Origin: Styela clava
Lineage: Eukaryota
Direction: 5' to 3'
Length of the DNA: 64,000 nucleotides
Assembly: GCF_964204865.1 (NCBI RefSeq)
Contig: NC_135262.1
Coordinates: 12,152,001-12,216,000, forward strand
In this document: in pieces, positions 1 to 64,000 of the stretch
Position numbering within the stretch: the first letter of the stretch is position 1
Layout of the letters: each line of letters opens with the position of its first letter
Position numbers and translations under genes: made by a program
The notes under the pieces: model-generated
Database searches by the model: none
Told to the model about the DNA's origin: nothing
Seen by the model: only the letters and a program-made list of their open reading frames with translations

Positions 1-1194
1 TTTGGTATAAACAAAATTTTTATTTTATACTCTATATGTAAAATCTGTGACACTGTATAAGAACCGTGTACATTGAATAACTAATAATTGATAATTTTAA
101 TGTTTACAGATTTATATTAGCAAACGAAAACAAGAAAAATATTCAAAAAACACAATATTTCCATTTTGGAAGTAGGCCTATTCTCAATTTCTGACTGCAA
201 TGGATGTTTCAGTTGTGTTCGAAAATAATTTTTATCGAAACTAAGAAATATCAATCCATTCGATGTTGGATTTGATGGAGTCATTCAATCGATTGAATTT
301 ATATAGCTTGTAGTCCTAATTCAGACGTTCCAATGCATGATTTTAAGGTCGGTTGTACCCTTCGGGTTCCGTAGGGACTCTAAAATATGAGCCCTCTTAC
401 GAGTTTTCCCAATATGGATTTGCAGCATGTCTCGTTATCCTAATCTTAAACAATCGATGGCTGAGAAGTGATCTTGTTGCGTGTGAGTATTATAATGTTA
501 CTTTGGCATCACATTTAGCTATAAATTGTCCATAACAGACGTTTTATTCACTCAGAGCCTTTTTGTAAATGGTATTTGGTACCAGTATTTCTGCGGTATG
601 GAGTGATGTATGTATCAACTTATTTGTCTTGTTTCAAATGCACGTCAGCTACGCAAATAAAGCACGACCTGTGATTTGGCTGTACAATCAATTTGTTATG
701 CCTCCTCTACGCCAGCGTTCGTTATACCTATTTGTTGTTTTAGCGCGTCTAAAGTTAGTTAACTCCACTTGACAATAGTTGAACCACTCCGCCGTTGTCC
801 AATGTCAAGCGAGTGTCTAGCTAGGCAATTAGCTTTTACGTTAGTTAGAATTGCCGAATATTCCCTTAAACTGCTATAGGGCAACTGGCAACATTCTGAA
901 TTTCTTCAATCCGTGTGTTGCCAAATGATGTATTACGTATTCTTCAGGGCCGGATTTACCAATAAACGAGTGCATAACACCTATGCCCAATCACCCACGT
1001 TCAGTTTTAAACTATCATTAATCTTATCCGTTTTTTAAATTTAAAATCTTGTTCCATAATTTCGTTTCAAATTTTTTAAGCTTCAATTTTGTTTCGTTTT
1101 TTAATCAAGTTAATCCTGATTGGTCCAAATGTTCACTTTTAAAAAGTTGATAAATTAAATACAGCCGATTAAATAAATTTGAAACACTCTACAC

Positions 1195-2309
1195 CAGTGG
1201 TTCTCAACCTTTTCCAGTTCGCGGAACGGTAAAACTTCAAAATAAATTTTGCGGATCGTCGGACCTTCAAAATTAACTAAAAATGTCATGAACACAAAAC
1301 ATAATCAAAAGAATGCAATTACGATAAAGGTATAGGCGGTGCAAAATAAGACAATCCAATTTAATGAGAAATTGGCTGTTGTCTTTTTGATATTAAACGT
1401 GTTAAAACGCGGTTCTAATGAAGTTTCTGCAAGGCGAAGTAGAGGGCTGACTTTCACACGATTTCTGTGTTTGGTCTTGATGACAGTTAACGTTGAAAAT
1501 CTTTTCTCACAAAGGTAAGTTGTACAAAAAATCATCAGTAATGTAATGGCTCTGTCACTGAGTTCGGAATGTTCGTTATCAAGAGATATCCAAAACTGTG
1601 AAAATGGCAACTCTTCATGCTTATACATCAACGTGGTATCGCAGGAACTCTTAATTAATCATCGATTCTTTCTCAACAGTGTTAAAATTGCAAGAATTAA
1701 TATCTTTTGCAAATAAAACAACAATCCAAAAGTTTCCCTGACGAGGATCCGCATTTTCTGGAAAGTATTTTCCAAAATTGATGCTTAGATCTTTTAGGTG
1801 TTGACTTGTAACAGCAAACAGCTTGACGTCATGTAAACATGAAAATATGTCGAGATCGCATTTCTGTGCATTGTTGTTCCAAAACACCAGTTTGTCTTTG
1901 AAAGCATCGGTTTTGCTACGCAATGTAAATATGTTGATGTGATTGCCTTGCAGCAAACTGTTAAGGTCGTGCAAGCGGCGGAATATGTCCGATAAGTATG
2001 CAAGCTTCGCTGTCCACATCTCATCGAATAAGAGCTTTTTTATTCAGTTGATAATTTCTTCCACGTAAAATCCGTTATGAGGTCATAGACTTAACGAACA
2101 TCCATCCAGGTCTTGACATTGGCAGAGGACGTCTCACCAAGTGTAGTTGTTAGGCGAATATCGATACTTCGAATCAATAAGAGTTAAAAAATCACAAAAC
2201 TAATGATATTTTGCAATTTGCGTATAAATATATTAATATTGGAATATATTTGGCGAACCGGCAGCAAGGTTGCTGTGGACCGGCACCGGTCGGTGGTTGA
2301 GAACCGCTG
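1195..2309 (-). mobile_element. Internally deleted hAT (Buster/Charlie-like) transposon with frameshifted transposase C-terminus
   Basis: TIRs CAGTGGTTCTCAACC (1195) / GGTTGAGAACCGCTG (ends 2309). Minus-strand ORFs 1651-2019 (WTAKLAYLSDIF..LNSLLQG) and 1305-1631 (FCTTYLCEKRFSTLTVIKTKHRNR) match the hAT Buster dimerisation region but are in different frames. Confidence 0.9.
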
Positions 2310-2321
2310 CAGAGTCTACAC

Positions 2322-2799
2322 CAGGGTGGTACAAACCCAGGCCCGCGGGCCACATGTGGCCCGCCGTTCTATTATCTGTGGCCCGCGTCACATTCGGAGA
2401 GTAATCAAAAAATCCTATTTCGTGTTCTTTCATAATAAAATTAATCAGAAAAATCTTTTGATATATTGTTACATCACTACTGTCATTGAATGGACTAATG
2501 TTATGGCTAGTTCGGGCAACTAGCGAAGTTGAATGATGCGCTTGGCAGTATAATTCATTATCTGGCTTTCTATCTTTTTGGTCGGGAATATATGCTTACA
2601 ATATAGGCACCATAGAAACTAAAAATCGAATGCGGATTTCTATTAGCCTGGGATGGCTATGTCTGATAAGTATGTGTATGCACAATAAAAGGGTTTGTTT
2701 TGTATTGGACTGTTTACCTATTCTTGGAACTATTGTGGCCCGCGAACAATGCAAAAAAATATTTGTGGCCCGCGGAGCCGACAACATTGGACCACCCTG
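2322..2799. mobile_element. hAT MITE
   Basis: TIRs CAGGGTGGTACAA / TTGGACCACCCTG; perfect 8-bp TSD GTCTACAC (2314-2321, 2800-2807); subterminal GGCCCGC repeats. Confidence 0.9.
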
Positions 2800-3320
2800 G
2801 TCTACACTATTTGAACTTTAAAAAATTAAGATACCCTTTAACGTATTCGAACAGTTTTCATCGTTCTATTAGCCTTTAATATTTGAAAAATATAAGAAAA
2901 TAACAACTATGTAAATTTTCCTATCGTAGACCTGTTTATTTTAAGAAATGGAATGATAATTTTATTCATCAGTGATGTTTTATTTTTAGTAATTGGACAA
3001 TGCCCTAATCGTGACTAGAAATAAGTATTAATATGTCACGTTTTCTGGCGCCGTTACGTTGTAATACAGCCTTTTGTTTCTCGAACTTATCCATTGTACT
3101 TGCGCGATTAGAACACGTATCTTGCCTGTGACTAAAATTTCGTTGTTTACGCAAATTTTTGAAAATTCTGATTATGATGAATTTATGATGTCATAATATA
3201 TTTACGATACTGATATCATAAATTTAAATTTTACAAATTGTGTATAGGATTTAGATCATGGTTGTTGAATGTAGTTAGCTCACGGCTGCGTCACTACGCT
3301 TGAGTGGTAATAGGCTACGT

Positions 3321-4646
3321 CAGGGGTGTGCAACCTTTAATACAGGAGGGCCAGATACAAGTAACTGGGTGAATCCGCGGACCGCATCTAGAAACTCTAC
3401 CTACGAAAGGCTCTGGATACGAAAATATTGCTCCGGCTAACGTAAGATTTTTTACATACGAAAGGCCGAAAACCTAAATTTGTTTATTTTAGGTTAATTT
3501 TATGCAGTGCTTGAAGAATGGTTGTCCTATTCCGATATCGCAACCTTCGAATATCGTTTTTCGTGTTTATAAGAATGCCCAAAAGGGGGACATATCCTAT
3601 AATCCTAGCGCCGCCGTCCACGTTTTGATTTAAAATATTTTACAATTATTTTATTTTTTATCGTAATCGAAGGCAGCCATGTGCGGTGCGGCAATAAATT
3701 ATCCCCTGCCCGTTTGTTACCCGCGGGTACGTACAACGTGTTGCTAGCGAAATTCAGTGAGAAGGCGATGATACGCGCGTAACAGTTAAGACAAAAAAAT
3801 GGAAAAAAAAATATTGAATTTTATGTGTGTGTGTGCTCATTTTCGTACATTATGTACTCTCTTAGCTGTCAACTTTTGCTGCCTCTTCCCACCACCTCCG
3901 ACCACCGTCCTCTTACTGTCCGCGGTCTTCGTTTAGCCTAGTCGGCCAACGCCAAAGGTAAACAAACGGTTCGTAGTTTTTATTCGGTATTTCTCTGTTC
4001 TTTCTTCTTTCCATGTGTGCCTTTTTTGTTGATTATGCAGTAAATCTAATTTTAACATGAATTTTTTACGTGTTTTAACCATTATTGTAATTTATACAAA
4101 TATTATGTTTAGTTCTGTGGAGGCTTAGAATGGATTATGGCATTTACAGGTAAAATGCGTCCCTACTTACGGAATTTTCTACCTACGAAGGTTATTCCGG
4201 AACTAATTAATTTTGTAGCTAGAGTTTCTACTGTAGTTGCAAGCACAAAAAATTGTTTCTTTTCGTTATTGATCTTATTGTTAGGGGTCCTTGCAGAACT
4301 GTTGAGTTAATACGAGAAAATAAAGAAAATTCGTGTGCAGCAAGACTCTTGAATTTAATAATATAAAGAAAACTGCTATTCAAACTGATTGTCACACCGA
4401 CTTTAAACGAATTCGCTGAGAAATACGTTTTTATAAGATTGTGTATATTGCAAAAGGATTTTGCTTGCTAGTTTTGCTAATATGACAATGGCACGTAGGT
4501 ACTGGTAAAAGCTTTGTGACGCAAAGAGATTGTAATTGCTCGCGTGTACCAGAATAACTAAGCAAAAAAATTCGCACCATTCAAAATTCGCACTTCTCCG
4601 CGGGCCGCACAAATTTTATTTACGGGCCGCAGTTTGCACACCCCTG
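3321..4646. mobile_element. hAT non-autonomous element
   Basis: TIRs CAGGGGTGTGCAA / TTGCACACCCCTG; perfect 8-bp TSD GGCTACGT (3313-3320, 4647-4654). Confidence 0.9.
3385..4233. mobile_element. Tc1/pogo (Tigger-like) MITE nested in the hAT element
   Basis: Right end GTAGCTAGAGTTTCTACTG followed by TA; degenerate left end TAGAAACTCTACCTACGAA; internal TACGAA repeats. Confidence 0.6.
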
Positions 4647-5589
4647 GGCTACGTCATCGTTTTGCTATGTGTCGAATCTTGGGAAAGCAAATTCGGTTTG
4701 TTATTTTTGTGTTCATACTATTTTATAAACACAAACAACTAGAAAAATGTCATGAGCATTCACATGCTCGTTTGAGCAATCCTGACCGAACTCGCACATC
4801 TATTTTAAGATATAACAGGGTAATAGCCTAACAGGGTACCACTGGCGTCAGTCAGTGATGCCTGCGTTTCTACAAAAAAAATATATCTTAGCGGATCCCT
4901 ATCACGCCAGCTAAATATTTAACTTGTTATCAATATTAACGTGTTTCCATATAAAATGGAAAGTATTTTCCACCTTTCAAATATGCTTTCGAACATTCCT
5001 GCTTCGGTCGAAAAATACCACAACCCTATAGTATCAAATAGTTATGGTGAGTGAGAATTGAATTCGAACTCTTTCATGTTGGAATATTCTTCATTATGTA
5101 AACAATTGTGTTTACTTATAGGATAACCGAAAATTAATTGGAACTTTTCCGGTCTAGAGAAGAGACTATAAATTTGCTGTCGAATAGAAGACCAATATAA
5201 ACACCTATCGCAATTGAAAGTTGTGGCGAAATCCTGTGATTTTTGATTTTTTTGTGATTCGAATATTTTCAATTTTGTGCAATTGAATTTATTTGAAAAT
5301 TATTCAAATTGTTTTGAACTGTCACGGTACCGAGAGCATAGTTTTAAATTTATTTAAAAATAAGAGAAAAACATGGAAACTTATCGCAATTAAAAAAAAT
5401 GCGGTGACATCCTGCTAACTTTTTGAGGCCAGTGCGTGACTAGCCCACAATTTTCTTGTTGTGGGAGATGATTTTTTCGACGTTTATTCGCTCCTTACGA
5501 TCGGGACATGGCCAGGTACAAGAAGTCGCTGATATCTAACGATATCTTTTCCCATGGCTTACTTCGTTGACGACGTCATCCGAGCTATG

Positions 5590-7130
5590 CAACATTTGCA
5601 CAGACAGACTTATCAACTCGCATATAAATTGCACCCATGGGCGTTTAAATCCATGTACAATTGCACTCACGGGCATTTGCACCCATGGGCGTTGTATTTA
5701 TGGTCATTTGCAACTTTGCATTCTCATCCACCGTTTGAAGCATTAGGCATTTGCACTCACGAACATTTCACCCACGGCTCACGTAGCGTTTGAACCAATA
5801 GACATTTGCACTAACGTACTATTACACCCAAGAAAATTGCACACCTGAACATCTGTACATACGAATTTCGCACCCATGGATATTTACACCAAGGACATAT
5901 ATATGCACAAGTGTAATAATAACTAACTGAAATAGATATATAAACTTGTCGAACGCAACTAAGATTGTACATACAATTTGTAAGCGGTTATAAATGTATA
6001 TAAACATTTATATACATATATATATATATATAAATATTTGTTGGAAAAATTTTGTCGGAAACACAAATATTAGTGGGTTGAACATGTCCGTGAATGCAAA
6101 TGCACGTCGGTGCAACTGTCTATGAGTGCAAATGTTCGTGGATGCAAATGTACGTCAGCGCAACTGTCTACGGGTGGAAATGTCCGTGTGTGCAAATGTT
6201 CGTGGATGCAAATGCACGTCGGTACAACTGTCTACGGGTGCAAATATCCGTGTGTGCAAATGTTCGTGGATGCAAGGGTACGTCGGTGCAACTGTCTACG
6301 GGTGTAAATGTCCGTGTGTGCAAATGTTCGTGGATGCAAAGGTACGTCGGTGCAACTGTCTACGGGTGCTAATGTCCGTGTGTGCAAATGTTCGTGAATG
6401 CAAATGCACGTCGGTGCAAATGTCCGTTTGTGCAAATGTTCGTGGATGCAAAGGTAAGTCGGTGCAACTGTCTACGGGTGTAAATGTCCGTGTGTGCAAA
6501 TGTTCGTGGATGCAAAGGTACGTCGGTGCAACTGTCTACGGGTGCAAATGTTTGTCAATGCAAAGGTACGTCGGTGCAACTGTCTACGGGTGCAAATGTC
6601 CGTGTGTGCAAATTTTGTAGATGCAAAGGTACGTCGGTGCAACTGTCTACGGGTGCTAATGTCCGTGTGTGCAAATGTTCGTGAATGCAAATGCACGTCG
6701 GTGCAATTGTCTACGGGTGCAAATGTCCGTGGATGCAAAAGTACGTCGGCGCAACTGTCTACGGGTGCAAATGTTCGTGGATGCAAAAGTACGTCGGCGC
6801 AACTGTCTACGGGTGCAAATGTTCGTGGATGCAGAAGTACGTTGGCGCAACTGTCTACGGGTGCAAATGTCCGTGTGCAAATGTTCGTGAATGCAAATGC
6901 ACGTCGGTGCAATTGTCTACGGGTGCAAATGTCCGTGGATGCAAAAGTACGTCGGCGCAACTGTCTACGGGTGCAAATGTTCGTGGATGCAAAAGTACGT
7001 CGGCGCAACTGTCTACGGGTGCAAATGTTCGTGGATGCAGAAGTACGTTGGCGCAACTGTCTACGGGTGCAAATGTCCGTGTGCAAACGTTCGTGGATGC
7101 AAAGGTACGTCGGCGCAAAGGTTCCCGAAT
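5590..7130. repeat. Foldback/MULE-like element with expanded subterminal minisatellite
   Basis: 6080-7120 is an array of ~16-bp GTGCAAATGT-type monomers grouped into 48/64-bp units. The inverted motif CATTTGCACCCA recurs at 5594-5890, separated by an AT-rich spacer. Outer ends are not resolved. Confidence 0.75.
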
Positions 7131-7738
7131 TTATATGCTAGTGCTAAAATCTATCGGTGTAAATATATGGGTACGATATCTGTGTTGGGTGCAAAATTAT
7201 GCAGGTGGAAATACCCTGGGTGTAGAATATGGGTGGAAATATACGAACTATAGTTTAGGGACCCATATCCAACACCGGAATTTAAATATTAAAACCATAA
7301 TTTCAAATTGTTATACATATTTATTTAAAGTTCAGTGGTATAAAATAAACAACTTAAAAATAAAATAACTTACACTCATAATAAAAAAAAAACATTCATA
7401 AATTTTCTGTCAACAAAATATATCAGACATTTATGTAAATAAATATGAATGAACTTTAATAACACAAAAATCGATCGCTATAGATTTATCATGATTTCGG
7501 TTCACAGGCGTGACAGCTTAGTTGTATGCGTTTTAGCATCTGTCTTTAGTGATTGTTCACCGATGGCTATTCCTGACCCATTATTCACATGAAGCCCGGG
7601 CGACAAAAAGATGCAATTTTAAGATTCGATATATATCTCTGAACAAACCCAAACTGTTGATCATCGTTGAATTGCACTTCACAATATTAGAGTAAACGGA
7701 ATTTCAGAAAGTTAAAAACTCTCGTATCTTTGGTTCCT

Positions 7739-9352
7739 TCACTTCCAACAGAGTTTTTCACAAAGTTCGCATGAAATATCAACGCGAATTCTCTTCTTGC
7801 CCTTTCCGCGTGTTTTGTTGTGCTTTGATCGTTTTACTGTAAACAATAAAATCAAGAGTTCAATATTGCATATATATTTATGTCGTTATATGGCAAGGTG
7901 TTTTTGCTATGGTACGGCTAAAAGTAATACTACTCCCAACCAACGCAATGTAAATTTACGAATATAATTCAATAGTAACAGAATCTTTACCTCTGTTCAG
8001 TGCAACCTCGCTATTGTCTTCGATGCTCCTTTTGAATATCGTTTGTATTTTGCAACTTGAAAACATTGTTTTGCACGTTTGACGGATACTTGGAGCACAT
8101 GATGCCATTAACTTCTTCAGAAATTTTCTACAAGAAAAAAAAACAAGTATGTTATTGAGTATGTCAATTTCGTGATAAAGTGAAACTATTTTTTACATGC
8201 CTCAACAAAAATTGAAAAACCGAAGATATATAGTTTACTTAGCTTGGTGGGATACTCATGCATTGTTTAATTGTGTTTGTTTTTAGCACTAAGGCTTATG
8301 ACAAGGTCGTGCTCGGGTATTTGATGCCGCGGGGTGATGTGTCAATATGAAAACCGCGAATTCGCGTGAATTTTGGAGGAAAATTAGAATTGTCCCGCTT
8401 CGAGACATCGTGTGGTTAACAAGCCGGAAATTTGATCTACTAATAAATCTGAATCAAAATTAATGGGATTTTGCCAACATTTCATTTATTCGTTTTCTTT
8501 CTGATTTTCCCATGTATGCTGAATTAACATATTGCCACGTTTGGATGATGGATATAACTGTTTTAATGTAAGGTTATCAACCTGTAATTGAATGGTTTCG
8601 ACGTGGATAAGCAATCCCAGCATATTGCTTTCATGTGGTAAAATTAAAGATCATTTATAATCGTGAGAAATTATCAATTTTTTTTAACAGGAAGTACGAT
8701 TTATAAATTAGGTAATTAAATTGTTTAATTGAAAACATTTTCACAAATTATCACACTACCACTTAGACAATTATATTCTATAAATAAAATCGTTTAGAAA
8801 TGTACTAAATTTTAGCTCGGGTTTTTCTGGTTTTCAATGAAATTGCTTCTTTATACTGTAAGTCGTTAGCCAGTAATGAAATCAGTTATTTTTGGCTATC
8901 AAAATAAAATGTTGAATAAAACTTTTCTACCCTCCTCGATCAAAAACAAAACAAGTACATTTTACTTGGAAGTAAAGTACTAGCTAGCAACCAATAAAAT
9001 ACTAATTATTACTAACTAATCGAGCCTATATCGTCGAACAGATGGTTTGTCATCAATTTCACTCAATTGAAAGTTTTTCTTACCTTCGGCGTATTCGTCT
9101 GCTATTCGGGGCATCTCTGTAGGTACTTGGCTCATCTTCAGCTTTAGCATTGGTGTTATCGTCACACTCTTTTTCCTCTGTTTTTATTCTTTCCTTTTCA
9201 GCTGCTATCTGTCGTCTCAAAAGTTTCATTTTTCGTGCCAAAGTTAATCGATTCAACGCAGCTCTTTTGACCGACATTGGCGCAGAAGACACACATGCGA
9301 TGACAACTGCTGTCATTGCAAGTACAGCAATAAAATATGTACTCTTCAACAT
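7739..9352 (-). CDS. Secreted Cys-rich prohormone-like precursor A (167 aa, 3 exons), unknown family
   Basis: Exons 9352-9084, 8127-7991, 7836-7739 with canonical GT-AG introns (phases 2, 1). Product: MLKSTYFIAVLAMTAVVIACVSS-APMSVKRAALNRLTLARKMKLLRRQIAAEKERIKTEEKECDDNTNAKAEDEPSTYRDAPNSRRIRRR-KFLKKLMASCAPSIRQTCKTMFSSCKIQTIFKR-SIEDNSEVALNRVKR-SKHNKTRGKGKKRIRVDISCELCEKLCWK. Structure is corroborated by the paralog at 19644. Confidence 0.9.
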
Positions 9353-9482
9353 TTTTGTTTCAATTCGAATTGTTCTATTTCAAAAACTTTACCACGTGTC
9401 CGTGATTTTTTGCCTTTACAAAAAATTTTTATTTCTGGCGATTGACAAATAAAATATCTGTCAAAATCATCAATACCGTCGC

Positions 9483-9488
9483 TTTATA
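9483..9488 (-). promoter_or_regulatory. TATA box of precursor A
   Basis: TATAAA on the minus strand ~130 bp upstream of the ATG at 9352. Confidence 0.55.
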
Positions 9489-10766
9489 TCGTTGATATGA
9501 GAGAAAATTCACCTTTTTTTCTCGAATCGTGATCACCGTTTGGTTGCATCTTCAATCCTCTCTCAAGTGTGTCAACGTGGTCAAATTTCTCCGTTTATCG
9601 ACGTTTTTGTATGATTAAATGTTCGGGATGTAGGAAGAGCCTTGGGCAAATTTTTGGTGAAAATAGACTACACTGTTGCGAGGTTATATCGATGACTTTA
9701 ATCTGTTATTATTATCAGGAAAAACTGGGGATTTCTCCTGTGGTTTATTTTCAACTTTCGTTACATTTACGTAAGCAACCACTAAATAACAATTTTTACC
9801 TGTCAATCGAAATATAAAAGAACTGCTTGCATTAAATTGTTGTTTTTATGTGCGTTGATACAAAACACAACCAATAATATACTTCGGGCAGACAAGTATA
9901 ATTGCAGGATGTTAAATCACACCATGGGATGAATGCGGGATTTCAAGGGTAGGGCATGTGAAAAAACTTTTACAACATCACGATATCACCACGATAACCT
10001 TTTTCTATGCCGACCGTGTATAAATTATGCTATTCAATCAGTCGAGTTGTTTTCAAATTCGGGCTTGATATAATAATTTTTTGATCAGACTTAAAGAAGT
10101 TAGCCCGTTTACTCTATCCTGCATTGGTAATCAGGAACTCGATGCTTAGGTAGCAAAAGTATTCACTGCGAGAGAATTCTAATATTCATTTTATATTGGT
10201 ATTATGTTGATTTCTGCTTCCACATACGTTGTTTTCGCGTAATACTTAGTCTGCAAATTTCATAAAAGTTGGTCCTCCTCACATACGACTGTTTACGAAA
10301 ACATTATTTCATGCTTGTTTTCACGGATCTATTTATTATATATATATATACACTATCCTAGTTACGGTTATATCATGATTTACAGTGTGCTAACGCACTA
10401 ACATTAATGTGAATAATTGTAGTTTCGAAAAACAGGGCTGGAGAAGATAGTTTGAAGTTGAACAATTCTGTTCAGATCAATTGCATCTACATACCATCAA
10501 ATGACGAGAAACACTCTTTTTCGAAATAACACCTGGTAGTACCCAGTAAATGGTTTCGTATTCCATATAATTATGAAATTTTAACCTCCACATTATGCGG
10601 CAGCAAGTTTTTTGGTGTTACGTGATTTGATGTAGATAGCATGCTCTGGGCGAGAATTGTACCTAACAAATATGTATGGTTTTCTGCTGGATAATATTAC
10701 GTAACCACCTCCTCTGCAAAGCACTGGTTACTATTACCAATAACGTGAGTTAGTCAGGATTCAAAA

Positions 10767-10777
10767 GGGAAATCCCC
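10767..10777. promoter_or_regulatory. NF-kB/Rel-like site
   Basis: GGGAAATCCCC fits GGGRNNYYCC; related sites at 9727-9738 and 12485-12494. Confidence 0.4.
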
Positions 10778-10959
10778 AATATGTAACCACTGTCACTTGA
10801 GAGCGCAATACTAACGCAACGCGACTTTCTCGAGTTTTCAATTGGGAATCTACATGAACGAAATCGGAATGTTGCTTATTAATAATGGGTATTATTACTG
10901 TGCGGATACTTTGTCCAGTAATGTTTGTCACCTGCTGAAACTTCAAAAATTAATATATC

Positions 10960-12480
10960 ACATCTAATACTATAATAACATAGGTTTACTGTGTCATACT
11001 AGGACGGAGAATGATTTTCGAATGACTAACACATGATTGCGGGTTTCACTCTTCGGATTTTGGTAAATTTAGATGCCGCCGTAAAATCAAATAAACTCGG
11101 GGAATTCTTAAGCTGGTTTCGATGTTTCGAAACGTAATGTAGGAATGTATCTAGAAAACAACAGACTCTTTGGATTACCGGATTAAGTTTATGGTATTAG
11201 ACAACAATTTGCTTTTTTCAATTTATCATTTAGAATCACTTCTACTCCATGGGAGTTCAGAGCTGCGTAGAAAAATATCTATGCGTATAGATTGTTAATA
11301 GTATATAATTAACATATTTATTTCATATACAGTATATTTATATGTAATTTAAAATTTTCAATATCGCTTTTCGTGGAATTATGAAGAAATCGTGACATTT
11401 TCAGCAAAACAAATATAGAATTCCACCTCCTAGAAAGCGTTGTGGCTTCATTACTTCGTCGGGATTTATAATGAAGTATAAGTCAAATTGATTTTCAAAC
11501 CAAATTGTGTCATTTTGTGGAGTAATTATATACATTATAAACAGTCTGAAACCCAAGCGACCAATCTAGTTTTTATTGTGGGTTGCCTGTTTCTGTTATT
11601 TTTTCAGTATTTACCGCATTTTATTAATACAAAGTAACCACATTCTCTGCCAGACACTGGTTGAAAATACCATTGCTTTGGTTGGTATACTGCAAGAGAA
11701 GTTGAAATGCATGGCTTCAAAATAGATGGAAGTTGGCCCTATTATTTTCTAGTTACGTTTTAAGATTGTTGCAAAACATTCAAAATTAAATAAGCTCATA
11801 TAAATATATATATGAGCATTTTTTCACATTCGGGAACTAGTTAAACGAAATTGTAATGTTGCTTTTTAAATATTGGTGTTTCACAAATGTTTCCGGGTGA
11901 TGTCTGCCATGCCGTCTGATAAAAAAAAACATTGAAAACTGAATCTATTACAGCATGACATTAGAGGTTTTGATATTATAGGTTCAAATCACTGTCGTGA
12001 CTGATTATTGTGGGTTTCACTTCTATGGATTTTGGTAAAAATTTGATGACTACCACGGAATTAAATAAATCCGGAGAATTTTTTAATATGCTTTCATACT
12101 AAGTTTCGAAAGTATAATTTTACAACCTCTCGACAAGTCTACGTAATTAATTGCATGTTGAAATCTGTAGGTGCGGTTTACATGTCAGCTAAAGAGAAAC
12201 ATATCGTATATAATATAAAACTAAAAAGAAATTTTAATATATACATTGGTATATAATACATGCATATTTATATGTATATACTAATTATTCTCACTTTAAT
12301 TCTTATTGCATTAAGATAAAAATTGTGATATTTTTAGCAAGACAATTAATAGAAACCCGGTGCTATATATAGGTCCTGCGTCGGATTATGTCATCATGAA
12401 AGCGAAGTAAAGTTTTAAGTCAAATATTTGTCGAACACTATAAACATACTGGAATTCAAACAACTAACCTAGTTTTCGAC
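10960..12480. repeat. Old diverged tandem duplication of non-coding DNA (~0.9-1 kb offset)
   Basis: GGGTTTCACT..GGATTTTGGTAAA at ~11041 and ~12012; GTGACATTTTCAGCAA / GTGATATTTTTAGCAA at ~11392 and ~12325; TATAAACA..CTAGTTTT at ~11536 and ~12439. Confidence 0.7.
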
Positions 12481-15400
12481 AGCAGGGAGATTCCAAGGGT
12501 TTGTTTAAATTGCTGTATTTATCAGAAAATGCGCTGAGGTTATTGGTTGACCTAGTTCTAAGTTCTATATTATTTGCCACATGCCACCAATTATAACAGT
12601 TTTAGATAAATAAACAAAGTATCTTGTTTCATTGGGGAGAAGTTAGCGCATCATGGCTCCAAAAATAAACCGAATACACATAGGATTTACTTTCTATTTA
12701 CCATTATATCCGACTTGTTATTTATAAGTAAATATTTGACTTGAATAAGTTATGAGCATTACAGGTCGCTTTTGGTTAAAATAATGTTTCTTCGTTTCTG
12801 ATAAAGAGTTGTTTTAATGATTTCAAGTTAGTTTATGATTTTTCAATCCATCATGCGTTCTCGATGTTCATCTTGAATTTCTATCTGGCTGCATGCTTAA
12901 AAAACATATGCATAACCCACATATGCTCAGATTTACATTACATTATAGTTTGTAACATCATATTATTAATTGTTAAATTCTACGAATTTCCTGCGGGTAA
13001 ATCGGTAAGTTTTCCTCGCCTTGAAGAAATTGTGATCAAAATATTAGGTTCATGCATAAGTAAATAGATGAAGTCATGAAAAGATTGTAATTCCGATAGT
13101 AGAGTGGGAACGCTGCTGTACTGAAGCGCGAATCGGAATACCGGAACATAATTAATTCAAATAAAAGTGTCTGTAAGTGTACGTAACAAAGATGCTAAAC
13201 GCCTTTTGAACAAAAAAACGAATTTATTAGCAATTTTTCGATTTCAAGTAAGTATCCTGACAATCACTTGTTGCCTATGAGGCTAATTTGCTTAAACTGG
13301 GCATGACCCGTTAATGATAAATTTGGAATTTTGATGTCTTTATTTGCAAGTTCAGGTTACACAAGCCTTTCATTGATCGGCTTATCTACTTGAGAATTAT
13401 ATTAGTATTAGTTAAAAATTTGAATTTCGTCGGAATGCTGAAAGCTATACAACAATGGACTTAATATAAACAAAAACAATCATTGAACATAAACAAAAAT
13501 TCCGATTGCCCAAAGCGACTAAAATCTAAGTGAAATTCTAACTAACCCATTATATAAACACTAGGGAATAAGTAAAGATAATTTTAGGCGAGGCAGAAAT
13601 GCATAAACAATTGTACATGCTTAACCATCCTATTTTGTTTACAGGAAACTACCTGAAATTATCGTGAGACTGTTTCTGTTGATAAACTATGAGAGGGAAT
13701 GTTTTTAGGCAAAATCGGAAAAATCGTATCGGTATTGAAGGTTATTTTAAATGTTATTCATACGTTTTAATTGTATTATATATCAATTAATTTATATATA
13801 TCAGGTCACTATACATATTTATGCATTCGACTACATTAGTTGGCTAGCTATTTGTGTACATCAAATTTTAAATATTTGAATCAAATTTTGTTAACCATTT
13901 TTTACTGTATTTCTCGTCCTGTACTTGTTTCGTACGTTTACATGTTTATCTATGTTAAATTGATGGAAAGTGCATTTGAGGGAAATGAAAAAAAAAATGA
14001 ATCTATTATAAAAAAAAAATTGTGCGACACTGATACAACAATATTAATTATTTTTGAGCTCTGCTTTTGTGTCTGGGAGCACCCATGTGTTTGTGTTATC
14101 CAAATCCCATAAATGGCAGATTGTACGTTATAACAAAAGTAAGCCTGAATCTATTAATCTAAACTCAATTATGGCCCGGCAGTTTCGTTTGTTTAATGTT
14201 TACTAAAGTTCTGATATTCAGAGTAAACAACGCAAGCTCCGGTGACGTCAGAACTACTGAAAATAAGTCAAACAATCTATTTTGAGAGGAACGTATCGTA
14301 CATCATACATTACATGCCGAACTGATTGTGTCGTGCACTGTTTATACGAGCAGGTGCTTAGGAGAATGTGGTCGATTTTAAAACTAAATATAGCGTTTTG
14401 ATTTTATCGTAATTAATGTTTGTAACTAATTTTATCTGCTTTTATAGAAATTATAGATACAACATCTACTAGAATTAATGCACGCTGTAATGGAATTTCA
14501 AAATTGATTATATTTTAAAGAAGTATTATGTCAATAGGAGTGTAATAAGAGATTACCCGATCTTTGCACAAATCCGTAACTACGCCTAAATAGTTGATAT
14601 ATTTATTGTCATGTGGTAATACCGTATCGAGTACCGTCTTTTTCTCCAAAACGCTTTCCCAACGTTGGAATAATATCTCAGTGCTTACAGGCACATACAG
14701 GGAAAATTAATCCTGTAATCTTTCGGGAATCCGAACTACTCGGCTTTTACTAAACACAGTCGCTCTTGGGTATCAGTGACATTACTATCAGTACGATTAC
14801 TATATTCAATATATTGACAAAAACGTTTTGGCTGTGACTAGAGAAATAGGAGAATTATCATTATCCGGAATCACACATTCGTCACTCATAGTTTCACCAA
14901 ACTTTTTCTATTCGACATTTACATTCTTTCTTGATTTATCTGCAACCCAGGTTGGATGTACTGCTTTTCATCAATATTCGCGAAAAACGTTAAACGGGAA
15001 CATCGAATTTCCTCTATATTATTCTCCTGCCCAAGCCAACCGCGATACCACGTTTCTAAACAGAAGAAAATCCTCCTTATTCAAAACGGAAGTTTCATGT
15101 GTTGAAGATGTAGGAGAATGACTATTTTACTCCCAAAGAAAATTCCAAAGATTTAAGATTACAAACCCACAAATCACGTACTGAAACAAAAGGGGAAGCC
15201 AAAAACTTCCCTGTCTGTATAAAAATAGTGAATTCAAATTAGTAAATTACTAATTAGAAGTAAAAGAAATTTACGTTAGAACGCACTGTTTCAATTTTAA
15301 ATAGAAAGAAGTGCCATATCAACTCCTTTTTGTTTTTTGGAATTTTCTCTTTCTCAGATGTTGAACTTGGTATAGATAGACATTTTCATTGATGTAAATC

Positions 15401-18400
15401 GATATTTGATAAAGTAGCCTCAATTGCAACTGAAGTCCACCTTATTATAGAATACATGTTTGCATCATTTGCAGTGGTTGACGCATAGAAATTGTTTGCT
15501 TATGGCATCCGAACAGGTTGATTATGAGAACTACCAGCGAAAGATCTTCAACACCCCTAAGTAATTAATATTCCCCTGTAATTTTTCGTGCTCTGAGTCA
15601 TGTTTAAAAACTGACCGTTCACATTTTTGAATGACCAATTGCATGATGTCCCCCCTTGTGTCAACATTTTTTGTCAATCATATTCGAACAGAAAAACAAA
15701 ATTTTCAGTCAAACGAGTCTGTTTTGAATATTTATAACATATTTGAAATATTTTCTCGAATGATTACGTACAATATAGTGAAAGCGAATATTTTGAGTTA
15801 ATATCGTATGTGAGAACTCACGTTTCTATTCCAAAACCTTTGTTTATGACGTCAGTAGTAACATAATCAAAACAATTAGTTTCCGTTTGTAAAAATATTT
15901 TACCTTCGAATCTGATTTACAATATTTGGAATTTTTCTTTCAAAATCTGGCTTAAAATCCAAATAGTTTTATGAATATATATATTTTGTACTCGTTCTTT
16001 ATTTGGACACATCTGTTCCACATGTTGTAAAAATCAGTAGAGTATATATATATATATAATAATATATTTTACAGCAACTATAAGCATTATGTATGGAGGT
16101 TTCATGCTTTTGCTTCGCTACGAAATCACTTAGTTATACCTGGGATGAGCCTGGGCTCGATCTTTCCAGTCACGAGTGAGTAAATGAATAGGCTAAATCA
16201 ATTGGCAGATATAGAGGTCGCGACAGCATTGGTCGACTTCATCGCAAATATACAGAAATCTGGCAAGGAAAAATGATTAAATATAATATTAATCATCAAA
16301 GTAATTATAATCCTTTTTATTAAAGAATGATTTAAAACGAATATTCAAAATTTTGTTTTTGCCAAGTAACGATCCTGATTAATCTACGACCCTGATGAAA
16401 CTCCAATTCGTCATTAATTTCAGTTCTGGGGTTGATGTCATACAAACTGATAAATTGCACGAATACTGTCGATGTTGACGACACTTTTGAAGCTTGAAAA
16501 ATACAAATCTCCCCACTTTAAAAAGCATTGGTCATATCGGGTGTGGATTTAACGAAAATTACGGAATTAATAAAAAAGAAATCGATAGCCTAAATTGATT
16601 GACGTCATATGTCATACAATAATCACAAAAGGATTTCAAAGATATTCTTTATAATATACTCAAACATCTCAAATGGGCACGCTTTGACTCAGTTGTTTAC
16701 CAAGACTGAGTATTCAACGATTGGAACCAATGACGCAAGCTTCGATTCAAGTATTGCAAAATTTACAAGAAATTGGATATTTTGAAAATAAATCCCCAGC
16801 AAAATTTATCGGGAAATTTTTACGCGATTCACATTGTTTCATCCATGATGAGGATACCAAGGAGTTATGTCCACGCTCTGGAAATGATCAGTGTGACCAC
16901 CATAACGACCGATTTGTGGAAAGCAGAGCGTCTTTTAAAATGCAAATTCGCTATTTTTTTTATTAGCTCATACTTTCTCAAAATAATGCACCATAATACT
17001 AGAATTTTCCAGTGCAATATGGTTACCAAAATATAAACATGAACTGACTTTAAGTGGTCATAAAAGCATTGTGAATAAAATGCTGATTTCTGTCGTGTGG
17101 TAACCGACAAAAAAATAAATATAAAATATTTACGATAAATGAAAGCTCCAAGTTGTGAATGTCATTTTTGCGTACATTGCTCTTTTGCCTATAAATATTT
17201 GGATATTTTTACAAGAGCGATAATTTTCAAAAATGAAATGTCTCAAGTAATTAGAAAGAACCGATTTTTTGCTTTTGGAACAATGCAGCAATCTGGCTGA
17301 CTGACCAAATATTACGCGGAACGTCTCTAATCGTGATATTTCGGGACTACCTGTCAATTCAGACAGCATGTCTACACTTTTGTTTATTCACCGATGGGTC
17401 ATTGATGCTGTGCGGTTTTATGACAATTTCTGACTTGTTGAAAAACGAATCACGTGTGTCGATTTGGTAAATATACGTCAGTGACTTTGAATCATGAATG
17501 GCTTATAACTTAAAAACAAAGAACTACTTCAAGTGATTGTCACAAAAAGACACAATTCACTGGAGATAAATGCGTCATGATCTCAATTTGAAGCAACAAC
17601 AGCGTGTCAGAGAGTTCAGGCCATCACCCCGTTGGTGTATCATCGATACATGCTAGGGATTGACACGTTCCTGAAAGAACAAACGAGCATTGTCATATTA
17701 CTGATCCATCATAGATTACTATGTGATTTAATGCAAATTGCATATTTTGTAGATAAACTGGGTGAATGAATATTAAAATAATCATTTGACGTGTTTTGAA
17801 TGAAAATATTGTAATTCGTGAACCCGGCATTGCCTTAGTTCCTGTATATTTAAAAATATATATATATATATAAATGATTGTAAATCAGATTGGGATTTTG
17901 AATTCTTGTTCAACTTCCATTTTTAAATATAAACGGCCTAATTTTGCTTCCGGAAAATTATCCCCAGTCTATGCACTTGAGAGTCCTTGAACATTCAAGC
18001 AGCCACTTAGAAAATACACCATTCGAAAGTAATTACGCGCAATTATGCAAATACAAAAGAGATGTTTGTAATTGAGCTTGAAATGAACAGACAGAAATCC
18101 CGATCTATAGTTAATTGCATCACATTTCTTTCTTTGAATTACGCGTCTACGATTCTCACTTATCATAGTTATAAGCAAGGCCAAACCATTCTATGATACT
18201 GTAAAACGAATAATAAATGTAAATAAAGATAGTCATTTGATTTGCTTTCGAATTTTGAACCTACTTTATAGAGTTTCAAATTTAATAATTCTGGTTCGCC
18301 TTCAATTTTTTGTTGGGATTTTAAGTTTGGGCCGGGCTATTGTTATTAAAATTATTAAGCAAGATTACAAATACTGCTGTAGTGTTCAGATATAAACTAT

Positions 18401-19552
18401 TTTGGAGATATATTATCCAGATTTCATTTTTATTGCTATAAGCTTAATTTTCGTGGGCACATATAGCTGCTTTGCAATTTTTGTAGTATATTCGTTATAA
18501 GGATAAAGTATTAAAAGTTGGATTTTATATTTTCAAAAACACAGTGTTGCCAAACAAACATCAAATCATCACACAAAGGTAGCGCGGAACAGTTTCCACC
18601 TGGAGGCGCTCTTCAAAACACACTGATTCAGAATTCAGTGAAGTCATTTGGAATATCAGTTAGATGTGGAAAATCCAATCATAAAGATTCAAAATATTTT
18701 TTTCTTTATATCATCTACTACATGAGCGATGTAATGTGGAATAATATATTTAAACAACGGTGTACATCATGTTCAAGTTTACAATTGAACTTTCGCTGAT
18801 AAAACATGCAGGAAGTTTAAAATTTTCTTCTGTTGGTTATGATCGCACTGTAAACATAGCCACATGCTTTATTTTATTTCAGATAATTTAAACATTGTAC
18901 AGCCAAAATAGATTGTAAACGTAAACCATGTTTCTGTACTGAAACAACAAGACGGAAATTCCTATCTTTTTTAAAAATCTATGACAACTATAATGAAAGT
19001 ATGAACAATTTTAGTATCACGTGATACGTTTCTAAACATTAATTTCTCTCGAAATTTTATTGAATAACTTTATAACAATTTGGACAAATCATCCCGTTTA
19101 TGAAAGTTGGAAGGGAAGTCACATCTCGATAAAAATAGAATTCATTGCTGTTTCATACCCTGGCAACGAGTATAACGCAATCTACCATATTATTACCGAT
19201 ATAAAGTTTTATAGGATTTGACTTTCAGACCCGCCTTATTTAAATATTTTAGTGAGATCATTTTCGGTAAAATACAATACAACTAAGCCAAACCAGAATT
19301 ACTATTTGTCTAGCTATTGCGATATATACATCACTTACTTAAACTAACGATTCTATTTTTAGCACGGCATTGACTTAAATGATTTTAAAATTATTTAAAA
19401 GTTTAACAGTATCGCTCATTTCAGTAGACGTTTCATTAAAAATATATTTACGAATCTTGTCTACGACACTCTCCAAACACGCAACATCGTGGTCTGAATC
19501 ACGCCTCATAGAATGTATGTTTTCTCTCGTTTTCAATCGCTGTACAGTTTAG

Positions 19553-19559
19553 TATAAAA
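19553..19559 (+). promoter_or_regulatory. TATA box of precursor B
   Basis: TATAAAA ~90 bp upstream of the ATG at 19644. Confidence 0.6.
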
Positions 19560-19643
19560 GCCTAACTCGTTCGTCTTACAGTCAGATTTATGAGAAACTA
19601 CAGCGCTAATAGCAAGTCTGAAATAAGTATACGTGATATCAAG

Positions 19644-20775
19644 ATGGCCCAGTATTCTTCAACACCGCGCAGTCACATTCTTCTGCTTTGCCTACTTTTA
19701 CTTGCCTTGGCTATATCTACCTCAAACTCAGCACCGTCGTACAGGCCACACTTCAATCAAATGAACATTATACAGAAAATAAAATTTTTGGAACGAAAAT
19801 TATCATTGTTGCGAAATCGTAAAACGAAATGTCACAAACAAGTTCCAGATGCGCCAAAATCCGAGACTCCAGATCAAAATAACAACGAGAATACAGATTG
19901 GTCGCAAAGAATAAGGTATTTCATGTTTTATAATGTCTAATACTTTAATACACTGTATTATGAGTTGCTGTGTCTGGTACTGTAAACAATAGATTGTCGT
20001 TTATTTTTTTACTATATGAATATTCACTTTGCATGACAATCAGTAAATATTTGTCAAAACGTCATCCTGTACAAACAAAATTAATGATGAACCAGTGTTA
20101 AGCTAGCCAAAATATGATCGTAATGATTTATCTAACTATGTAGTAATAGTATGTTTGTCTTTATAAGTCAGAAAATTTTACAGTTCTATCTCAGTCTGTG
20201 AATGCACAACGTTACATTTTCCAGTTTATATCTTACTGCATATTTAAATTGTTACTGCGACCTACTTGATCGTACAAATTCAATTTTATATTGGTCGATG
20301 ACAATATATTTTTTAATTTTAGACAAACTTATGAAAGAGTTACGTCTTCGTGTGGGCTAATAATGCAATCAAGATGTAAAACAATGACAAGTCGATGCCA
20401 CGTTTCAATGCTTTCAAAACGTAGTATTCCAGAAGACGAAAACGGTGACGTCGTAGAAAGAGGTATGTTTGAAATCTATGTAGTCATAATATGACCATTA
20501 TGAATGGAATGTAAGAAAAGCGCTATTCTTATCGATAGTCCTACATTCATCGAAACTTGATCATTTCGAAACGCGGTGATTAACATTGCCATGATCCTTG
20601 GCATACGTCGTATTAATGTAAATAAAAATAGAGACTGTGCAGTGATTATTTAAAATATATTAATTTGAATATGTATTTTTCAGTAAAGAGAAGCTCATAC
20701 TCAGTGTCTCGACGAAATCGCGGGAAGAAAATTAAAGTTACTTGCAACATGTGCAGAATCAATTGCTGGAGTTGA
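19644..20775 (+). CDS. Secreted Cys-rich prohormone-like precursor B (167 aa, 3 exons), paralog of precursor A
   Basis: Exons 19644-19915, 20323-20462, 20684-20775, GT-AG, phases 2, 1 as in A. Product: MAQYSSTPRSHILLLCLLLLALAISTSNS-APSYRPHFNQMNIIQKIKFLERKLSLLRNRKTKCHKQVPDAPKSETPDQNNNENTDWSQRIR-QTYERVTSSCGLIMQSRCKTMTSRCHVSMLSKR-SIPEDENGDVVERVKR-SSYSVSRRNRGKKIKVTCNMCRINCWS. An in-frame upstream ATG exists at 19590; AATAAA at 21280. Confidence 0.9.
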
Positions 20776-21545
20776 AAAGTCTCATTAAGGACAAGTCGAA
20801 AAATAACTTCATCGACTGTACAATTAAAACAACTGGCCTGAGGCTAATAATCCTTCAAACAAAACAAGAAATTATAAGAGCAAAGTTGCATAAGAGGAGA
20901 GTTACACGTACAATGATGCTACAGGCACTAAAATGGAATGTGCACAGTTACCTCGAATTTGTCATTAAGGACTAACTAATCACTGTACATTGTGGAAACG
21001 AAAATTGCCGTTCTTCAAAGTGGATCCTGCCGTAAAATCCTAATATAAAATTTCTCGTATACTTCATGAATATCGCGATAATTTTTATAGCCTACTTTGA
21101 GAGGCCTATGTGATATGAACAATTATGAATGCGATTTGATAGATTTTGACATTGAAAATATTTTTTAATCATTATTTGTAAACTTTCCTACGAACGTATT
21201 TTTTTATTCAATCATCCTACCTTTTTGCAACTCATATATTTCGTTTATATATTGTGAATTAATTTATATTTACATATTTAATAAATTTATAATTTATATA
21301 TAACATTATTCAATTATTTTTACATGAGTTTTACATACACGCTATATTCAGTTCATCACGCGGTTGGTCAGACCGTCACGAACGCAACGTTGTAAACGGG
21401 TCAGGAATCGAATGCCACTCGCTTGCAATTTGAATATAATGAGTTCATCAAACTATATAATTAGTATCAGAATAAGTATATATGTATTGATGTCAAACAT
21501 TCTGAGAAAATGATGCGATCATGCGACATCGTTTACTGAGTTTTT

Positions 21546-21656
21546 GGTGCTCCAGAAGGATGCGCACCAAGATGCCGCACAACCCGAATCCCAACCGGTA
21601 CACACATACTATGTTCAGGTTGTGCGCCATCTTGGTGCGCTTACTTCTGGAGGTCC
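21546..21656. mobile_element. ~110-bp hairpin MITE
   Basis: Long inverted arms (CTCCAGAAG..GCGCACCAAGATG / CATCTTGGTGCGC..CTTCTGGAG); flanking direct repeat GAGTTTTT; related copy at 28119-28229. Confidence 0.75.
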
Positions 21657-21747
21657 GAGTTTTTATTATACGGCAAAATATGAAACGTGAAGTGCGATTG
21701 ACACTCTTCTGCCGTTGTTGGATCACTTATAATGATTTCACTTTAAA

Positions 21748-22784
21748 CACAATATCGTCACGTTAATAACCGAATTGCGTAAGTCATTTTTAGCAGTTTT
21801 GAGAAAAACGTGAAAAACTCTCTAATGATATTGTTATGCCATTGAAAGTCAATAATTTGCCATGGTTCAATTTTTTGATCGTAGCCGGATTCAAGTTAAT
21901 TTGTATGACGCAGTTTAGGGACGTCATAATGGCGCACTGTGACTTAGGCACAAATGTGTCTCTGACTTGGGGACATACGCAATTTTGCAACTTTACTATA
22001 TGCACCAGTCCTGAAAACTGAACATTCCAAAAACGAATGTAATTCTCAGTATCTACAATGTCCAATCCCCAAAATAGCTAATCAGTTCCAATTACAATAT
22101 TTTTTGATGTTTAAAAATATAATTTCATCAATATAACACGTTCTGCACACCCACCGAAATAAGATTAAGAATAAATATAAAGAATAAAACAGCAATGCAT
22201 CCAATATAAAAGCCAACCAAGGTGAATTGGACTCGGGCAGTGAATATCACAAGTGCACGTCTTCCTATACTGTAGTATAAATTCAAACTGGTTCCATTAC
22301 ATTTGAACCCACGTACATTTGAACCCACGACAATTGCACCTGCATGCCATTGCACCTATGGAATTTTTTTTGGTTTTACGGATATTTGTACCCATACTAA
22401 CTTAACCCATGGGTTTTAGCACCTGGATATTGATTGAACCCGCGGATATACACATGGGTTCAAATGTACGGTCACCATTCAAACTATACGCGCTAAGCTA
22501 GAATCCGAGATGCAAAACTCGAAAATACTTCGCCGAGGTCATTTTACCTTTGTGACGTCACAACAGTCCTGCGGTAACACTGATAATTCATTATGACGAA
22601 ACAATTGCAAAAATGTGCATGTCATACTAAATCTCCATTTTTATGGGTTTCGGAATTCTTAAAATAAAATCTGACTTAACAGACAGGTGCGCAGCATTAC
22701 ATAACTACCTATTTTATAAAAAAAAGAACTCAAAATCGCCAAAAATGACTTACGCAATTCGGTTATTAGCGTGACGATATTATG
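21748..22784. mobile_element. Non-autonomous TIR element with ~45-bp TIRs, superfamily unassigned
   Basis: CACAATATCGTCACGTTAATAACCGAATTGCGTAAGTCATTTTT at the left and its near-perfect reverse complement at 22741-22784. Confidence 0.75.
22290..22476. mobile_element. MULE-type MITE nested in the element above
   Basis: 9-bp TSD ATTCAAACT (22281-22289, 22477-22485); TIR core TACATTTGAACCC / GGGTTCAAATGTA. Confidence 0.8.
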
Positions 22785-23369
22785 TTTTGTTCAATGCAGA
22801 TAATAAAAAAGTTGAGGTTATTTTGGGACCGTTGGATGTCGAATATTCATGGAAAACCTCATGGTTTTTGCTACTCTGGTTCCAAGTGTTCAAAATACCG
22901 TTCTGGTAATATTTTTATGCAATCGCCGGGCCTATGAAAATTGGGGCCTCTTACGCACCCACTTAATCTACCTAACATATTTTGAACCAATACCTGGTTC
23001 CTCTAACGAAAATGTCACAATGGATCCAGGTGCGAATGATTTCGCTTCAGTTTATTTAATTTTGCGAAATGAGGCCGGGTAAACTCCTGGAGAATGATTG
23101 TCATGGAGAACAGTATAAATATTTTGAGCATTGCTTTTGTGATTCGAAGCAAAAATTACTAGCCGACGGGATTCGATGCGAAAATTATGTTTCCAATAAC
23201 GGGTACATCATCAGGCAGATCATTCTCACCATCGACAATCAGAAGGCTAGTAGAGTTACGGCTCAGATATAATATTCTGAAACCGGAGAGCGTACACCAG
23301 TCTCACGAAGGGTCAGGATTATAGGTCAAAACGAGGGTTTGCTGTGTGCATATTTTGATAAGATGGGTG

Positions 23370-24296
23370 TTAAAACCCTTCTACAGCCGGAACGCCCATA
23401 TGGGTGTACTTTTCTATAGTTTCTAAATTTCGGTACTTATAGGGTGAATATCGCTCTTAGCTGTTTATCGACGTAATGCCCTGATATGAGAGAAGCGATA
23501 AAACCTTCCAGCCGTGACGCAAAGTGCGAATCGTATAAATAGCCTGGATTTCAAAATCACCTGTCAGACGTCTAAAAAATGTGACTCCCTTCAGACAGGA
23601 AATACTCCTTTATAACGACTTATTATTGTTTTAGCATGTATTTTCAGTCATACTAACTATCCCTGACCATCCCTGGCGCTGTGTTGTTTTGATAAATATG
23701 ATTTCGAATGCTCCATAGTTGGCAGAGGTATGGAGATTTTTTGTATGTAAAAAAAACGTAAAATTAATGGTAATTTTAACGCGTAAATGCGCGTATGAGA
23801 TTGTTTACGCCGTTCTAGGCGCATTTCCGTCGAAAAAATTTAATTTTTTTGCATTGGGGGTGGTCTGTGCAGTAATAATAAGAGCTGTGACGTCATCAGT
23901 ATCGGTAATTTGACCTTGAACTTGACAATACTGTAAATACAATTGTGAATTTCAGAGTAATAACCATTTATGCTATAATAGTCGTTTTGGTATTGTTATG
24001 TTAGGAAAAACTTGACGAAAACGTTGAAGAAAAAATTAATTAATTAGGAATTAATTATTAACCCTCTACTGTACAGAGAATATCTCAAAGTCCAATTTTT
24101 TTTTTAGAAATTTTTGAAATTTTTTTGCAAAAATTTTTTTCGAGTGGTGTGTTTTAAAGATATATTGCTGAATAGAACTCTAGAAGACGCTTTTAAAAAC
24201 CCATGAGTGAAGTTTTAGGGCTTAATGGTTGACATAAAAAAATAAGTTTAAAAATACCCATGAAATGGGCAGGGCTTGAGGCTTAAAAAGAGTTAA
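23370..24296. mobile_element. Possible degenerate piggyBac-like non-autonomous element
   Basis: TTAA..CCCTT left end and AAGAGTTAA right end; the TIR match is poor. Confidence 0.3.
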
Positions 24297-24479
24297 AGGT
24301 ACTCACAAAGTGAGTAAAAAAACGAAACCAATGAAGTTACAACATACTTCCATGAAATATAATATATTTGATTTTATTTGCACTTGTTTAAACACTTTGT
24401 TTGCATCTTCTGTTTGTGTATGATTGTACCCAAAAGTTTCAGAAAAATGAGACGCTTTGTGAAAAGTTATTTTCTCTCT

Positions 24480-25760
24480 AAAATATGTTCCAAATGACCT
24501 TCTTGGCGTTGGAGGCAGACTTTCATCCGTTGCGCAAACTTGTCAATCACTCACCTAGTTTGCTGCTGCAGCGTACTTTCTGCTGTCAAGACACGTTGAC
24601 AGCAAAAATAATGTTAACTGGGACACAGCACCTCCGAAGGAAGTCTTATAGAGACCGCTACAATCCGTAAATTGCACGGCATTAGAAACCATTACCAAGC
24701 ATGGTTTAATCAATCCAGTCCATATTGGATTGAACACAAAAATGAAGGAGCTCAATGGCGAATATCGTACATAATGTGATTGGGCAAATAGAGGGGTGAA
24801 GTGATTGACAATTTTGCACAACAGATGCAATTCTGTCTCCAACGTCGATAAGGCAATTTGGATCATATTGTACAGAGAATATGACCCTTGTACAATGCGT
24901 CCAAGATTCCTGAAACTTTTGAGTACAATCATACACCAACAAAAGTTCAAGTGTAAAAGAAGATTAAATAACATTAGGCTTATCATACGTCCCGCTTTAG
25001 GCGGGACAGTACCGTCCCGACAAGTCAGCCAAAAGTCCCGCTTTTGCGTTCAGCCATCCAGCATAATACACGAACATGTTCTCGTTACTGTTGTTGCTGT
25101 GTAGCGCAACGCTAGCCTACTTACTAAAGGTGAATGCGTTATTTTGTTTGTTTCGTTGTTTCCCGCTAACATTGCTAGCGAACGTATCACATGTGAAATC
25201 AATTCTAATTGGTCATGTTCGGACGTTCGCGTGAATGCAACATTGAACAACGTTTTTTTAAAGGTGTTATCTACAGAAGAGTATGCTTGGGCGAATAAGT
25301 AAATTTTCTATGGTTGAAAACGGCAGACTATTTCATTATTCTTTATTCCTTTTGCTGTACATAAAAAAATCTAAATTCGGATCATTTGTATCGTAAGCGT
25401 CTATTCCTTTATATTTTCCGGACTGAACCCGATATTTAGAGTTTTAGACATAGAATATGCGCATAAACTCTCGATGACAATATGATCAATGAAGACATCC
25501 GGGAGGGCTTAAATGTAGGCCTACGTAGTAAAATCGGAAACTGTTAGGTTACAGGAGGCGTCCCGCTTTAAAGTCAAAAAAATATGGTAACCCTAAATAA
25601 TATACTCCATTTACGGTACATTGAAGTGATTGGGAAATTTATGGGTTCCGTTTTTCTGGACTTACCCTGTGTAATACATAACATGAGCAATCTCACTTTG
25701 TGGCTTGGAATATTCCGACCCATTCTCTAAAATTAACACTTGTACTTCTCGTATACTAAT
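24480..25760 (-). pseudogene. Decayed non-LTR reverse transcriptase fragment, interrupted by a hAT MITE
   Basis: VRYSPLSSFIFVFNPIWTGL resembles the RT QGxPLSPxLF..FNPI motif, and upstream NFPITSMYRKW resembles the RPIT motif. The catalytic YADD is not intact. Confidence 0.4.
24975..25595. mobile_element. hAT (Blackjack-like) MITE
   Basis: TIRs TAGGCTTATCATA / TATGGTAACCCTA; 8-bp TSD AATAACAT / AATAATAT; GTCCCG subterminal repeats. Confidence 0.8.
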
Positions 25761-25771
25761 GAGGCGATTCC

Positions 25772-26285
25772 ATGGGACCTTTCCCCGAGCATCGACTTCC
25801 TTGTATACTTTGTGACATTGGCCAATCAGCAAGATGCAAGAAGTGACGTAACAATGGCCCTTTTTCGCATCCGCTCAGACACTTTTCTTACTCAGACAGA
25901 TTTTCAAGCGTGGTCGTAAACATTACCTCGTTTTCGCGTTTTTGAACTCTATTCGTTAGTTTTCAGTTGTGTTCCGGAAACCTAAATATGAATCAGATAA
26001 TTCAATGATCACTCTGTCTTCCTAGGAGTTTTAATATAATTGCAGTAATAAAAATTAGTGTAGAAATACCTGTGATAGACTAGGCTAAAATGCGTTACCG
26101 GTACTTTTACAAAGTAGATTGTTGTATGCGGTGAATCATAATGATGGTTTGAAACACATATCCAATTTTACAGGCGCCGACTCGCAAAAGCACTCTTAAA
26201 ATAGCCCCGACATTTTTTGCAATGGTAAATAAAGTAAAAGCATGGGAAATTTTTTTAGGGGGTCGAAGGTCTGGGAAAGGTCTAA
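25772..26285 (+). mobile_element. ~500-bp MITE family X (GGACCTTTCCC..GGAAAGGTCT ends)
   Basis: Homologous copies at ~28940-31030 (interrupted), ~32620-33098 (minus) and 33107-33476 (plus). Confidence 0.75.
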
Positions 26286-27033
26286 TGCAGACTAAATTTT
26301 TAATCGAAATAGAGAATATACGATTGAATCCTAAATGTCACGTTATTGGCATGCGATAACGACAGTCGACTTAAAAGTATGTTTGTCCGCGCATTTCTTT
26401 GCATTAACGCGTTACGCATTCGTCCTCAAAAAAAGATCATTTCTGGCATCACAAATCACAAGTACGCGAACAAAAATAGACAAATGTTTGAAATATAAAT
26501 ACAGTAAGCGGCAGCTACCCTTAGCATCCGGCTTCGACGTTCTGTAGCACATGCTATGAACAGCACAGGGTTAATGAAACCATGAGCAATCAACCGTATC
26601 AGTAAATATATCCGTCGCTCTTTTAATAAGCTGACTTGTCTCGCATAGTCGTATTAGCAGCAAAATTTACAAAGTCAGTTCTTTTTGGTGTACTATAACA
26701 AGAATATTGTCATCTCAGCCTCAGAACTGCGATTTATTTATTTTTCACGTTATACTTGAGTGATTCTTAGGTTTGATCGGGGTCGAGTTGAGGTGAAAAT
26801 GCCAAAAAGTGAAGATATTTTGTAATTCGTAGAAGGGTAAATTACGCCGAGTCATTATGTGTATTTTCTAAGTTAGCGGGTAAATATATGCGTGCTTCTA
26901 TCTCCATCAGCGAAGCAAGTTTGTGATTGAATATGTATAGCTAAAATCCTTTTAGATATTCTAGGTGTGTACCTTTATACACGAAATAAAAGTACTTACA
27001 GATAAAATTGCGTATAGGTATCTTTCATATACC

Positions 27034-27795
27034 ATGTCGCTTGCAAGACTTGTAGGAAAAAGCACACTTGTAACCGGAGGCGGAAGTGGAATAGGAAGAG
27101 CAATTTGTCAGGTGTTTGCAAGAGAAGGTGCAAGTGTAGCAGTAATTGACATCAACCGTGACGCTGTATCTGAGACTCTCGATCAACTGCCGAGGAACCA
27201 TGGCAACTTACATTGCGCCATTGAAGCTGATGTGACCTCATCCGGAAGAGTCAAACACGTTTTTGCAGAAGCAAAAGATAAGCTGTCCAAAACAAGCACC
27301 ATCCTAGTCAACAACGCAGGTATTATTCGTGGCGATCTACTACTGGATATGAAAGATGATGATTTTGATGACGTCATCAGAATAAATTTGAGAGGATCGT
27401 TTCTTATGGCTAGAGAATTTTTGAGATCATTGAAAGATGCAACTGATATTAAAGGCTCCTTGGTGAATATAGCAAGTATCGCAGGAATAACAGGATATTT
27501 CGGGAATGCGGATTATTGTGCTTCAAAACATGGAGTAGTTGGATTGACAAAAAGTATCGCATTGGAATATCCGAAACATAAAGTACGGTGTAATGCCGTG
27601 CTACCGGGTATAACCGACACACCAATGGCACAATCATTCGATCCAAAGAAAATAGAACAAGGCGTGAGACAAATACCGATGCGAAGATTGGCAAAACCCG
27701 AAGAAATTGCAAATGCTTGTTTATTTTTCGCATCAGATGAAAGTTCATACGTCAATGGAGCATGCTTAGAAGTAACGGGAGGACTTAATGTTTAA
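27034..27795 (+). CDS. HSD17B8: Short-chain dehydrogenase/reductase, HSD17B8 / 3-oxoacyl-ACP reductase-like, intronless
   Basis: TGGGSGIG Rossmann motif, NNAGI, catalytic YCASK, C-terminal SSYVNGACLEVTGGL. Likely start is MSLARL at 27034. Confidence 0.85.
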   Translation: MSLARLVGKSTLVTGGGSGIGRAICQVFAREGASVAVIDINRDAVSETLDQLPRNHGNLHCAIEADVTSSGRVKHVFAEAKDKLSKTSTILVNNAGIIRGDLLLDMKDDDFDDVIRINLRGSFLMAREFLRSLKDATDIKGSLVNIASIAGITGYFGNADYCASKHGVVGLTKSIALEYPKHKVRCNAVLPGITDTPMAQSFDPKKIEQGVRQIPMRRLAKPEEIANACLFFASDESSYVNGACLEVTGGLNV

Positions 27796-28118
27796 CAAAA
27801 GCTTATAGTTTTGCTTTTTATGTAATTAATTTTGTGTTATGCAATATAAAGTGCTGCAATAATTTAAATACGGAATGAAAAAAAACGAGATTACATGCTT
27901 ATTTATAATAATCCAATTATTCATCATTTTGAAATATATATCTGTAGCCGATGTGTTAGTAGAGAGTCGTTAACTTCGCACACGATGTAGTTGTCTTCGG
28001 CTCCCTTGTTCTCAGATAATGTTGTTTTGTCGAATACAGACCAGGGCATTGTTTGCTACACAAGGTAAATTTCTTGGAAATATTGATGCGCAGGGTGCTA
28101 CTCAATAGCACATTTTCT

Positions 28119-28229
28119 AGTGCTTCCGAAGTATTCGTACCAAGATGGCGCACTGAACATAGTATGTGTAGCGTAGCATGTTAGGGTTCAGGTTGTGCTT
28201 CATCTTGGTACGAATACTTCCGAAGCGCC
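28119..28229. mobile_element. ~110-bp hairpin MITE (same family as 21546)
   Basis: GAAGTATTCGTACCAAGATG / CATCTTGGTACGAATACTTC arms; shares ACATAGTATGTGT core with the 21546 copy in reverse orientation. Confidence 0.75.
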
Positions 28230-29248
28230 CATTTTTGTGGTATACAAATGCATTTGTACAGAATTACCGGCCAAACTATTAAAATAGTAAAACTGACGGG
28301 GCGAAATGTTTGAGCTCATGTAACATTAAAGCAGGATGAGCATTGAGCAGACGATTGTTGCTTTCAAGATAATGTGGAAAAATATATTTTGTTTCACGGA
28401 GCATCTCTTGATTTAAGGATTCTTCATGAATGGGGTTGAATGAATTCAAACGAATTGCTGATCTTACTGGATGCACGTAAAATGACGAACACTGCACACC
28501 GAAACCAAATTAAATTTCGGTCTGTTTTACAATTCGCAGTATTTCATTGCCAACGAGGTCTCTAAAATTAGCTGGATGTTGAATGGATAAACATAGATAC
28601 ACCATGTTGGTTGTTTTATTTGAATGTTAAAAGATGCATGGTGACCTGACCTGGTGACAATTTTCGATGTCGCTGAATAAACATTTTCGGGTAAAGGTAT
28701 TTCGGAATTTATTTGTATAAAAACTGTTGGGGAAATATTGGTGCAACATTGATTTTCCGGGGAGAGTTGCGTCGCCGTTGCACACGCTAGACTCCAGCGA
28801 TATATCATTTTATGATTGAACGTTGACTTGAACGCGACGATTCCTTGTTTATATTTATTTGTTGGAGATATCAACAGTGACGTAACAAATTATATTTTCG
28901 CTGCAGCTCAGACATCTTTTTCACTAGGATAGATGGAATCGGATGTTTCCCAGAGCATCGAGTTCTTGTTTTCTCCCGTAACAGGAGCTAACTAACATGA
29001 AGAAGTGACGTAACAATAGACGTTTTAGTAGCCGCTCATACACTTTTGACACTCAGACCATCGATTTTCAGGCATGGTTGTAAACATTACTTCGTTTTCA
29101 TGTTCTTGCATGCTATTTGTTAGTTTTTAGTTTCGTTTCGCGAGTTTAAGTATGAATCAAATAATTCAATGATCATTTTGTCTTCGGAGAAGTTTTACTT
29201 TAATTGCAGTAATCAAAAATTAGTCTAGAAATAGCTGTGATAGACTAG

Positions 29249-30485
29249 CAGGGGTTCTCAAACTTTTGGTGTTGCGGAGCCCTTGAAAGGTTGAATATTA
29301 TTTACGGAGCCCCAAAATAAATGTTAAAATTGTTACTTTCAGATTAATATTCCTGAGCAAGTTAAAAGTACTTTACTCATTTTAAATGCTGAACCTTTTT
29401 TAATATAGGGTTAACACAAGTCATAAATAAATCTAAATTTCAAACACAAATTATATATACTAAAGCTGTAAATTTGACACTTGACAAACATATTTATAAA
29501 TTAGGGGGCAAATCTTTTCCCTTTTGACATTTTTGAAAGACCTAAAAAGCCGCTAATAACGTGTGCGATTTCATTTTGTTACAATCGCCGATTTTTTTCG
29601 TCAGCATGGCCTGTTTTTGAATCTTTATGCATCTTTACGCCGGTGTGTATTCTCCCTAAATCAAAAATTTCCCTCGGCATATACATTTATTGTTACACAA
29701 TGACGACGTTAATTGCTTTTTTGTTCTCGTGGGGAATTATGAGTTCATTGTGAAAAACATGTTACCACATTATAGTCATCGGCGACAAAATGCTAAAAAT
29801 AATAATTAATAAAGAGGTAAATCCGCAACTCAAATTTCTTGATTGAAAAACGGCATTCTAAAATATTAAAACTGAATCTTAAAATGGAAGATCATACGTT
29901 TGGTTTCAGCAGACTCTCTTCAGATTGAAAACGCTTTAATAGAGATTGTAAATCACAAAATTTGGTGTTATGTTAGGTTTTCATCGTAGTAAACACAGTC
30001 AATTATGCGCGCGATGTACCTTTTTTTCCCATTTTGAAACTACCGACGGAGCCGCACGTAATCAATTGTGCGCGCGATCCGCGATGTACCTTTTTTCATT
30101 CTGAAACTACCGACGGAGCCGAATGCAATAAAATAAATTTCGATTGTTCGTATTTTGCCCATACATTGTGATTTTTTAATCGGCGATATCTTGCTTAAAC
30201 ATAATTTCAAGTGCGAAAGAACAAATCAAGTTTGACAAATCCCAAGATCGCAAAAATACGACTCCAATTTATTTATAGTTGGCAGTTTATCACATATATA
30301 TTTTATGTTATTTTGAAATAGTATTCTTTAAATCAGCCTTAAATAATGTCATCAAGCTGTTATTGCTTCTTTGAACAGTTACAAAATTGGTCAGTATTTT
30401 GAAAAGTAATCGAATATCTCGCGGAGCCCCTGGGTTTCTCTCGCGGAGCCCTGGGGCTCCGTACGGAGCACTTTGAGAACCTATG
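29249..30485. mobile_element. hAT non-autonomous element inserted in a family X MITE
   Basis: CAGGGGTTCTCAAA / TTTGAGAACCTATG; GACTAG on both flanks; GCGGAGCCC subterminal repeats. Confidence 0.8.
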
Positions 30486-30702
30486 GACTAGGCTAAACTT
30501 TTGTACTGGTACTTTTGGATAACAGGTTGTTGAATGCTTTGAATCCAAATGATGGTTTGAAACATACAAGAGAGCTATGCTCAATTGCAGTAATCAAAAA
30601 TTAGTCTAGAAATAGCTGTGATAGACTAGGCTAAACTTTTGTACTGGTACTTTTGGATAACAGGTTATTGAATGCTTTGAATCCAAATGATGGTTTGAAA
30701 CA

Positions 30703-30920
30703 TACAAGAGAGCTATGCTCAAATATATGGACACGTAGCACCACATAATAAAAGTAATAGACGTCTAGCAAAAAATATAATTTTTACTCACTAAAAATTT
30801 CAAAGAAATTGGTCCAGTGATCAAAGAAAAAGGCGATTTCTTCAAAACGTGTCAAAGAACAACATGAACAACAACAACATAATATTGAAACGATCGTTAT
30901 GTCCACTAAGTGTCCAATAA
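30703..30920 (-). mobile_element. Helentron/DINE-1-like non-autonomous element
   Basis: ACAAGAGAGCTATGCTCAAATATATGGACACG ... GTGTCCAATAA: subterminal inverted GGACAC/GTGTCC, GAGC-TAT-GCTC hairpin, and a CTTGT end on the minus strand. Confidence 0.6.
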
Positions 30921-31152
30921 ACCAGCTCATAGGCGTCAATTCGCGGAACCACTCTCAAAATTAGCATCATTTATTTTGCGCTGGCAAAGTATAGGAAAAC
31001 TTTAGTCGTGGTCAAAGGTCGGGGAAACATCGATTGCAAACGCATAACTCCATAATCAGCATAATACACGATAAAATAACTGATAGAAACAAAATAAATA
31101 AAACTGATTATAGAATCGGGAGAGCAAACAAAACCTCAAGTAAGGTTTAAGG

Positions 31153-31614
31153 CAGGGGTCGGCAAACTACGGCCGGCGGGCCAGATTCGGCCCGCGGAAC
31201 AATATAATCCGGCCCGCGAAGTTTCACTGAATTATAATAACAAAATAACTGTATTGACGAATATATTCTTTACGTAACAGAATTTTTTGAGACACTTAAT
31301 TATATTATAACCTAACAGGTAACAAGTATATAATTCACAATCACTCCTTTAATGAGCCTATAATTGATCATAATTAGACAAATGGCAACAGAACGTAAAA
31401 AAGTTGATGCTGAGTGTAAATGGTTTAACGGTGCAGAAAATATTTAAATGATCAGTCTTCGCGCGATGCTTGAAATTTAACTGAAATCTATGTGAAAAAA
31501 TGTGATTCATTGGTCATTCCCTTGGGTTTTAACTTTCTAAAAATATGTGCGGCCCGCCAATGACTTGCAACCTTCAATTTTGGCCGGCGAACGACAAAAG
31601 TTTGCCGACCCCTG
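31153..31614. mobile_element. hAT MITE
   Basis: TIRs CAGGGGTCGGCAAACT / AGTTTGCCGACCCCTG; degenerate 8-bp TSD GTTTAAGG / GTTAAAGC. Confidence 0.85.
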
Positions 31615-31819
31615 GTTAAAGCGTACAGGACAGGTAATATATGGAAAAGTATTGTGAAAAGAAATAGTACGTGTTCGCTCACCCCAAAGTATTGAAACTA
31701 ATTAAAGCACGCATGCACACACACACACACAATCACGGAGACATAACAAGATCAAAAGGAAAAAAAAAGCGAGACATAAAATCAATTATTTAGTAAAAAT
31801 GGAAGAAGAATATTGAAAC

Positions 31820-32600
31820 AAACAAGAGAGCTATGCTCAAATATATGGACACGTATACCGATTCCCAGAAAAGCACCAACATTTAAAGACATTAGTTATA
31901 ACAGTGAATGCAAGCCCCGTATTTACGAGTGGGTTCAGTGTCACCGCGCTGTAGAAGTTCCTGTCTTGTGACAGCGTTAATTGAAATTGCAAGATGGTCC
32001 GACTCACAACTGTAGTAACACCAACGATCACCACCAACGAGTCACTACTGTAATATAACATCAAGAACGTCACTATTCACCATTCCTCGGATCTTAGCAA
32101 AGCAAAGATTTCGTTACGAACCACCGACGTTCAATGGCATGTGATCAAAAGAACATGAAAAGGAGTGCCAGCATACACGTCACAAGGTCTCGCTATTTTT
32201 AAATCTGGCACATAAAAAAACGAATTTCTTGGAGTCCACAGAAATTTTCGAAATAAGTAAAAGTAATAGCCTTCTGGCGAAAAAATCAATCTTCAACCAC
32301 TAAAAATTTCAAAGCAATTGGTCCAATATTCAAAGAGAAAAGCGATTTTATCATGACGAAGAAGAAGAATATGAACAAGAACATGATATTGAAACGGTCG
32401 TTATGTCCACTATCGTGTCCAATAAAACCAGAGAGCCGTGTTCAAATATATGTCCACGTAGCGCCACATAGTGGCAAATTTTGATGGTGTTGTAGCACAC
32501 AAAAAACGATAAACAGCCTTCTAGCGAAAAATATAATCTTTACTCACTGAAAATTACAAAGCAATTGGTCCAGTAATCAAGGAGAAAAGCGATTTTTTGT
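31820..32600 (-). mobile_element. Tandem Helentron/DINE-1-like elements
   Basis: AACAAGAGAGCTATGCTCAAATATATGGACACG at 31821, ending CGTGTCCAATAA ~32425; a further degenerate copy follows immediately. Confidence 0.6.
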
Positions 32601-32619
32601 TAAGGAGAAAAGCGAGAAA

Positions 32620-33476
32620 AACGAGGAACTTTTCTATACTTCACAATTGTAAAATTTTCGGTGCTTATTTTAATAATAGTTTCGTGAGTTGGCGCCTGTG
32701 AAATTGGGTATTTGTTTCAAACCATCATTCTGATTCATAGCATTCAACAATCTCTTTTTTAAAAGTACCGATAACGAATTTTAGCCTAGTCTATCACAGC
32801 TATTTCTACACTAATTTTTGATCACTGCAATTAAACTGAAACTTCTAGGAAGACGAAGTGATCATTAAATTATTTGATTTATATTTAAATGTCCAAAACA
32901 CATCTGAAAACTAATGAACAAAATTCTGAAATGCGAAAATGAGGCATTGTTCACGACCACGCTTGGAAATCTGTTTGAGTGAGAAAAGCATCTGAGCGGA
33001 TGCAAAAAGGGAGCATTGTTACGTCACTATTTGCATCTTGCTGATTGGCCAATGTCACGAAGTAAACAAGGAAATTGATGCTTGAGGAAACATCCATTGA
33101 ATACCGAATGGACCTTCCCCCGAGCATCGACTTCCTTGTATACTTCGTGACATTGACCAATCAGCAAGCTGCAAAACGTGACGTAACAATGCTCCCTTTT
33201 CGCATCTGCTCGGACACTGTTCTCACTCGAACAGATTTTTGAGCGTGGTCGTAAACATTACCTCGTTTTCGCGTTTTTGAACTATATTCGTTAGTTTTTA
33301 GTTGTGTTTCGGAAACTTAAATATAAATCAGATGAACAGATTGTTGTATGCAAACACATACCCCATTTTACAGGCGCCAACTCGCAAAAGCACTCCTAAA
33401 ATAGCCCCGAAAATTTTGCAATGGTGAAGTATAGGAAAAAATTTGCGGGTGTCAAAGGTCGAGAAAAGGCCCATTA
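32620..33476. repeat. Head-to-head inverted pair of family X MITEs
   Basis: Minus copy ends at 33098, 8-bp spacer GAATACCG, plus copy starts at 33107. Confidence 0.8.
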
Positions 33477-34477
33477 ACTAACAGGAATTATTAGATGTGT
33501 ACCGACTACCGGTATAAAAGTATTCCTCGAAAGATATCGTCAAGCTGATTATAGTCAGAGTCACCTAATGCCAAATTGCCCAATCAGAATTGTCAAGTTG
33601 GATGAATGAAAATGTGGATAGACCTAGTTCACTCTATAGTAGTGATATGATAGCATAAAAGTCATATTGGGGATGGCTAAATAGGTTGATGGGTGTCAAA
33701 TTAGGAATGACAAAATACTGAAATAGGGTCGATGAGTCAAAATCTCAATGGTTGCAAAAGGGATGGCGAACTACGTTCGATGCGTTTCAAAATAGAGATG
33801 GCAAAATGCGGGTAGCCCAAACTGCTGGCAGATGCATGGACTTTGCAGCTTTGGTATGCAGAAAGACGTACCGGTACCGTACGGTTTTGTAGTTGAACTG
33901 TGAACGAACAACCCATACCGGTACCGGTACCAGTAGTTTTGCACTTTCACTAAATTTTATCGCTTCAGTTGTAACCTTTCAAGAATTTAGAGACATACGG
34001 TAGGCTACTCGTACCGTTATTATTTCCTTGTTAGACTTGCTTAAGGGTGCCGCTGCTCAATAACCAAATTTGGTTTCTTGTGGCTCCCCTCACCCTGAAA
34101 TGCCTTTTTATTTATTTATTGCAATTTGTATATCAAGTGTGCATTTAGTATGGTGAGAAAATAAACTACTGATTACCGTGGGTTTACCGGTAATGCTATA
34201 ATAAAATAGAGCTGTAGAGAGTGAAATGTCAATAGCAACAAAATATTTGGGCTGTTATCAGGACGAGAGGCTACGGTGTTGGTTATATGATAAAGTCGTC
34301 TCATCGGTTTTTCTCTCTGAATTTTAACTTCTAGCTTTCTTTATCACGATCTTTGTTCCTGGAAAGACATCATGATTATTGCTTTTTTGTGCAGCAGTAG
34401 GTAGCCTAGTTCAGGAAATTTGTATTTTACAATTTGGGTCTCTTATATTGCAGTGTGTTGATATTTAAACCTTAAAC

Positions 34478-35411
34478 ATGTCTCGGCAAGGAACATATTC
34501 ATATGTGGAAGCATTTATTCAAAAAACTATTCCTAAAATAAAAGAGCGAGATTTGAAAACTTTGAAGTCATCTTTGAGAAACAAGCCTATTATGTTGGTA
34601 GGAGAACAAAAGAGAGCTAAAAAGAGAAAACGTGAAAAACAGAATAAGAGAAGAATAAAGAATCGCATATTGGCGAAACCTACAAATTCAAACTATCAAG
34701 ATTATGAAAAACTGCGTATTTTATGGATGGAATACATCACAGATTTACTCTCGGATTATCAGACATTAAAACCAGGAGAAACCAAACCATCTTTGGATAA
34801 CAAAAACGCACAGGAAGTTTTGTTGAAAGCAGATTATCATGGAGCAGATCTGTCTGTGACAGGTTCACCTTGTAAATCTCATTTGGGTTTGAGTGGAACA
34901 GTCCTTCAGGTGTGCCAATATATCTGTATTATTAACCTTTTTTATTAACTCATTTTGTCCTTGTTTTGAAGTGCACTGGCACAATATGTGATTTCATCAT
35001 ATATCAATGGTATTTACAGATTCAATACTAATTGGTGATTGCACTCTACACATGCAACTTTTGACCTCATAATATATAGAATAAATTATTATGTTTCCTG
35101 ATTATGATAACTGGATGACTTGGTAATTCGTTCAAAGGATTGTTCAGTGTGTTAAATATGCATACCAATATTTCCGTTTTTTTATTAAATTAAGTTATTT
35201 TATCTCATTTTTTCAGGAAACAAAAAACATATTTTTGATCTGCACCAAGGAGAACAAATTAGTGAGAATTCCCAAGAACAAGACTATATTCACATTGGAA
35301 TATTCTGGATATCTTATAACAATATTCGGATCACAATTTTGCTTCAAGCCATCTCATAGACTCATGAAAAGATTTACGAAAAATCCACGCTTAAAAGAAC
35401 TTTTGCGATGA
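34478..35411 (+). CDS. POP4: Ribonuclease P/MRP subunit p29
   Basis: Exons 34478-34909 and 35217-35411. Motifs LWMEYITDLL, LLKADYHGADLSV..S.C...G.SG.V.QET.N.F..T..N.L..IPK....F, and the C-terminal GSQF..KPSHR. Confidence 0.9.
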
Positions 35412-36304
35412 TATAACTTTTTTGCAATGCAGTTAAACTAAAATTGTTAAAGATCGGAGTTTAATGCTAAGTGATTTGTATTTCATCAAAAGCGTAATTT
35501 GTCTTCTGTTGCTTAGCAACCATCTTTTCAAAAATGTGGAAGGATATTAGTTATTAATTGCAGCACATAATTGTTAATTTCACTCAGTGTTGCATATAGA
35601 TATCTTTATATCGTTTTAATGTTAAGGCCTTTTCAATTCACAATAGGTTCTCCAATACTGCTTCTCCATCTTCGAGGCTAGATAAATCTTTGTCACCGAT
35701 CACCGCATATATGATTAGTTTTAATACGGGAAAATTGTGAACAAAGTGTATCAACAAAGTGACTCGCACAGACCATTTATTTTTACACAATTTTATGCGA
35801 ACTCAATTATTATTAACACCCTACTTGGCCTACTAGACGTCGTTCTGTTAACTTATTCCATACTTCACTGCCTTAAATGGACCTTAGTTACTGCCTCTGG
35901 TTCAGAGGCTTATTAATAGGTAATCAACGTAGTGCAATCTTCACAGGAAATAGGTTTGTTTAAAAACAATACTACAGTATAAATTCTGAATGAATAACCA
36001 TTTACAGTCTTTGCGATTAATTAAAACTCTGGAAATACAACACTCTCCCATTCAAGAACCATCGACATTCGACACCTGTGTATTTCTATTTATATCATTG
36101 AAATTTATATGGTGTTCGTTCAACTCTTACATTTTACTCAAAGAGAAAACAAGTGAAATATTATTTTGTAAGACGTGGTAACTAAATATAAGGACAATGA
36201 ACTGGCAACTTGCATTTACTGACATTGCCACCCTCTCACATCCAACTCTATTATCATTTTTCTTGTAGTTTAGTGTTACTATATTAAATATGAATATATA
36301 GATC

Positions 36305-38992
36305 ATGGAATGCATCAGAAGGTTAACAAGGGTGAAACTCCATCAATTCTCAGCTTGTAAGTCAAAATTTTTCTCGAGAATTTGTTTCAATCATTCAATT
36401 TTCAAATACAGGCATTTATCGAAAGTATATTTTTCAGCACCAACATTAAAAATCCCAAGTTGCTGTGCATCGACTGGTGGTAAAAGTAACACAAGGAATA
36501 AGAAACAAATAAATAGGAAAAGATATAGAGGAATTAAAGTTGACGATGGTGGGTTCTTGTAGAGATTAACCTTTTTTCATTCCAAATTTCTACTCCCCCT
36601 TTTGAGATGTTGGGCAATTCCAGCGTTACTTTCGTTACATCTGAGCAAATTTTCAAATTTCAAACTGACTTAACCTAAAACGTATTAGAAGTATGCAAGT
36701 CACATTGTTACTAGTTGTAGATGGCGTTAGGGGTGTAACATAGACACCATAGAGGTGGCGATACTATGGACTACTTTAACATAGGAATGTCCCGAAACAC
36801 CGTTACTTGCGTTACAGAAAGAGGACAAATGAGATAAGATATTAACACCAACTAACTACTTTTTGCCATGTCACTAGAGAATATAGTTCAATTGTAAAAC
36901 CATAAAAAATTAGGTGAAAAACTTTTGTCTGAATAGCAAAATTTTCATTAGGAAGAAAAAATGGTCCGTTACTTACGTTACAAATTACAATCATGATTCG
37001 ATTTTTGTTTTGATGGCAAATTTGATATTAAGTCAATATTTGACATTCAATTTCCGTGAGTTCAAATTTTTAAATAATAAATCCTTGACTAGATGATAAA
37101 TTCTACAAATAAAATAGGCAATTCAAATTTCCAGCGTTACTTTCGTTACATCTGGGCAAATTTTTAAATTCAGACTGATTTAACCTAAAGCCAATTACAA
37201 GCATTCAAGTAATAGTGTTTCTAGTTGTATATGGCCTTGGACCTGTAACATAGACACCATAGATATGGAAATACTAGGGACTACTTTCACATAGAAGACC
37301 CATTAAAACTGATACTTGTTTTGAAAATGAACAGAAGCTTTTTAGTGGAATTTTGATGTGGCACATATCTCAAGATATTGTCACCAATCAACAGCTTTTT
37401 CCCATGTCAATGGAGAATATATTTAGGTTGTAAAATATTATAAAATTAGGTGAATATTGTTGCTTTACATCAAAGTAAATGACTAACATCTTCCCAAAAA
37501 TACCATCAATCTCAAAATTATCTTCAACTATGGCAATTCCGATATTCATTACCTCTTTAAAGTGTGCTATTCTTATGGCAAAAGGTGGGATTGATCGGTA
37601 AATGTTTGTATTTACCGGGGTAAATGAAAACTAAATATCCAAAACCATTATATTTCATGGTTAAGACCATTTTGATTTATTAAATTTTGATTTCTCTTGT
37701 TTCGTTACTTGCGTTACACAATTTGACATTGAATATTGAAAATATATATACAACCATGATAAATAAAAATGTGCAAATATTGTATTTGTAGCTATTCATA
37801 GGAAGATGGTATATTGCTAAAAGCAATTTACAGTATTTTTTTAGCTGAATAAAAAAAAAAAGGCCAAAAAAACGTTACTTTCGTTGCATTATAATTTTTA
37901 CTAGTATATTGCGGCGTATGATGCCAAGAATGAGTATTATACAAAATTGAAATATTTTATTGGGAATGGTGGTTTATTGGCTACTCCAACATATCAAATA
38001 ATTTATGGTTTTTCATGATAAGTCATTAAGGCTAAAACCCCAAGATTGTTTCAATGCATTATGATGCCGAAAATTGGGGTCAATGCATCACAACTCCATG
38101 ACTGTCACATTTTTATTTGTCCCTATAGGTGTGTTATAAATTGAGTTCACAAAACTCCCAAGATATATTCTATGAAAATTTTGGTTGTTTATGCAGGATT
38201 GATCACTTTTATTTTTTTCTAGTTTGTCCCTATTTTCATGGAATTGCCCTGTTGTGAACATCCTAGGTAGTTGTATTCTTAGATTCAGTTATAATCTTAG
38301 ATTTTCTAGGGCACTCATGACTGATATTTCGATACCCTCTCTTTATACCCGCTCATTTATTATCTTGCTTTAAATCGTTCCGTAGGTGACTACGTTCATT
38401 CAGGATATATTCTTGCAGCTCAGATTCATAGATTCAAATTTTATCCAGGATCAAACGTGAGTGACTCTGTGCTTATTTTGCTTAGAAGCGGTGAAAAAAA
38501 TGGGTGTTTATTATATGTATGCTAACTTACATGAACCTAATAGTAAAACTGAATTTGGATATAACTTTATGTCACCAATTTTCGTTGTTGAACCATTTGA
38601 ACATTCTGTGGTGTTGTAAAAGGGGTGGATGGTATGGGAATAATGACTAGCTATTCAATTGTGACACAGCGACAAGCAGCAGTCCACATAATTTTCATTA
38701 TATAATTCCAACCTATGATGGCCACTAACGAAACTGATACTACTTGTAGAATCTTTGTACTAGGTCTAAAACTGTGCATAATATTCAGGTGATGGTTGGA
38801 AAAAATATGACATTGACTTCACTTGTCAGCGGTACAGTCAGAATCACAAGAGAGATTTTTGTTCCTAATCCTCAAAGTGAACTGGCTCAGGTTGCTAAGG
38901 ATTTACCTATTGGTGCAATGTTATATAAATTGACTGTGAACGTATTGCAAGATAAAGAAGTTGGTGTTTTTAAACTGAAAGAACAGATTTGA
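36305..38992 (+). CDS. MRPL27: Mitochondrial ribosomal protein L27 (bL27m)
   Basis: Exons 36305-36356, 36438-36548, 38386-38456, 38789-38992. Motifs YRGIKVDDGDYVHSGYIL..Q..FKFYPGSNV.VGKN and REIFVPNP..LPIGAMLYK..GVFKL. Confidence 0.9.
36612..38249. mobile_element. Sola-like non-autonomous element in MRPL27 intron 2
   Basis: TIRs GGGCAATTCCA / TGGAATTGCCC; 4-bp TSD TGTT; internal direct duplication (~36615-36915 vs ~37120-37455); GTTAC repeats. Confidence 0.7.
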
Positions 38993-39084
38993 TGAAGAAT
39001 AATACAACATCATTGAATGAACCATCTTTTGCCTGTAGTCCAAGCATCAAAGTAAATTTAGCGTGGATACGAAGGCCTTTACGT

Positions 39085-39560
39085 CAGTTTTTTTGTAAAA
39101 CATTTTTAACAAATTAAATAATACAAAATTCAATTTGTTACTGGGGTATATTCTAATGTCAGTTTGTTGTAGCAAGGTTGGGAAAACCCTCCTTAATGGA
39201 TGCGCACGCAGATGGCTATGAAGAGGTCAATATGCTAGTTTTTTGTAATAAATTAAACAATTTGTTACTAGGGTATGTTCTAATGTCAGTTTGTTGAAGC
39301 AAGGCAGAGAAAAATATCCTTTTAAATGGATCACAAGCCTAGACTGTCCGGGGAATCCCCAAAGGCTGCTGGTTTGAAGATCAATCAGTTTTTTACCAAA
39401 GCATTAAACAATACAAACATCAATTTTGGTGGTTACTGGGGGATGTTGAAATGTCAATTTGTTGAATCGAGGCTATGAAAAACTAACAATGGAATATCCT
39501 TTGACATAGATGCCCATCAGATAGCTACACTAGCCAAGACTGTTCCCCAAAAGCTACTGC
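39085..39560. repeat. Three degenerate tandem copies between convergent MRPL27 and NUTF2 3' ends
   Basis: GTTACT(G/A)GGG...AATGTCA(G/A)TTTGTTG at ~39137, ~39264 and ~39432. Confidence 0.7.
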
Positions 39561-39868
39561 AATTATAAAATAAACAACATTAATTAATGTAAAATCACTA
39601 CAATCCATATATTTTTTTTTTCTTGTTAACCAATAAAGACAATTGAATTACAAAAACAAATTTTATGTTGCAAGTATCAAAGAAATTTGTACATAATTAT
39701 CGTGGAGAATCGAAAATTCATTGAATCCACTAAATTCCTAATGAAAGTTTGTGATCAAATAAAGTTCAATCAGCATTTTATGTGACGTTTTCATGCATGA
39801 CTTTGAGCCTCAATGATGAAGATACTAAATCGACTTTTAGTAAAATATTACTCTCATGAATATTCTTT

Positions 39869-42800
39869 CTATTGATTGTGCAGAACAAGTCTAAACGTTT
39901 CATTTGAGATCATATAACTGTCGTTAACAGCACGAAGGAAAAAAGTTTGAATGAAATCTTTTGGAGGGTCATCATCAGTCTGAAATATGAAAATATTTTT
40001 TATCATTTAGTTTTCTAGGTGACTGACTGAAAAAAAAACACCCTGGCATTTTGCATTGACGTAAAGTTATTAAGACTACAACTAAACAAGAATGTTTTTA
40101 TTTATTGTTTGTTAGGAAGCTTGTCAACGTAAAAGTCTGAAATTCCAGTGTTTGAAAATACAAATATGACTCCAATATCAAAAGTACACAGAAAATGGGA
40201 TTAGTAATATTTCTTCCTGTAACGGTAAAAGGCATACCTGCAGTCTTCCCATCACTGTCACCACAACCGCCCGTCCCGCATCAACACCATATACAAACTG
40301 GGAGTCGCATGTCGTTACAGAATGTTGTACACATTTGAATGGGAGGCTCTGTAAGAAAGGTGTTTTGGTAGTCAGAAATTCCATAAATTAGTTGAAAATT
40401 TGGTAAAATTTATATCTTGCCTAATTGAAATGTTGAACTGCAGAAAGTGTAGGACATATCTTGAAGTTTTTAAAATCGCATGAGAAGGTACAATTACGGC
40501 TCAAAATAATTGTTTTTTCTTCAGCGGAATAATTGATGATTTTCTGCCTAATTTTCTTCAGTTTTGTAACATAAGCTCTCGTGCTATTTATGTTACCTTA
40601 ATAAAATGTATTTGTTCAACCAAAGTATGTGTTAAGTTTTACCTCTGATATCTGTGCTTAATACAAATATTGCACTGTGCACTATTGGCAACACTGAGCT
40701 AAACAGAGCTGATGGGAATTTGCCTTGTGTTGTCACTCCGTGACAATTTTTCAACTTTATTTTAATATCTGATATATTTCAATAACTATTCGCCTCAAAA
40801 ACTGAGACGTCACTTTGGGGGTAGGGCCCAATAATTTACCAATTTGGCAGTTGATAGTTGCTTTTTGTTCTTTCACAGCACTTCAAGAGATCTCTCGTCA
40901 CTCCGTGACGTCACGGAGTGACATAAGTATGCCATTTTTTGAAAATATTATTTTTCTGTACGCGAAGTACTATAATATTGGGTTTAAACTGCAAATTCTT
41001 CCGCTCTGCCCTCTACTTACTTTGGATCTTACCCACAATGAAACTTGAATGGCAATGGCAACTTTTTTAAAACTATCGATGACCAAAATATTTGACCTAA
41101 CATGTACCGGGTTTGAACAATATGAACAAACATATTGTAGACTACAATTGAAAAAATATGTAATCTGTTGAAATGGCAGAATAAATATGGCAAAATGCAT
41201 TGTTTTGCAATATAATTAGACATTTTTGTAAAAGGAGTAAGTGAATTCAAAAAATTCACAAACAATATTATTAAATCTCAAGTTTTAACATCGACATCTG
41301 GATTTTGGTTTATATTCATTTATCGGGTTGACTCATAGGATGGTAAAAATATCGTGAAATGTAAAAGAAATATGATGTGTTTGTCAAAAATTGAAGATAC
41401 TTCCAATTAGAAAACGCCAGTGCATCACTCATTGTCACCAATAATTATTTTTTCGTGCCAACTATATCATAAAACTGGAAAAAGCAAAAATGATGCAATA
41501 ATGAGTGTACGGAGGGACATATTTATCACTGTCTTCTTGTTCTGAATATGCAGACTAAAAATACTGTGTTTGGCGCCTACCGCTTCTATGTATGCTTTGC
41601 AAGCAGATACAAGTACTACCTAACAAGAGAGACTTCAACGCAAAAGAAAATGCTTTTCTATGGTTAATAAATTACATATCCAAATAACAAAAATCGTGTT
41701 GTCCACGTTCATGTTGTCTGTGCAACATAGCTTTTTTACTTAACTATATAGATTATTAAAGTTAGTGCACTCGTTTAGCATATTCATATGAGGGATACAC
41801 AAGCAGAACGACAAAATAATATCATGTTTCCCAATTTTTTGTTTAAATGTTTTGTGATTTCAAACAAATACCCAATCTTGATCTAATATAACTAATTGTT
41901 CAACATTCTTAATACCATTTCAATGATAAGGAATTTTTGTCACTCCGTTAGTTCACGGAGTGACATGCTACTAGTTGGGCCATATAATTACGCTGCTTCC
42001 TGAAAAATGTTTGTTGTACAATAAATTTTGCATAAATGTAGAGATTAATATCTCTAGAATACAGAGACTATAGATTATTAAAGTTAGTGCACTTGTGTTC
42101 AACATTCTTAATACCATTTCAATGATAAGGAATTTTTGTCACTCCGTTAGTTCACGGAGTGACATGCTACTAGTTGGGCCATATAATTACGCTGCTTCCT
42201 GAAAAATGTTTGTTGTACAATAAATTTTGCATAAATGTAGAGATTAATATCTCTAGAATACAGAGACTATAGATTATTAAAGTTAGTGCACTTGTGTTCA
42301 ACATTCTCAATACCATTTCAATGATAAGGAATTTTTGTCACTCCGTTAGTTCACGGAGTGACATGCTACTAGTTGGGCCATATAATTACGCTGCTTCCTG
42401 AAAAATGTTTGTTGTACAATAAATTTTGCATAAATGTAGAGATTAATATCTCTAGAATACAGAGACAAGTTATTATAATTAATATGTCATGAAGCTTTTG
42501 ACGAAATTTGGTTGATATATCGCAGTCATTTTATGCATTCAACTTTTTGTCACTCCGTGACATCACTTGTTTTGTCTCGTCGTTTGAAAAATATTTGGTT
42601 GAAAGTGAATTATGGTAAATACATCAGTGTTACTGCTACCAATTGGCATTCTAAAAATAGCAAACCACCAAGACCTTGATATAGTAAAATTGAATAAATG
42701 TGTGACTCCGTGACATTTATGGAATTGCTGTGGTTATGTTGTAAAGTTTCATTGCAACCCATCAACTGAGGCAAGTTATTATGACAATATAGGGGTGGTG

Positions 42801-44475
42801 CTAATCACTAAGATTTTCCGATTCATTCTGGTGAAGAGGAAAGCCTAAACATATGGCGAACCATTGCCTCGGTGGTGGGGAAAGCTGTAACCAACCAGTG
42901 GTTATATAAGCTACAGTATGATAGAAAGAAGTTCAGCAATCTTCTCGCACATATTTATTCCTCACAAGATTCAAAATCGCGTAGAGTAATCAGAAGTAAG
43001 GGTTTCTGCTTATCACAATGCCCCAACCAATGAGCTGGTTTCAATACATAGATAATATTTTTAATAATTTGATGGGATGATAGATACCTAAGAATATTCA
43101 TACAGTCATATGTATTTCGAAACTCACTTCAAGTTTTTTCATAATATTTTGAGTCCCAAGTGTTGGCTGACCTTCAAATGTCATACAGCTGAAGTCACTC
43201 TGTAAATAAAATGGCGGTTGCAGTAATGTGACATACTTAAATCTGAAAACTGATTATCAGGATATCATGGCAACAGAATAATAAAATTGAAAAACCTGTT
43301 CAATTTGAAACTTGAACCATTACATCAATTCTTGAGTTGAAATTCTGTTAGGGCTACTGGGCTATGCGACTGAAATAAACCCTTCTTGCTCGAGTCGACA
43401 AATTATGACTTAGGGTCAGATATTCATATTTATTTCGAGCAAGAGAAAAGCCGATATGACAGATTATTCATAAAGCAAAGACTCTAGTCATGTTACCACG
43501 TTACTAGTCGGATATGGGATTAGTTAGTCAGTTATTTGTTTAGATAAATGTAAAATTTCAGATAACTGGATAAATAGACTTGATTGAATGAGCGAGGCAA
43601 AAACTCCAGCAATCCTCTCTAACATAATTATCAAACAGTACAGAACACTATCCAAATTCCAAGAATTTCCCTCCATTTGGCTCAATAAAACACACACTAT
43701 ATGTGTCTCACAAACGAGGGGCGTCTGGGACCACGTCAAATGCTTCATATTGCGCCATGCTTGTCTCAATAATAATCTAAATTAATCGCGGTTGTCACAT
43801 GACCCAAATTGCCGTTTTTTGCTAAAAACTCTCGAATGCTACGGTTAAATTTTTTTTCCTTCGTAAATCGGATTATTTTTTCCCAAGAAATTCAATGAAG
43901 ACGTTACTAAATTGCGCTTTTTTATAGTATTTTGCGCAACTTTATTATACTGTATTATTACCGATATGTCAAACACACACAGGGTAATGAAGGATGGCAA
44001 GCATTTTCCTAATGTTTCGCAGGGTGTGCCAAAAATAACACTACAAATCGCCATCTACAGTTAAGTGTGGATAATATCATTTCTGCTTATTCTTCAAGCA
44101 TATATTGGCATACTGATAAATATGTTTGATTCAAAGGGTGAAATGAGGTTTAGAATCCCCAGCTCGGAAACTGATGCTTTAATGACTACCGGAACTGTAC
44201 TGACGTTAAAATAAATAGGTCGACACTAGTTTTTTTACAGGTAAAAAAAGCTCACCACAGACACAGTGAATAGAATCACTGAATCAGTAGACTACTTGGT
44301 CTACTTGGCTTGGACTCGTAAACCATTTTAAATTCAATGTTATAGTATAAGTATTAGATTGTCCTTATTATTATTTTCAACTTACATATAAAGGCGAAAG
44401 ATTTGGCCTATTGGCACTAAATGTTGAATAATAATGTTGAGCAAAAGCCCTCCCAATATGATCTGCATTGTCCAT
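39869..44475 (-). CDS. NUTF2: Nuclear transport factor 2 (127 aa)
   Basis: Exons 44475-44386 (MDNADHIGRAFAQHYYSTFSANRPNLSPLY), 43199-43128 (SDFSCMTFEGQPTLGTQNIMKKLE), 40348-40238 (SLPFKCVQHSVTTCDSQ..VMGRLQ), 39979-39869 (TDDDPPKDFIQTFFL..NETFRLVLHNQ). All introns are phase 0 GT-AG. Confidence 0.92.
40373..42730. mobile_element. Sola-like non-autonomous element in NUTF2 intron
   Basis: TIRs CAGAAATTCCATAAAT / ATTTATGGAATTGCTG; flanks TAGT / TGGT; repeated GTCACTCCGTGAC motif. Confidence 0.6.
41897..42466. repeat. 199-bp tandem repeat, ~2.9 near-identical copies
   Basis: AGAGAC anchor at 42063, 42262 and 42461. Confidence 0.9.
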
Positions 44476-45744
44476 CTCGGCAGTCTGTATCAAGCAGAAG
44501 AGCAAAGTTCCTTTCACCAAACTAACACAACTGCACAAATATTCAGTTATTGTTGTTATTAATTATATAATAAACTAAACACAAGCATATAGATTTAATG
44601 ATCAGTTTCAGAATCAACAGTCTGAATGCTGGAATGTCAATGTTAAATAATCATTAAATGAACAACACATGAAGAGGCTGACGGACAACTCGACTACACG
44701 GACAACTCGACTACCTAGAGGCCTGGTGAGTTGTCCGTCTTTTGGCATTTTCTACGGTGGTGATTTAGGTCTATAGAAATGCGTTTTTGATATTTTTAGT
44801 GCTCAAATGTTGAGAAAAATACATAAATATGCTCTAGAAAGCATTTTTATTTGTATAAGTGGCTTATTTTGATCATGTTGTATGAATACAAATACAGTCT
44901 ACAGACGAAATTGGAGTAACGTTAGCGGAGTTAGACTGTTGACTTATAGGACTGTGTTCGTTTAATTTTTTGAACTTTATTGGTATTAAATGTTTTGAAG
45001 GAGCACCTTCAAATATATTAAAACTTTTAGACTTCACAGTAACACTTAAATATTAATGAATGTGAGCTCAGTACTCTATGGTTGCAGTAGTCTAAACTCG
45101 CCTACGGCAGTCGCCCGACAGGCCGTCAACTCACCAGTCGAGCAAACGCTCTGCGACGTGACGCCATCGATGCTCGAGGTGAAGACAACTCGACTACCGA
45201 GCAACGAGAGGCAGACAACTCACCAGTCGAGCAATCGCTCTGCGATATCGATGCTCGAGGAGAAGACATTGCTTTTTCAAAACGCAGACTCAAGAGTTGC
45301 ATAGCATTTACTTAGTGCCGACTGATATTAGTTGTAAGCCAACTCACCACCTGAGTAGTCTACCAGCCGACGGCTAGGTTCCATCTGCTGGGATATAACA
45401 ACCGGGTTGGAGTCATAATGGGTGTCGTGGGCCTGGTAGCAGTCCAGGCACTTCGACTCAAACGTGACGTCCTGTTTTTTTAATAGCATGTACTGTCATT
45501 GTACATCCCTTGTCATTGCCTGTCCCCTGAATTGTTAAACAATTTGCGATGAAACCAATTTCGACACACGTCACAGATGAGTCCCTCCTGCTTCATGGAA
45601 ACGTTGTCGTCACATCTTTTGCACATATTTGGAGTCATCTTGAACTCTTGCGTAGTTTTTGTGGAGTTAATATACCGTTAGTCGTTCTCGTTTCAGTATA
45701 AAACTGTAATGAAAACGACTTCGGCTAATGAGTATTTACGTTTG

Positions 45745-45830
45745 TAAGGTGTCAGGCCGGCGATAATGAGGCTTTGAACTCGGCGCGTAATCTAGGCGCG
45801 CGGCTTCATTATCACCGATCTGGCACCTTA
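45745..45830. mobile_element. 86-bp hairpin mini-element
   Basis: TAAGGTGTCAGGCCGGCGATAATGA / TCATTATCACCGATCTGGCACCTTA inverted arms. Confidence 0.6.
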
Positions 45831-46186
45831 TCTAATCTCCGTGCATGGATATCACTTCACTCAGGCCATCATGAAGAATGTGCGTCACAATAATTTGGCT
45901 CGCCTATACAACAAGTGAGTGGTTAACCATATTTATATATGTCTTTGTACATCTTTCACTTCTTTTGTATTAACATGTTTTTATTTTGTTTTAGGGACGC
46001 TGGAACAAGAGACCTGATCAAGCATGTCATGGCGCTGTGCTATATACCACCTATGTTTATTACGTCCAGATTCAAATCACTGAAAGAAAAGATGCAAACT
46101 CAAGAACTTTGCCGAATATTTTCAAAACACGAGCTATACAACAGTGTCTGGACTCCCAATGATTGGTCAGTATTCGACGTAGAAAT

Positions 46187-47394
46187 TAGAGATGTTACGA
46201 TGTATCGGTATCGGATATCGGTATCGGCAATATCGGCCATTTTTTCGGTATCGGTCATGTATCGATATCGGTTGGATTAAGGCCGATATTTCCGATATAT
46301 TTACCTTTTCGATATGGTCTAGAATGTTTTCAAAGATAAGTTGGAATACTACTTTTTAATTTATTTTTTGTCTCAAGAGATCGTGAGCTATGACATACAT
46401 GTCCCCACCCCGCGAGAGAATAGGATTCACGTGTTTTTAGCTATTTATCAGCCAAACTAGCTCAACTAATGTGACTATTTTCGCTGTCAAATTTTTATAT
46501 TGACATTTTTAATATTACATAGTAATTATGAAGAAATATATCAACACAATTAGGCGCTCAGTTTTAAGCATACAGTGGAATTGGGGTCCTTATTAACGGC
46601 ACATGGACTTTCGGCACGGGTATAAATTCTGACTGTTTGTCGTCAAGTACGAGTGTCATTTAGTGCGTCGACATCGATAAACTAAATTCCGACACAATTA
46701 TCCCTCTACGCAGGTATTAATTTTAATTTTGTTTAACTACACAATTTCTTCATAGATATATTGACATGACCGCCTAGCTAGCCCCAGCTAGACTGTCTCA
46801 AAATATATGATAGCAATTGTAAAATATTATAAAATAGTGAAGCAAATAAACATCCTTGACGGTTATAGGTAGGCCTTTTTTGGTCGGGGCTGATTGATAT
46901 TCTTTCATGTTGGCTTTGACTTATGGCGTCGACGATTACGATTAGCCACGAAATAAAATATTTGTAAAATGCTTTTAATTTGAACGTAGGCGGCGGCGGT
47001 GGGTGATATTCGATATTTTTTTAAACACGAATAACGATATTCTAAGGTCGCGATATTGACATTAAATTCAAATTGGATATCCCGGCTTGTGAGTTTTCTA
47101 ATTGAACACCAAGAATACTAAAGCATATGGATACCGAACATTAATTTCATATTATGTGATACATCTTTTTATTCGATCTGAAATAATGTGAACTATGAAC
47201 AACGCTCTAAGACCATTGTTTTAACCCGTCTGTCTTACACAGCACACCTAATCAAGTATTAATTACATAGTATCGGTATCGGAATATCGGTAATATCGGA
47301 CTTTTTGTAGTATCGGCGTATCGGTATCGGCGTTTTTGACTGGTATCGGATCGGTATCGGTATCGGCGACAAAAGTGGTATCGGTACATCTCTA
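46187..47394. mobile_element. hAT (Ac-like) non-autonomous element
   Basis: TAGAGATGT / ACATCTCTA termini; perfect 8-bp TSD GTAGAAAT; ATCGGT subterminal arrays. Confidence 0.9.
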
Positions 47395-48463
47395 GTAGAA
47401 ATAAGAACCAACAATCATCTGGAAGGTTGGCACCGCCATTCACCGAACTTCAGAGCCCGTGTTCGGGATTTTTTTGGATCGAGGTCGTTTCTTCGATTCG
47501 GACTTTTGCCACCGGATGAAGTCGACCCGATCGTTTCAACAGTTCATTCGATGACATCAACGATTTGCGTTGATTAATTGGAGTGAATGTCAAATATCTT
47601 TTTAGTAGCCTACGTTTATTAACCTTTCTTCTCTTGATTTTTCAATATATTTATTAGGAGCAATAAAAATGACTGAACTCCGTTGCCAGACGGTAATTGT
47701 CTGCTCCAACAAGTGCACGTTCTACATCTTTATATTGAGCTTTTGTGTGAGCAATTAGACACATGATAAAATGACCATTGTTGGTATATATACAATACAT
47801 GGTGCCGATTTAGTATGTCTGTATGTGATATACCTACATGGTTCTACTTGAACTTCCAAGTGTTACATCATTGCTGACTTATTTCTAATTGGTTACGGTT
47901 AAGTGTTAAAGTAATAAATGAGGAAATCGAAGCTCGGGGAAATCCAATTGTTAAGTAGCTAGGCAATAGTCGCACGCTAAATATCGCATTTCATATAATT
48001 TTAATAATATAGCCTACACTGGACTTGAAAAGTCAAACGTGCTAGAAAAAAGCCAAAACGTTCAATTGGGCAATAAAAAGCCAATATGACAACCCTGAGC
48101 TGGAGAGCTATTAAATACGGATGTTTTCCAGAACTTTGACCCCTGAAAAACAACTTTTCTGACGTCTCAATCGCTTTGCCGGGACCGAAAAGACGATGTT
48201 GCGTTGGTTTATTAAGCAATTTCTCTTAGCCGTCATATTGTGGTTTGATAAGTGCGATAGTCTATTATTTGTCTGAGCGACCGACGCCTTGACGCCAAAT
48301 GATCAAACTTTTCGCTTTGCCGGTTTCGATTCGTCCCAGAAGGGCTACGTTGAATCTCACAAGCGTCAGAAACATAAAAGTCGACAGTGGTGCATGATTG
48401 CCACCAGGTAAACTCATGTTGATAATAAATGGAGCACAACCGGTGTTAGCAAAACGATGTAAT

Positions 48464-48508
48464 TTGCCGACGTTTCAAATTTCTATACAGAAAAACTTCA
48501 TCAGGCCA
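48464..48508 (-). ncRNA. Minimal type I hammerhead ribozyme-like motif of a Penelope-like remnant
   Basis: Minus strand UGGC-CUGAUGA-AG(UUUUUCUGUAUAGAAAUUU)-GAAA-CGUC-GGCA. Upstream minus-strand KMIPNLN (~48785-48805) resembles the GIY-YIG C-terminal PxLN. Confidence 0.55.
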
Positions 48509-48975
48509 TAATATGGAAAGGACACAAGTGGATATATATAGAGCAAAAAAAAGAAAATAGGAAAAATATGAAAAAATAATCATGGCGTCAACTCTAATCT
48601 AAAAGGATGATAATAAGATAATATATATAAATAAACAAATTAGCGCAAGTTCAAACAAACGAGGATTATTCAAACAATGATTTATACACAGGCGGGAAAA
48701 GTGTGGTTTCTTTGAAAAAAATATCACGTTATCGACTAGGTCCTATTTAGGAAAAGGGCTTATATCAAAATATTGTTTTTAAATTAAGGTTAGGTATCAT
48801 TTTAGGGAAAACATGGTGGCTGTTATTTTGGCAATATTGCCTTTGTAATTTTAATTCATAATATATGTTGTTTGGCTGATATTGCGGTATTCAAACATAT
48901 ATTTACTGTGCTAGTTTCGTTTTTACCTGTGTTCATTGATTTGTTTATGTTTTTATATTATCTGGTGTAATAAAC

Positions 48976-51900
48976 CAATGACATTAAACAACATGATGCG
49001 CAACTCCGACATTTTTGTCCGAAGATCGTATTCAATAGCACGCTCCAATGCACATACTTGACGAGACGAAAACGAGCGGACGTGTGCTGCTTTCGAGGCG
49101 TAGCACGAATGGTGTTCGTGCCTGCTTTGACAGTTGTTGTCGATTTTAATGATATTTTTGAAAGTTGGGGTAAAATAAAATCGGTAAAAGGTAAGGTGAA
49201 TACTATTGTTGTATATCACACCCGGGCATCGCACTGTTAGGTACATGTGGGAAAGCCAGCCTTTGTCAAATACTACGAAGTTATTAATTCAGTACGGTAC
49301 GTAGTTGCCCATTTGCCGAAATTACATATTTACTTACCCCTTATGGTTTCAAATAGTTCATGCACCTCCAGTTAGATTTTTTTAATCAGTGAGGATATAT
49401 ACTCATTGTTGATTGCTGCTCATTGTAACATACTATTGCGCATTCACTTTTATTTGCGTATTGTATCAAAGTGTTAACAAGTTCACCTAACATTTCACTC
49501 ATACCGGTCTATATTGTATAGTCTGATTTCTCAAGTATTTGGAGCCACGAATGCTTGTAAATTTCTGACTAAACCCTTTTTATTAGTTGGTTTATATACC
49601 AAATTCAGTAAAATATTTTTTACTTAAAACATGAGATATTGGATTTATTAGCTTTTCCATTCTAAATCATATAGACTGCTTTATTTATTCTTAACGAAAA
49701 TTAATAAATCTCCTCTCTTTCTTCAGATGTGAAAGTTGTGGACAAACCTGTCTAAGCATTGTGAGACTCTTGCAGTACAAGAGACAATAGCAGAAATAGT
49801 AAGTATATCAATCAAGAAATTAAGCCGACATAAAGCAAAACTTTCAACTATTCGTCTAATCTCAATTTCCTATTATTTATTCACAGGACAACTATAGCAG
49901 ACGGGGAGATATCAGAAGTCTGGCGACATATCAGTGACAGTGTGATTCCAAGAAATATAATGTTTGCAATAGAAAAACAACCTATGGAGGCATGCAAAGA
50001 CATTTGACCCTCCGGTAGAGTTGTTTATGGCCCCCGCATCCTGCAGGGCTTGAGGGAAATAACTAAAAATTCCAAAGCGTAAGATTGCATAAGCGGTCTT
50101 ATTTGTAAAAAGGCACAAAACACGCCAGACATACTTAAAACAGCTTTGGAAATGAGGATTACGGGTACCTCACTGCACCTGTGTTATATTTGGTTCATCA
50201 ACTTTTGGTAGTACTATAGAAGAAATTCCGGAAGGGGTATAATCATCATTCATGATAAAATACTATCATATATTTTTTGAACAACTTCAATCTAGACCAG
50301 GGATCTCAAACTCGCGGCCCCAGAGAACTTCCAGTGCGGCTCTCGAACGCTTAACAATAATTGTAATAGTATTTTGGAAGTTTTTTTTTTATCTAAATGT
50401 AATAGATTTTTCAAACCTTCTAAAGTGAAATTGATTTTTCACACAGAAAACAATTTACTGAAAGTAGTTTTGGAATATTAATTTGTTTTGTCCACATTTT
50501 GACCCAATTAAGAATACACATCAAGCTAGCAAAAGAATACTTGAATAAAACACTTGAGTAATTAAATTAAACGCAAAGTACATGAAGAAAGTGGCATTTT
50601 CGAAGAAAATGGGAGTTGTAACATTTCTGCTCTTCACAAAATTCTGAAGCACATTGTTTAATTTGTCATATTCCCATCAATACAATCAAAAAACACAATA
50701 AGCTCAGCAGTCAATATGACAAATTCGAAGACCAACTTCGAACAGAAAATTTCCATGTGTTTGTATATTAATATAATTATACAACGACTTAGTTACTAAA
50801 AATCAATATCAATAATAATTCAAGCAATCCTATGCCACGCAATGTAGTGCAAATGTCTTGTCGAAAAAATCTGTCATTTGTTTTTTTACTGATCTATACA
50901 TGAAATGATAAAAGTAACTTTTTTGCATTACTGGAATTAATTAAACATTCGTAAAGATCCAGATAAACCCATGATCATGTGGCCTCGTTAGTTAGAGTTG
51001 GTACTATAAAATCATTTCGAACTGGCCTTAGTATGCTGGTGGCACAAAAAAGATGCCAAACGCCAGGACAAATGTAATTATTAAAACATTGAGTTTAAAC
51101 TGTAGTATTTTTGTTAATTTTAGGTTCATATATTTAGATTAAGTTATTTTTAGTGTATGTATTCTTCTTTCTTTATTCAAAGCTTGTTCAAAAATGATTT
51201 TGATGGTTGTACATAGAATTTTACGATTTTTTATAATAAATACTGTAACTTGCAAATGTTGCAATAATAGTGGAATGCAAATATTAATATGTAATTGCAT
51301 TTGAAATTGAAGAAAATAATAAAACTTAATCCAACTGTTTAGTTGCATCACAATATATGTCACAAACTAAAACTATCTTAAAAATATCTTTTAAGTATAC
51401 ATTATCAAAAACTGTTTGCGGCTCTTTTTACAATTTTCAAAATGCAATGCGGCTCTCGAAAACCCATGAGTTTGACACCACTGATCTATTCTAGACGATT
51501 CAAGCATTGCTTTGGGAAATTATATCACTTCAATTAAATTGAAATAATCTCGCTATATGAAATACAAAATCGTTGCTATCATAAAGGTAAACCAATTCAG
51601 CCACTCGAAATATATTGGCCTTCACAAAGCAATGGAGGCAAAATTGAGAGTTCATGAGCTATGAACATTTGTTCTTTTCTTTGTCTTGAACTTTTCATAC
51701 TCCATAGCCCCTATTAATTTTTTTAATTTTAATTACCATGTGATGGTCATACATATCTTTAACTTGTATTTTCTGTCATGATGTATTATCTCAATGTGCC
51801 AAACTATTAATTAGTGTGCATATTTTGCTTCCAGATGACATAAATGTATTGTCATGTTTATTACCTCAGCTTGGAGTATTGACAAGAAAAAGGTGCCAGT

Positions 51901-52773
51901 AAATTAGGTAAAAAAATTTTCAATTCATTGTTATAATCAGAATTCACAATCAATAGGAATTATAAACAGCCAACAATCAGTGAGAATTATATGCGAAATC
52001 CCGCAGAATAAATTTGTCTAAAATCGGAGGAAGGCAAAAAATATAGGTAGTTTCCATCCACACAAGCATTTCAAGAAGACTTGCTCGAGCCAAACTAAAT
52101 GAGCATCGTCAGGTGATCGGTAAGGCTGCAAGTTGAATTCAGCCCTGCAACCTCCTGCATAGAAGATAATATTAATTAGTGGGCTATGAGCTAAATTCCT
52201 AAATTTAAACAAACCTATCTACGATGCATTATGTACCAGCAATGTTACCTACGATTAACTGAATATATAATATGTCTAATAAATTCACCTACAAAAGCAA
52301 GTTCGATAGGTGCAAACTTTGTGTTATGGAATTGTATCGCAGCACAGTTTTGTATGACACCCTCTTTAAATGAAATTTCAATGATTAAGCGCAAACATTA
52401 AAATTACTAACTTTGAACTTTGTCATTATCGGCAAAATGTTCCACACAAATCTTTCCGCTATCGCGTTTGTAATCTTCTCTGATAAAAAAAAAACGTCTA
52501 TGATGTCCAGAATTGCTCTTTACAGCTTGCCTGTTATTCCAGCTTTCCAAGTAAGCAAAACTTCTTAGATATAGAGATTATTTTGTTTCGTTACAGGCGC
52601 AAAAAGGCAGGTACTACACGTAAAAAAGACGCCGAGTAGCAAAAGCGAGCGGAAAACGGACGCGAAAGGCGACGAGAAATATGTGCATTGGAGCGTATCA
52701 TGAAATATAATGTTTCGCCTGTAGTCTTATGGAGTGACGTCAGAGTTGCCTATCATGTTGTTTAATGTCATTG
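48976..52773 (-). mobile_element. P-superfamily element (decayed)
   Basis: TIRs CAATGACATTAAACAACATGAT / ATCATGTTGTTTAATGTCATTG; perfect 7-bp TSD AATAAAC; THAP-like remnant RDSGKICVEHFADND on the minus strand at ~52422-52466. Confidence 0.8.
50298..51483. mobile_element. hAT non-autonomous element nested in the P-like element
   Basis: CAGGGATCTCAAACTC / GAGTTTGACACCACTG; left flank ATCTAGAC, right flank ATCTATTCTAGAC. Confidence 0.75.
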
Positions 52774-53282
52774 AATAAACTAATTGAATTGAATATCTGT
52801 CTGATCATCGGCACAAATTTCAATTGTTACCTCATTATTGACTTCATCCTGATTGGGAAATAAGCAGAAAAGACAATACTTAGGTAAACATTATTTTCCT
52901 ATTTCCTGAGTCATTTCAATTTATTGTCAGAAATTTTTTGTCGCCTTAAACAGTTCGTAACTCACTTCATCCTGACCTAAACCTATCCATCCCCATGGCT
53001 ACCTCGATTGATGTTGCCCTGGTGTCTCTCTCGTTTCCGTGGGACCATTTGAAAGCTCTCTCGTTTCGACGATAGACTTTCAACTTTTCCGAGGCGCGTA
53101 ATGGATTTCCGATTGGATTTGACATGAAATCAATCATTTGCGTTGATTTTTCTCGCATATTCTCCTGATCTTGATTCGTTTCTCATCATGTATCAAACGC
53201 TAGTATATCCCAGCCCACCATAAGGTGCTAATTTTGGCAGTTTTATATATTTGCGAAAGTCGTGGTTAATATTACGGCCAAC

Positions 53283-53316
53283 CAATGACATTAAACAATG
53301 TTGTTTAATGTCATTG
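53283..53316. mobile_element. P-element excision footprint (two fused TIR ends)
   Basis: CAATGACATTAAACAA-TG-TTGTTTAATGTCATTG flanked by 7-bp GGCCAAC / GGCAAAC. Confidence 0.8.
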
Positions 53317-54619
53317 GGCAAACGTATCAGTCAAAAACACCCACAAAATATTAGCCAAGATGGCTTATCGGAATCGCTTCCCCACCTGTATTTGGCCTTA
53401 TTTTTTGTATTTGCGTATTTTCTCAATATCATTGCGTGACCTGGTTCCGTAGTACCCGAGCTGTACATATAAATAGAACTAAAGAGCTCTCCATAAGTGT
53501 GTGTACCAATATGAAGACAACTAATATTGTTCGCCTACTCTACACCAAGTTGTGTAAAGGGACAGAAACCTATGGGCACAGGATATATTCACTTGGCTAA
53601 CACGCACACACAATCCCCGAACTCGTAATAGAACTAGAATAAGAAAAATCTGAATCAAAATGGGCACTCGCAGTATATTATAGAAATATGATATTTGTGG
53701 TGATCAATCAATCAATCGATATTAGAAAATAGACAATTATATTTCATTCGATTGGTAAATATTTGTCCATTTTATAAAACTGGAAATCCACGCCAGGAGT
53801 TGAAAATAATTAACCAAATATGACCGTATATAGCCGTATCGCTATCATCCAGTCATTTACCGAAAACTGTTTATGTGTTGTTTTATTATTATTATTATTT
53901 GTATCATCATGTTTCTGGTTTGACGAAAATATAAATTCTCTCTCTTCATTCCCTTACCGACACCTTGTGGTTAATAAACCTTGCCTTCTGCTTCTAGCGT
54001 TTTGTGGAAAGGCTTACGAACAGACTATCGCTCCTTCGCAAAAAGCTTTGGAGGTTGTAGACTATGTCAGTATGTAGGCGACACTACAGTACCGGTACCT
54101 GTAAGCTAGCTTAACAATTTGTTTTACATCACACTGATTCCTTTCACCAAATTTCAATAAAAAATATTAATCTGCGAATTGTTCAGTTAGAGATTTTTTG
54201 AGATTAATGATTTTTTAGGCAGAACTGGGACAGGCGGCAGGGCAGCAATCACAAGCTGACAAACACAAAATGGATTGTGCTTGCGTGCATTTTTATGCAA
54301 ACTGTTACCCAAGAAATAGGGAGGTCGCATTTCTGAGATACTTTCATGACGTTATTGTGACAGTACAACACCCACCAAAATGGAAGAGTACGGTAATCAT
54401 TTTCGATGATAATATACGACAACGTGTCGAAAGATAATACACGACTTATTCAATAACTAGCGAGCAATTGAAAAAACCTTCCTCTAATTTTATTATTCTG
54501 ATTCATTTTTGTAGAATGACAAAATAGTTCTTTCTGAATCTTCAATAAAATAGCTGCTATTCCAGTCTATATCTATGTTGGGAATTATTTAAAACAAGTC
54601 TCAGATAGATCAGAAAACC

Positions 54620-57352
54620 ATGGCCTCTGTCGAAGAGAGCGATTATATTTGTCGTGTATGTAGATCTGAAGGTTCCCAAGACAAACCACTTTATCATCCA
54701 TGTATTTGTACTGGAAGTATACGATATGTACATCAGGACTGTTTGGTACAATGGCTTCGCCACAGCAAAAAAGAATATTGTGAATTGTGCAAGCATAAGT
54801 ATTCGTTCAAGCCAATTTATAGTGCTGATATGCCCACTCGTCTGCCAGTAACTGACCTCGTGTATGGGTTATTCCGCAGCATATTCATGGCTGTAAGATC
54901 ATGGTTGCATTATACCTTGGTAGCGGTGGCTTGGTTAGGTATTGTCCCCCTAACCGCTTGTCGAATTTATAAATGTCTTTTTACCGGATCGGTAAGATCT
55001 TTACTGAGCTTACCAATGGATATGCTTTCTACTGAAAATGTAGGACAGGATATTTTATGTGGATCATTGGTCGTGGCTTGCACGATGGCTTCTTTCATCG
55101 GATTAGTGTGGCTTCGCGAACAAATCATGAATGGTGGCATGCCAGGCTGGCTAAATAGAAACGGTCCTGATAACGTCGCTGTAGCTCCGAATGCAGAAGT
55201 TGCGATAAATGATGATAACAATAACATAGAACATGGAGTCCCGAATGCTGAAGATATTGTTGAACAAGAAGAGGATGAATCGGATGATTCTGAAGACATA
55301 GATGAGGAGGAGGAAGATGCGGAACCAGAAGAGATTCAGCTGGATGGTGCTGAAGTTGAAGATCTGGAGGAAAATGAAGTGGATGTACAAAATGAAGGAG
55401 ATGATGGCAATTGGAATGCACTTGAATGGGATAGAGCTGCGGAAGAATTAACGTGGGAAAGAATGTTGGGACTCGATGGATCTCTAGTTTTTCTCGAGCA
55501 TGTATTCTGGGTTGTTTCACTCAACACTCTTTTCATTCTTGTATTTGCATTTTGTCCGTATCATCTTGGACATTTTGTTCTTGCAGCGGTTGACCTTGAT
55601 GTTTACCTCGTTGCTTCACGATTCGAAGGATTCCTCACCACTTTATTCGGATACGTTATTTTGACCGTGGCATTTTTTGTGTGTCATGCTGCTATGTTTT
55701 TGTTGAAAATGCAACGATCTGGAAGAGTTCTTGGGATTTTGTATATTGTATTGAAAGTAGCTCTGCTAGTTATGTTTGAAATGGGTGTTTTCCCACTTGT
55801 ATGTGGATGGTGGTTGGACATTTGCTCACTACAGCTTTTTAATACAACTGTTCAAGAAAGAGTTACTAATTACATAAATTCACCTGGAACGTCGACTTTT
55901 TTCCATTGGTTATTAGGAATGATTTATATATTTTACACAGCTTCATTCATGCTGCTTTTAAAAGAAGTTTTGCGTCCTGGCGCATTATGGTTCCTACGCA
56001 ATTTAAACGATCCGGATTTCAACCCGATTCAAGAAATGATCCACTTACCATTGTACAGACATATTCGAAGATTTTTACTTTCAGTCGTTATATTTGGATC
56101 TGCAGTTCTAATGATGATTTATTTGCCAGTGCAAATGATACTTCGTTATTCACCCAACTTTCTACCATATCATGTTAATTTACGTAAAGATGTTCCAATC
56201 AGTGATTTATCTCTTGAACTTATCCTACTGCAAGTTATCATACCTGCTTTACTAGAGCAAGGCCAGACAAGGCAATGGTTGAAATCAATAATAAAGATTT
56301 GGGCGAAAGTTGTTGGTACTTTACTAGGTGTAAAGTCATATCTTCTTGGTGATACTGACGGCGATGCCAGAGCTCAAAATGAAAATCAAATTCAACCTCA
56401 ACGGGCGGTAAATAATAATGATGAAAATCAAGAAGAAGTTCCAGTTGTGCCATTTCAGCAGCAAAATTTACACCCAGAACCACAACAGATGGCTTTAGAT
56501 GGCGAGATACATCAACCCTATACTCGCCCAAATTATTTTGTGACTAGAATTGTGCTTTTGCTACTTTTAATGTGTGCAACGCTTTCATTGATCAGCCTTA
56601 CAGTAATGGTCGTACCTGTGGGAATTGGACGATATTTATTTAGTTTGTGGTTAGGTACTGAAAATGCTAATTTTATACATGATTTATATCCTACAGCTTT
56701 GGGGTTATATACATGCTGGCTGATGGGACATTTGGTAAACTTATCAATGGTATGGTTTCCTCGGGGTTCAAGAGCGATTTGGTCAGAGTGTAAAACATTG
56801 ATTAAAATGATTTCTAAAATTGCGATTGTTGGGGGTTTTGTTTTTGGATTATTTCCACTATTGTTCGGATTGCTTTTTGAGCTGGTAATCGTAATTCCAT
56901 TGAGAGTACCTTTACACCAATCTCCTCTTAATTTTCTTTGGCAAGATTGGGTGCTTGGAATTCTTTTAGTTAAGTTAGCAGTTGCTTTAACCTTGCTCGG
57001 CCCCCAATGGAAAATAAGAATTGCTATAGAGAGGGTCTTTCATCAAGGACCTAGAAATTTCAGTCTTCGTGATATGTACGTTGATGTTATTCATCCCATT
57101 ATGTGTAGTCTTTTATTATCTTTAACTGTGCCATATGTGATTGCTCATTCGGCCACATATGTTTTAGGTTTGCCACACGATTTTTCAAATATTTTATTAC
57201 GTCGTATATATCCTTGTCTCATTTCCTTTTTTGCACTAGTTTCTTTTCTCATGTTTGAAGCGAAGCAGTTTCGTCGATTGTGCGATCATATCAAAAATGA
57301 ACGTTATCTTGTTGGGAAAAGATTACTCAATTACGAGCCTGCTAAAGCCTAA
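54620..57352 (+). CDS. MARCHF6: E3 ubiquitin ligase MARCH6/Doa10, intronless CDS
   Basis: RING-CH domain (ICRVCR..PLYHPCICTGSIRYVHQDCLVQWL..CELC), WDRAAEELTWERMLGLDGSL, TD region GWWLDICSL, and C-terminal IKNERYLVGKRLLNY. Confidence 0.97.
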   Translation: MASVEESDYICRVCRSEGSQDKPLYHPCICTGSIRYVHQDCLVQWLRHSKKEYCELCKHKYSFKPIYSADMPTRLPVTDLVYGLFRSIFMAVRSWLHYTLVAVAWLGIVPLTACRIYKCLFTGSVRSLLSLPMDMLSTENVGQDILCGSLVVACTMASFIGLVWLREQIMNGGMPGWLNRNGPDNVAVAPNAEVAINDDNNNIEHGVPNAEDIVEQEEDESDDSEDIDEEEEDAEPEEIQLDGAEVEDLEENEVDVQNEGDDGNWNALEWDRAAEELTWERMLGLDGSLVFLEHVFWVVSLNTLFILVFAFCPYHLGHFVLAAVDLDVYLVASRFEGFLTTLFGYVILTVAFFVCHAAMFLLKMQRSGRVLGILYIVLKVALLVMFEMGVFPLVCGWWLDICSLQLFNTTVQERVTNYINSPGTSTFFHWLLGMIYIFYTASFMLLLKEVLRPGALWFLRNLNDPDFNPIQEMIHLPLYRHIRRFLLSVVIFGSAVLMMIYLPVQMILRYSPNFLPYHVNLRKDVPISDLSLELILLQVIIPALLEQGQTRQWLKSIIKIWAKVVGTLLGVKSYLLGDTDGDARAQNENQIQPQRAVNNNDENQEEVPVVPFQQQNLHPEPQQMALDGEIHQPYTRPNYFVTRIVLLLLLMCATLSLISLTVMVVPVGIGRYLFSLWLGTENANFIHDLYPTALGLYTCWLMGHLVNLSMVWFPRGSRAIWSECKTLIKMISKIAIVGGFVFGLFPLLFGLLFELVIVIPLRVPLHQSPLNFLWQDWVLGILLVKLAVALTLLGPQWKIRIAIERVFHQGPRNFSLRDMYVDVIHPIMCSLLLSLTVPYVIAHSATYVLGLPHDFSNILLRRIYPCLISFFALVSFLMFEAKQFRRLCDHIKNERYLVGKRLLNYEPAKA

Positions 57353-59332
57353 ATAATTTTAATTTGATATCAATTTGTTATTATTGAATAAAAAAAATTT
57401 TTTTTGGAAACTGGTTTCCAGTTTAACTCAATTGTTGTGAGTTTTTTCTGCTGCTTCATTTTATTGCAATAATTTCATGATTTTTACAGCTTATTGTATA
57501 ACTGTGTTTTTTGTCTGTTATTCTTCTGTGTTTTTGTTTTGCCTCCATATAGTATTGCACTTATCTGGAGATTAATAATTTTCTAATAGAAATGAATGAA
57601 CTGCCTTATGTTTGGTAAATCTAACAAGTTTTAGAAGTATCGTGCTTGGAAACCATGGATAGTTAGTCTATTAATGAAAACCATAAAAGAAACTTCCTCA
57701 TTTTTTGTAAAAAAAAATTGGAAAACGTTTGTAAAAGGAACTCAAATGATAGTGTAACATAAACTTCTGTGTAAAGAAGTGTTCAAGATGATTCAGCTGA
57801 AATGGAATTTGAATTGCTTAATGAATAATTAAGACTTCGTTAGAACTGAGTATAAAAATTACTATTGTTTTTGTTAAATTGACTTTTTTAGGGATAAATT
57901 TGGCATATAGCAGTTTTTTCCCAACAAAATTTTGTTACATATTCACTGTTCAAATTAAATCAAATTTTCGAATCAATTCAAAATTAATTATATTTGGGAT
58001 TTTAAGTTCTTGGTTTTAGAATTAATTAAGGATAGTAAATTTCGAAAAAGCTATTGAGAAATTTAAGTCTCACAGGCCTTATTTTAAAGTTATAAAAATT
58101 TTTAAGATATAGAAAATCAATTGAAACTTTTTTGTTTTTCCATATTTGAACACATTGAATATGAATCAACTTCAACATGTTCTCTGTTAAATATACTTAT
58201 CTAATTTAAAATATATTCAATATCTGAATTACAGTGGTAGATTATTTGGGTTCGGCCATCTCCGCATTACACTGCATGATATTTCCATTGTTTCATTCAA
58301 AGAGAATTATATATTTTCTTATGTTAATTACCTGCCTTCGTAGTCTAAAATAAGCCTGATCTTTCTTCAATAGATGATTGATCTGTCTCATCAATTTTGT
58401 GAACTGCTTTCTCGTTGTACTGGGAAATTCAATATAGTACCATATCTAATATAGTACTCTAAATTATCAATTATTTTACAATATTTTCATCAATAATATG
58501 TTATTGTCGCATCCACAAGCAAGAATTGGACTATTGAAGAGATTAGGCAGATTATAACAAACATTGGTACAACAGGAAAACCAGATAAAATATCTGTTAT
58601 TTGCTCTACATTTCTGCCTTTAAATTCAGTCCCCATAGTATTCACACTGATTTGTATAAATTTTGAATGCTTCTCAGATGTGAAAATCTTTTTTTTTCAG
58701 AAGATTATTCAAATTAGTAAATTTCACATGGCTTTTGGCCAGCCTCACAAGCTTGCAGTGTCAATAACTTATTATTATGTATCTATAATCAGATGTGTTT
58801 GTGCTTATTTGTATTTCTTGACTGGGATTTATTGTTCATTGCTTCGTTTGGCATTAACTGTATTGAAAAAGTGTGTTTGAAATGAATGACAATAAGTATT
58901 TATCATTCCTAAAGGAAGACCATCTTGCACATATTTGAATAATCGTTGGCATATTAGGATGTTTCTGAAGAATACGATTTCCCCGTTTCAATATTGCCTA
59001 TCCTATTATTTGCACTTTTTTGAGGTGGTGGACATGGGATTTGAAGATAGAGATATGTAACCTGTGAACGTGACACAGTTAAGTCTCTAACTCTAACCAC
59101 TAGGCAATCGTGCGCAGAAAAAATATGGAAGGTAAAATAATCACATCTCAATAATTGTATTTTATGAACTTTATTGCTTAATATTATTTGTGCTTGATAT
59201 TTCTCTCACATTTTCACTTTTGGTAAAAGGATGCTGTTGATAAAAATGTCGTAATACTGTACAGTGTATAATATATATTTGAATTTTCTTTTGCTCATAC
59301 TTAGATACTACCATATTATTAATATTACTTAT

Positions 59333-60931
59333 ATGATGGATAAACAAAAAGAAGCATTGGTGAGAATTACTGGAACTGTACAAACAAAATATGAAGAAGT
59401 GGATAGATATGCACGGGAACTTCATTCAAAAATTGACACACTCGAAAATTGTTACAAAGATTCGATTTTAGAACTGGACGAGCAATTCCAGATGTTGGCA
59501 GAAAGTCTCGAAAGAGCTCGAACTCGAATGATGTCTGAGATTGAAACTGAATTAGCAGAGAAAATGAAACCGTTGCAAGAGCATTTACAAACTTTCGAAT
59601 CAGCAAAACATGATGCTGAAGATCTAATTGCAATGTCCAATGAGGCCCTAGATTTGACAGCACCCGATCAATTCTCACAAGCCGCTCTTCGTATTAAAGA
59701 GCGTGTAACAATGTCTCCTATATTTCGGCTTTCGCTGTGCCCGTTTGATGATAATGCAGAACCAGAATGCTTCTTTTATGCTGATTTCGCTAGGGAACAA
59801 AACGTTTTGAATCAGCTGAAATTTCTACCTATTCCAAGCCAACCCGAAATTGTTAAAGCCGGATGTTTTGCGGAAAACAATATCGTTCATTGCCTATGGA
59901 CAATTTTGGAAGAAGAAGACAATTTTTTATCTGCTGATATGCCGATAAGTTTATGCAGCGAACAAACAGATCGTCTTCACCTGCCTTCTTCTATCAATTA
60001 TTTCGTCGTACAATATCGACAGGTTCGAACTAGCGGAGAAAATATTCCATGGATCACTATTGAATGTGTTCGTTCAATGCAATGTGATATAAAAGGGTTA
60101 ATATTTCATCAACCTTTTCTTGAGTTCCGTGTGCAGGCTTGGAATAAGGCAATGGGGGGTACATGGAGTAAAGTAGGGTCAATCTCTACTCCAGCTTTTC
60201 ATTTTGCTCTCAATCCAGACGCCTCCCATCCAAATCTTAAAGTGATTTCAGATGATGTTGTGGAATGGGACGCTTCGTCAAATAAAGTTTCTCAAGATAA
60301 TAGAATAAAAAGTGCTAGCATGACTCGCTCGCCGTCTCCGGCGAAAGGTGTAACCTCATCTTCTCCTAGAAGAGCTAAACCTAAAGATCGCTTCACTGGA
60401 GAGTCTTACACTGTACTTGCTGACACAGCATTTAGTGACGAAGAAGCTTATTTTGAGGTTTCACCTCATCCTGACTGCAAAACGTATTCTGTAGGAATAA
60501 CCTTGAAATCGCTTGCCAGATTTGATCAACTGGGAAAAACAGCAACATCATGGTGTATACATATCAGCAGCTGGATTCAGAATACATTCGTTGCGAAACA
60601 TAACAATAAAGTTAAAAATCTAGATTCATCAGGTCAAACACCAAATAGATATGGAGTCTACTTCAATCTTTCTACTGGAATATTGTCTTTTTATAATGCC
60701 GAAACACGTCGACACATTCATACGTTCAAGCAAGTAAAATGCAATGGCCCGATTGTTCCAGGATTTCTTATGTGGTTCGGATCTTTAGAGGTATTTACTG
60801 GGATTCAAGTTCCATCGTGGATTGTCACACGACCTTCAACTTCTCTCAATATCAAATCTGATTCAAGTTCGACAAAATCAAATTCACCTGTGAATCCAGC
60901 AAGTCCAGAGGAAAAGTCATCTTTGAAATAA
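59333..60931 (+). CDS. FSD1: FSD1/FSD1L-like protein (coiled-coil/COS, FN3, SPRY), intronless CDS
   Basis: KQKEAL start, IKERVTMSPIFRLSL, DFAREQNVLNQLKFLPIP, SHPNLKV..VEWD, DRFTGESYTVLADT and FVAKHNNKVK. The ORF-track start at 59264 is GTG; the first ATG is at 59333. Confidence 0.9.
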   Translation: MMDKQKEALVRITGTVQTKYEEVDRYARELHSKIDTLENCYKDSILELDEQFQMLAESLERARTRMMSEIETELAEKMKPLQEHLQTFESAKHDAEDLIAMSNEALDLTAPDQFSQAALRIKERVTMSPIFRLSLCPFDDNAEPECFFYADFAREQNVLNQLKFLPIPSQPEIVKAGCFAENNIVHCLWTILEEEDNFLSADMPISLCSEQTDRLHLPSSINYFVVQYRQVRTSGENIPWITIECVRSMQCDIKGLIFHQPFLEFRVQAWNKAMGGTWSKVGSISTPAFHFALNPDASHPNLKVISDDVVEWDASSNKVSQDNRIKSASMTRSPSPAKGVTSSSPRRAKPKDRFTGESYTVLADTAFSDEEAYFEVSPHPDCKTYSVGITLKSLARFDQLGKTATSWCIHISSWIQNTFVAKHNNKVKNLDSSGQTPNRYGVYFNLSTGILSFYNAETRRHIHTFKQVKCNGPIVPGFLMWFGSLEVFTGIQVPSWIVTRPSTSLNIKSDSSSTKSNSPVNPASPEEKSSLK

Positions 60932-63314
60932 GTTTGTGTTTTCTTCCCCTATTTCTCACATAAAATTCACTTATGAAGATTAATAATTCGTATATTGCAT
61001 GAATTTTGTTGTTGTTTATATTTAGGAAATATGACAAAATAATAATATAATATAGTGAAAAGACTGAGTAGAAGAGAAATATAGCTTGAGTATAAAAATG
61101 GGAAGCTGATAAATGATTTTATTATTTACCGTACATCTCCACTTATTATTAATAATGCTTTATTTTCAATATTATGGTGCAAATGCATAAAACTTTTTTG
61201 AATTTCGTTTTTATTGGTGCCCTCAAGTTTCAAGATGTAGTGTTACTTTATCCTTTATGTTGTAAATAATAAATCTGTTATGAAATTCCATATTAGACTA
61301 GTGAAAAGTGTTATTTTGTAGTAAGCTATCTCGTAGTTCCTTCATTTTTTATTTTTCGTGGCTCCATTTTTTATTCTCAAATTTATCTCATATTGAAATA
61401 CTGATAAAATTTGCTATGTTATCAGATCAACTCTAAATCATGCTGCTTATAGTAGAGAGAGGTTGCTCATGATAGTTATCTCCTTCCATATCTGAACATT
61501 TACTTCTTGGTATTTTCAGATTTTAATAATAATTTTGAATTGAAATATTCTAAATTGGTAAATGTAAAGCAAAAATTGTTGTATCTTGCAATAAGATTTG
61601 ATATAAAAAATTGTATTTCCAAAAAAAAAATTTTTTTTGGGAGAGTTACCGTAATATTCAAACATCTGAATTGAAAAATAAACTTTTTTAATGACATTAA
61701 TTCACATTTTTGAAAGTTTAAGTTATTCGGATTTTATACACAAATATTTCGGTACAAATTTATCACTGTTTTTATCAATTTCATCAACAAAAGGTCAGTG
61801 CAAATATATTTATTTATAAAAAATAAAGCTGTGATCAAGCAATAATATAATAAGTAATACTGTACTAATAAACTTCACTGAGAATTATTGTAATTAACTT
61901 TAACTTTTTAGTAACATATATTATATTTTTCGCATTACCTAATCGAAATAAAATTGTTCGAAATGCTTCTCTGCACAATTAAGTGTATTATTCATCAGTT
62001 TTGTGCAATTTTTTATCAACTTGTGTTGCAATTGAACTGTTGTGAATTGTGATTGTATTTTATTATTCACCATGATAAATGAATACACAAATAAGCTTTT
62101 ATGAGCTACATCAGTAATTAGCTTTTAAATTTATTTATATCATTCCTATGACCACTTATTATCACACTATAGTGGTTATAAATCTATGGATCATGACACA
62201 AATTGGCCTAAAATTAAAAATAGGTGGTTTTGTGAAATAATGATAATGTAATAGATGTTAGTTATACCTTAATTTTTAATTCGAAAAACCTGTCAGTGTA
62301 ACTTTTCACTTATTTCATATTTTTATTTTTTTGTAGCTTTTGCCTGGTGACTTCTTTGTATTTAATCTCTATTGTTCAATGTTAGTATAAAACATTCCTA
62401 GTGTTATCTTTACTCAATAAGTCAGGGCAATGTAATTTTAGTCATGAATCATGTAGCGAGCATTGACGTCTTTTTCAGGCATATGATAAAGAACAACTTA
62501 GTAAGGGTTCTGAACCTTGTAACATTTGAAATATTTTTTTGTTATATACCGTATGCTCAAACATGATATATTGATGCCAGGCCAAAGTTTTTTTTTGACT
62601 GGGATGTTTTTTTTAATGAAAACATTCCTTGTTATACTATGTGCTATATGATATTGTTAGCTAGTTGTTCACTGTGATGGTATATATGGGTATACTCGTC
62701 GTATATGTAGTGAGCCTGGAGTATTTAATGGGTTAAAATTATATTTGGATGTATCTATTTGCTTTACTTAATATACTTAATAATATCTATGTAGTTTCCA
62801 GTTGGACCACAATATCAATGTCAAACAAATAGTTTGATATGATACTATTGGATTGACTAACATTCTACGTTTATTTTAAGAGTTATTAATAAGAGTATTC
62901 TGATCATGATGAATTAGAAAAAAACTTATTATTTTACTTTTTATGTATTATATAATTTGAACAGATTTAAAATATATATTGTCAATGCTGTAAAGTTATA
63001 CTATTTACTTGTTACTGGAAATAGTCAAAAAATTTTCTTATATGTTGAAACTTAATGTTTATTGTTTTTTTGTTGTTCATCCCAGATACATTAAAATTAA
63101 ACATCATAAAAATAAACTAGGTTACACATTAAGAAAGCTGTATGAAGTTCTGGAGTAGATGAAGATTATTTATTAAATACACCAAGGGTGGATATTGTTT
63201 TATACTTATTATTCGCAATTCATGGAATTTTAACATTTTATTTATTAATTTCTGTAATAGTTTTATTGATGGGTTCGGTACCTGCTTGTTAGTTCAGTAA
63301 AATCGACTCTAAAA

Positions 63315-63848
63315 ATGGCTTCTGGAGGTCATGATGCAGCAGATAGTATTCCAACACCACGAAGCATGGATGATCCGAAAATCCAAGGACCAAACTCGAA
63401 GAAACCCATAATGAATAGGACTTTTAGTGGAGAACAAGAAACAAGTTCACACGAACATTATGAAAAAAGTAGCCATGGACTTCAAAATAAAGCTGTACCA
63501 TATCAAAGATCTACGAGACCATGCGCTCCACAACCTTCGAACAAAGGTCAAACTCAAATTAAACCAAGACGCGTCGGTGAACGAATCGAAGATGTATTTC
63601 AGGATGAAATAGTTCAGAGATTTCCGAAGATGACTGAGTTTAAAAAGTTCGCTCGATCTTCGTCAGGATTGAGATTATCAGATTATGATGTCGAAAGCAT
63701 AATGGAAGACTATCGCCAGGCAGAGGAACAAAAGCTTCAAATGTTGTATTTATGGAAACAAAAAAAAGGGAAAAATGCAACACCAGATTTGATTCGCAAA
63801 CTAGTTGATGAGTTTTTTGATAGACCAACCTATTATGATCAAGACTGA
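63315..63848 (+). CDS. Small protein with C-terminal death domain
   Basis: Disordered N-terminal half, then FKKFAR..GLRLSDYDVESI..EEQKLQMLYLWKQKKGKNAT, a typical death-domain pattern. Confidence 0.75.
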   Translation: MASGGHDAADSIPTPRSMDDPKIQGPNSKKPIMNRTFSGEQETSSHEHYEKSSHGLQNKAVPYQRSTRPCAPQPSNKGQTQIKPRRVGERIEDVFQDEIVQRFPKMTEFKKFARSSSGLRLSDYDVESIMEDYRQAEEQKLQMLYLWKQKKGKNATPDLIRKLVDEFFDRPTYYDQD

Positions 63849-64000
63849 AGACTTTGGATTAGTATGCCAATCACAAAACTATTTTTTATAATTATGCCAT
63901 ACTTTATTATGTTTAAATTTAAAACAATCTTTGTTCATTTTAACGAATACTTCATCGATAATGGATATCATAATAATATAATAATAATAATATTCAAATA

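What the first reader, a model, noticed from the sequence alone, without database searches (positions are those of the whole stretch)
7739..7836. C-terminal chain is a cationic C-x2-C-x3-CW peptide, a possible antimicrobial effector
After RVKR cleavage, A releases SKHNKTRGKGKKRIRVDISCELCEKLCWK and B releases SSYSVSRRNRGKKIKVTCNMCRINCWS. Both have a K/R-rich N-terminal half, and an acidic linker precedes them as in charge-neutralising propieces. From memory, the ascidian turgencin antimicrobial peptides also end in C-x2-C-x3-C, and halocidin is a disulfide-linked two-chain ascidian peptide. These are analogies, not demonstrated homology. The basic stretch could instead bind heparan sulfate.
Basis: inference. 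Interest (0 to 1): 0.7.

Follow-up and report, generated by a model that had tools for sequence, protein, structure and literature searches.

The report
Sea squirt two-chain peptide precursor family
The positively charged tail is the last exon of a spliced sea squirt gene from an undescribed family (seven copies found in this genome, relatives in another sea squirt order), whose product is likely cut like proinsulin into two disulfide-linked chains that likely act as a signal rather than as a free antibiotic peptide.

Summary
7739-7836 is exon 3 of a three-exon Styela clava gene (LOC120332693); gene B lies at 19644-20775. All four introns are spliced in public contigs from three studies. The genes belong to an unnamed family: seven loci found here and four clusters in Clavelina lepadiformis, with no Pfam, PDB or Atlas match. 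Shared layout: signal, propiece, chain 1 (C-x7-C-x6-C), KR, acidic linker, KR, chain 2 (basic arm, C-x2-C-x3-C-W). Each chain has three cysteines, so chain 2 is likely bonded to chain 1, not released alone. Turgencin membership fails (one amidated chain, other spacing). The linker (-3, -5) cannot neutralise +13 or +10. The arm is always cationic but poorly hydrophobic and not conserved in sequence. Best reading: a proinsulin-like two-chain signalling ligand whose basic arm binds sulfated glycans (0.5); a two-chain antimicrobial stays possible (0.25). The intron phases (2, then 1 in the linker) match dilp7-type insulin genes, reported lost in chordates, but profile tests show no insulin homology (0.12). 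No activity, cleavage, disulfide or tissue was shown.

The parts
9084..9352 (-). Gene A exon 1: hydrophobic signal peptide (about residues 1-23), propiece with a predicted helix, furin-like R-x-x-R cluster at its end; phase-2 donor
   Evidence: spliced joint 8127/9084 in 6 of 8 runs
7991..8127 (-). Gene A exon 2: chain 1 with C100-x7-C108-x6-C115 (8099-8052), K122-R123 (8033-8028), acidic linker (8027-7995); phase-1 donor
7739..7836 (-). Gene A exon 3 (the finding): end of the RVKR site (KR 7834-7829), chain 2 of 29 residues (7828-7742), stop
   Evidence: joint 7836/7991 in 5 of 8 runs
7784..7828 (-). Basic arm of chain 2 of A: K/R-rich, almost no large hydrophobic residue; variable in sequence across the family
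7745..7771 (-). C158-x2-C161-x3-C165-W166 motif, invariant in the family; predicted short helix
19644..19915 (+). Gene B exon 1: signal peptide and propiece; phase-2 donor (the public model LOC120332736 starts 18 codons further upstream)
   Evidence: joint in 8 of 8 runs
20323..20462 (+). Gene B exon 2: chain 1 (C-x7-C-x6-C), KR, acidic linker; phase-1 donor
20684..20775 (+). Gene B exon 3: KR, chain 2 of 27 residues with C-x2-C-x3-C-W at 20743-20769, stop
   Evidence: joint in 6 of 8 runs

Best explanation
The exon encodes the second chain of a secreted precursor that is likely cut at its dibasic sites, like proinsulin, into two chains predicted to stay joined by three disulfides and likely to act as a hormone or local signal. 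Shown: three spliced exons, a hydrophobic N-terminus, 3+3 invariant cysteines on either side of an acidic linker flanked by dibasic sites, an invariant near-terminal Trp, and a family spread over two ascidian orders. Inferred: the linker is a folding spacer that convertases remove; the three Cys of chain 2 pair with the three of chain 1; the conserved R-h-x-h-S/T strand and C-x2-C-x3-C-W end form the recognition surface for an unknown receptor; the variable basic arm holds the ligand on sulfated glycans of the cell surface or matrix, or is trimmed at its own K/R pairs.
For: Six Cys, the first KR and the Trp are identical in 8 of 8 full-length members from Styela and Clavelina, and the Cys motifs also stand in three more Styela loci. 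A second KR follows the linker in 7 of those 8. Mean pairwise identity without Cys is 0.34 for the five residues before the motif and 0.33 for the motif (one of its six non-Cys places is the Trp), against 0.10 for the basic arm; cross-order values are the same. The arm of A has 1 large hydrophobic residue in 15, and members have 1-4. The linker charge is far below the charge of the chains. The layout signal-spacer-chain-KR-linker-KR-chain with a phase-1 intron in the linker is that of insulin-type hormone genes (PMC8286064 section read). Of the 20 coding variants displayed, 11 are silent and none touches a Cys, Trp or KR site.
Against: No receptor, tissue, cleavage or disulfide was shown. Non-Cys identity within chain 1 is only 0.18, low for a receptor ligand and as expected for a diversified defence family. 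Cationic charge is kept in all members, and chain 1 is itself cationic and amphipathic in several (net +1 to +9, helical moment 0.43-0.69). One Clavelina member (P0009) lacks the second KR. The heparin-type patterns (8 of 10 members) had no control and arise easily in any K/R-rich stretch. Both AlphaFold models are weak (pLDDT 62 and 56, pTM 0.29). The variant tables were cut (39 and 14 rows not shown).
Confidence: 0.5

Rival explanations
1. A two-chain cationic antimicrobial: the disulfide-linked dimer (about +13 for A), or chain 2 alone, is stored in hemocytes or epithelia and damages microbial membranes, like centrocins or halocidin but with three disulfides.
For: Net +4 to +10 before the motif in 10 of 10 members; chain 1 amphipathic and up to +9; multigene family with low identity between Cys; acidic propieces and two-chain peptides are known among marine antimicrobials (PMC10608444 passages); turgencin A shares the last C-x2-C-x3-C.
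Against: The arm is charged but barely hydrophobic (chain 2 of A 21% hydrophobic); the linker is too weak to neutralise; no amidation signal in 10 of 10; the arm is crowded with K/R pairs that could be cut off; the Trp end and the strand before it are what is conserved across orders.
Confidence: 0.25
2. A strongly diverged insulin-superfamily ligand, possibly from a dilp7-type gene, with re-wired disulfides: chain 1 would be the B chain (Cys at B7, B15, B22), chain 2 the A chain (Cys at A13, A16, A20). This is a special case of the signalling reading.
For: Five of five fully modelled Styela genes have a phase-2 intron before the chain-1 exon and a phase-1 intron in the linker, the layout that marks dilp7-type genes, reported as not found in chordates (PMC11863921 passages; PMC8286064). 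Gly follows the first Cys in 5 of 8, with hydrophobic residues at +4 and +11, as at B8, B11, B18. One residue at most follows the Trp. The model of P0006 has helices at 45-55 and 105-112, where the B and second A helices would lie (insulin helix positions recalled).
Against: Neither canonical motif (C-x11-C; CC-x3/4-C-x8-C, seen in the paper's dataset) is present. No Pfam insulin match among 9 members. Family profiles rank this genome's own insulin B and A exons 3588th and 2779th of 6127 segments; hhalign probabilities are 0.1% and 0.3%. Two intron phases match by chance about once in ten (my estimate). The phase-2 intron lies 9 codons before the first Cys in A and B but the best acceptor lies about 41 codons before it in locus G. 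The same paper did not find the dilp7 receptor LGR4 in chordates.
Confidence: 0.12
3. A secreted structural or adhesive component of tunic or mucus: the basic, disulfide-locked chains bind sulfated polysaccharide without signalling or killing.
For: Unconserved K/R-rich arm with conserved charge; presence so far only in ascidian-labelled proteins plus one unnamed record.
Against: No repeats, no Tyr-, Gly- or Pro-rich stretch, small size, and precisely kept processing sites and Trp.
Confidence: 0.1

Closest known systems
Proinsulin / relaxin / dilp7-type precursors
   Same: Signal, (front domain), chain, dibasic site, connecting peptide, dibasic site, chain ending near the last Cys; six Cys; phase-1 intron in the connecting peptide; an upstream phase-2 intron as in dilp7-type genes.
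   Different: Cys split 3+3 with spacing x7,x6 and x2,x3 instead of 2+4 with x11 and CC-x3-C-x8-C; no profile similarity; long basic arm in front of the second chain's cysteines; very short linker.
Turgencins A and B (Synoicum turgens)
   Same: Ascidian, cationic, six Cys, last three spaced C-x2-C-x3-C.
   Different: One chain of 35-36 residues, C-x3-C-x4-C at the start, amidated, motifs CXMAC and KKXGG; here two predicted chains, 41-50 residues between Cys3 and Cys4, no terminal Gly, invariant Trp.
Halocidin, dicynthaurin, centrocins (two-chain marine antimicrobials)
   Same: Two chains joined by disulfide; short anionic propieces are described for centrocins (PMC10608444 passages).
   Different: They are helical peptides with a single disulfide; here three Cys per chain and a poorly hydrophobic arm.
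St-CRP-1 and -2 (Synoicum turgens)
   Same: Ascidian six-Cys peptides (PMC13208793 section 2.2).
   Different: 18-19 residues, neutral, amidated, CC-C-C-CC pattern.

Membership tests
Turgencins | Last three Cys spaced C-x2-C-x3-C | tested here: met
Turgencins | Six Cys in one 35-36 residue chain, first three spaced x3, x4 | tested here: not met
   spacing x7, x6, then 41-50 residues with KR sites
Turgencins | C-terminal amidation (needs a following Gly; rule recalled) | tested here: not met
   0 of 10 members end in Gly
Turgencins | CXMAC and KKXGG motifs | tested here: not met
   not seen in the alignment, read by eye; motifs
Turgencins | Antibacterial activity | not testable with these tools
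   needs an assay
Halocidin / centrocin-type two-chain antimicrobials | Two helical chains joined by a single disulfide | tested here: not met
   three invariant Cys per chain
Halocidin / centrocin-type two-chain antimicrobials | Made in blood cells | not testable with these tools
   runs carry no tissue label
Insulin/relaxin superfamily | Signal-B-C-A order with dibasic sites around the connecting peptide | tested here: met
   first KR 8 of 8, second KR 7 of 8
Insulin/relaxin superfamily | Phase-1 intron in the connecting peptide | tested here: met
   5 of 5 full gene models; fitting donors and acceptors in F and G; rule
Insulin/relaxin superfamily | B chain C-x11-C and A chain CC-x3-C-x8-C | tested here: not met
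Insulin/relaxin superfamily | Profile similarity (Pfam PF00049, or to this genome's insulin-like exons) | tested here: not met
Insulin/relaxin superfamily | Insulin three-helix fold | tested here: inconclusive
   low-confidence models; fold searches matched only the long N-terminal helix
dilp7-type insulin-related peptides | [quoted passage not shown] | tested here: inconclusive
   phase and order match; the exact place in dilp7 genes could not be read from the supplement's text
dilp7-type insulin-related peptides | Conserved front (F) domain | tested here: not met
   the propiece is variable or nearly absent across members and unlike the Trp-rich dilp7 front domains, by eye
dilp7-type insulin-related peptides | LGR4-type receptor in the genome | not tested
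   not searched here; reported as not found in chordates

The most novel reading that the evidence does not exclude
Ascidians kept a dilp7-type insulin-superfamily gene thought lost in chordates, re-wired all three disulfides (core leucines B15 and A16 turned into a cystine) and expanded it into a multigene family of two-chain, glycan-tethered hormones with an unknown receptor.
Probability: 0.12. Interest if true: 0.85.

Novelty: new variant of a known kind. Interest (0 to 1): 0.5.

Why it matters
Ascidians are the closest invertebrate relatives of vertebrates, and their peptide signals are used to reconstruct the chordate endocrine system. A family of prohormone-like precursors with a new 3+3 cysteine frame, kept in two ascidian orders and missing from Pfam and from the papers searched, adds either an unrecognised signalling system or a new scaffold of disulfide-locked antimicrobial. 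The mature chains are about 30 residues each, so both readings can be tested directly with synthetic peptides.

Tried and rejected
Pfam: nothing over a curated cut-off for P0001 and three exons of B or for 9 aligned members. PDB by sequence: 0 matches for P0001; 2 chance matches, E 0.37 and 3.4, for the profile. ESM Atlas: no usable hit by features; best TM 0.37 and 0.51 to unrelated bacterial proteins. Fold searches on both weak models matched only the N-terminal helix (best Z 6.2 and 3.7; Foldseek 0 with E <= 0.001), so the cysteine core was barely tested. The complex predictor was not available; no model of the two chains together was made, so their pairing is untested. Metagenome scan with one protein: 214 pattern matches, 0 confirmed. 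The representatives search used a profile of Styela A, B and C only and could not be repeated with the wider alignment, so the lack of Ciona or non-tunicate hits (9 proteins with E <= 0.001) does not show absence. Tree on 48 columns: 1 of 7 inner branches supported, long branches; it cannot date the duplications. No RNA holder listed on record as RNA; the runs are guessed RNA without tissue labels and their depths cannot rank expression. A C-x2-C-x3-C exon on C5 without the Trp scored weakly and was not counted. Likenesses to midkine, ShK, saposin, trissin and Wnt tails were considered from memory only and dropped for wrong spacing. Earlier findings: 0 in three look-ups. Literature: six gene and protein ids gave 0 papers; topic searches listed nothing that, by title and abstract start, describes the family; subscription journals are mostly not held and supplementary gene lists of Styela transcriptome papers were not searched.

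Full report
OBSERVATION. The coordinates 7739-7836 are the last exon of a minus-strand gene (A), whose exons are 9352-9084, 8127-7991 and 7836-7739, with GT-AG introns of phase 2 and 1. Gene B lies head to head 10.3 kb away, at 19644-19915, 20323-20462 and 20684-20775, with the same phases. Both give 167 residues and are 29% identical (E 3e-21). A matches a public Styela clava protein, LOC120332693, but for one residue; B is LOC120332736. The terminal motif is not chance: 2 in the window, 0 in 40 simulations.

THE FAMILY. Searches of this genome with single proteins, each new member leading to the next, found five more loci: C on contig C4, D and E elsewhere on C17, F and G about 9 kb apart on C13. 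A to E are full three-exon models with phases 2 and 1; for F and G only exons 2 and 3 were located. Seven is a lower bound. A profile of A, B and C against 1.84 billion representatives gave 9 proteins with E <= 0.001: four from Styela, four clusters from Clavelina lepadiformis (five gene ids) and one unnamed record that holds only the exon-2 part. Styela and Clavelina belong to different ascidian orders (recalled). All named members are labelled uncharacterized or secreted protein. Pfam, PDB and the ESM Atlas gave no family.

ANATOMY. Each of 8 full-length members has one strongly hydrophobic N-terminal window, a propiece of very variable length, chain 1 with C-x7-C-x6-C, an invariant KR, a mostly acidic linker, a second KR in 7 of 8, a basic arm, and C-x2-C-x3-C-W with at most one further residue. 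Outside the cysteines, identity is 0.34 in the five residues before the motif, 0.33 in the motif, 0.18 in chain 1 and 0.10 in the arm. The arm keeps its charge (+4 to +10 in 10 of 10; +6 in G) but not its sequence, and carries 1-4 large hydrophobic residues in 15. Of 20 displayed coding variants in A and B, 11 are silent and none hits a Cys, Trp or KR site; the tables were cut. AlphaFold predicts helices for chain 1 and for the motif, with a disordered linker and arm, at low confidence.

HOW IT LIKELY WORKS. Three cysteines on each side of a removable linker point to a proinsulin-like route (inference): the precursor folds as one chain, three disulfides form between the halves, and convertases cut at the dibasic sites. 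Chain 2 would then not be a free peptide. What selection has kept across orders is the cysteine frame, the first KR, the short strand and the Trp, which fits a surface read by a protein partner. A charged, unconserved, poorly hydrophobic arm fits binding to sulfated glycans; the matching patterns occur in 8 of 10 members but had no control. I put a signalling ligand at 0.5, not counting the insulin-descent case.

THE ANTIMICROBIAL READING. It stays open at 0.25, as a property of the dimer more than of the tail: charge is conserved, chain 1 is amphipathic, and identity between cysteines is low. The analogies offered are weak. Turgencin A ends in C-x2-C-x3-C, but it is a single amidated chain with different spacing and motifs (PMC7024374, passages); no member here ends in Gly. 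Halocidin and centrocins use a single disulfide (PMC10608444, passages). The linker offsets 3 of 13 charges in A and 5 of 10 in B, too little for a neutralising propiece.

THE INSULIN QUESTION. All insulin-type genes have a phase-1 intron in the connecting peptide, and dilp7-type genes add a phase-2 intron before the B-chain exon (PMC8286064, section on peptides read whole; PMC11863921, passages and one supplement); the latter paper did not find dilp7 or its receptor in chordates. This family has that layout, and its hydrophobic pattern and helices can be laid on the insulin core with cysteines moved to B15, B22, A13 and A16 (my mapping; insulin numbering partly from PMC12796670 passages, partly recalled). 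The tests went against homology: no canonical motif, no Pfam match, this genome's own insulin-like exons rank 3588th and 2779th of 6127, hhalign 0.1% and 0.3%. It works like a proinsulin in design but is not filed as a member; descent gets 0.12.

PAPERS SEEN. Passages: PMC7024374, PMC10608444, PMC12702675, PMC12796670, PMC5465252, PMC11863921 (plus supplement 3). Section read: PMC8286064 section 11; PMC13208793 abstract and section 2.2. All others only as search listings. Six accession terms gave 0 papers; topic searches listed none that describes this family.

VERDICT. A real, expressed, undescribed ascidian family of two-chain peptide precursors with a new cysteine frame. Novelty: new variant of a known kind. 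Interest 0.5.

Noticed in passing
window 6084-7119: Tandem array of 48/64-base units, about 1 kb, just 3' of gene A; it yields long Cys-rich open frames that are likely repeat artefacts.
   Followed up: partly
window 54623-57349 (+): A MARCHF6-like E3 ligase (RINGv and MARCHF6_C) in one unbroken frame of 909 codons; the vertebrate gene has many introns (recalled), so introns seem lost here.
   Followed up: no
window 27034-27792, 34481-35408, 59336-60928, 63315-63845 (+): Neighbours: short-chain dehydrogenase in one frame, RNase P/MRP p29, a SPRY protein in one frame, a Death-domain protein. No link to the finding is seen.
   Followed up: partly
G000 C6:3057192-3057263, C2:16884850-16884933, C10:3281217-3281342: Insulin-like exons with ordinary cysteine motifs on C6 (B chain) and C2 (A chain), and a weaker one on C10, separate from this family.
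   Followed up: partly
G000 C5:8529072-8529134 (L003 1456-1599): A frame with an R-x-S-I-S-C-x2-C-x3-C look-alike but no Trp or stop after it; weak score; may be a distant member or chance.
   Followed up: partly
window 8100-9113: Contigs in two runs read through intron 1 of gene A: unspliced RNA or DNA in the run.
   Followed up: no
window 8001, 10476, 13645 (run X3): Nearly the same 30-base loose end on three contigs, with odd joints; likely a library or assembly artefact.
   Followed up: no
window 13096-13933: Covered by contigs in two runs between genes A and B, with no gene model made.
   Followed up: no
genes A, B, C exon 1: The propiece of A, B and C shares a predicted helix right after the signal (N-x-M/L-x4-K-x-K-x-L), which could be a third product or a folding aid; D, E and the Clavelina members mostly lack it.
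   Followed up: partly

What the first reader, a model, noticed from the sequence alone, without database searches (positions are those of the whole stretch)
7739..20775. Divergent pair of paralogous secreted precursors: candidate new two-chain peptide hormone/cytokine family
Seen in sequence: two head-to-head 3-exon genes each splice to 167 aa with identical intron phases (2, 1). Overall identity is low, yet the skeleton is invariant: signal peptide ending S|AP, a basic amphipathic helix (LNRLTLARKMKLLRRQI / FNQMNIIQKIKFLERKL), one lone Cys, RIR(RR), chain 1 with SC-x7-CKTM-x-S-x-C-x6-KR|SI, an acidic linker, RVKR|S, then basic chain 2 ending C-x2-C-x3-CW-x-stop. Established: KR and R-x-K-R are prohormone convertase and furin sites. 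Inference: the linker is excised like the proinsulin C-peptide, leaving two chains with 3 Cys each. An odd number per chain implies at least one inter-chain disulfide. The spacing is not insulin/relaxin (2+4 Cys), and I recognise no named family.
Basis: partly seen in the sequence, partly recalled or inferred. Interest (0 to 1): 0.95.

Follow-up and report, generated by a model that had tools for sequence, protein, structure and literature searches.

The report
Tunicate cysteine-rich secreted peptide precursor family
Two neighbouring genes of the sea squirt Styela clava belong to an unnamed seven-gene family of small secreted precursors. Their conserved cut sites and six cysteines suggest an insulin-style two-chain peptide, but processing and function are untested.

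Summary
Both 3-exon genes splice to 167 aa with intron phases 2 and 1. Both introns of the plus-strand gene are confirmed as GT..AG joints in contigs of four runs from three studies. The models equal NCBI proteins of Styela clava named only "uncharacterized".

The pair is part of a larger family. Profile searches of the same genome find seven members. One protein of Clavelina lepadiformis and one exon-2-like piece on an unnamed ENA contig also belong.

Invariant in the seven S. clava genes and the Clavelina protein are C-x7-C-x6-C, a KR before the last segment, and C-x2-C-x3-CW at the C-terminus. An acidic linker (pI 4.1-4.5, 7-34 aa) is always flanked by dibasic sites, and a basic tail follows. 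The pro-region cysteine, the S|AP signal end and RIR are not family features.

Pfam, PDB sequences, phmmer against 1.84 billion proteins, the ESM Atlas, Foldseek and VIA found no known family. AlphaFold2 models are weak.

Best reading (0.45): a tunicate-restricted prohormone-like precursor cut into two disulfide-linked chains. Cleavage, disulfide map and function are inferred, not shown. Interest is moderate.

The parts
9084..9352 (-). Gene A exon 1 (ATG at 9352): signal peptide, basic helix, acidic pro-region with Cys63, and the RIRRR site. It ends in phase 2.
   Evidence: Equals NCBI XP_039255928.2 (P0007).
7991..8127 (-). Gene A exon 2: chain 1 with C-x7-C-x6-C (8052-8099), KR at 8028-8033, and the acidic linker. 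It ends in phase 1.
7739..7836 (-). Gene A exon 3: the end of RVKR, then basic chain 2 (7742-7828) ending C-x2-C-x3-CWK, then the stop.
19644..19915 (+). Gene B exon 1 coding part: signal peptide, helix, pro-region with Cys63, and RIR. RNA contigs start as far upstream as 19473.
19590..19643 (+). In-frame upstream ATG used by the NCBI model (185 aa). It is probably 5'UTR: there is a T at -3, whereas 19644 has A at -3 and G at +4, and the paralogues start at the signal peptide.
   Evidence: The reading as 5'UTR is inference.
20323..20462 (+). Gene B exon 2: chain 1 with C-x7-C-x6-C (20351-20398), KR at 20417-20422, and the acidic linker.
   Evidence: (joint 19915|20323).
20684..20775 (+). Gene B exon 3 coding part: the end of RVKR, then chain 2 (20692-20772) ending C-x2-C-x3-CWS, then the stop.
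   Evidence: (joint 20462|20684).
20776..21226 (+). Gene B 3'UTR. Contigs end between 21039 and 21226.
   Evidence: table 8.
9353..19643 (.). 10.3-kb stretch between the two divergent genes. It has no Rfam match and no convincing ORF.

Best explanation
Genes A and B are two of seven Styela clava members of a tunicate family of roughly 165-aa secreted prepropeptides. The family is also present in Clavelina lepadiformis.

Proposed mechanism:
1. The signal peptide directs the precursor into the secretory pathway.
2. Kexin-type convertases (furin, PC1/3 or PC2 type) cut at the conserved sites: a basic cluster before chain 1, KR after chain 1, and x-KR (RVKR in A and B) before chain 2.
3. This removes the variable pro-region and the short acidic connecting peptide.
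4. What is left is a roughly 30-aa chain 1 (C-x7-C-x6-C) and a basic chain 2 ending C-x2-C-x3-CW.
5. Each chain carries three Cys, so at least one disulfide must link them.
6. The product acts outside the cell, most likely as a signalling peptide.

Shown: the gene models, the splicing of B, the paralogy, the family size, and the conservation of the cysteines and sites.

Inferred: secretion, cleavage, disulfide linkage and a signalling function.
For: - Gene models and phases.
- Spliced RNA contigs in four runs from three studies.
- Paralogy with z = 20-37.
- Seven loci in the genome, each with an exon-2-like and an exon-3-like piece in the same phases.
- Relatives in Clavelina and on an ENA contig.
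- Six Cys, the KR before chain 2 and the CW are invariant in the seven S. clava genes and the Clavelina protein. KR(S) follows chain 1 in seven of the eight, and is RK in G.
- The linker is always acidic (pI 4.1-4.5) and varies from 7 to 34 aa. Chain 2 is always basic (pI 9.6-12.0).
- The linker is the least confident, coil-like part of both AlphaFold2 models.
- In RNA contigs of gene B, five amino-acid changes fall in the pro-region, while both listed exon-3 changes are silent.
- The genome has several loci for the proprotein-convertase P-domain.
- Established knowledge: KR and R-x-K/R-R are the recognition sites of PC1/3, PC2 and furin.
Against: - There is no peptide-level evidence of cleavage.
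- Basic clusters can also be structural or glycosaminoglycan-binding.
- The two-chain complex test gave no verdict.
- The AlphaFold2 models are weak (mean pLDDT 61 and 69). They disagree on the strands and give no confident contact between the chains.
- The tissue of expression is unknown because run names are coded.
- The site before chain 1 is variable and weak in some members (RIR in B, KKLSK in G).
- Exon 1 was not found for D and E.
- Fast-evolving multigene secreted families are as typical of immunity or reproduction as of hormones.
Confidence: 0.45

Rival explanations
1. It is a single-chain small disulfide-rich secreted protein, such as a cytokine, growth factor or matrix or tunic protein. 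The six Cys tie together one domain. The acidic linker is a surface loop. The basic motifs bind partners or glycans and are not cut, or only the pro-region is removed.
For: One AlphaFold2 model pairs a strand after Cys3 with a strand before Cys4, as in one compact domain. Six Cys would give three internal disulfides without any cleavage. There is no direct evidence of processing.
Against: KR is invariant exactly at both ends of a loop that varies from 7 to 34 aa and is otherwise unconserved, which is what cleavage sites look like. F and G carry several stacked basic sites in that stretch. The loop is predicted to be disordered.
Confidence: 0.2
2. It is a host-defence precursor. The cationic C-terminal C-x2-C-x3-CW peptide is an antimicrobial effector released at R-x-K-R. 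The acidic linker neutralises it during transport. Chain 1 either belongs to the pro-piece or stays attached.
For: Chain 2 has a net charge of +4 to +15 and pI 9.6-12, preceded by an anionic piece and a furin-type site. The family is multigene, fast evolving and lineage-restricted.
Against: Three Cys in the released peptide would leave one unpaired unless it dimerises or stays bound to chain 1. The three Cys of chain 1 are as invariant as those of chain 2, which is not expected of a disposable pro-piece. The conserved part of chain 2 is only about 14-16 aa, and in G it carries a modest charge. No match to any antimicrobial family in Pfam.
Confidence: 0.2
3. It is a very diverged member of a known family, the insulin/relaxin superfamily being the obvious candidate, with a rearranged cysteine framework.
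For: The precursor logic is the same: signal peptide, chain, dibasic-flanked connecting peptide, chain, and six Cys in total. A Gly follows the first Cys in most members, as in insulin B chains (own knowledge of insulin).
Against: The spacing is 3+3 (C-x7-C-x6-C and C-x2-C-x3-C), not 2+4 (C-x11-C and CC-x3-C-x8-C). No member matches PF00049 even at E <= 10. In this genome PF00049 matches three other loci and none of the seven. There are no PDB sequence or fold matches.
Confidence: 0.07

Closest known systems
Insulin/relaxin superfamily precursors, including the Ciona insulin-like peptides
   Same: Signal peptide, first chain, connecting peptide flanked by dibasic sites, then second chain. Six cysteines in total. 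The expected product is two chains held by disulfides.
   Different: The cysteine framework is 3+3 with other spacings. There is no profile match. A long N-terminal pro-region with a helix precedes chain 1. Chain 2 is strongly basic and ends in CW. With three Cys per chain, the insulin disulfide map (two inter-chain plus one inside the A chain) cannot apply.
Furin-released cationic Cys-rich peptides at precursor C-termini (hepcidin type) and guanylin/uroguanylin
   Same: A small Cys-rich peptide sits at the very C-terminus of the precursor. It is released at R-x-K/R-R or a dibasic site, after an anionic piece.
   Different: Those peptides carry an even number of Cys (8 and 4) and need no second chain. 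The spacings differ: guanylin has C-x2-C-x4-C-x2-C (own knowledge). No Pfam match.
Fel d 1 / secretoglobin heterodimers
   Same: Two chains with three Cys each, joined by three inter-chain disulfides (own knowledge). This shows that a 3+3 all-inter-chain arrangement exists in nature.
   Different: Those chains are about 70-90 aa, come from two separate genes and form a four-helix fold. Here the two chains of about 30 aa come from one precursor. There is no sequence or fold match.
ShKT domain
   Same: Six Cys, three early and three close together at the C-terminal end.
   Different: ShKT ends C-x3-C-x2-C and has a short loop between Cys3 and Cys4 (own knowledge). Here the ending is C-x2-C-x3-CW, and Cys3 and Cys4 are 41-58 aa apart with dibasic sites between them. 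No Pfam match at E <= 10.

Membership tests
Insulin/relaxin superfamily | B chain with C-x11-C and A chain with CC-x3-C-x8-C | tested here: not met
   All seven S. clava genes and the Clavelina protein have C-x7-C-x6-C and C-x2-C-x3-C.
Insulin/relaxin superfamily | Match to the Pfam Insulin profile PF00049 | tested here: not met
   No hit at E <= 10 for any member or exon piece. In the own genome PF00049 matches C6, C10 and C2, not the seven loci.
Insulin/relaxin superfamily | Connecting peptide flanked by dibasic sites between the two chains | tested here: met
   KR (RK in G) and x-KR flank an acidic linker of 7-34 aa in all eight. Actual cleavage was not tested.
Insulin/relaxin superfamily | Insulin fold with two inter-chain disulfides and one intra-A-chain disulfide | not testable with these tools
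   The AlphaFold2 models are of low confidence and gave no fold match. Three Cys per chain are not compatible with that map.
Guanylin/uroguanylin | C-terminal 15-16 aa peptide with four Cys (C-x2-C-x4-C-x2-C), and a Pfam match | tested here: not met
   There are three Cys, spaced C-x2-C-x3-C, followed by W. No Pfam hit.
ShKT domain | Six Cys ending C-x3-C-x2-C, and a Pfam match | tested here: not met
   The ending is C-x2-C-x3-CW. No Pfam hit.
Cationic Cys-rich antimicrobial peptide precursors | Anionic pro-piece, a furin or dibasic site, and a cationic C-terminal peptide | tested here: met
   Linker pI is 4.1-4.5, and chain 2 has pI 9.6-12.0 and charge +4 to +15.
Cationic Cys-rich antimicrobial peptide precursors | Microbicidal activity; expression in immune cells or barrier epithelia | not testable with these tools
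   Run names are coded.
Unnamed tunicate 3+3-Cys precursor family (defined here) | C-x7-C-x6-C, basic pair, acidic linker, x-KR, basic segment, C-x2-C-x3-CW within 0-1 residues of the stop; introns in phases 2 and 1 | tested here: met
   Met by A and B in the window, and by C, D, E, F and G. The Clavelina protein meets the protein features.

The most novel reading that the evidence does not exclude
This is a previously unrecognised tunicate hormone system. A two-chain peptide with a new 3+3 cysteine framework, joined by one to three inter-chain disulfides, is made by excision of a C-peptide-like linker and acts through its own receptor. It arose independently of insulin and diversified into seven ligands in Styela.
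Probability: 0.3. Interest if true: 0.8.

Novelty: new variant of a known kind. Interest (0 to 1): 0.55.

Why it matters
Tunicates are the closest living relatives of vertebrates, and their catalogue of peptide signals is still short. A conserved, expressed, multigene family with prohormone-type processing sites and a cysteine framework matching no named family would add a new class of candidate ligands. These could be tested against orphan tunicate receptors. It would also give a second, independent example of the design used by insulin: one precursor, an excised linker, two disulfide-linked chains.

If it instead proves to be a host-defence peptide, it adds a new disulfide scaffold. Either way the genes carry only the label "uncharacterized" in public annotation. 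Four of the seven members (D-G) did not appear among the protein-database hits.

Tried and rejected
- **Pfam** on the full proteins and every exon piece: only noise, with best E = 0.0087 to a DUF.
- **PDB sequence search**, single protein and profile: nothing, or spectrin noise on the pro-region helix.
- **Word-indexed homologue search**, three times (exon-1 ORF, C-terminal region, 4-row profile): only the S. clava proteins themselves.
- **ESM Atlas**: no usable hit by features. Structure rows have TM <= 0.37 and are unrelated.
- **Foldseek against PDB**: best E = 4.6.
- **VIA wide search**: Z <= 6, and only long-helix matches to residues 1-70, that is the signal peptide plus the pro-region helix. 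This is not informative about the Cys-rich core.
- **Complex prediction**, chain 1 against chain 2 of gene C: no verdict. It counts neither for nor against.
- **Metagenome scan** with the B+C exon-2 profile: one contig (L046, Ga0209092_10026429) shares only a 9-residue word and lacks the Cys pattern. It is a chance match. A first attempt with five rows had no searchable stretch.
- **Weak own-genome hits** at C5:8529072, C4:6988708, C10, C9 and C13:6250840: no family pattern, or not examined further.
- **Exon 1 of D and E**: not found within 3.7-4.6 kb upstream, either by signal-peptide scan or by tblastx between the two.
- **Paper searches** by locus names and by topic: nothing on this family.
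It was redone from references.
Full report
**1. The observation**

The window has no N. Gene B on the plus strand has coding exons 19644-19915, 20323-20462 and 20684-20775. Gene A on the minus strand has exons 9352-9084, 8127-7991 and 7836-7739. Each sums to 504 nt, that is 167 codons and a stop. All introns are GT..AG, and in both genes the phases are 2 and 1.

A and B are 29% identical. Without the signal peptide their local alignment scores 165, against 35 +/- 6.5 for 300 shuffles (z = 20).

Joined translations were made only inside local scripts from the window and locus files, to count and compare. Searches used single exons by reference, or database protein ids that turned out to equal the joined models.

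**2. Transcription**

Nine runs hold about 0.2-0.29 of the sampled words of 19500-20950, as expected if they hold only the exons.

Contigs of four of these runs, from three studies, were laid on 19000-21400. In every run they show the joints 19915|20323 and 20462|20684 (GT..AG), with no depth inside the introns. They cover 19473 to about 21040-21226. These are contigs, so transcript ends and expression levels cannot be read from them.

The contigs differ from the assembly by 1-5%. Among the listed coding differences in B, five change amino acids and all five lie in the pro-region (residues 49-75). Both listed exon-3 differences are silent.

**3. Identity**

The exon-1 ORF of B finds one protein at 100% identity: "uncharacterized protein LOC120332736 [Styela clava]", 185 aa. 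It ends with the 167-aa model and starts at the in-frame ATG at 19590.

I prefer 19644 as the start, for two reasons. It has A at -3 and G at +4, where 19590 has T at -3. The paralogues also begin directly with the signal peptide. This preference is an inference.

phmmer of this protein against 1.84 billion representatives found five proteins in all:
- B itself.
- Gene A: LOC120332693. XP_039255928.2 is identical to my model.
- A third S. clava paralogue, C: LOC144422019, 165 aa, on contig 4.
- A 155-aa Clavelina lepadiformis protein: LOC143451510.
- A mis-modelled ENA protein carrying an exon-2-like piece that is identical to none of the S. clava copies.

Styela and Clavelina belong to different ascidian orders (own knowledge). 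The family is therefore old within ascidians.

**4. Family size**

Profile searches of the window's own genome used the 4-protein alignment first, then exon-2 and exon-3 alignments. They give exactly seven loci with both an exon-2-like and an exon-3-like piece:

| Gene | Location |
|---|---|
| A, B | C17, 12.16 Mb, head to head |
| C | C4, 6.58 Mb |
| D, E | C13, 4.563 and 4.572 Mb, tail to tail |
| F | C17, 13.83 Mb |
| G | C17, 2.86 Mb |

All have a phase-2 acceptor before the chain-1 exon and a phase-1 junction before the last exon.

Exon 1 with a signal peptide was found for A, B, C, F and G, but not for D and E.

Core identities are 24-45%. Three pairs or groups stand out: B/C (with A), D/E and F/G.

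**5. What is conserved**

Invariant in the seven genes, and also kept in the Clavelina protein:
- C-x7-C-x6-C.
- A KR immediately before the last segment.
- C-x2-C-x3-CW, zero or one residue before the stop.

KR followed by S comes 5-7 residues after Cys3 in seven of the eight. In G it is RK.

Between the two basic sites lies a linker of 7-34 aa, always acidic (pI 4.1-4.5). After the second site comes a basic segment of 23-38 aa (pI 9.6-12.0, charge +4 to +15). In F and G further basic sites lie in this segment, so the conserved end of chain 2 is only about 14-16 aa.

Not conserved:
- The extra Cys of the pro-region. It is at residue 63 in both A and B, but absent in C, the Clavelina protein, F and G.
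- The S|AP signal end.
- RIR.
- The length of the acidic pro-region. Clavelina has almost none.

A helix of the FNQMN type is shared by B and C, and in weaker form by A, D and E.

**6. Mechanism**

The pattern is an unconserved acidic spacer of variable length, bounded by invariant dibasic sites, between two invariant three-Cys segments. This is the pattern of an excised connecting peptide.

KR and R-x-K/R-R are the sites of PC1/3, PC2 and furin (established knowledge). The genome carries several loci for the proprotein-convertase P-domain.

Three Cys per chain means that, if cut, the chains must share at least one disulfide or leave a thiol free.

The structure is not settled. With four rows, AlphaFold2 (mean pLDDT 60.7) gives:
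- a helix through Cys1 and Cys2;
- a short strand after Cys3;
- a disordered stretch at 122-148;
- a strand before Cys4;
- a helix over C-x2-C-x3-C.

With twelve rows (mean pLDDT 68.9), chain 1 is one long helix and the strands vanish.

The two-chain complex test gave no verdict.

**7. Comparison with what is known**

No Pfam family matches any member or exon piece at E <= 10 beyond noise. There are no PDB sequence matches, no usable ESM Atlas hit, and no fold match. The VIA rows cover only residues 1-70 as generic helices.

The insulin profile PF00049 matches three other places in this genome and none of the seven loci.

The cysteine spacings differ from those of insulin/relaxin, guanylin and ShKT. 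So it works like an insulin-type precursor in its layout, but it fails the tested membership criteria of that family.

Full-text searches by locus name and by topic found no paper on the family.

**8. Rivals**

- An uncut single-domain protein (0.2).
- A host-defence precursor whose cationic tail is the effector (0.2).
- A very diverged insulin relative (0.07).

A fast-evolving multigene secreted family fits immunity as well as signalling, and the tissue of expression is unknown.

**9. Limits**

- Other tunicate genomes could not be searched.
- D to G were not among the protein-database hits. Absence of hits from Ciona therefore says little.

**10. Verdict**

The two-chain product is well motivated but unproven. 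A hormone or cytokine role is a guess.

This is a new variant of a known kind (a prohormone with an excised linker). Interest 0.55.

Noticed in passing
window 19590-19643 and 19553-19559: The NCBI model of gene B starts at an upstream in-frame ATG (19590), which adds 18 residues before the signal peptide. A TATAAAA sits at 19553-19559, yet RNA contigs reach up to 19473, so transcription may start at more than one place.
   Followed up: partly
window 19000-19043: One contig of run X7 lies on 19000-19043 and runs beyond the left end of the laid stretch. It is an unexplained transcript or repeat about 450 bp upstream of gene B's RNA.
   Followed up: no
G000:C13:4563062-4563655 (+) and 4571766-4573255 (-) (L028, L029): Family members D and E lie tail to tail about 8 kb apart. 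Their chain-1 exon also carries the helix region, and their linker is 34 aa long. No exon 1 was found within 3.7-4.6 kb upstream.
   Followed up: partly
G000:C17:13826250-13827608 (+) (L030) and G000:C17:2854202-2857439 (-) (L031): Members F and G share CHWLT after Cys3 and an identical nine-residue C-terminal end. They lie on the same contig as A and B, and they did not appear among the protein-database hits.
   Followed up: partly
G000:C6:3057192-3057263, C10:3281217-3281342, C2:16884850-16884933: Exon-sized matches to the Pfam Insulin profile. These are likely the genuine insulin-like peptide genes of S. clava.
   Followed up: no
window 54620-57352, 26965-27795, 34478-34948, 59264-60931: Long single ORFs for a MARCHF6-type RING-CH ligase (910 aa, unbroken ORF), a short-chain dehydrogenase, an RNase P/MRP p29-like piece and a SPRY-domain protein. 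These are ordinary neighbours with no evident link to the family.
   Followed up: partly
L046 (Ga0209092_10026429) 3382-3480: This metagenome contig shares only a 9-residue word with exon 2 and lacks the cysteine pattern. It is a chance hit of the pattern scan.
   Followed up: yes
window 19644-20775: RNA contigs differ from the assembly at 1-5% of positions. The amino-acid changes cluster in the pro-region, which fits a highly polymorphic species and relaxed constraint on that part.
   Followed up: partly

Follow-up and report, generated by a model that had tools for sequence, protein, structure and literature searches.

The window analysed here is a stretch of 64,000 nucleotides from Styela clava (NC_135262.1, positions 12,152,001 to 12,216,000). 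It holds a transposon of the P superfamily, a short palindrome built from the same terminal repeat, and a MARCHF6-like gene. In window coordinates, the features are:

48969..48975, plus strand: left 7-bp duplication of the element, AATAAAC, exact
48976..52773, minus strand: non-autonomous P-superfamily element, 3,798 bp, with about 500 copies in the genome
50029..50306, plus strand: broken remnant of a convergent second gene, C-terminal-domain-like (E 4e-12; element positions 1054-1331)
52042..52134, minus strand: remnant of the P transposase core (74% over 31 aa, E 7e-11; element positions 3067-3159)
52410..52487, minus strand: remnant of a THAP exon (77% over 26 aa to a coding sister element; element positions 3435-3512)
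52774..52780, plus strand: right 7-bp duplication of the element, AATAAAC, exact
53025..53658, no strand assigned: older dispersed repeat of about 630 bp hosting the palindrome, 74-89% identical to its paralogues
53276..53282, plus strand: left target-site duplication GGCCAAC, the ancestral target, single copy in empty paralogues
53283..53316, no strand assigned: 34-bp putative footprint joining the outer parts of the two terminal repeats (16+18; 17+A+16 if read on the minus strand)
53317..53323, plus strand: right target-site duplication GGCAAAC, with one substitution (6/7 match to the left copy)
54593..57352, plus strand: MARCHF6-like E3 ligase, one uninterrupted 919-codon frame

Long plus-strand frames with SPRY, Death and short-chain dehydrogenase domains lie elsewhere in the window, at 59255-60931, 63270-63848 and 26965-27795.

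The copies of the element's family are mostly near 3.8 kb in the part listed. Its inverted ends extend over 35 bp with 91% complementarity, the first 22 bp being identical, and across the 377-Mb genome the terminal 16-mer is matched 514 + 515 times, against 1 + 0 for the reversed control. The window copy has no long coding frame and keeps only transposase remnants; its THAP, core and second-gene remnants all match the coding sister element described below. Inside it, at 50296-51485, lies a segment of about 1.2 kb with short inverted ends, shared with other copies and absent from the coding sister, and resembling a small nested transposon that has become fixed in this family.

Read directly, the palindrome consists of a 16-bp arm, TG and a second 16-bp arm. 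Exact copies of the terminal 16-mer number four in the window, one at each end of the element and two in the palindrome; with three mismatches allowed there are five matches where 3.4 are expected, a loose count that is not significant by itself. The original prediction, that the palindrome is the outer 16-18 bp of each terminal repeat fused and flanked by the 7-bp duplication GGCCAAC/GGCAAAC, is borne out in both parts. It had also called for empty alleles, and empty sites exist as paralogues: all 19 host-repeat copies that were aligned, among 44 matches listed, carry a single GGCCAAC-like 7-mer and no terminal-repeat word. Because these paralogues are empty, the 34 bp together with one target copy is a true insertion remnant, and because they show a GGCCAAC-like 7-mer, the right copy of the duplication appears to have acquired a later C>A change. 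What remains at the site, terminal-repeat ends alone inside the duplication at a position empty in relatives, is what defines a Drosophila-type footprint. A full-element allele was not seen here in contigs or reads, the flanks being repetitive and the signal swamped by paralogous repeats. The end of the host repeat, at 53490-53660, is a very high-copy short repeat with a depth thousands of times background.

We consider the palindrome very probably to be the scar of a P excision, with a staggered cut of about 17 nt followed by end joining as its likely cause. Drosophila P transposase leaves 17-nt 3' tails at the donor site, a stagger described as a distinguishing feature of P transposition whose order and mechanism are unknown (PMC7776569). 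Repair of the tails in Drosophila yields microhomology, blunt and templated-insertion junctions, partly via polymerase theta, and the junction table published there shows the same classes as the remnants reported here (PMC2895639, Table 1). The events that we envisage begin with the insertion of an element, from the 3.8-kb family or a related one, at GGCCAAC in the older repeat, with duplication of 7 bp, as the empty paralogues indicate. By analogy with Drosophila, excision would then have left two identical, non-complementary 3' tails on the chromosome, each made of the outermost 17 nt of a terminal repeat. End joining at short homologies, with some synthesis and probably through polymerase theta, may then have united them. 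The 34 bp could arise by a simple route in which base 17 primes on base 5 of the other tail, copies ATTG and re-anneals on bases 14-16, or alternatively by direct 16+18 joining from an 18-nt tail. The same families have left scores of such remnants, with arms limited to 17-19 nt and, in a second family, to 17 nt.

Such a scar is of a known kind, and a single one is ordinary; its value lies in the set. By itself the window scar cannot fix the depth of the cut, because its junction parses equally well as 16+18, as 16+19 with one shared base, or as 17+A+16 on the minus strand. A reading as 17+17 plus a CpG change was set aside, because unrelated sites and the sister family have this 34-mer too. 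The figure for cut depth is taken instead from the genome-wide remnants, most cleanly from the second family.

Searching the genome for two 10-bp arms within 50 bp returned 90 sites, and none in the control; 86 distinct sites were listed. Looser and asymmetric searches were added (among the matches listed, 100 of 131 and 100 of 114), all patterns requiring exact arms, for 120 candidates overall. A duplication with at most two mismatches flanks 111 of them, an exact 7-mer in 85 cases (chance 1e-4 each); nine were dropped for poor duplications. Clustering by flanks, which may have merged a few independent sites, leaves 93 independent remnants, a captured 32-bp class having been removed before arms were counted. 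Against the 85 exact 7-bp duplications there are two exact 8-bp ones, and the target consensus is GT-N3-AC. The 7-bp duplication thus stands, a length as in 1360 and Galileo and not the 8 bp of Drosophila P.

Had excision not been involved, a broad random spread of arm lengths was to be expected by the original prediction; the arms are instead sharply limited. Among the 186 arms of the 93 remnants, 164 measure at most 16 nt, 8 measure 17, 4 measure 18, 9 measure 19 and 1 measures 20, so that 176 are no longer than 18 nt. Outside elements, the terminal repeat breaks in 18 rows at position 17, 4 at 18, 12 at 19, 3 at 20, none at 21 and 2 at 22. In these counts about a fifth of sites stay hidden owing to a filter on the last base; sites with G as the 34th base, among them the 34-bp class, are not included. 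The two rows at 22 are one duplicated internal deletion, and four of the 18 rows at 17 look like one copied event. Only three real remnants fall between 47 and 106 bp, all with arms of at most 17 nt and repeated insertions. Exceptions with long arms reach 20 nt (L123) and 27 nt (L271); in the long-arm search, 97 of the first 100 of 199 matches were the motif inside an element's own end. Junctions of the 93 remnants divide into 34 with microhomology, 22 blunt and 37 with insertions. Four remnants of 45-72 bp (L116, L117, L118 and L136) contain pieces of the terminal repeat inserted several times over, much as iterative templated synthesis would leave them.

From these limits the cut depth of the window's family would lie at 17-19 nt, with 17 as the best value. 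It is unlikely, though worth weighing, that the cut in this family falls 18-19 nt in, being set by a cue in the sequence, such as an inner CA just before it that resembles the element end, and not by a fixed length of 17. The four 18-nt and nine 19-nt arms would be explained directly by such a cut, as would a 26-bp remnant, found once in the sister family, that is the product predicted for a 19-nt tail. Ten of the 12 non-element rows at 19 continue ATT, which pairing of a CA or CAT end on bases 3-5 would explain with two or three matched bases as opposed to one. For the 19-nt class as a whole (the 12 break rows together with the 34-bp remnants), an 18-19-nt tail is as good an explanation as a 17-nt tail with synthesis. 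The last base of the 19-nt arms could equally come from the opposite arm, and a tail slightly longer than it looks might have been trimmed before joining. Against this, one-sided-looking remnants, judged from the match itself, end at 17 in eight cases and at 18 in only one, and there are blunt joins of 17 to 7, 17 to 8, 17 to 15 and 17 to 17. No 36-bp palindrome occurs in the 86 distinct sites listed, although palindromes formed at self-complementary stretches closer to the end are common. Seven other products requiring tails of at least 19 nt are likewise absent from the window-family remnants listed, and all four microhomology products predicted from tails of at most 16 nt were seen (2, 6, 6 and 6 times).

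A cut at 17 nt is read most clearly in the second 7-bp P family, which has terminal repeats of 48+ bp and a broken P transposase in locus L090. Here base 18 is missing from 47 of the 48 remnants that have a 17-nt arm. Among 30 remnants fetched, 26 carry a 7-bp duplication at no more than two mismatches, and their flanks are unrelated except in two pairs. By hand count, and under the last-base filter mentioned above, the first 100 of 121 occurrences of this family's 17-mer comprise 58 element ends, 57 of them with A at position 18, and 42 others; 40 of the latter break at 17 (including one ambiguous and a few duplicated), one at 18, one at 19 and none at 20-31. Three size classes, of 26 bp (26 rows), 28 bp (7) and 30 bp (3), match symmetric annealing of two 17-nt tails, with 6/8, 4/6 and 2/4 bases paired, and their abundance follows the annealing strength predicted for such tails. 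The 27-, 29- and 31-bp products predicted from 18-nt tails, which would keep base 18, were not seen among this family's remnants. Together with the capped arm lengths of the window's family, this supports the suggestion of the original prediction that Drosophila-like cleavage with a stagger of about 17 nt operated in this lineage.

One hybrid remnant (G000:C17:18081920-18081945) has one arm from the window's family and one from the second, and is likely the joint excision of a mixed tandem. Tandems sharing one duplication occur as element with element, element with footprint, and two footprints of different P families (L092:8917-8925, L215:4188-4196, L217:6120-6168 and L220), and fit the double insertion described for Drosophila P (10.1101/158386).

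Palindromes of this kind could in principle form without a transposase. Deletion between short repeats in paired terminal repeats is known from the nearly precise excision of Tn10, and such a collapse of the interior, or an aborted gap repair, would suit the many junctions with microhomology. A few long-armed remnants (20 and 27 nt) and internal deletions are likely of this origin. As an account of the whole set it is very improbable: it predicts arms ending anywhere in repeats of 22-35 bp (or 48+ bp), above all at the CATG palindrome at 17-20, whereas there is a step at 17 and nothing at 21; the inserted bases in 37 of the 93 junctions point to break repair; and the second family largely refutes it.

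Still more improbable, to the point of being scarcely credible, is that each palindrome is a minute mobile element in its own right, a 34-bp MITE. Identical sequences do occur at unrelated sites with different duplications, in the window's family as seven remnants of 31 bp, six of 24 bp and four of 34 bp, and in the second family as 26 rows of one 26-mer. There are, however, many length classes, from 16 to 72 bp, which track the microhomology map of the tail, and the palindromes have no inner binding sites. Copies that truly multiplied, 21 of the 86 sites listed, are one scar copied inside another repeat, with kilobases of flank shared in the five checked. The swarm of identical 34-bp copies that would have spoken for an independent MITE is absent; the 34-mer accounts for just 4 of the 93 independent sites, which show many classes and not one uniform sequence. 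Two footprints were captured inside other repeats and multiplied with them (L031, L171-L174 and L181; L241 and L249-L266), each with kilobases of shared flank.

Returning to the excision scar, its place beside a complete element had led the original prediction to suggest a local hop, with the footprint as the donor site of the element 509 bp away. The close spacing and the shared terminal repeat are in keeping with this, and local hops are known for P, there over 50-150 kb (PMC7776569). We nevertheless regard it as distinctly unlikely, and the genome-wide comparison does not bear it out. Any of about 500 copies could be the source. An element end lies within 1.5 kb at 1 of 18 other footprints of the window's family, where 0.15 is expected, and at 0 of 30 footprints of the second family. 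Moreover, element and footprint both lie just upstream of the MARCHF6-like ORF, at 1.3-1.8 kb, and a preference for promoters is known for P (PMC7776569; 10.1101/158386).

The enzyme responsible can be approached through the coding sister element, which spans 10,154 bp at G000:C18:4775463-4785616 (locus L092/L205), is flanked by a GTCAGAC duplication and has terminal repeats differing from those of the window's family by two swapped bases. Its core gives the three TNP-like domains PF21787, PF21788 and PF21789 above cut-off, with the THAP domain PF05485 at E 5e-4, under cut-off, and its only PDB match is Drosophila P transposase (6p5a_A, E 2e-16). In that alignment D303 and E531 are aligned and kept, as are seven of eight listed GTP-site residues: by eye, K385, V401, S409, F443, D444, N447 and D528 are identical and K400 is R. 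The coding region is split into several pieces resembling exons, and the first catalytic D would fall in an upstream piece. The best long relative of the core, labelled Ciona intestinalis, shares 52% identity over 82% of it. A THAP domain, an RNase H fold and a GTP-binding insertion in the sister, the D-D-E and GTP residues, and inverted ends with a 7- or 8-bp duplication place these elements in the P superfamily. As for the autonomous THAP9-like partner that had been called for, a sister with a THAP/P core exists, but no transposase-bearing copy with the window's exact terminal repeat was seen around 30 of 44 PF21787 matches (20 of them widened to 10 kb) and four further core matches.

A third family consists of young 5.4-kb P elements (L076-L089, for example L078:2670-8097), with copies 96-99% identical, an 834-aa open frame with a fused C-terminal domain, 8-bp duplications, ends unlike those of the 7-bp families, and its own footprints. 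As a partner for the window's element this intact-looking family was rejected by sequence, having other ends and 8-bp duplications. A search for its footprints gave 23 rows, 18 of them with duplications within two mismatches. Its commonest remnant, of 34 bp, fits a 17+17 blunt join or 18-20-nt tails with microhomology, a depth range of 17-20.

In both 7-bp families the core frame stops without a C-terminal domain. A profile built from the tails of 19 relatives in which the domain is fused matches an in-frame tail in L078, of the third family, and opposite-strand ORFs in L092 (E 5e-7), L090 (9e-12), L207 and L091, in a scan covering frames of at least 30 aa; in L092/L205 and L090 the domain profile is found only on the opposite-strand ORF. 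This second, convergent gene with C-terminal-domain homology lies at L092:2446-3318 (plus strand) and L090:6001-6945 (minus strand), and in the window as the remnant at 50029-50306. Alone, the second-gene ORF matched no Pfam family and no PDB entry, and it was found by profile only. A profile of six such ORFs has as its only PDB match the Drosophila structure's second chain, of 135 residues (E 4e-6), presumably the C-terminal domain of P transposase. A protein labelled Styela clava is 98% identical to the second gene. Four stand-alone proteins of this type, of 262-292 aa, were found, two of them at 36% identity; the annotated one starts, by eye, with a zinc-finger-like motif.

It is tempting to speculate that this tunicate clade uses a split enzyme, made of a THAP-core polypeptide and a zinc-finger/C-terminal-domain protein from the facing gene, which cuts exactly 17 nt independent of terminal sequence, while the fused-enzyme family in the same genome may cut at 18-20. 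We hold this tentatively, as somewhat less than an even prospect. If true, the scars would allow what sets the stagger to be compared within one genome, in just the domain that touches the looped single strand of the Drosophila structure. They would also document, from a natural germline, how theta-type end joining deals with tails of a defined 17 nt.

Beyond that proposal, fixed scars allow cut depth to be read from a genome, and they record the same break repaired naturally and independently many times over. With three P families in the same genome, it becomes testable whether a ruler or a sequence cue governs the cut. That the limit lies at 17 in a family whose terminal sequence differs, whose duplication is 7 bp and whose enzyme is split suggests an ancient 17-nt geometry that at least one lineage of chordates has conserved. 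A search of largely open-access literature found no report of P-type cut depth outside Drosophila, of genome-wide P footprints or of a two-gene P element, and none of the cut depth of 1360 or Galileo.

Among known systems, vertebrate THAP9, zebrafish Pdre2 and the Ciona P homologues are likewise chordate P-type transposases, although Pdre2 has 13-bp terminal repeats and 8-bp duplications; zebrafish excisions are described with larger flanking deletions, and there the 17-nt cut is stated for the Drosophila enzyme only (PMC10983969). The 1360/Hoppel and Galileo elements share the 7-bp length of the duplication (PMC3698922, PMC3276498). 1360 also prefers palindromic targets, given as GTTNAAC or KTNBWAB in comparison with GT-N3-AC here, and both are described as intronless, whereas the sister element's coding region appears interrupted. 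P of Drosophila melanogaster (PMC7776569, PMC2895639, PDB 6P5A/6PE2) has in common with the families described here its THAP domain, RNase H fold and GTP-binding insertion, the conserved D303, E531 and most GTP-site residues, CA...TG ends, remnants limited near 17 nt, microhomology, blunt and inserted junctions, and shared-duplication tandems. It differs in its 8-bp duplication, against 7 bp here, and its 31-bp terminal repeats; the ascidian families have a distant core (E 2e-16) and their C-terminal domain on a separate convergent gene. The Drosophila junctions were made in an assay, whereas the scars described here are fixed in a natural genome. They extend a known type of scar to a tunicate, and what is new is the sharp limit at 17 in a P clade with a 7-bp duplication and a seemingly split enzyme.
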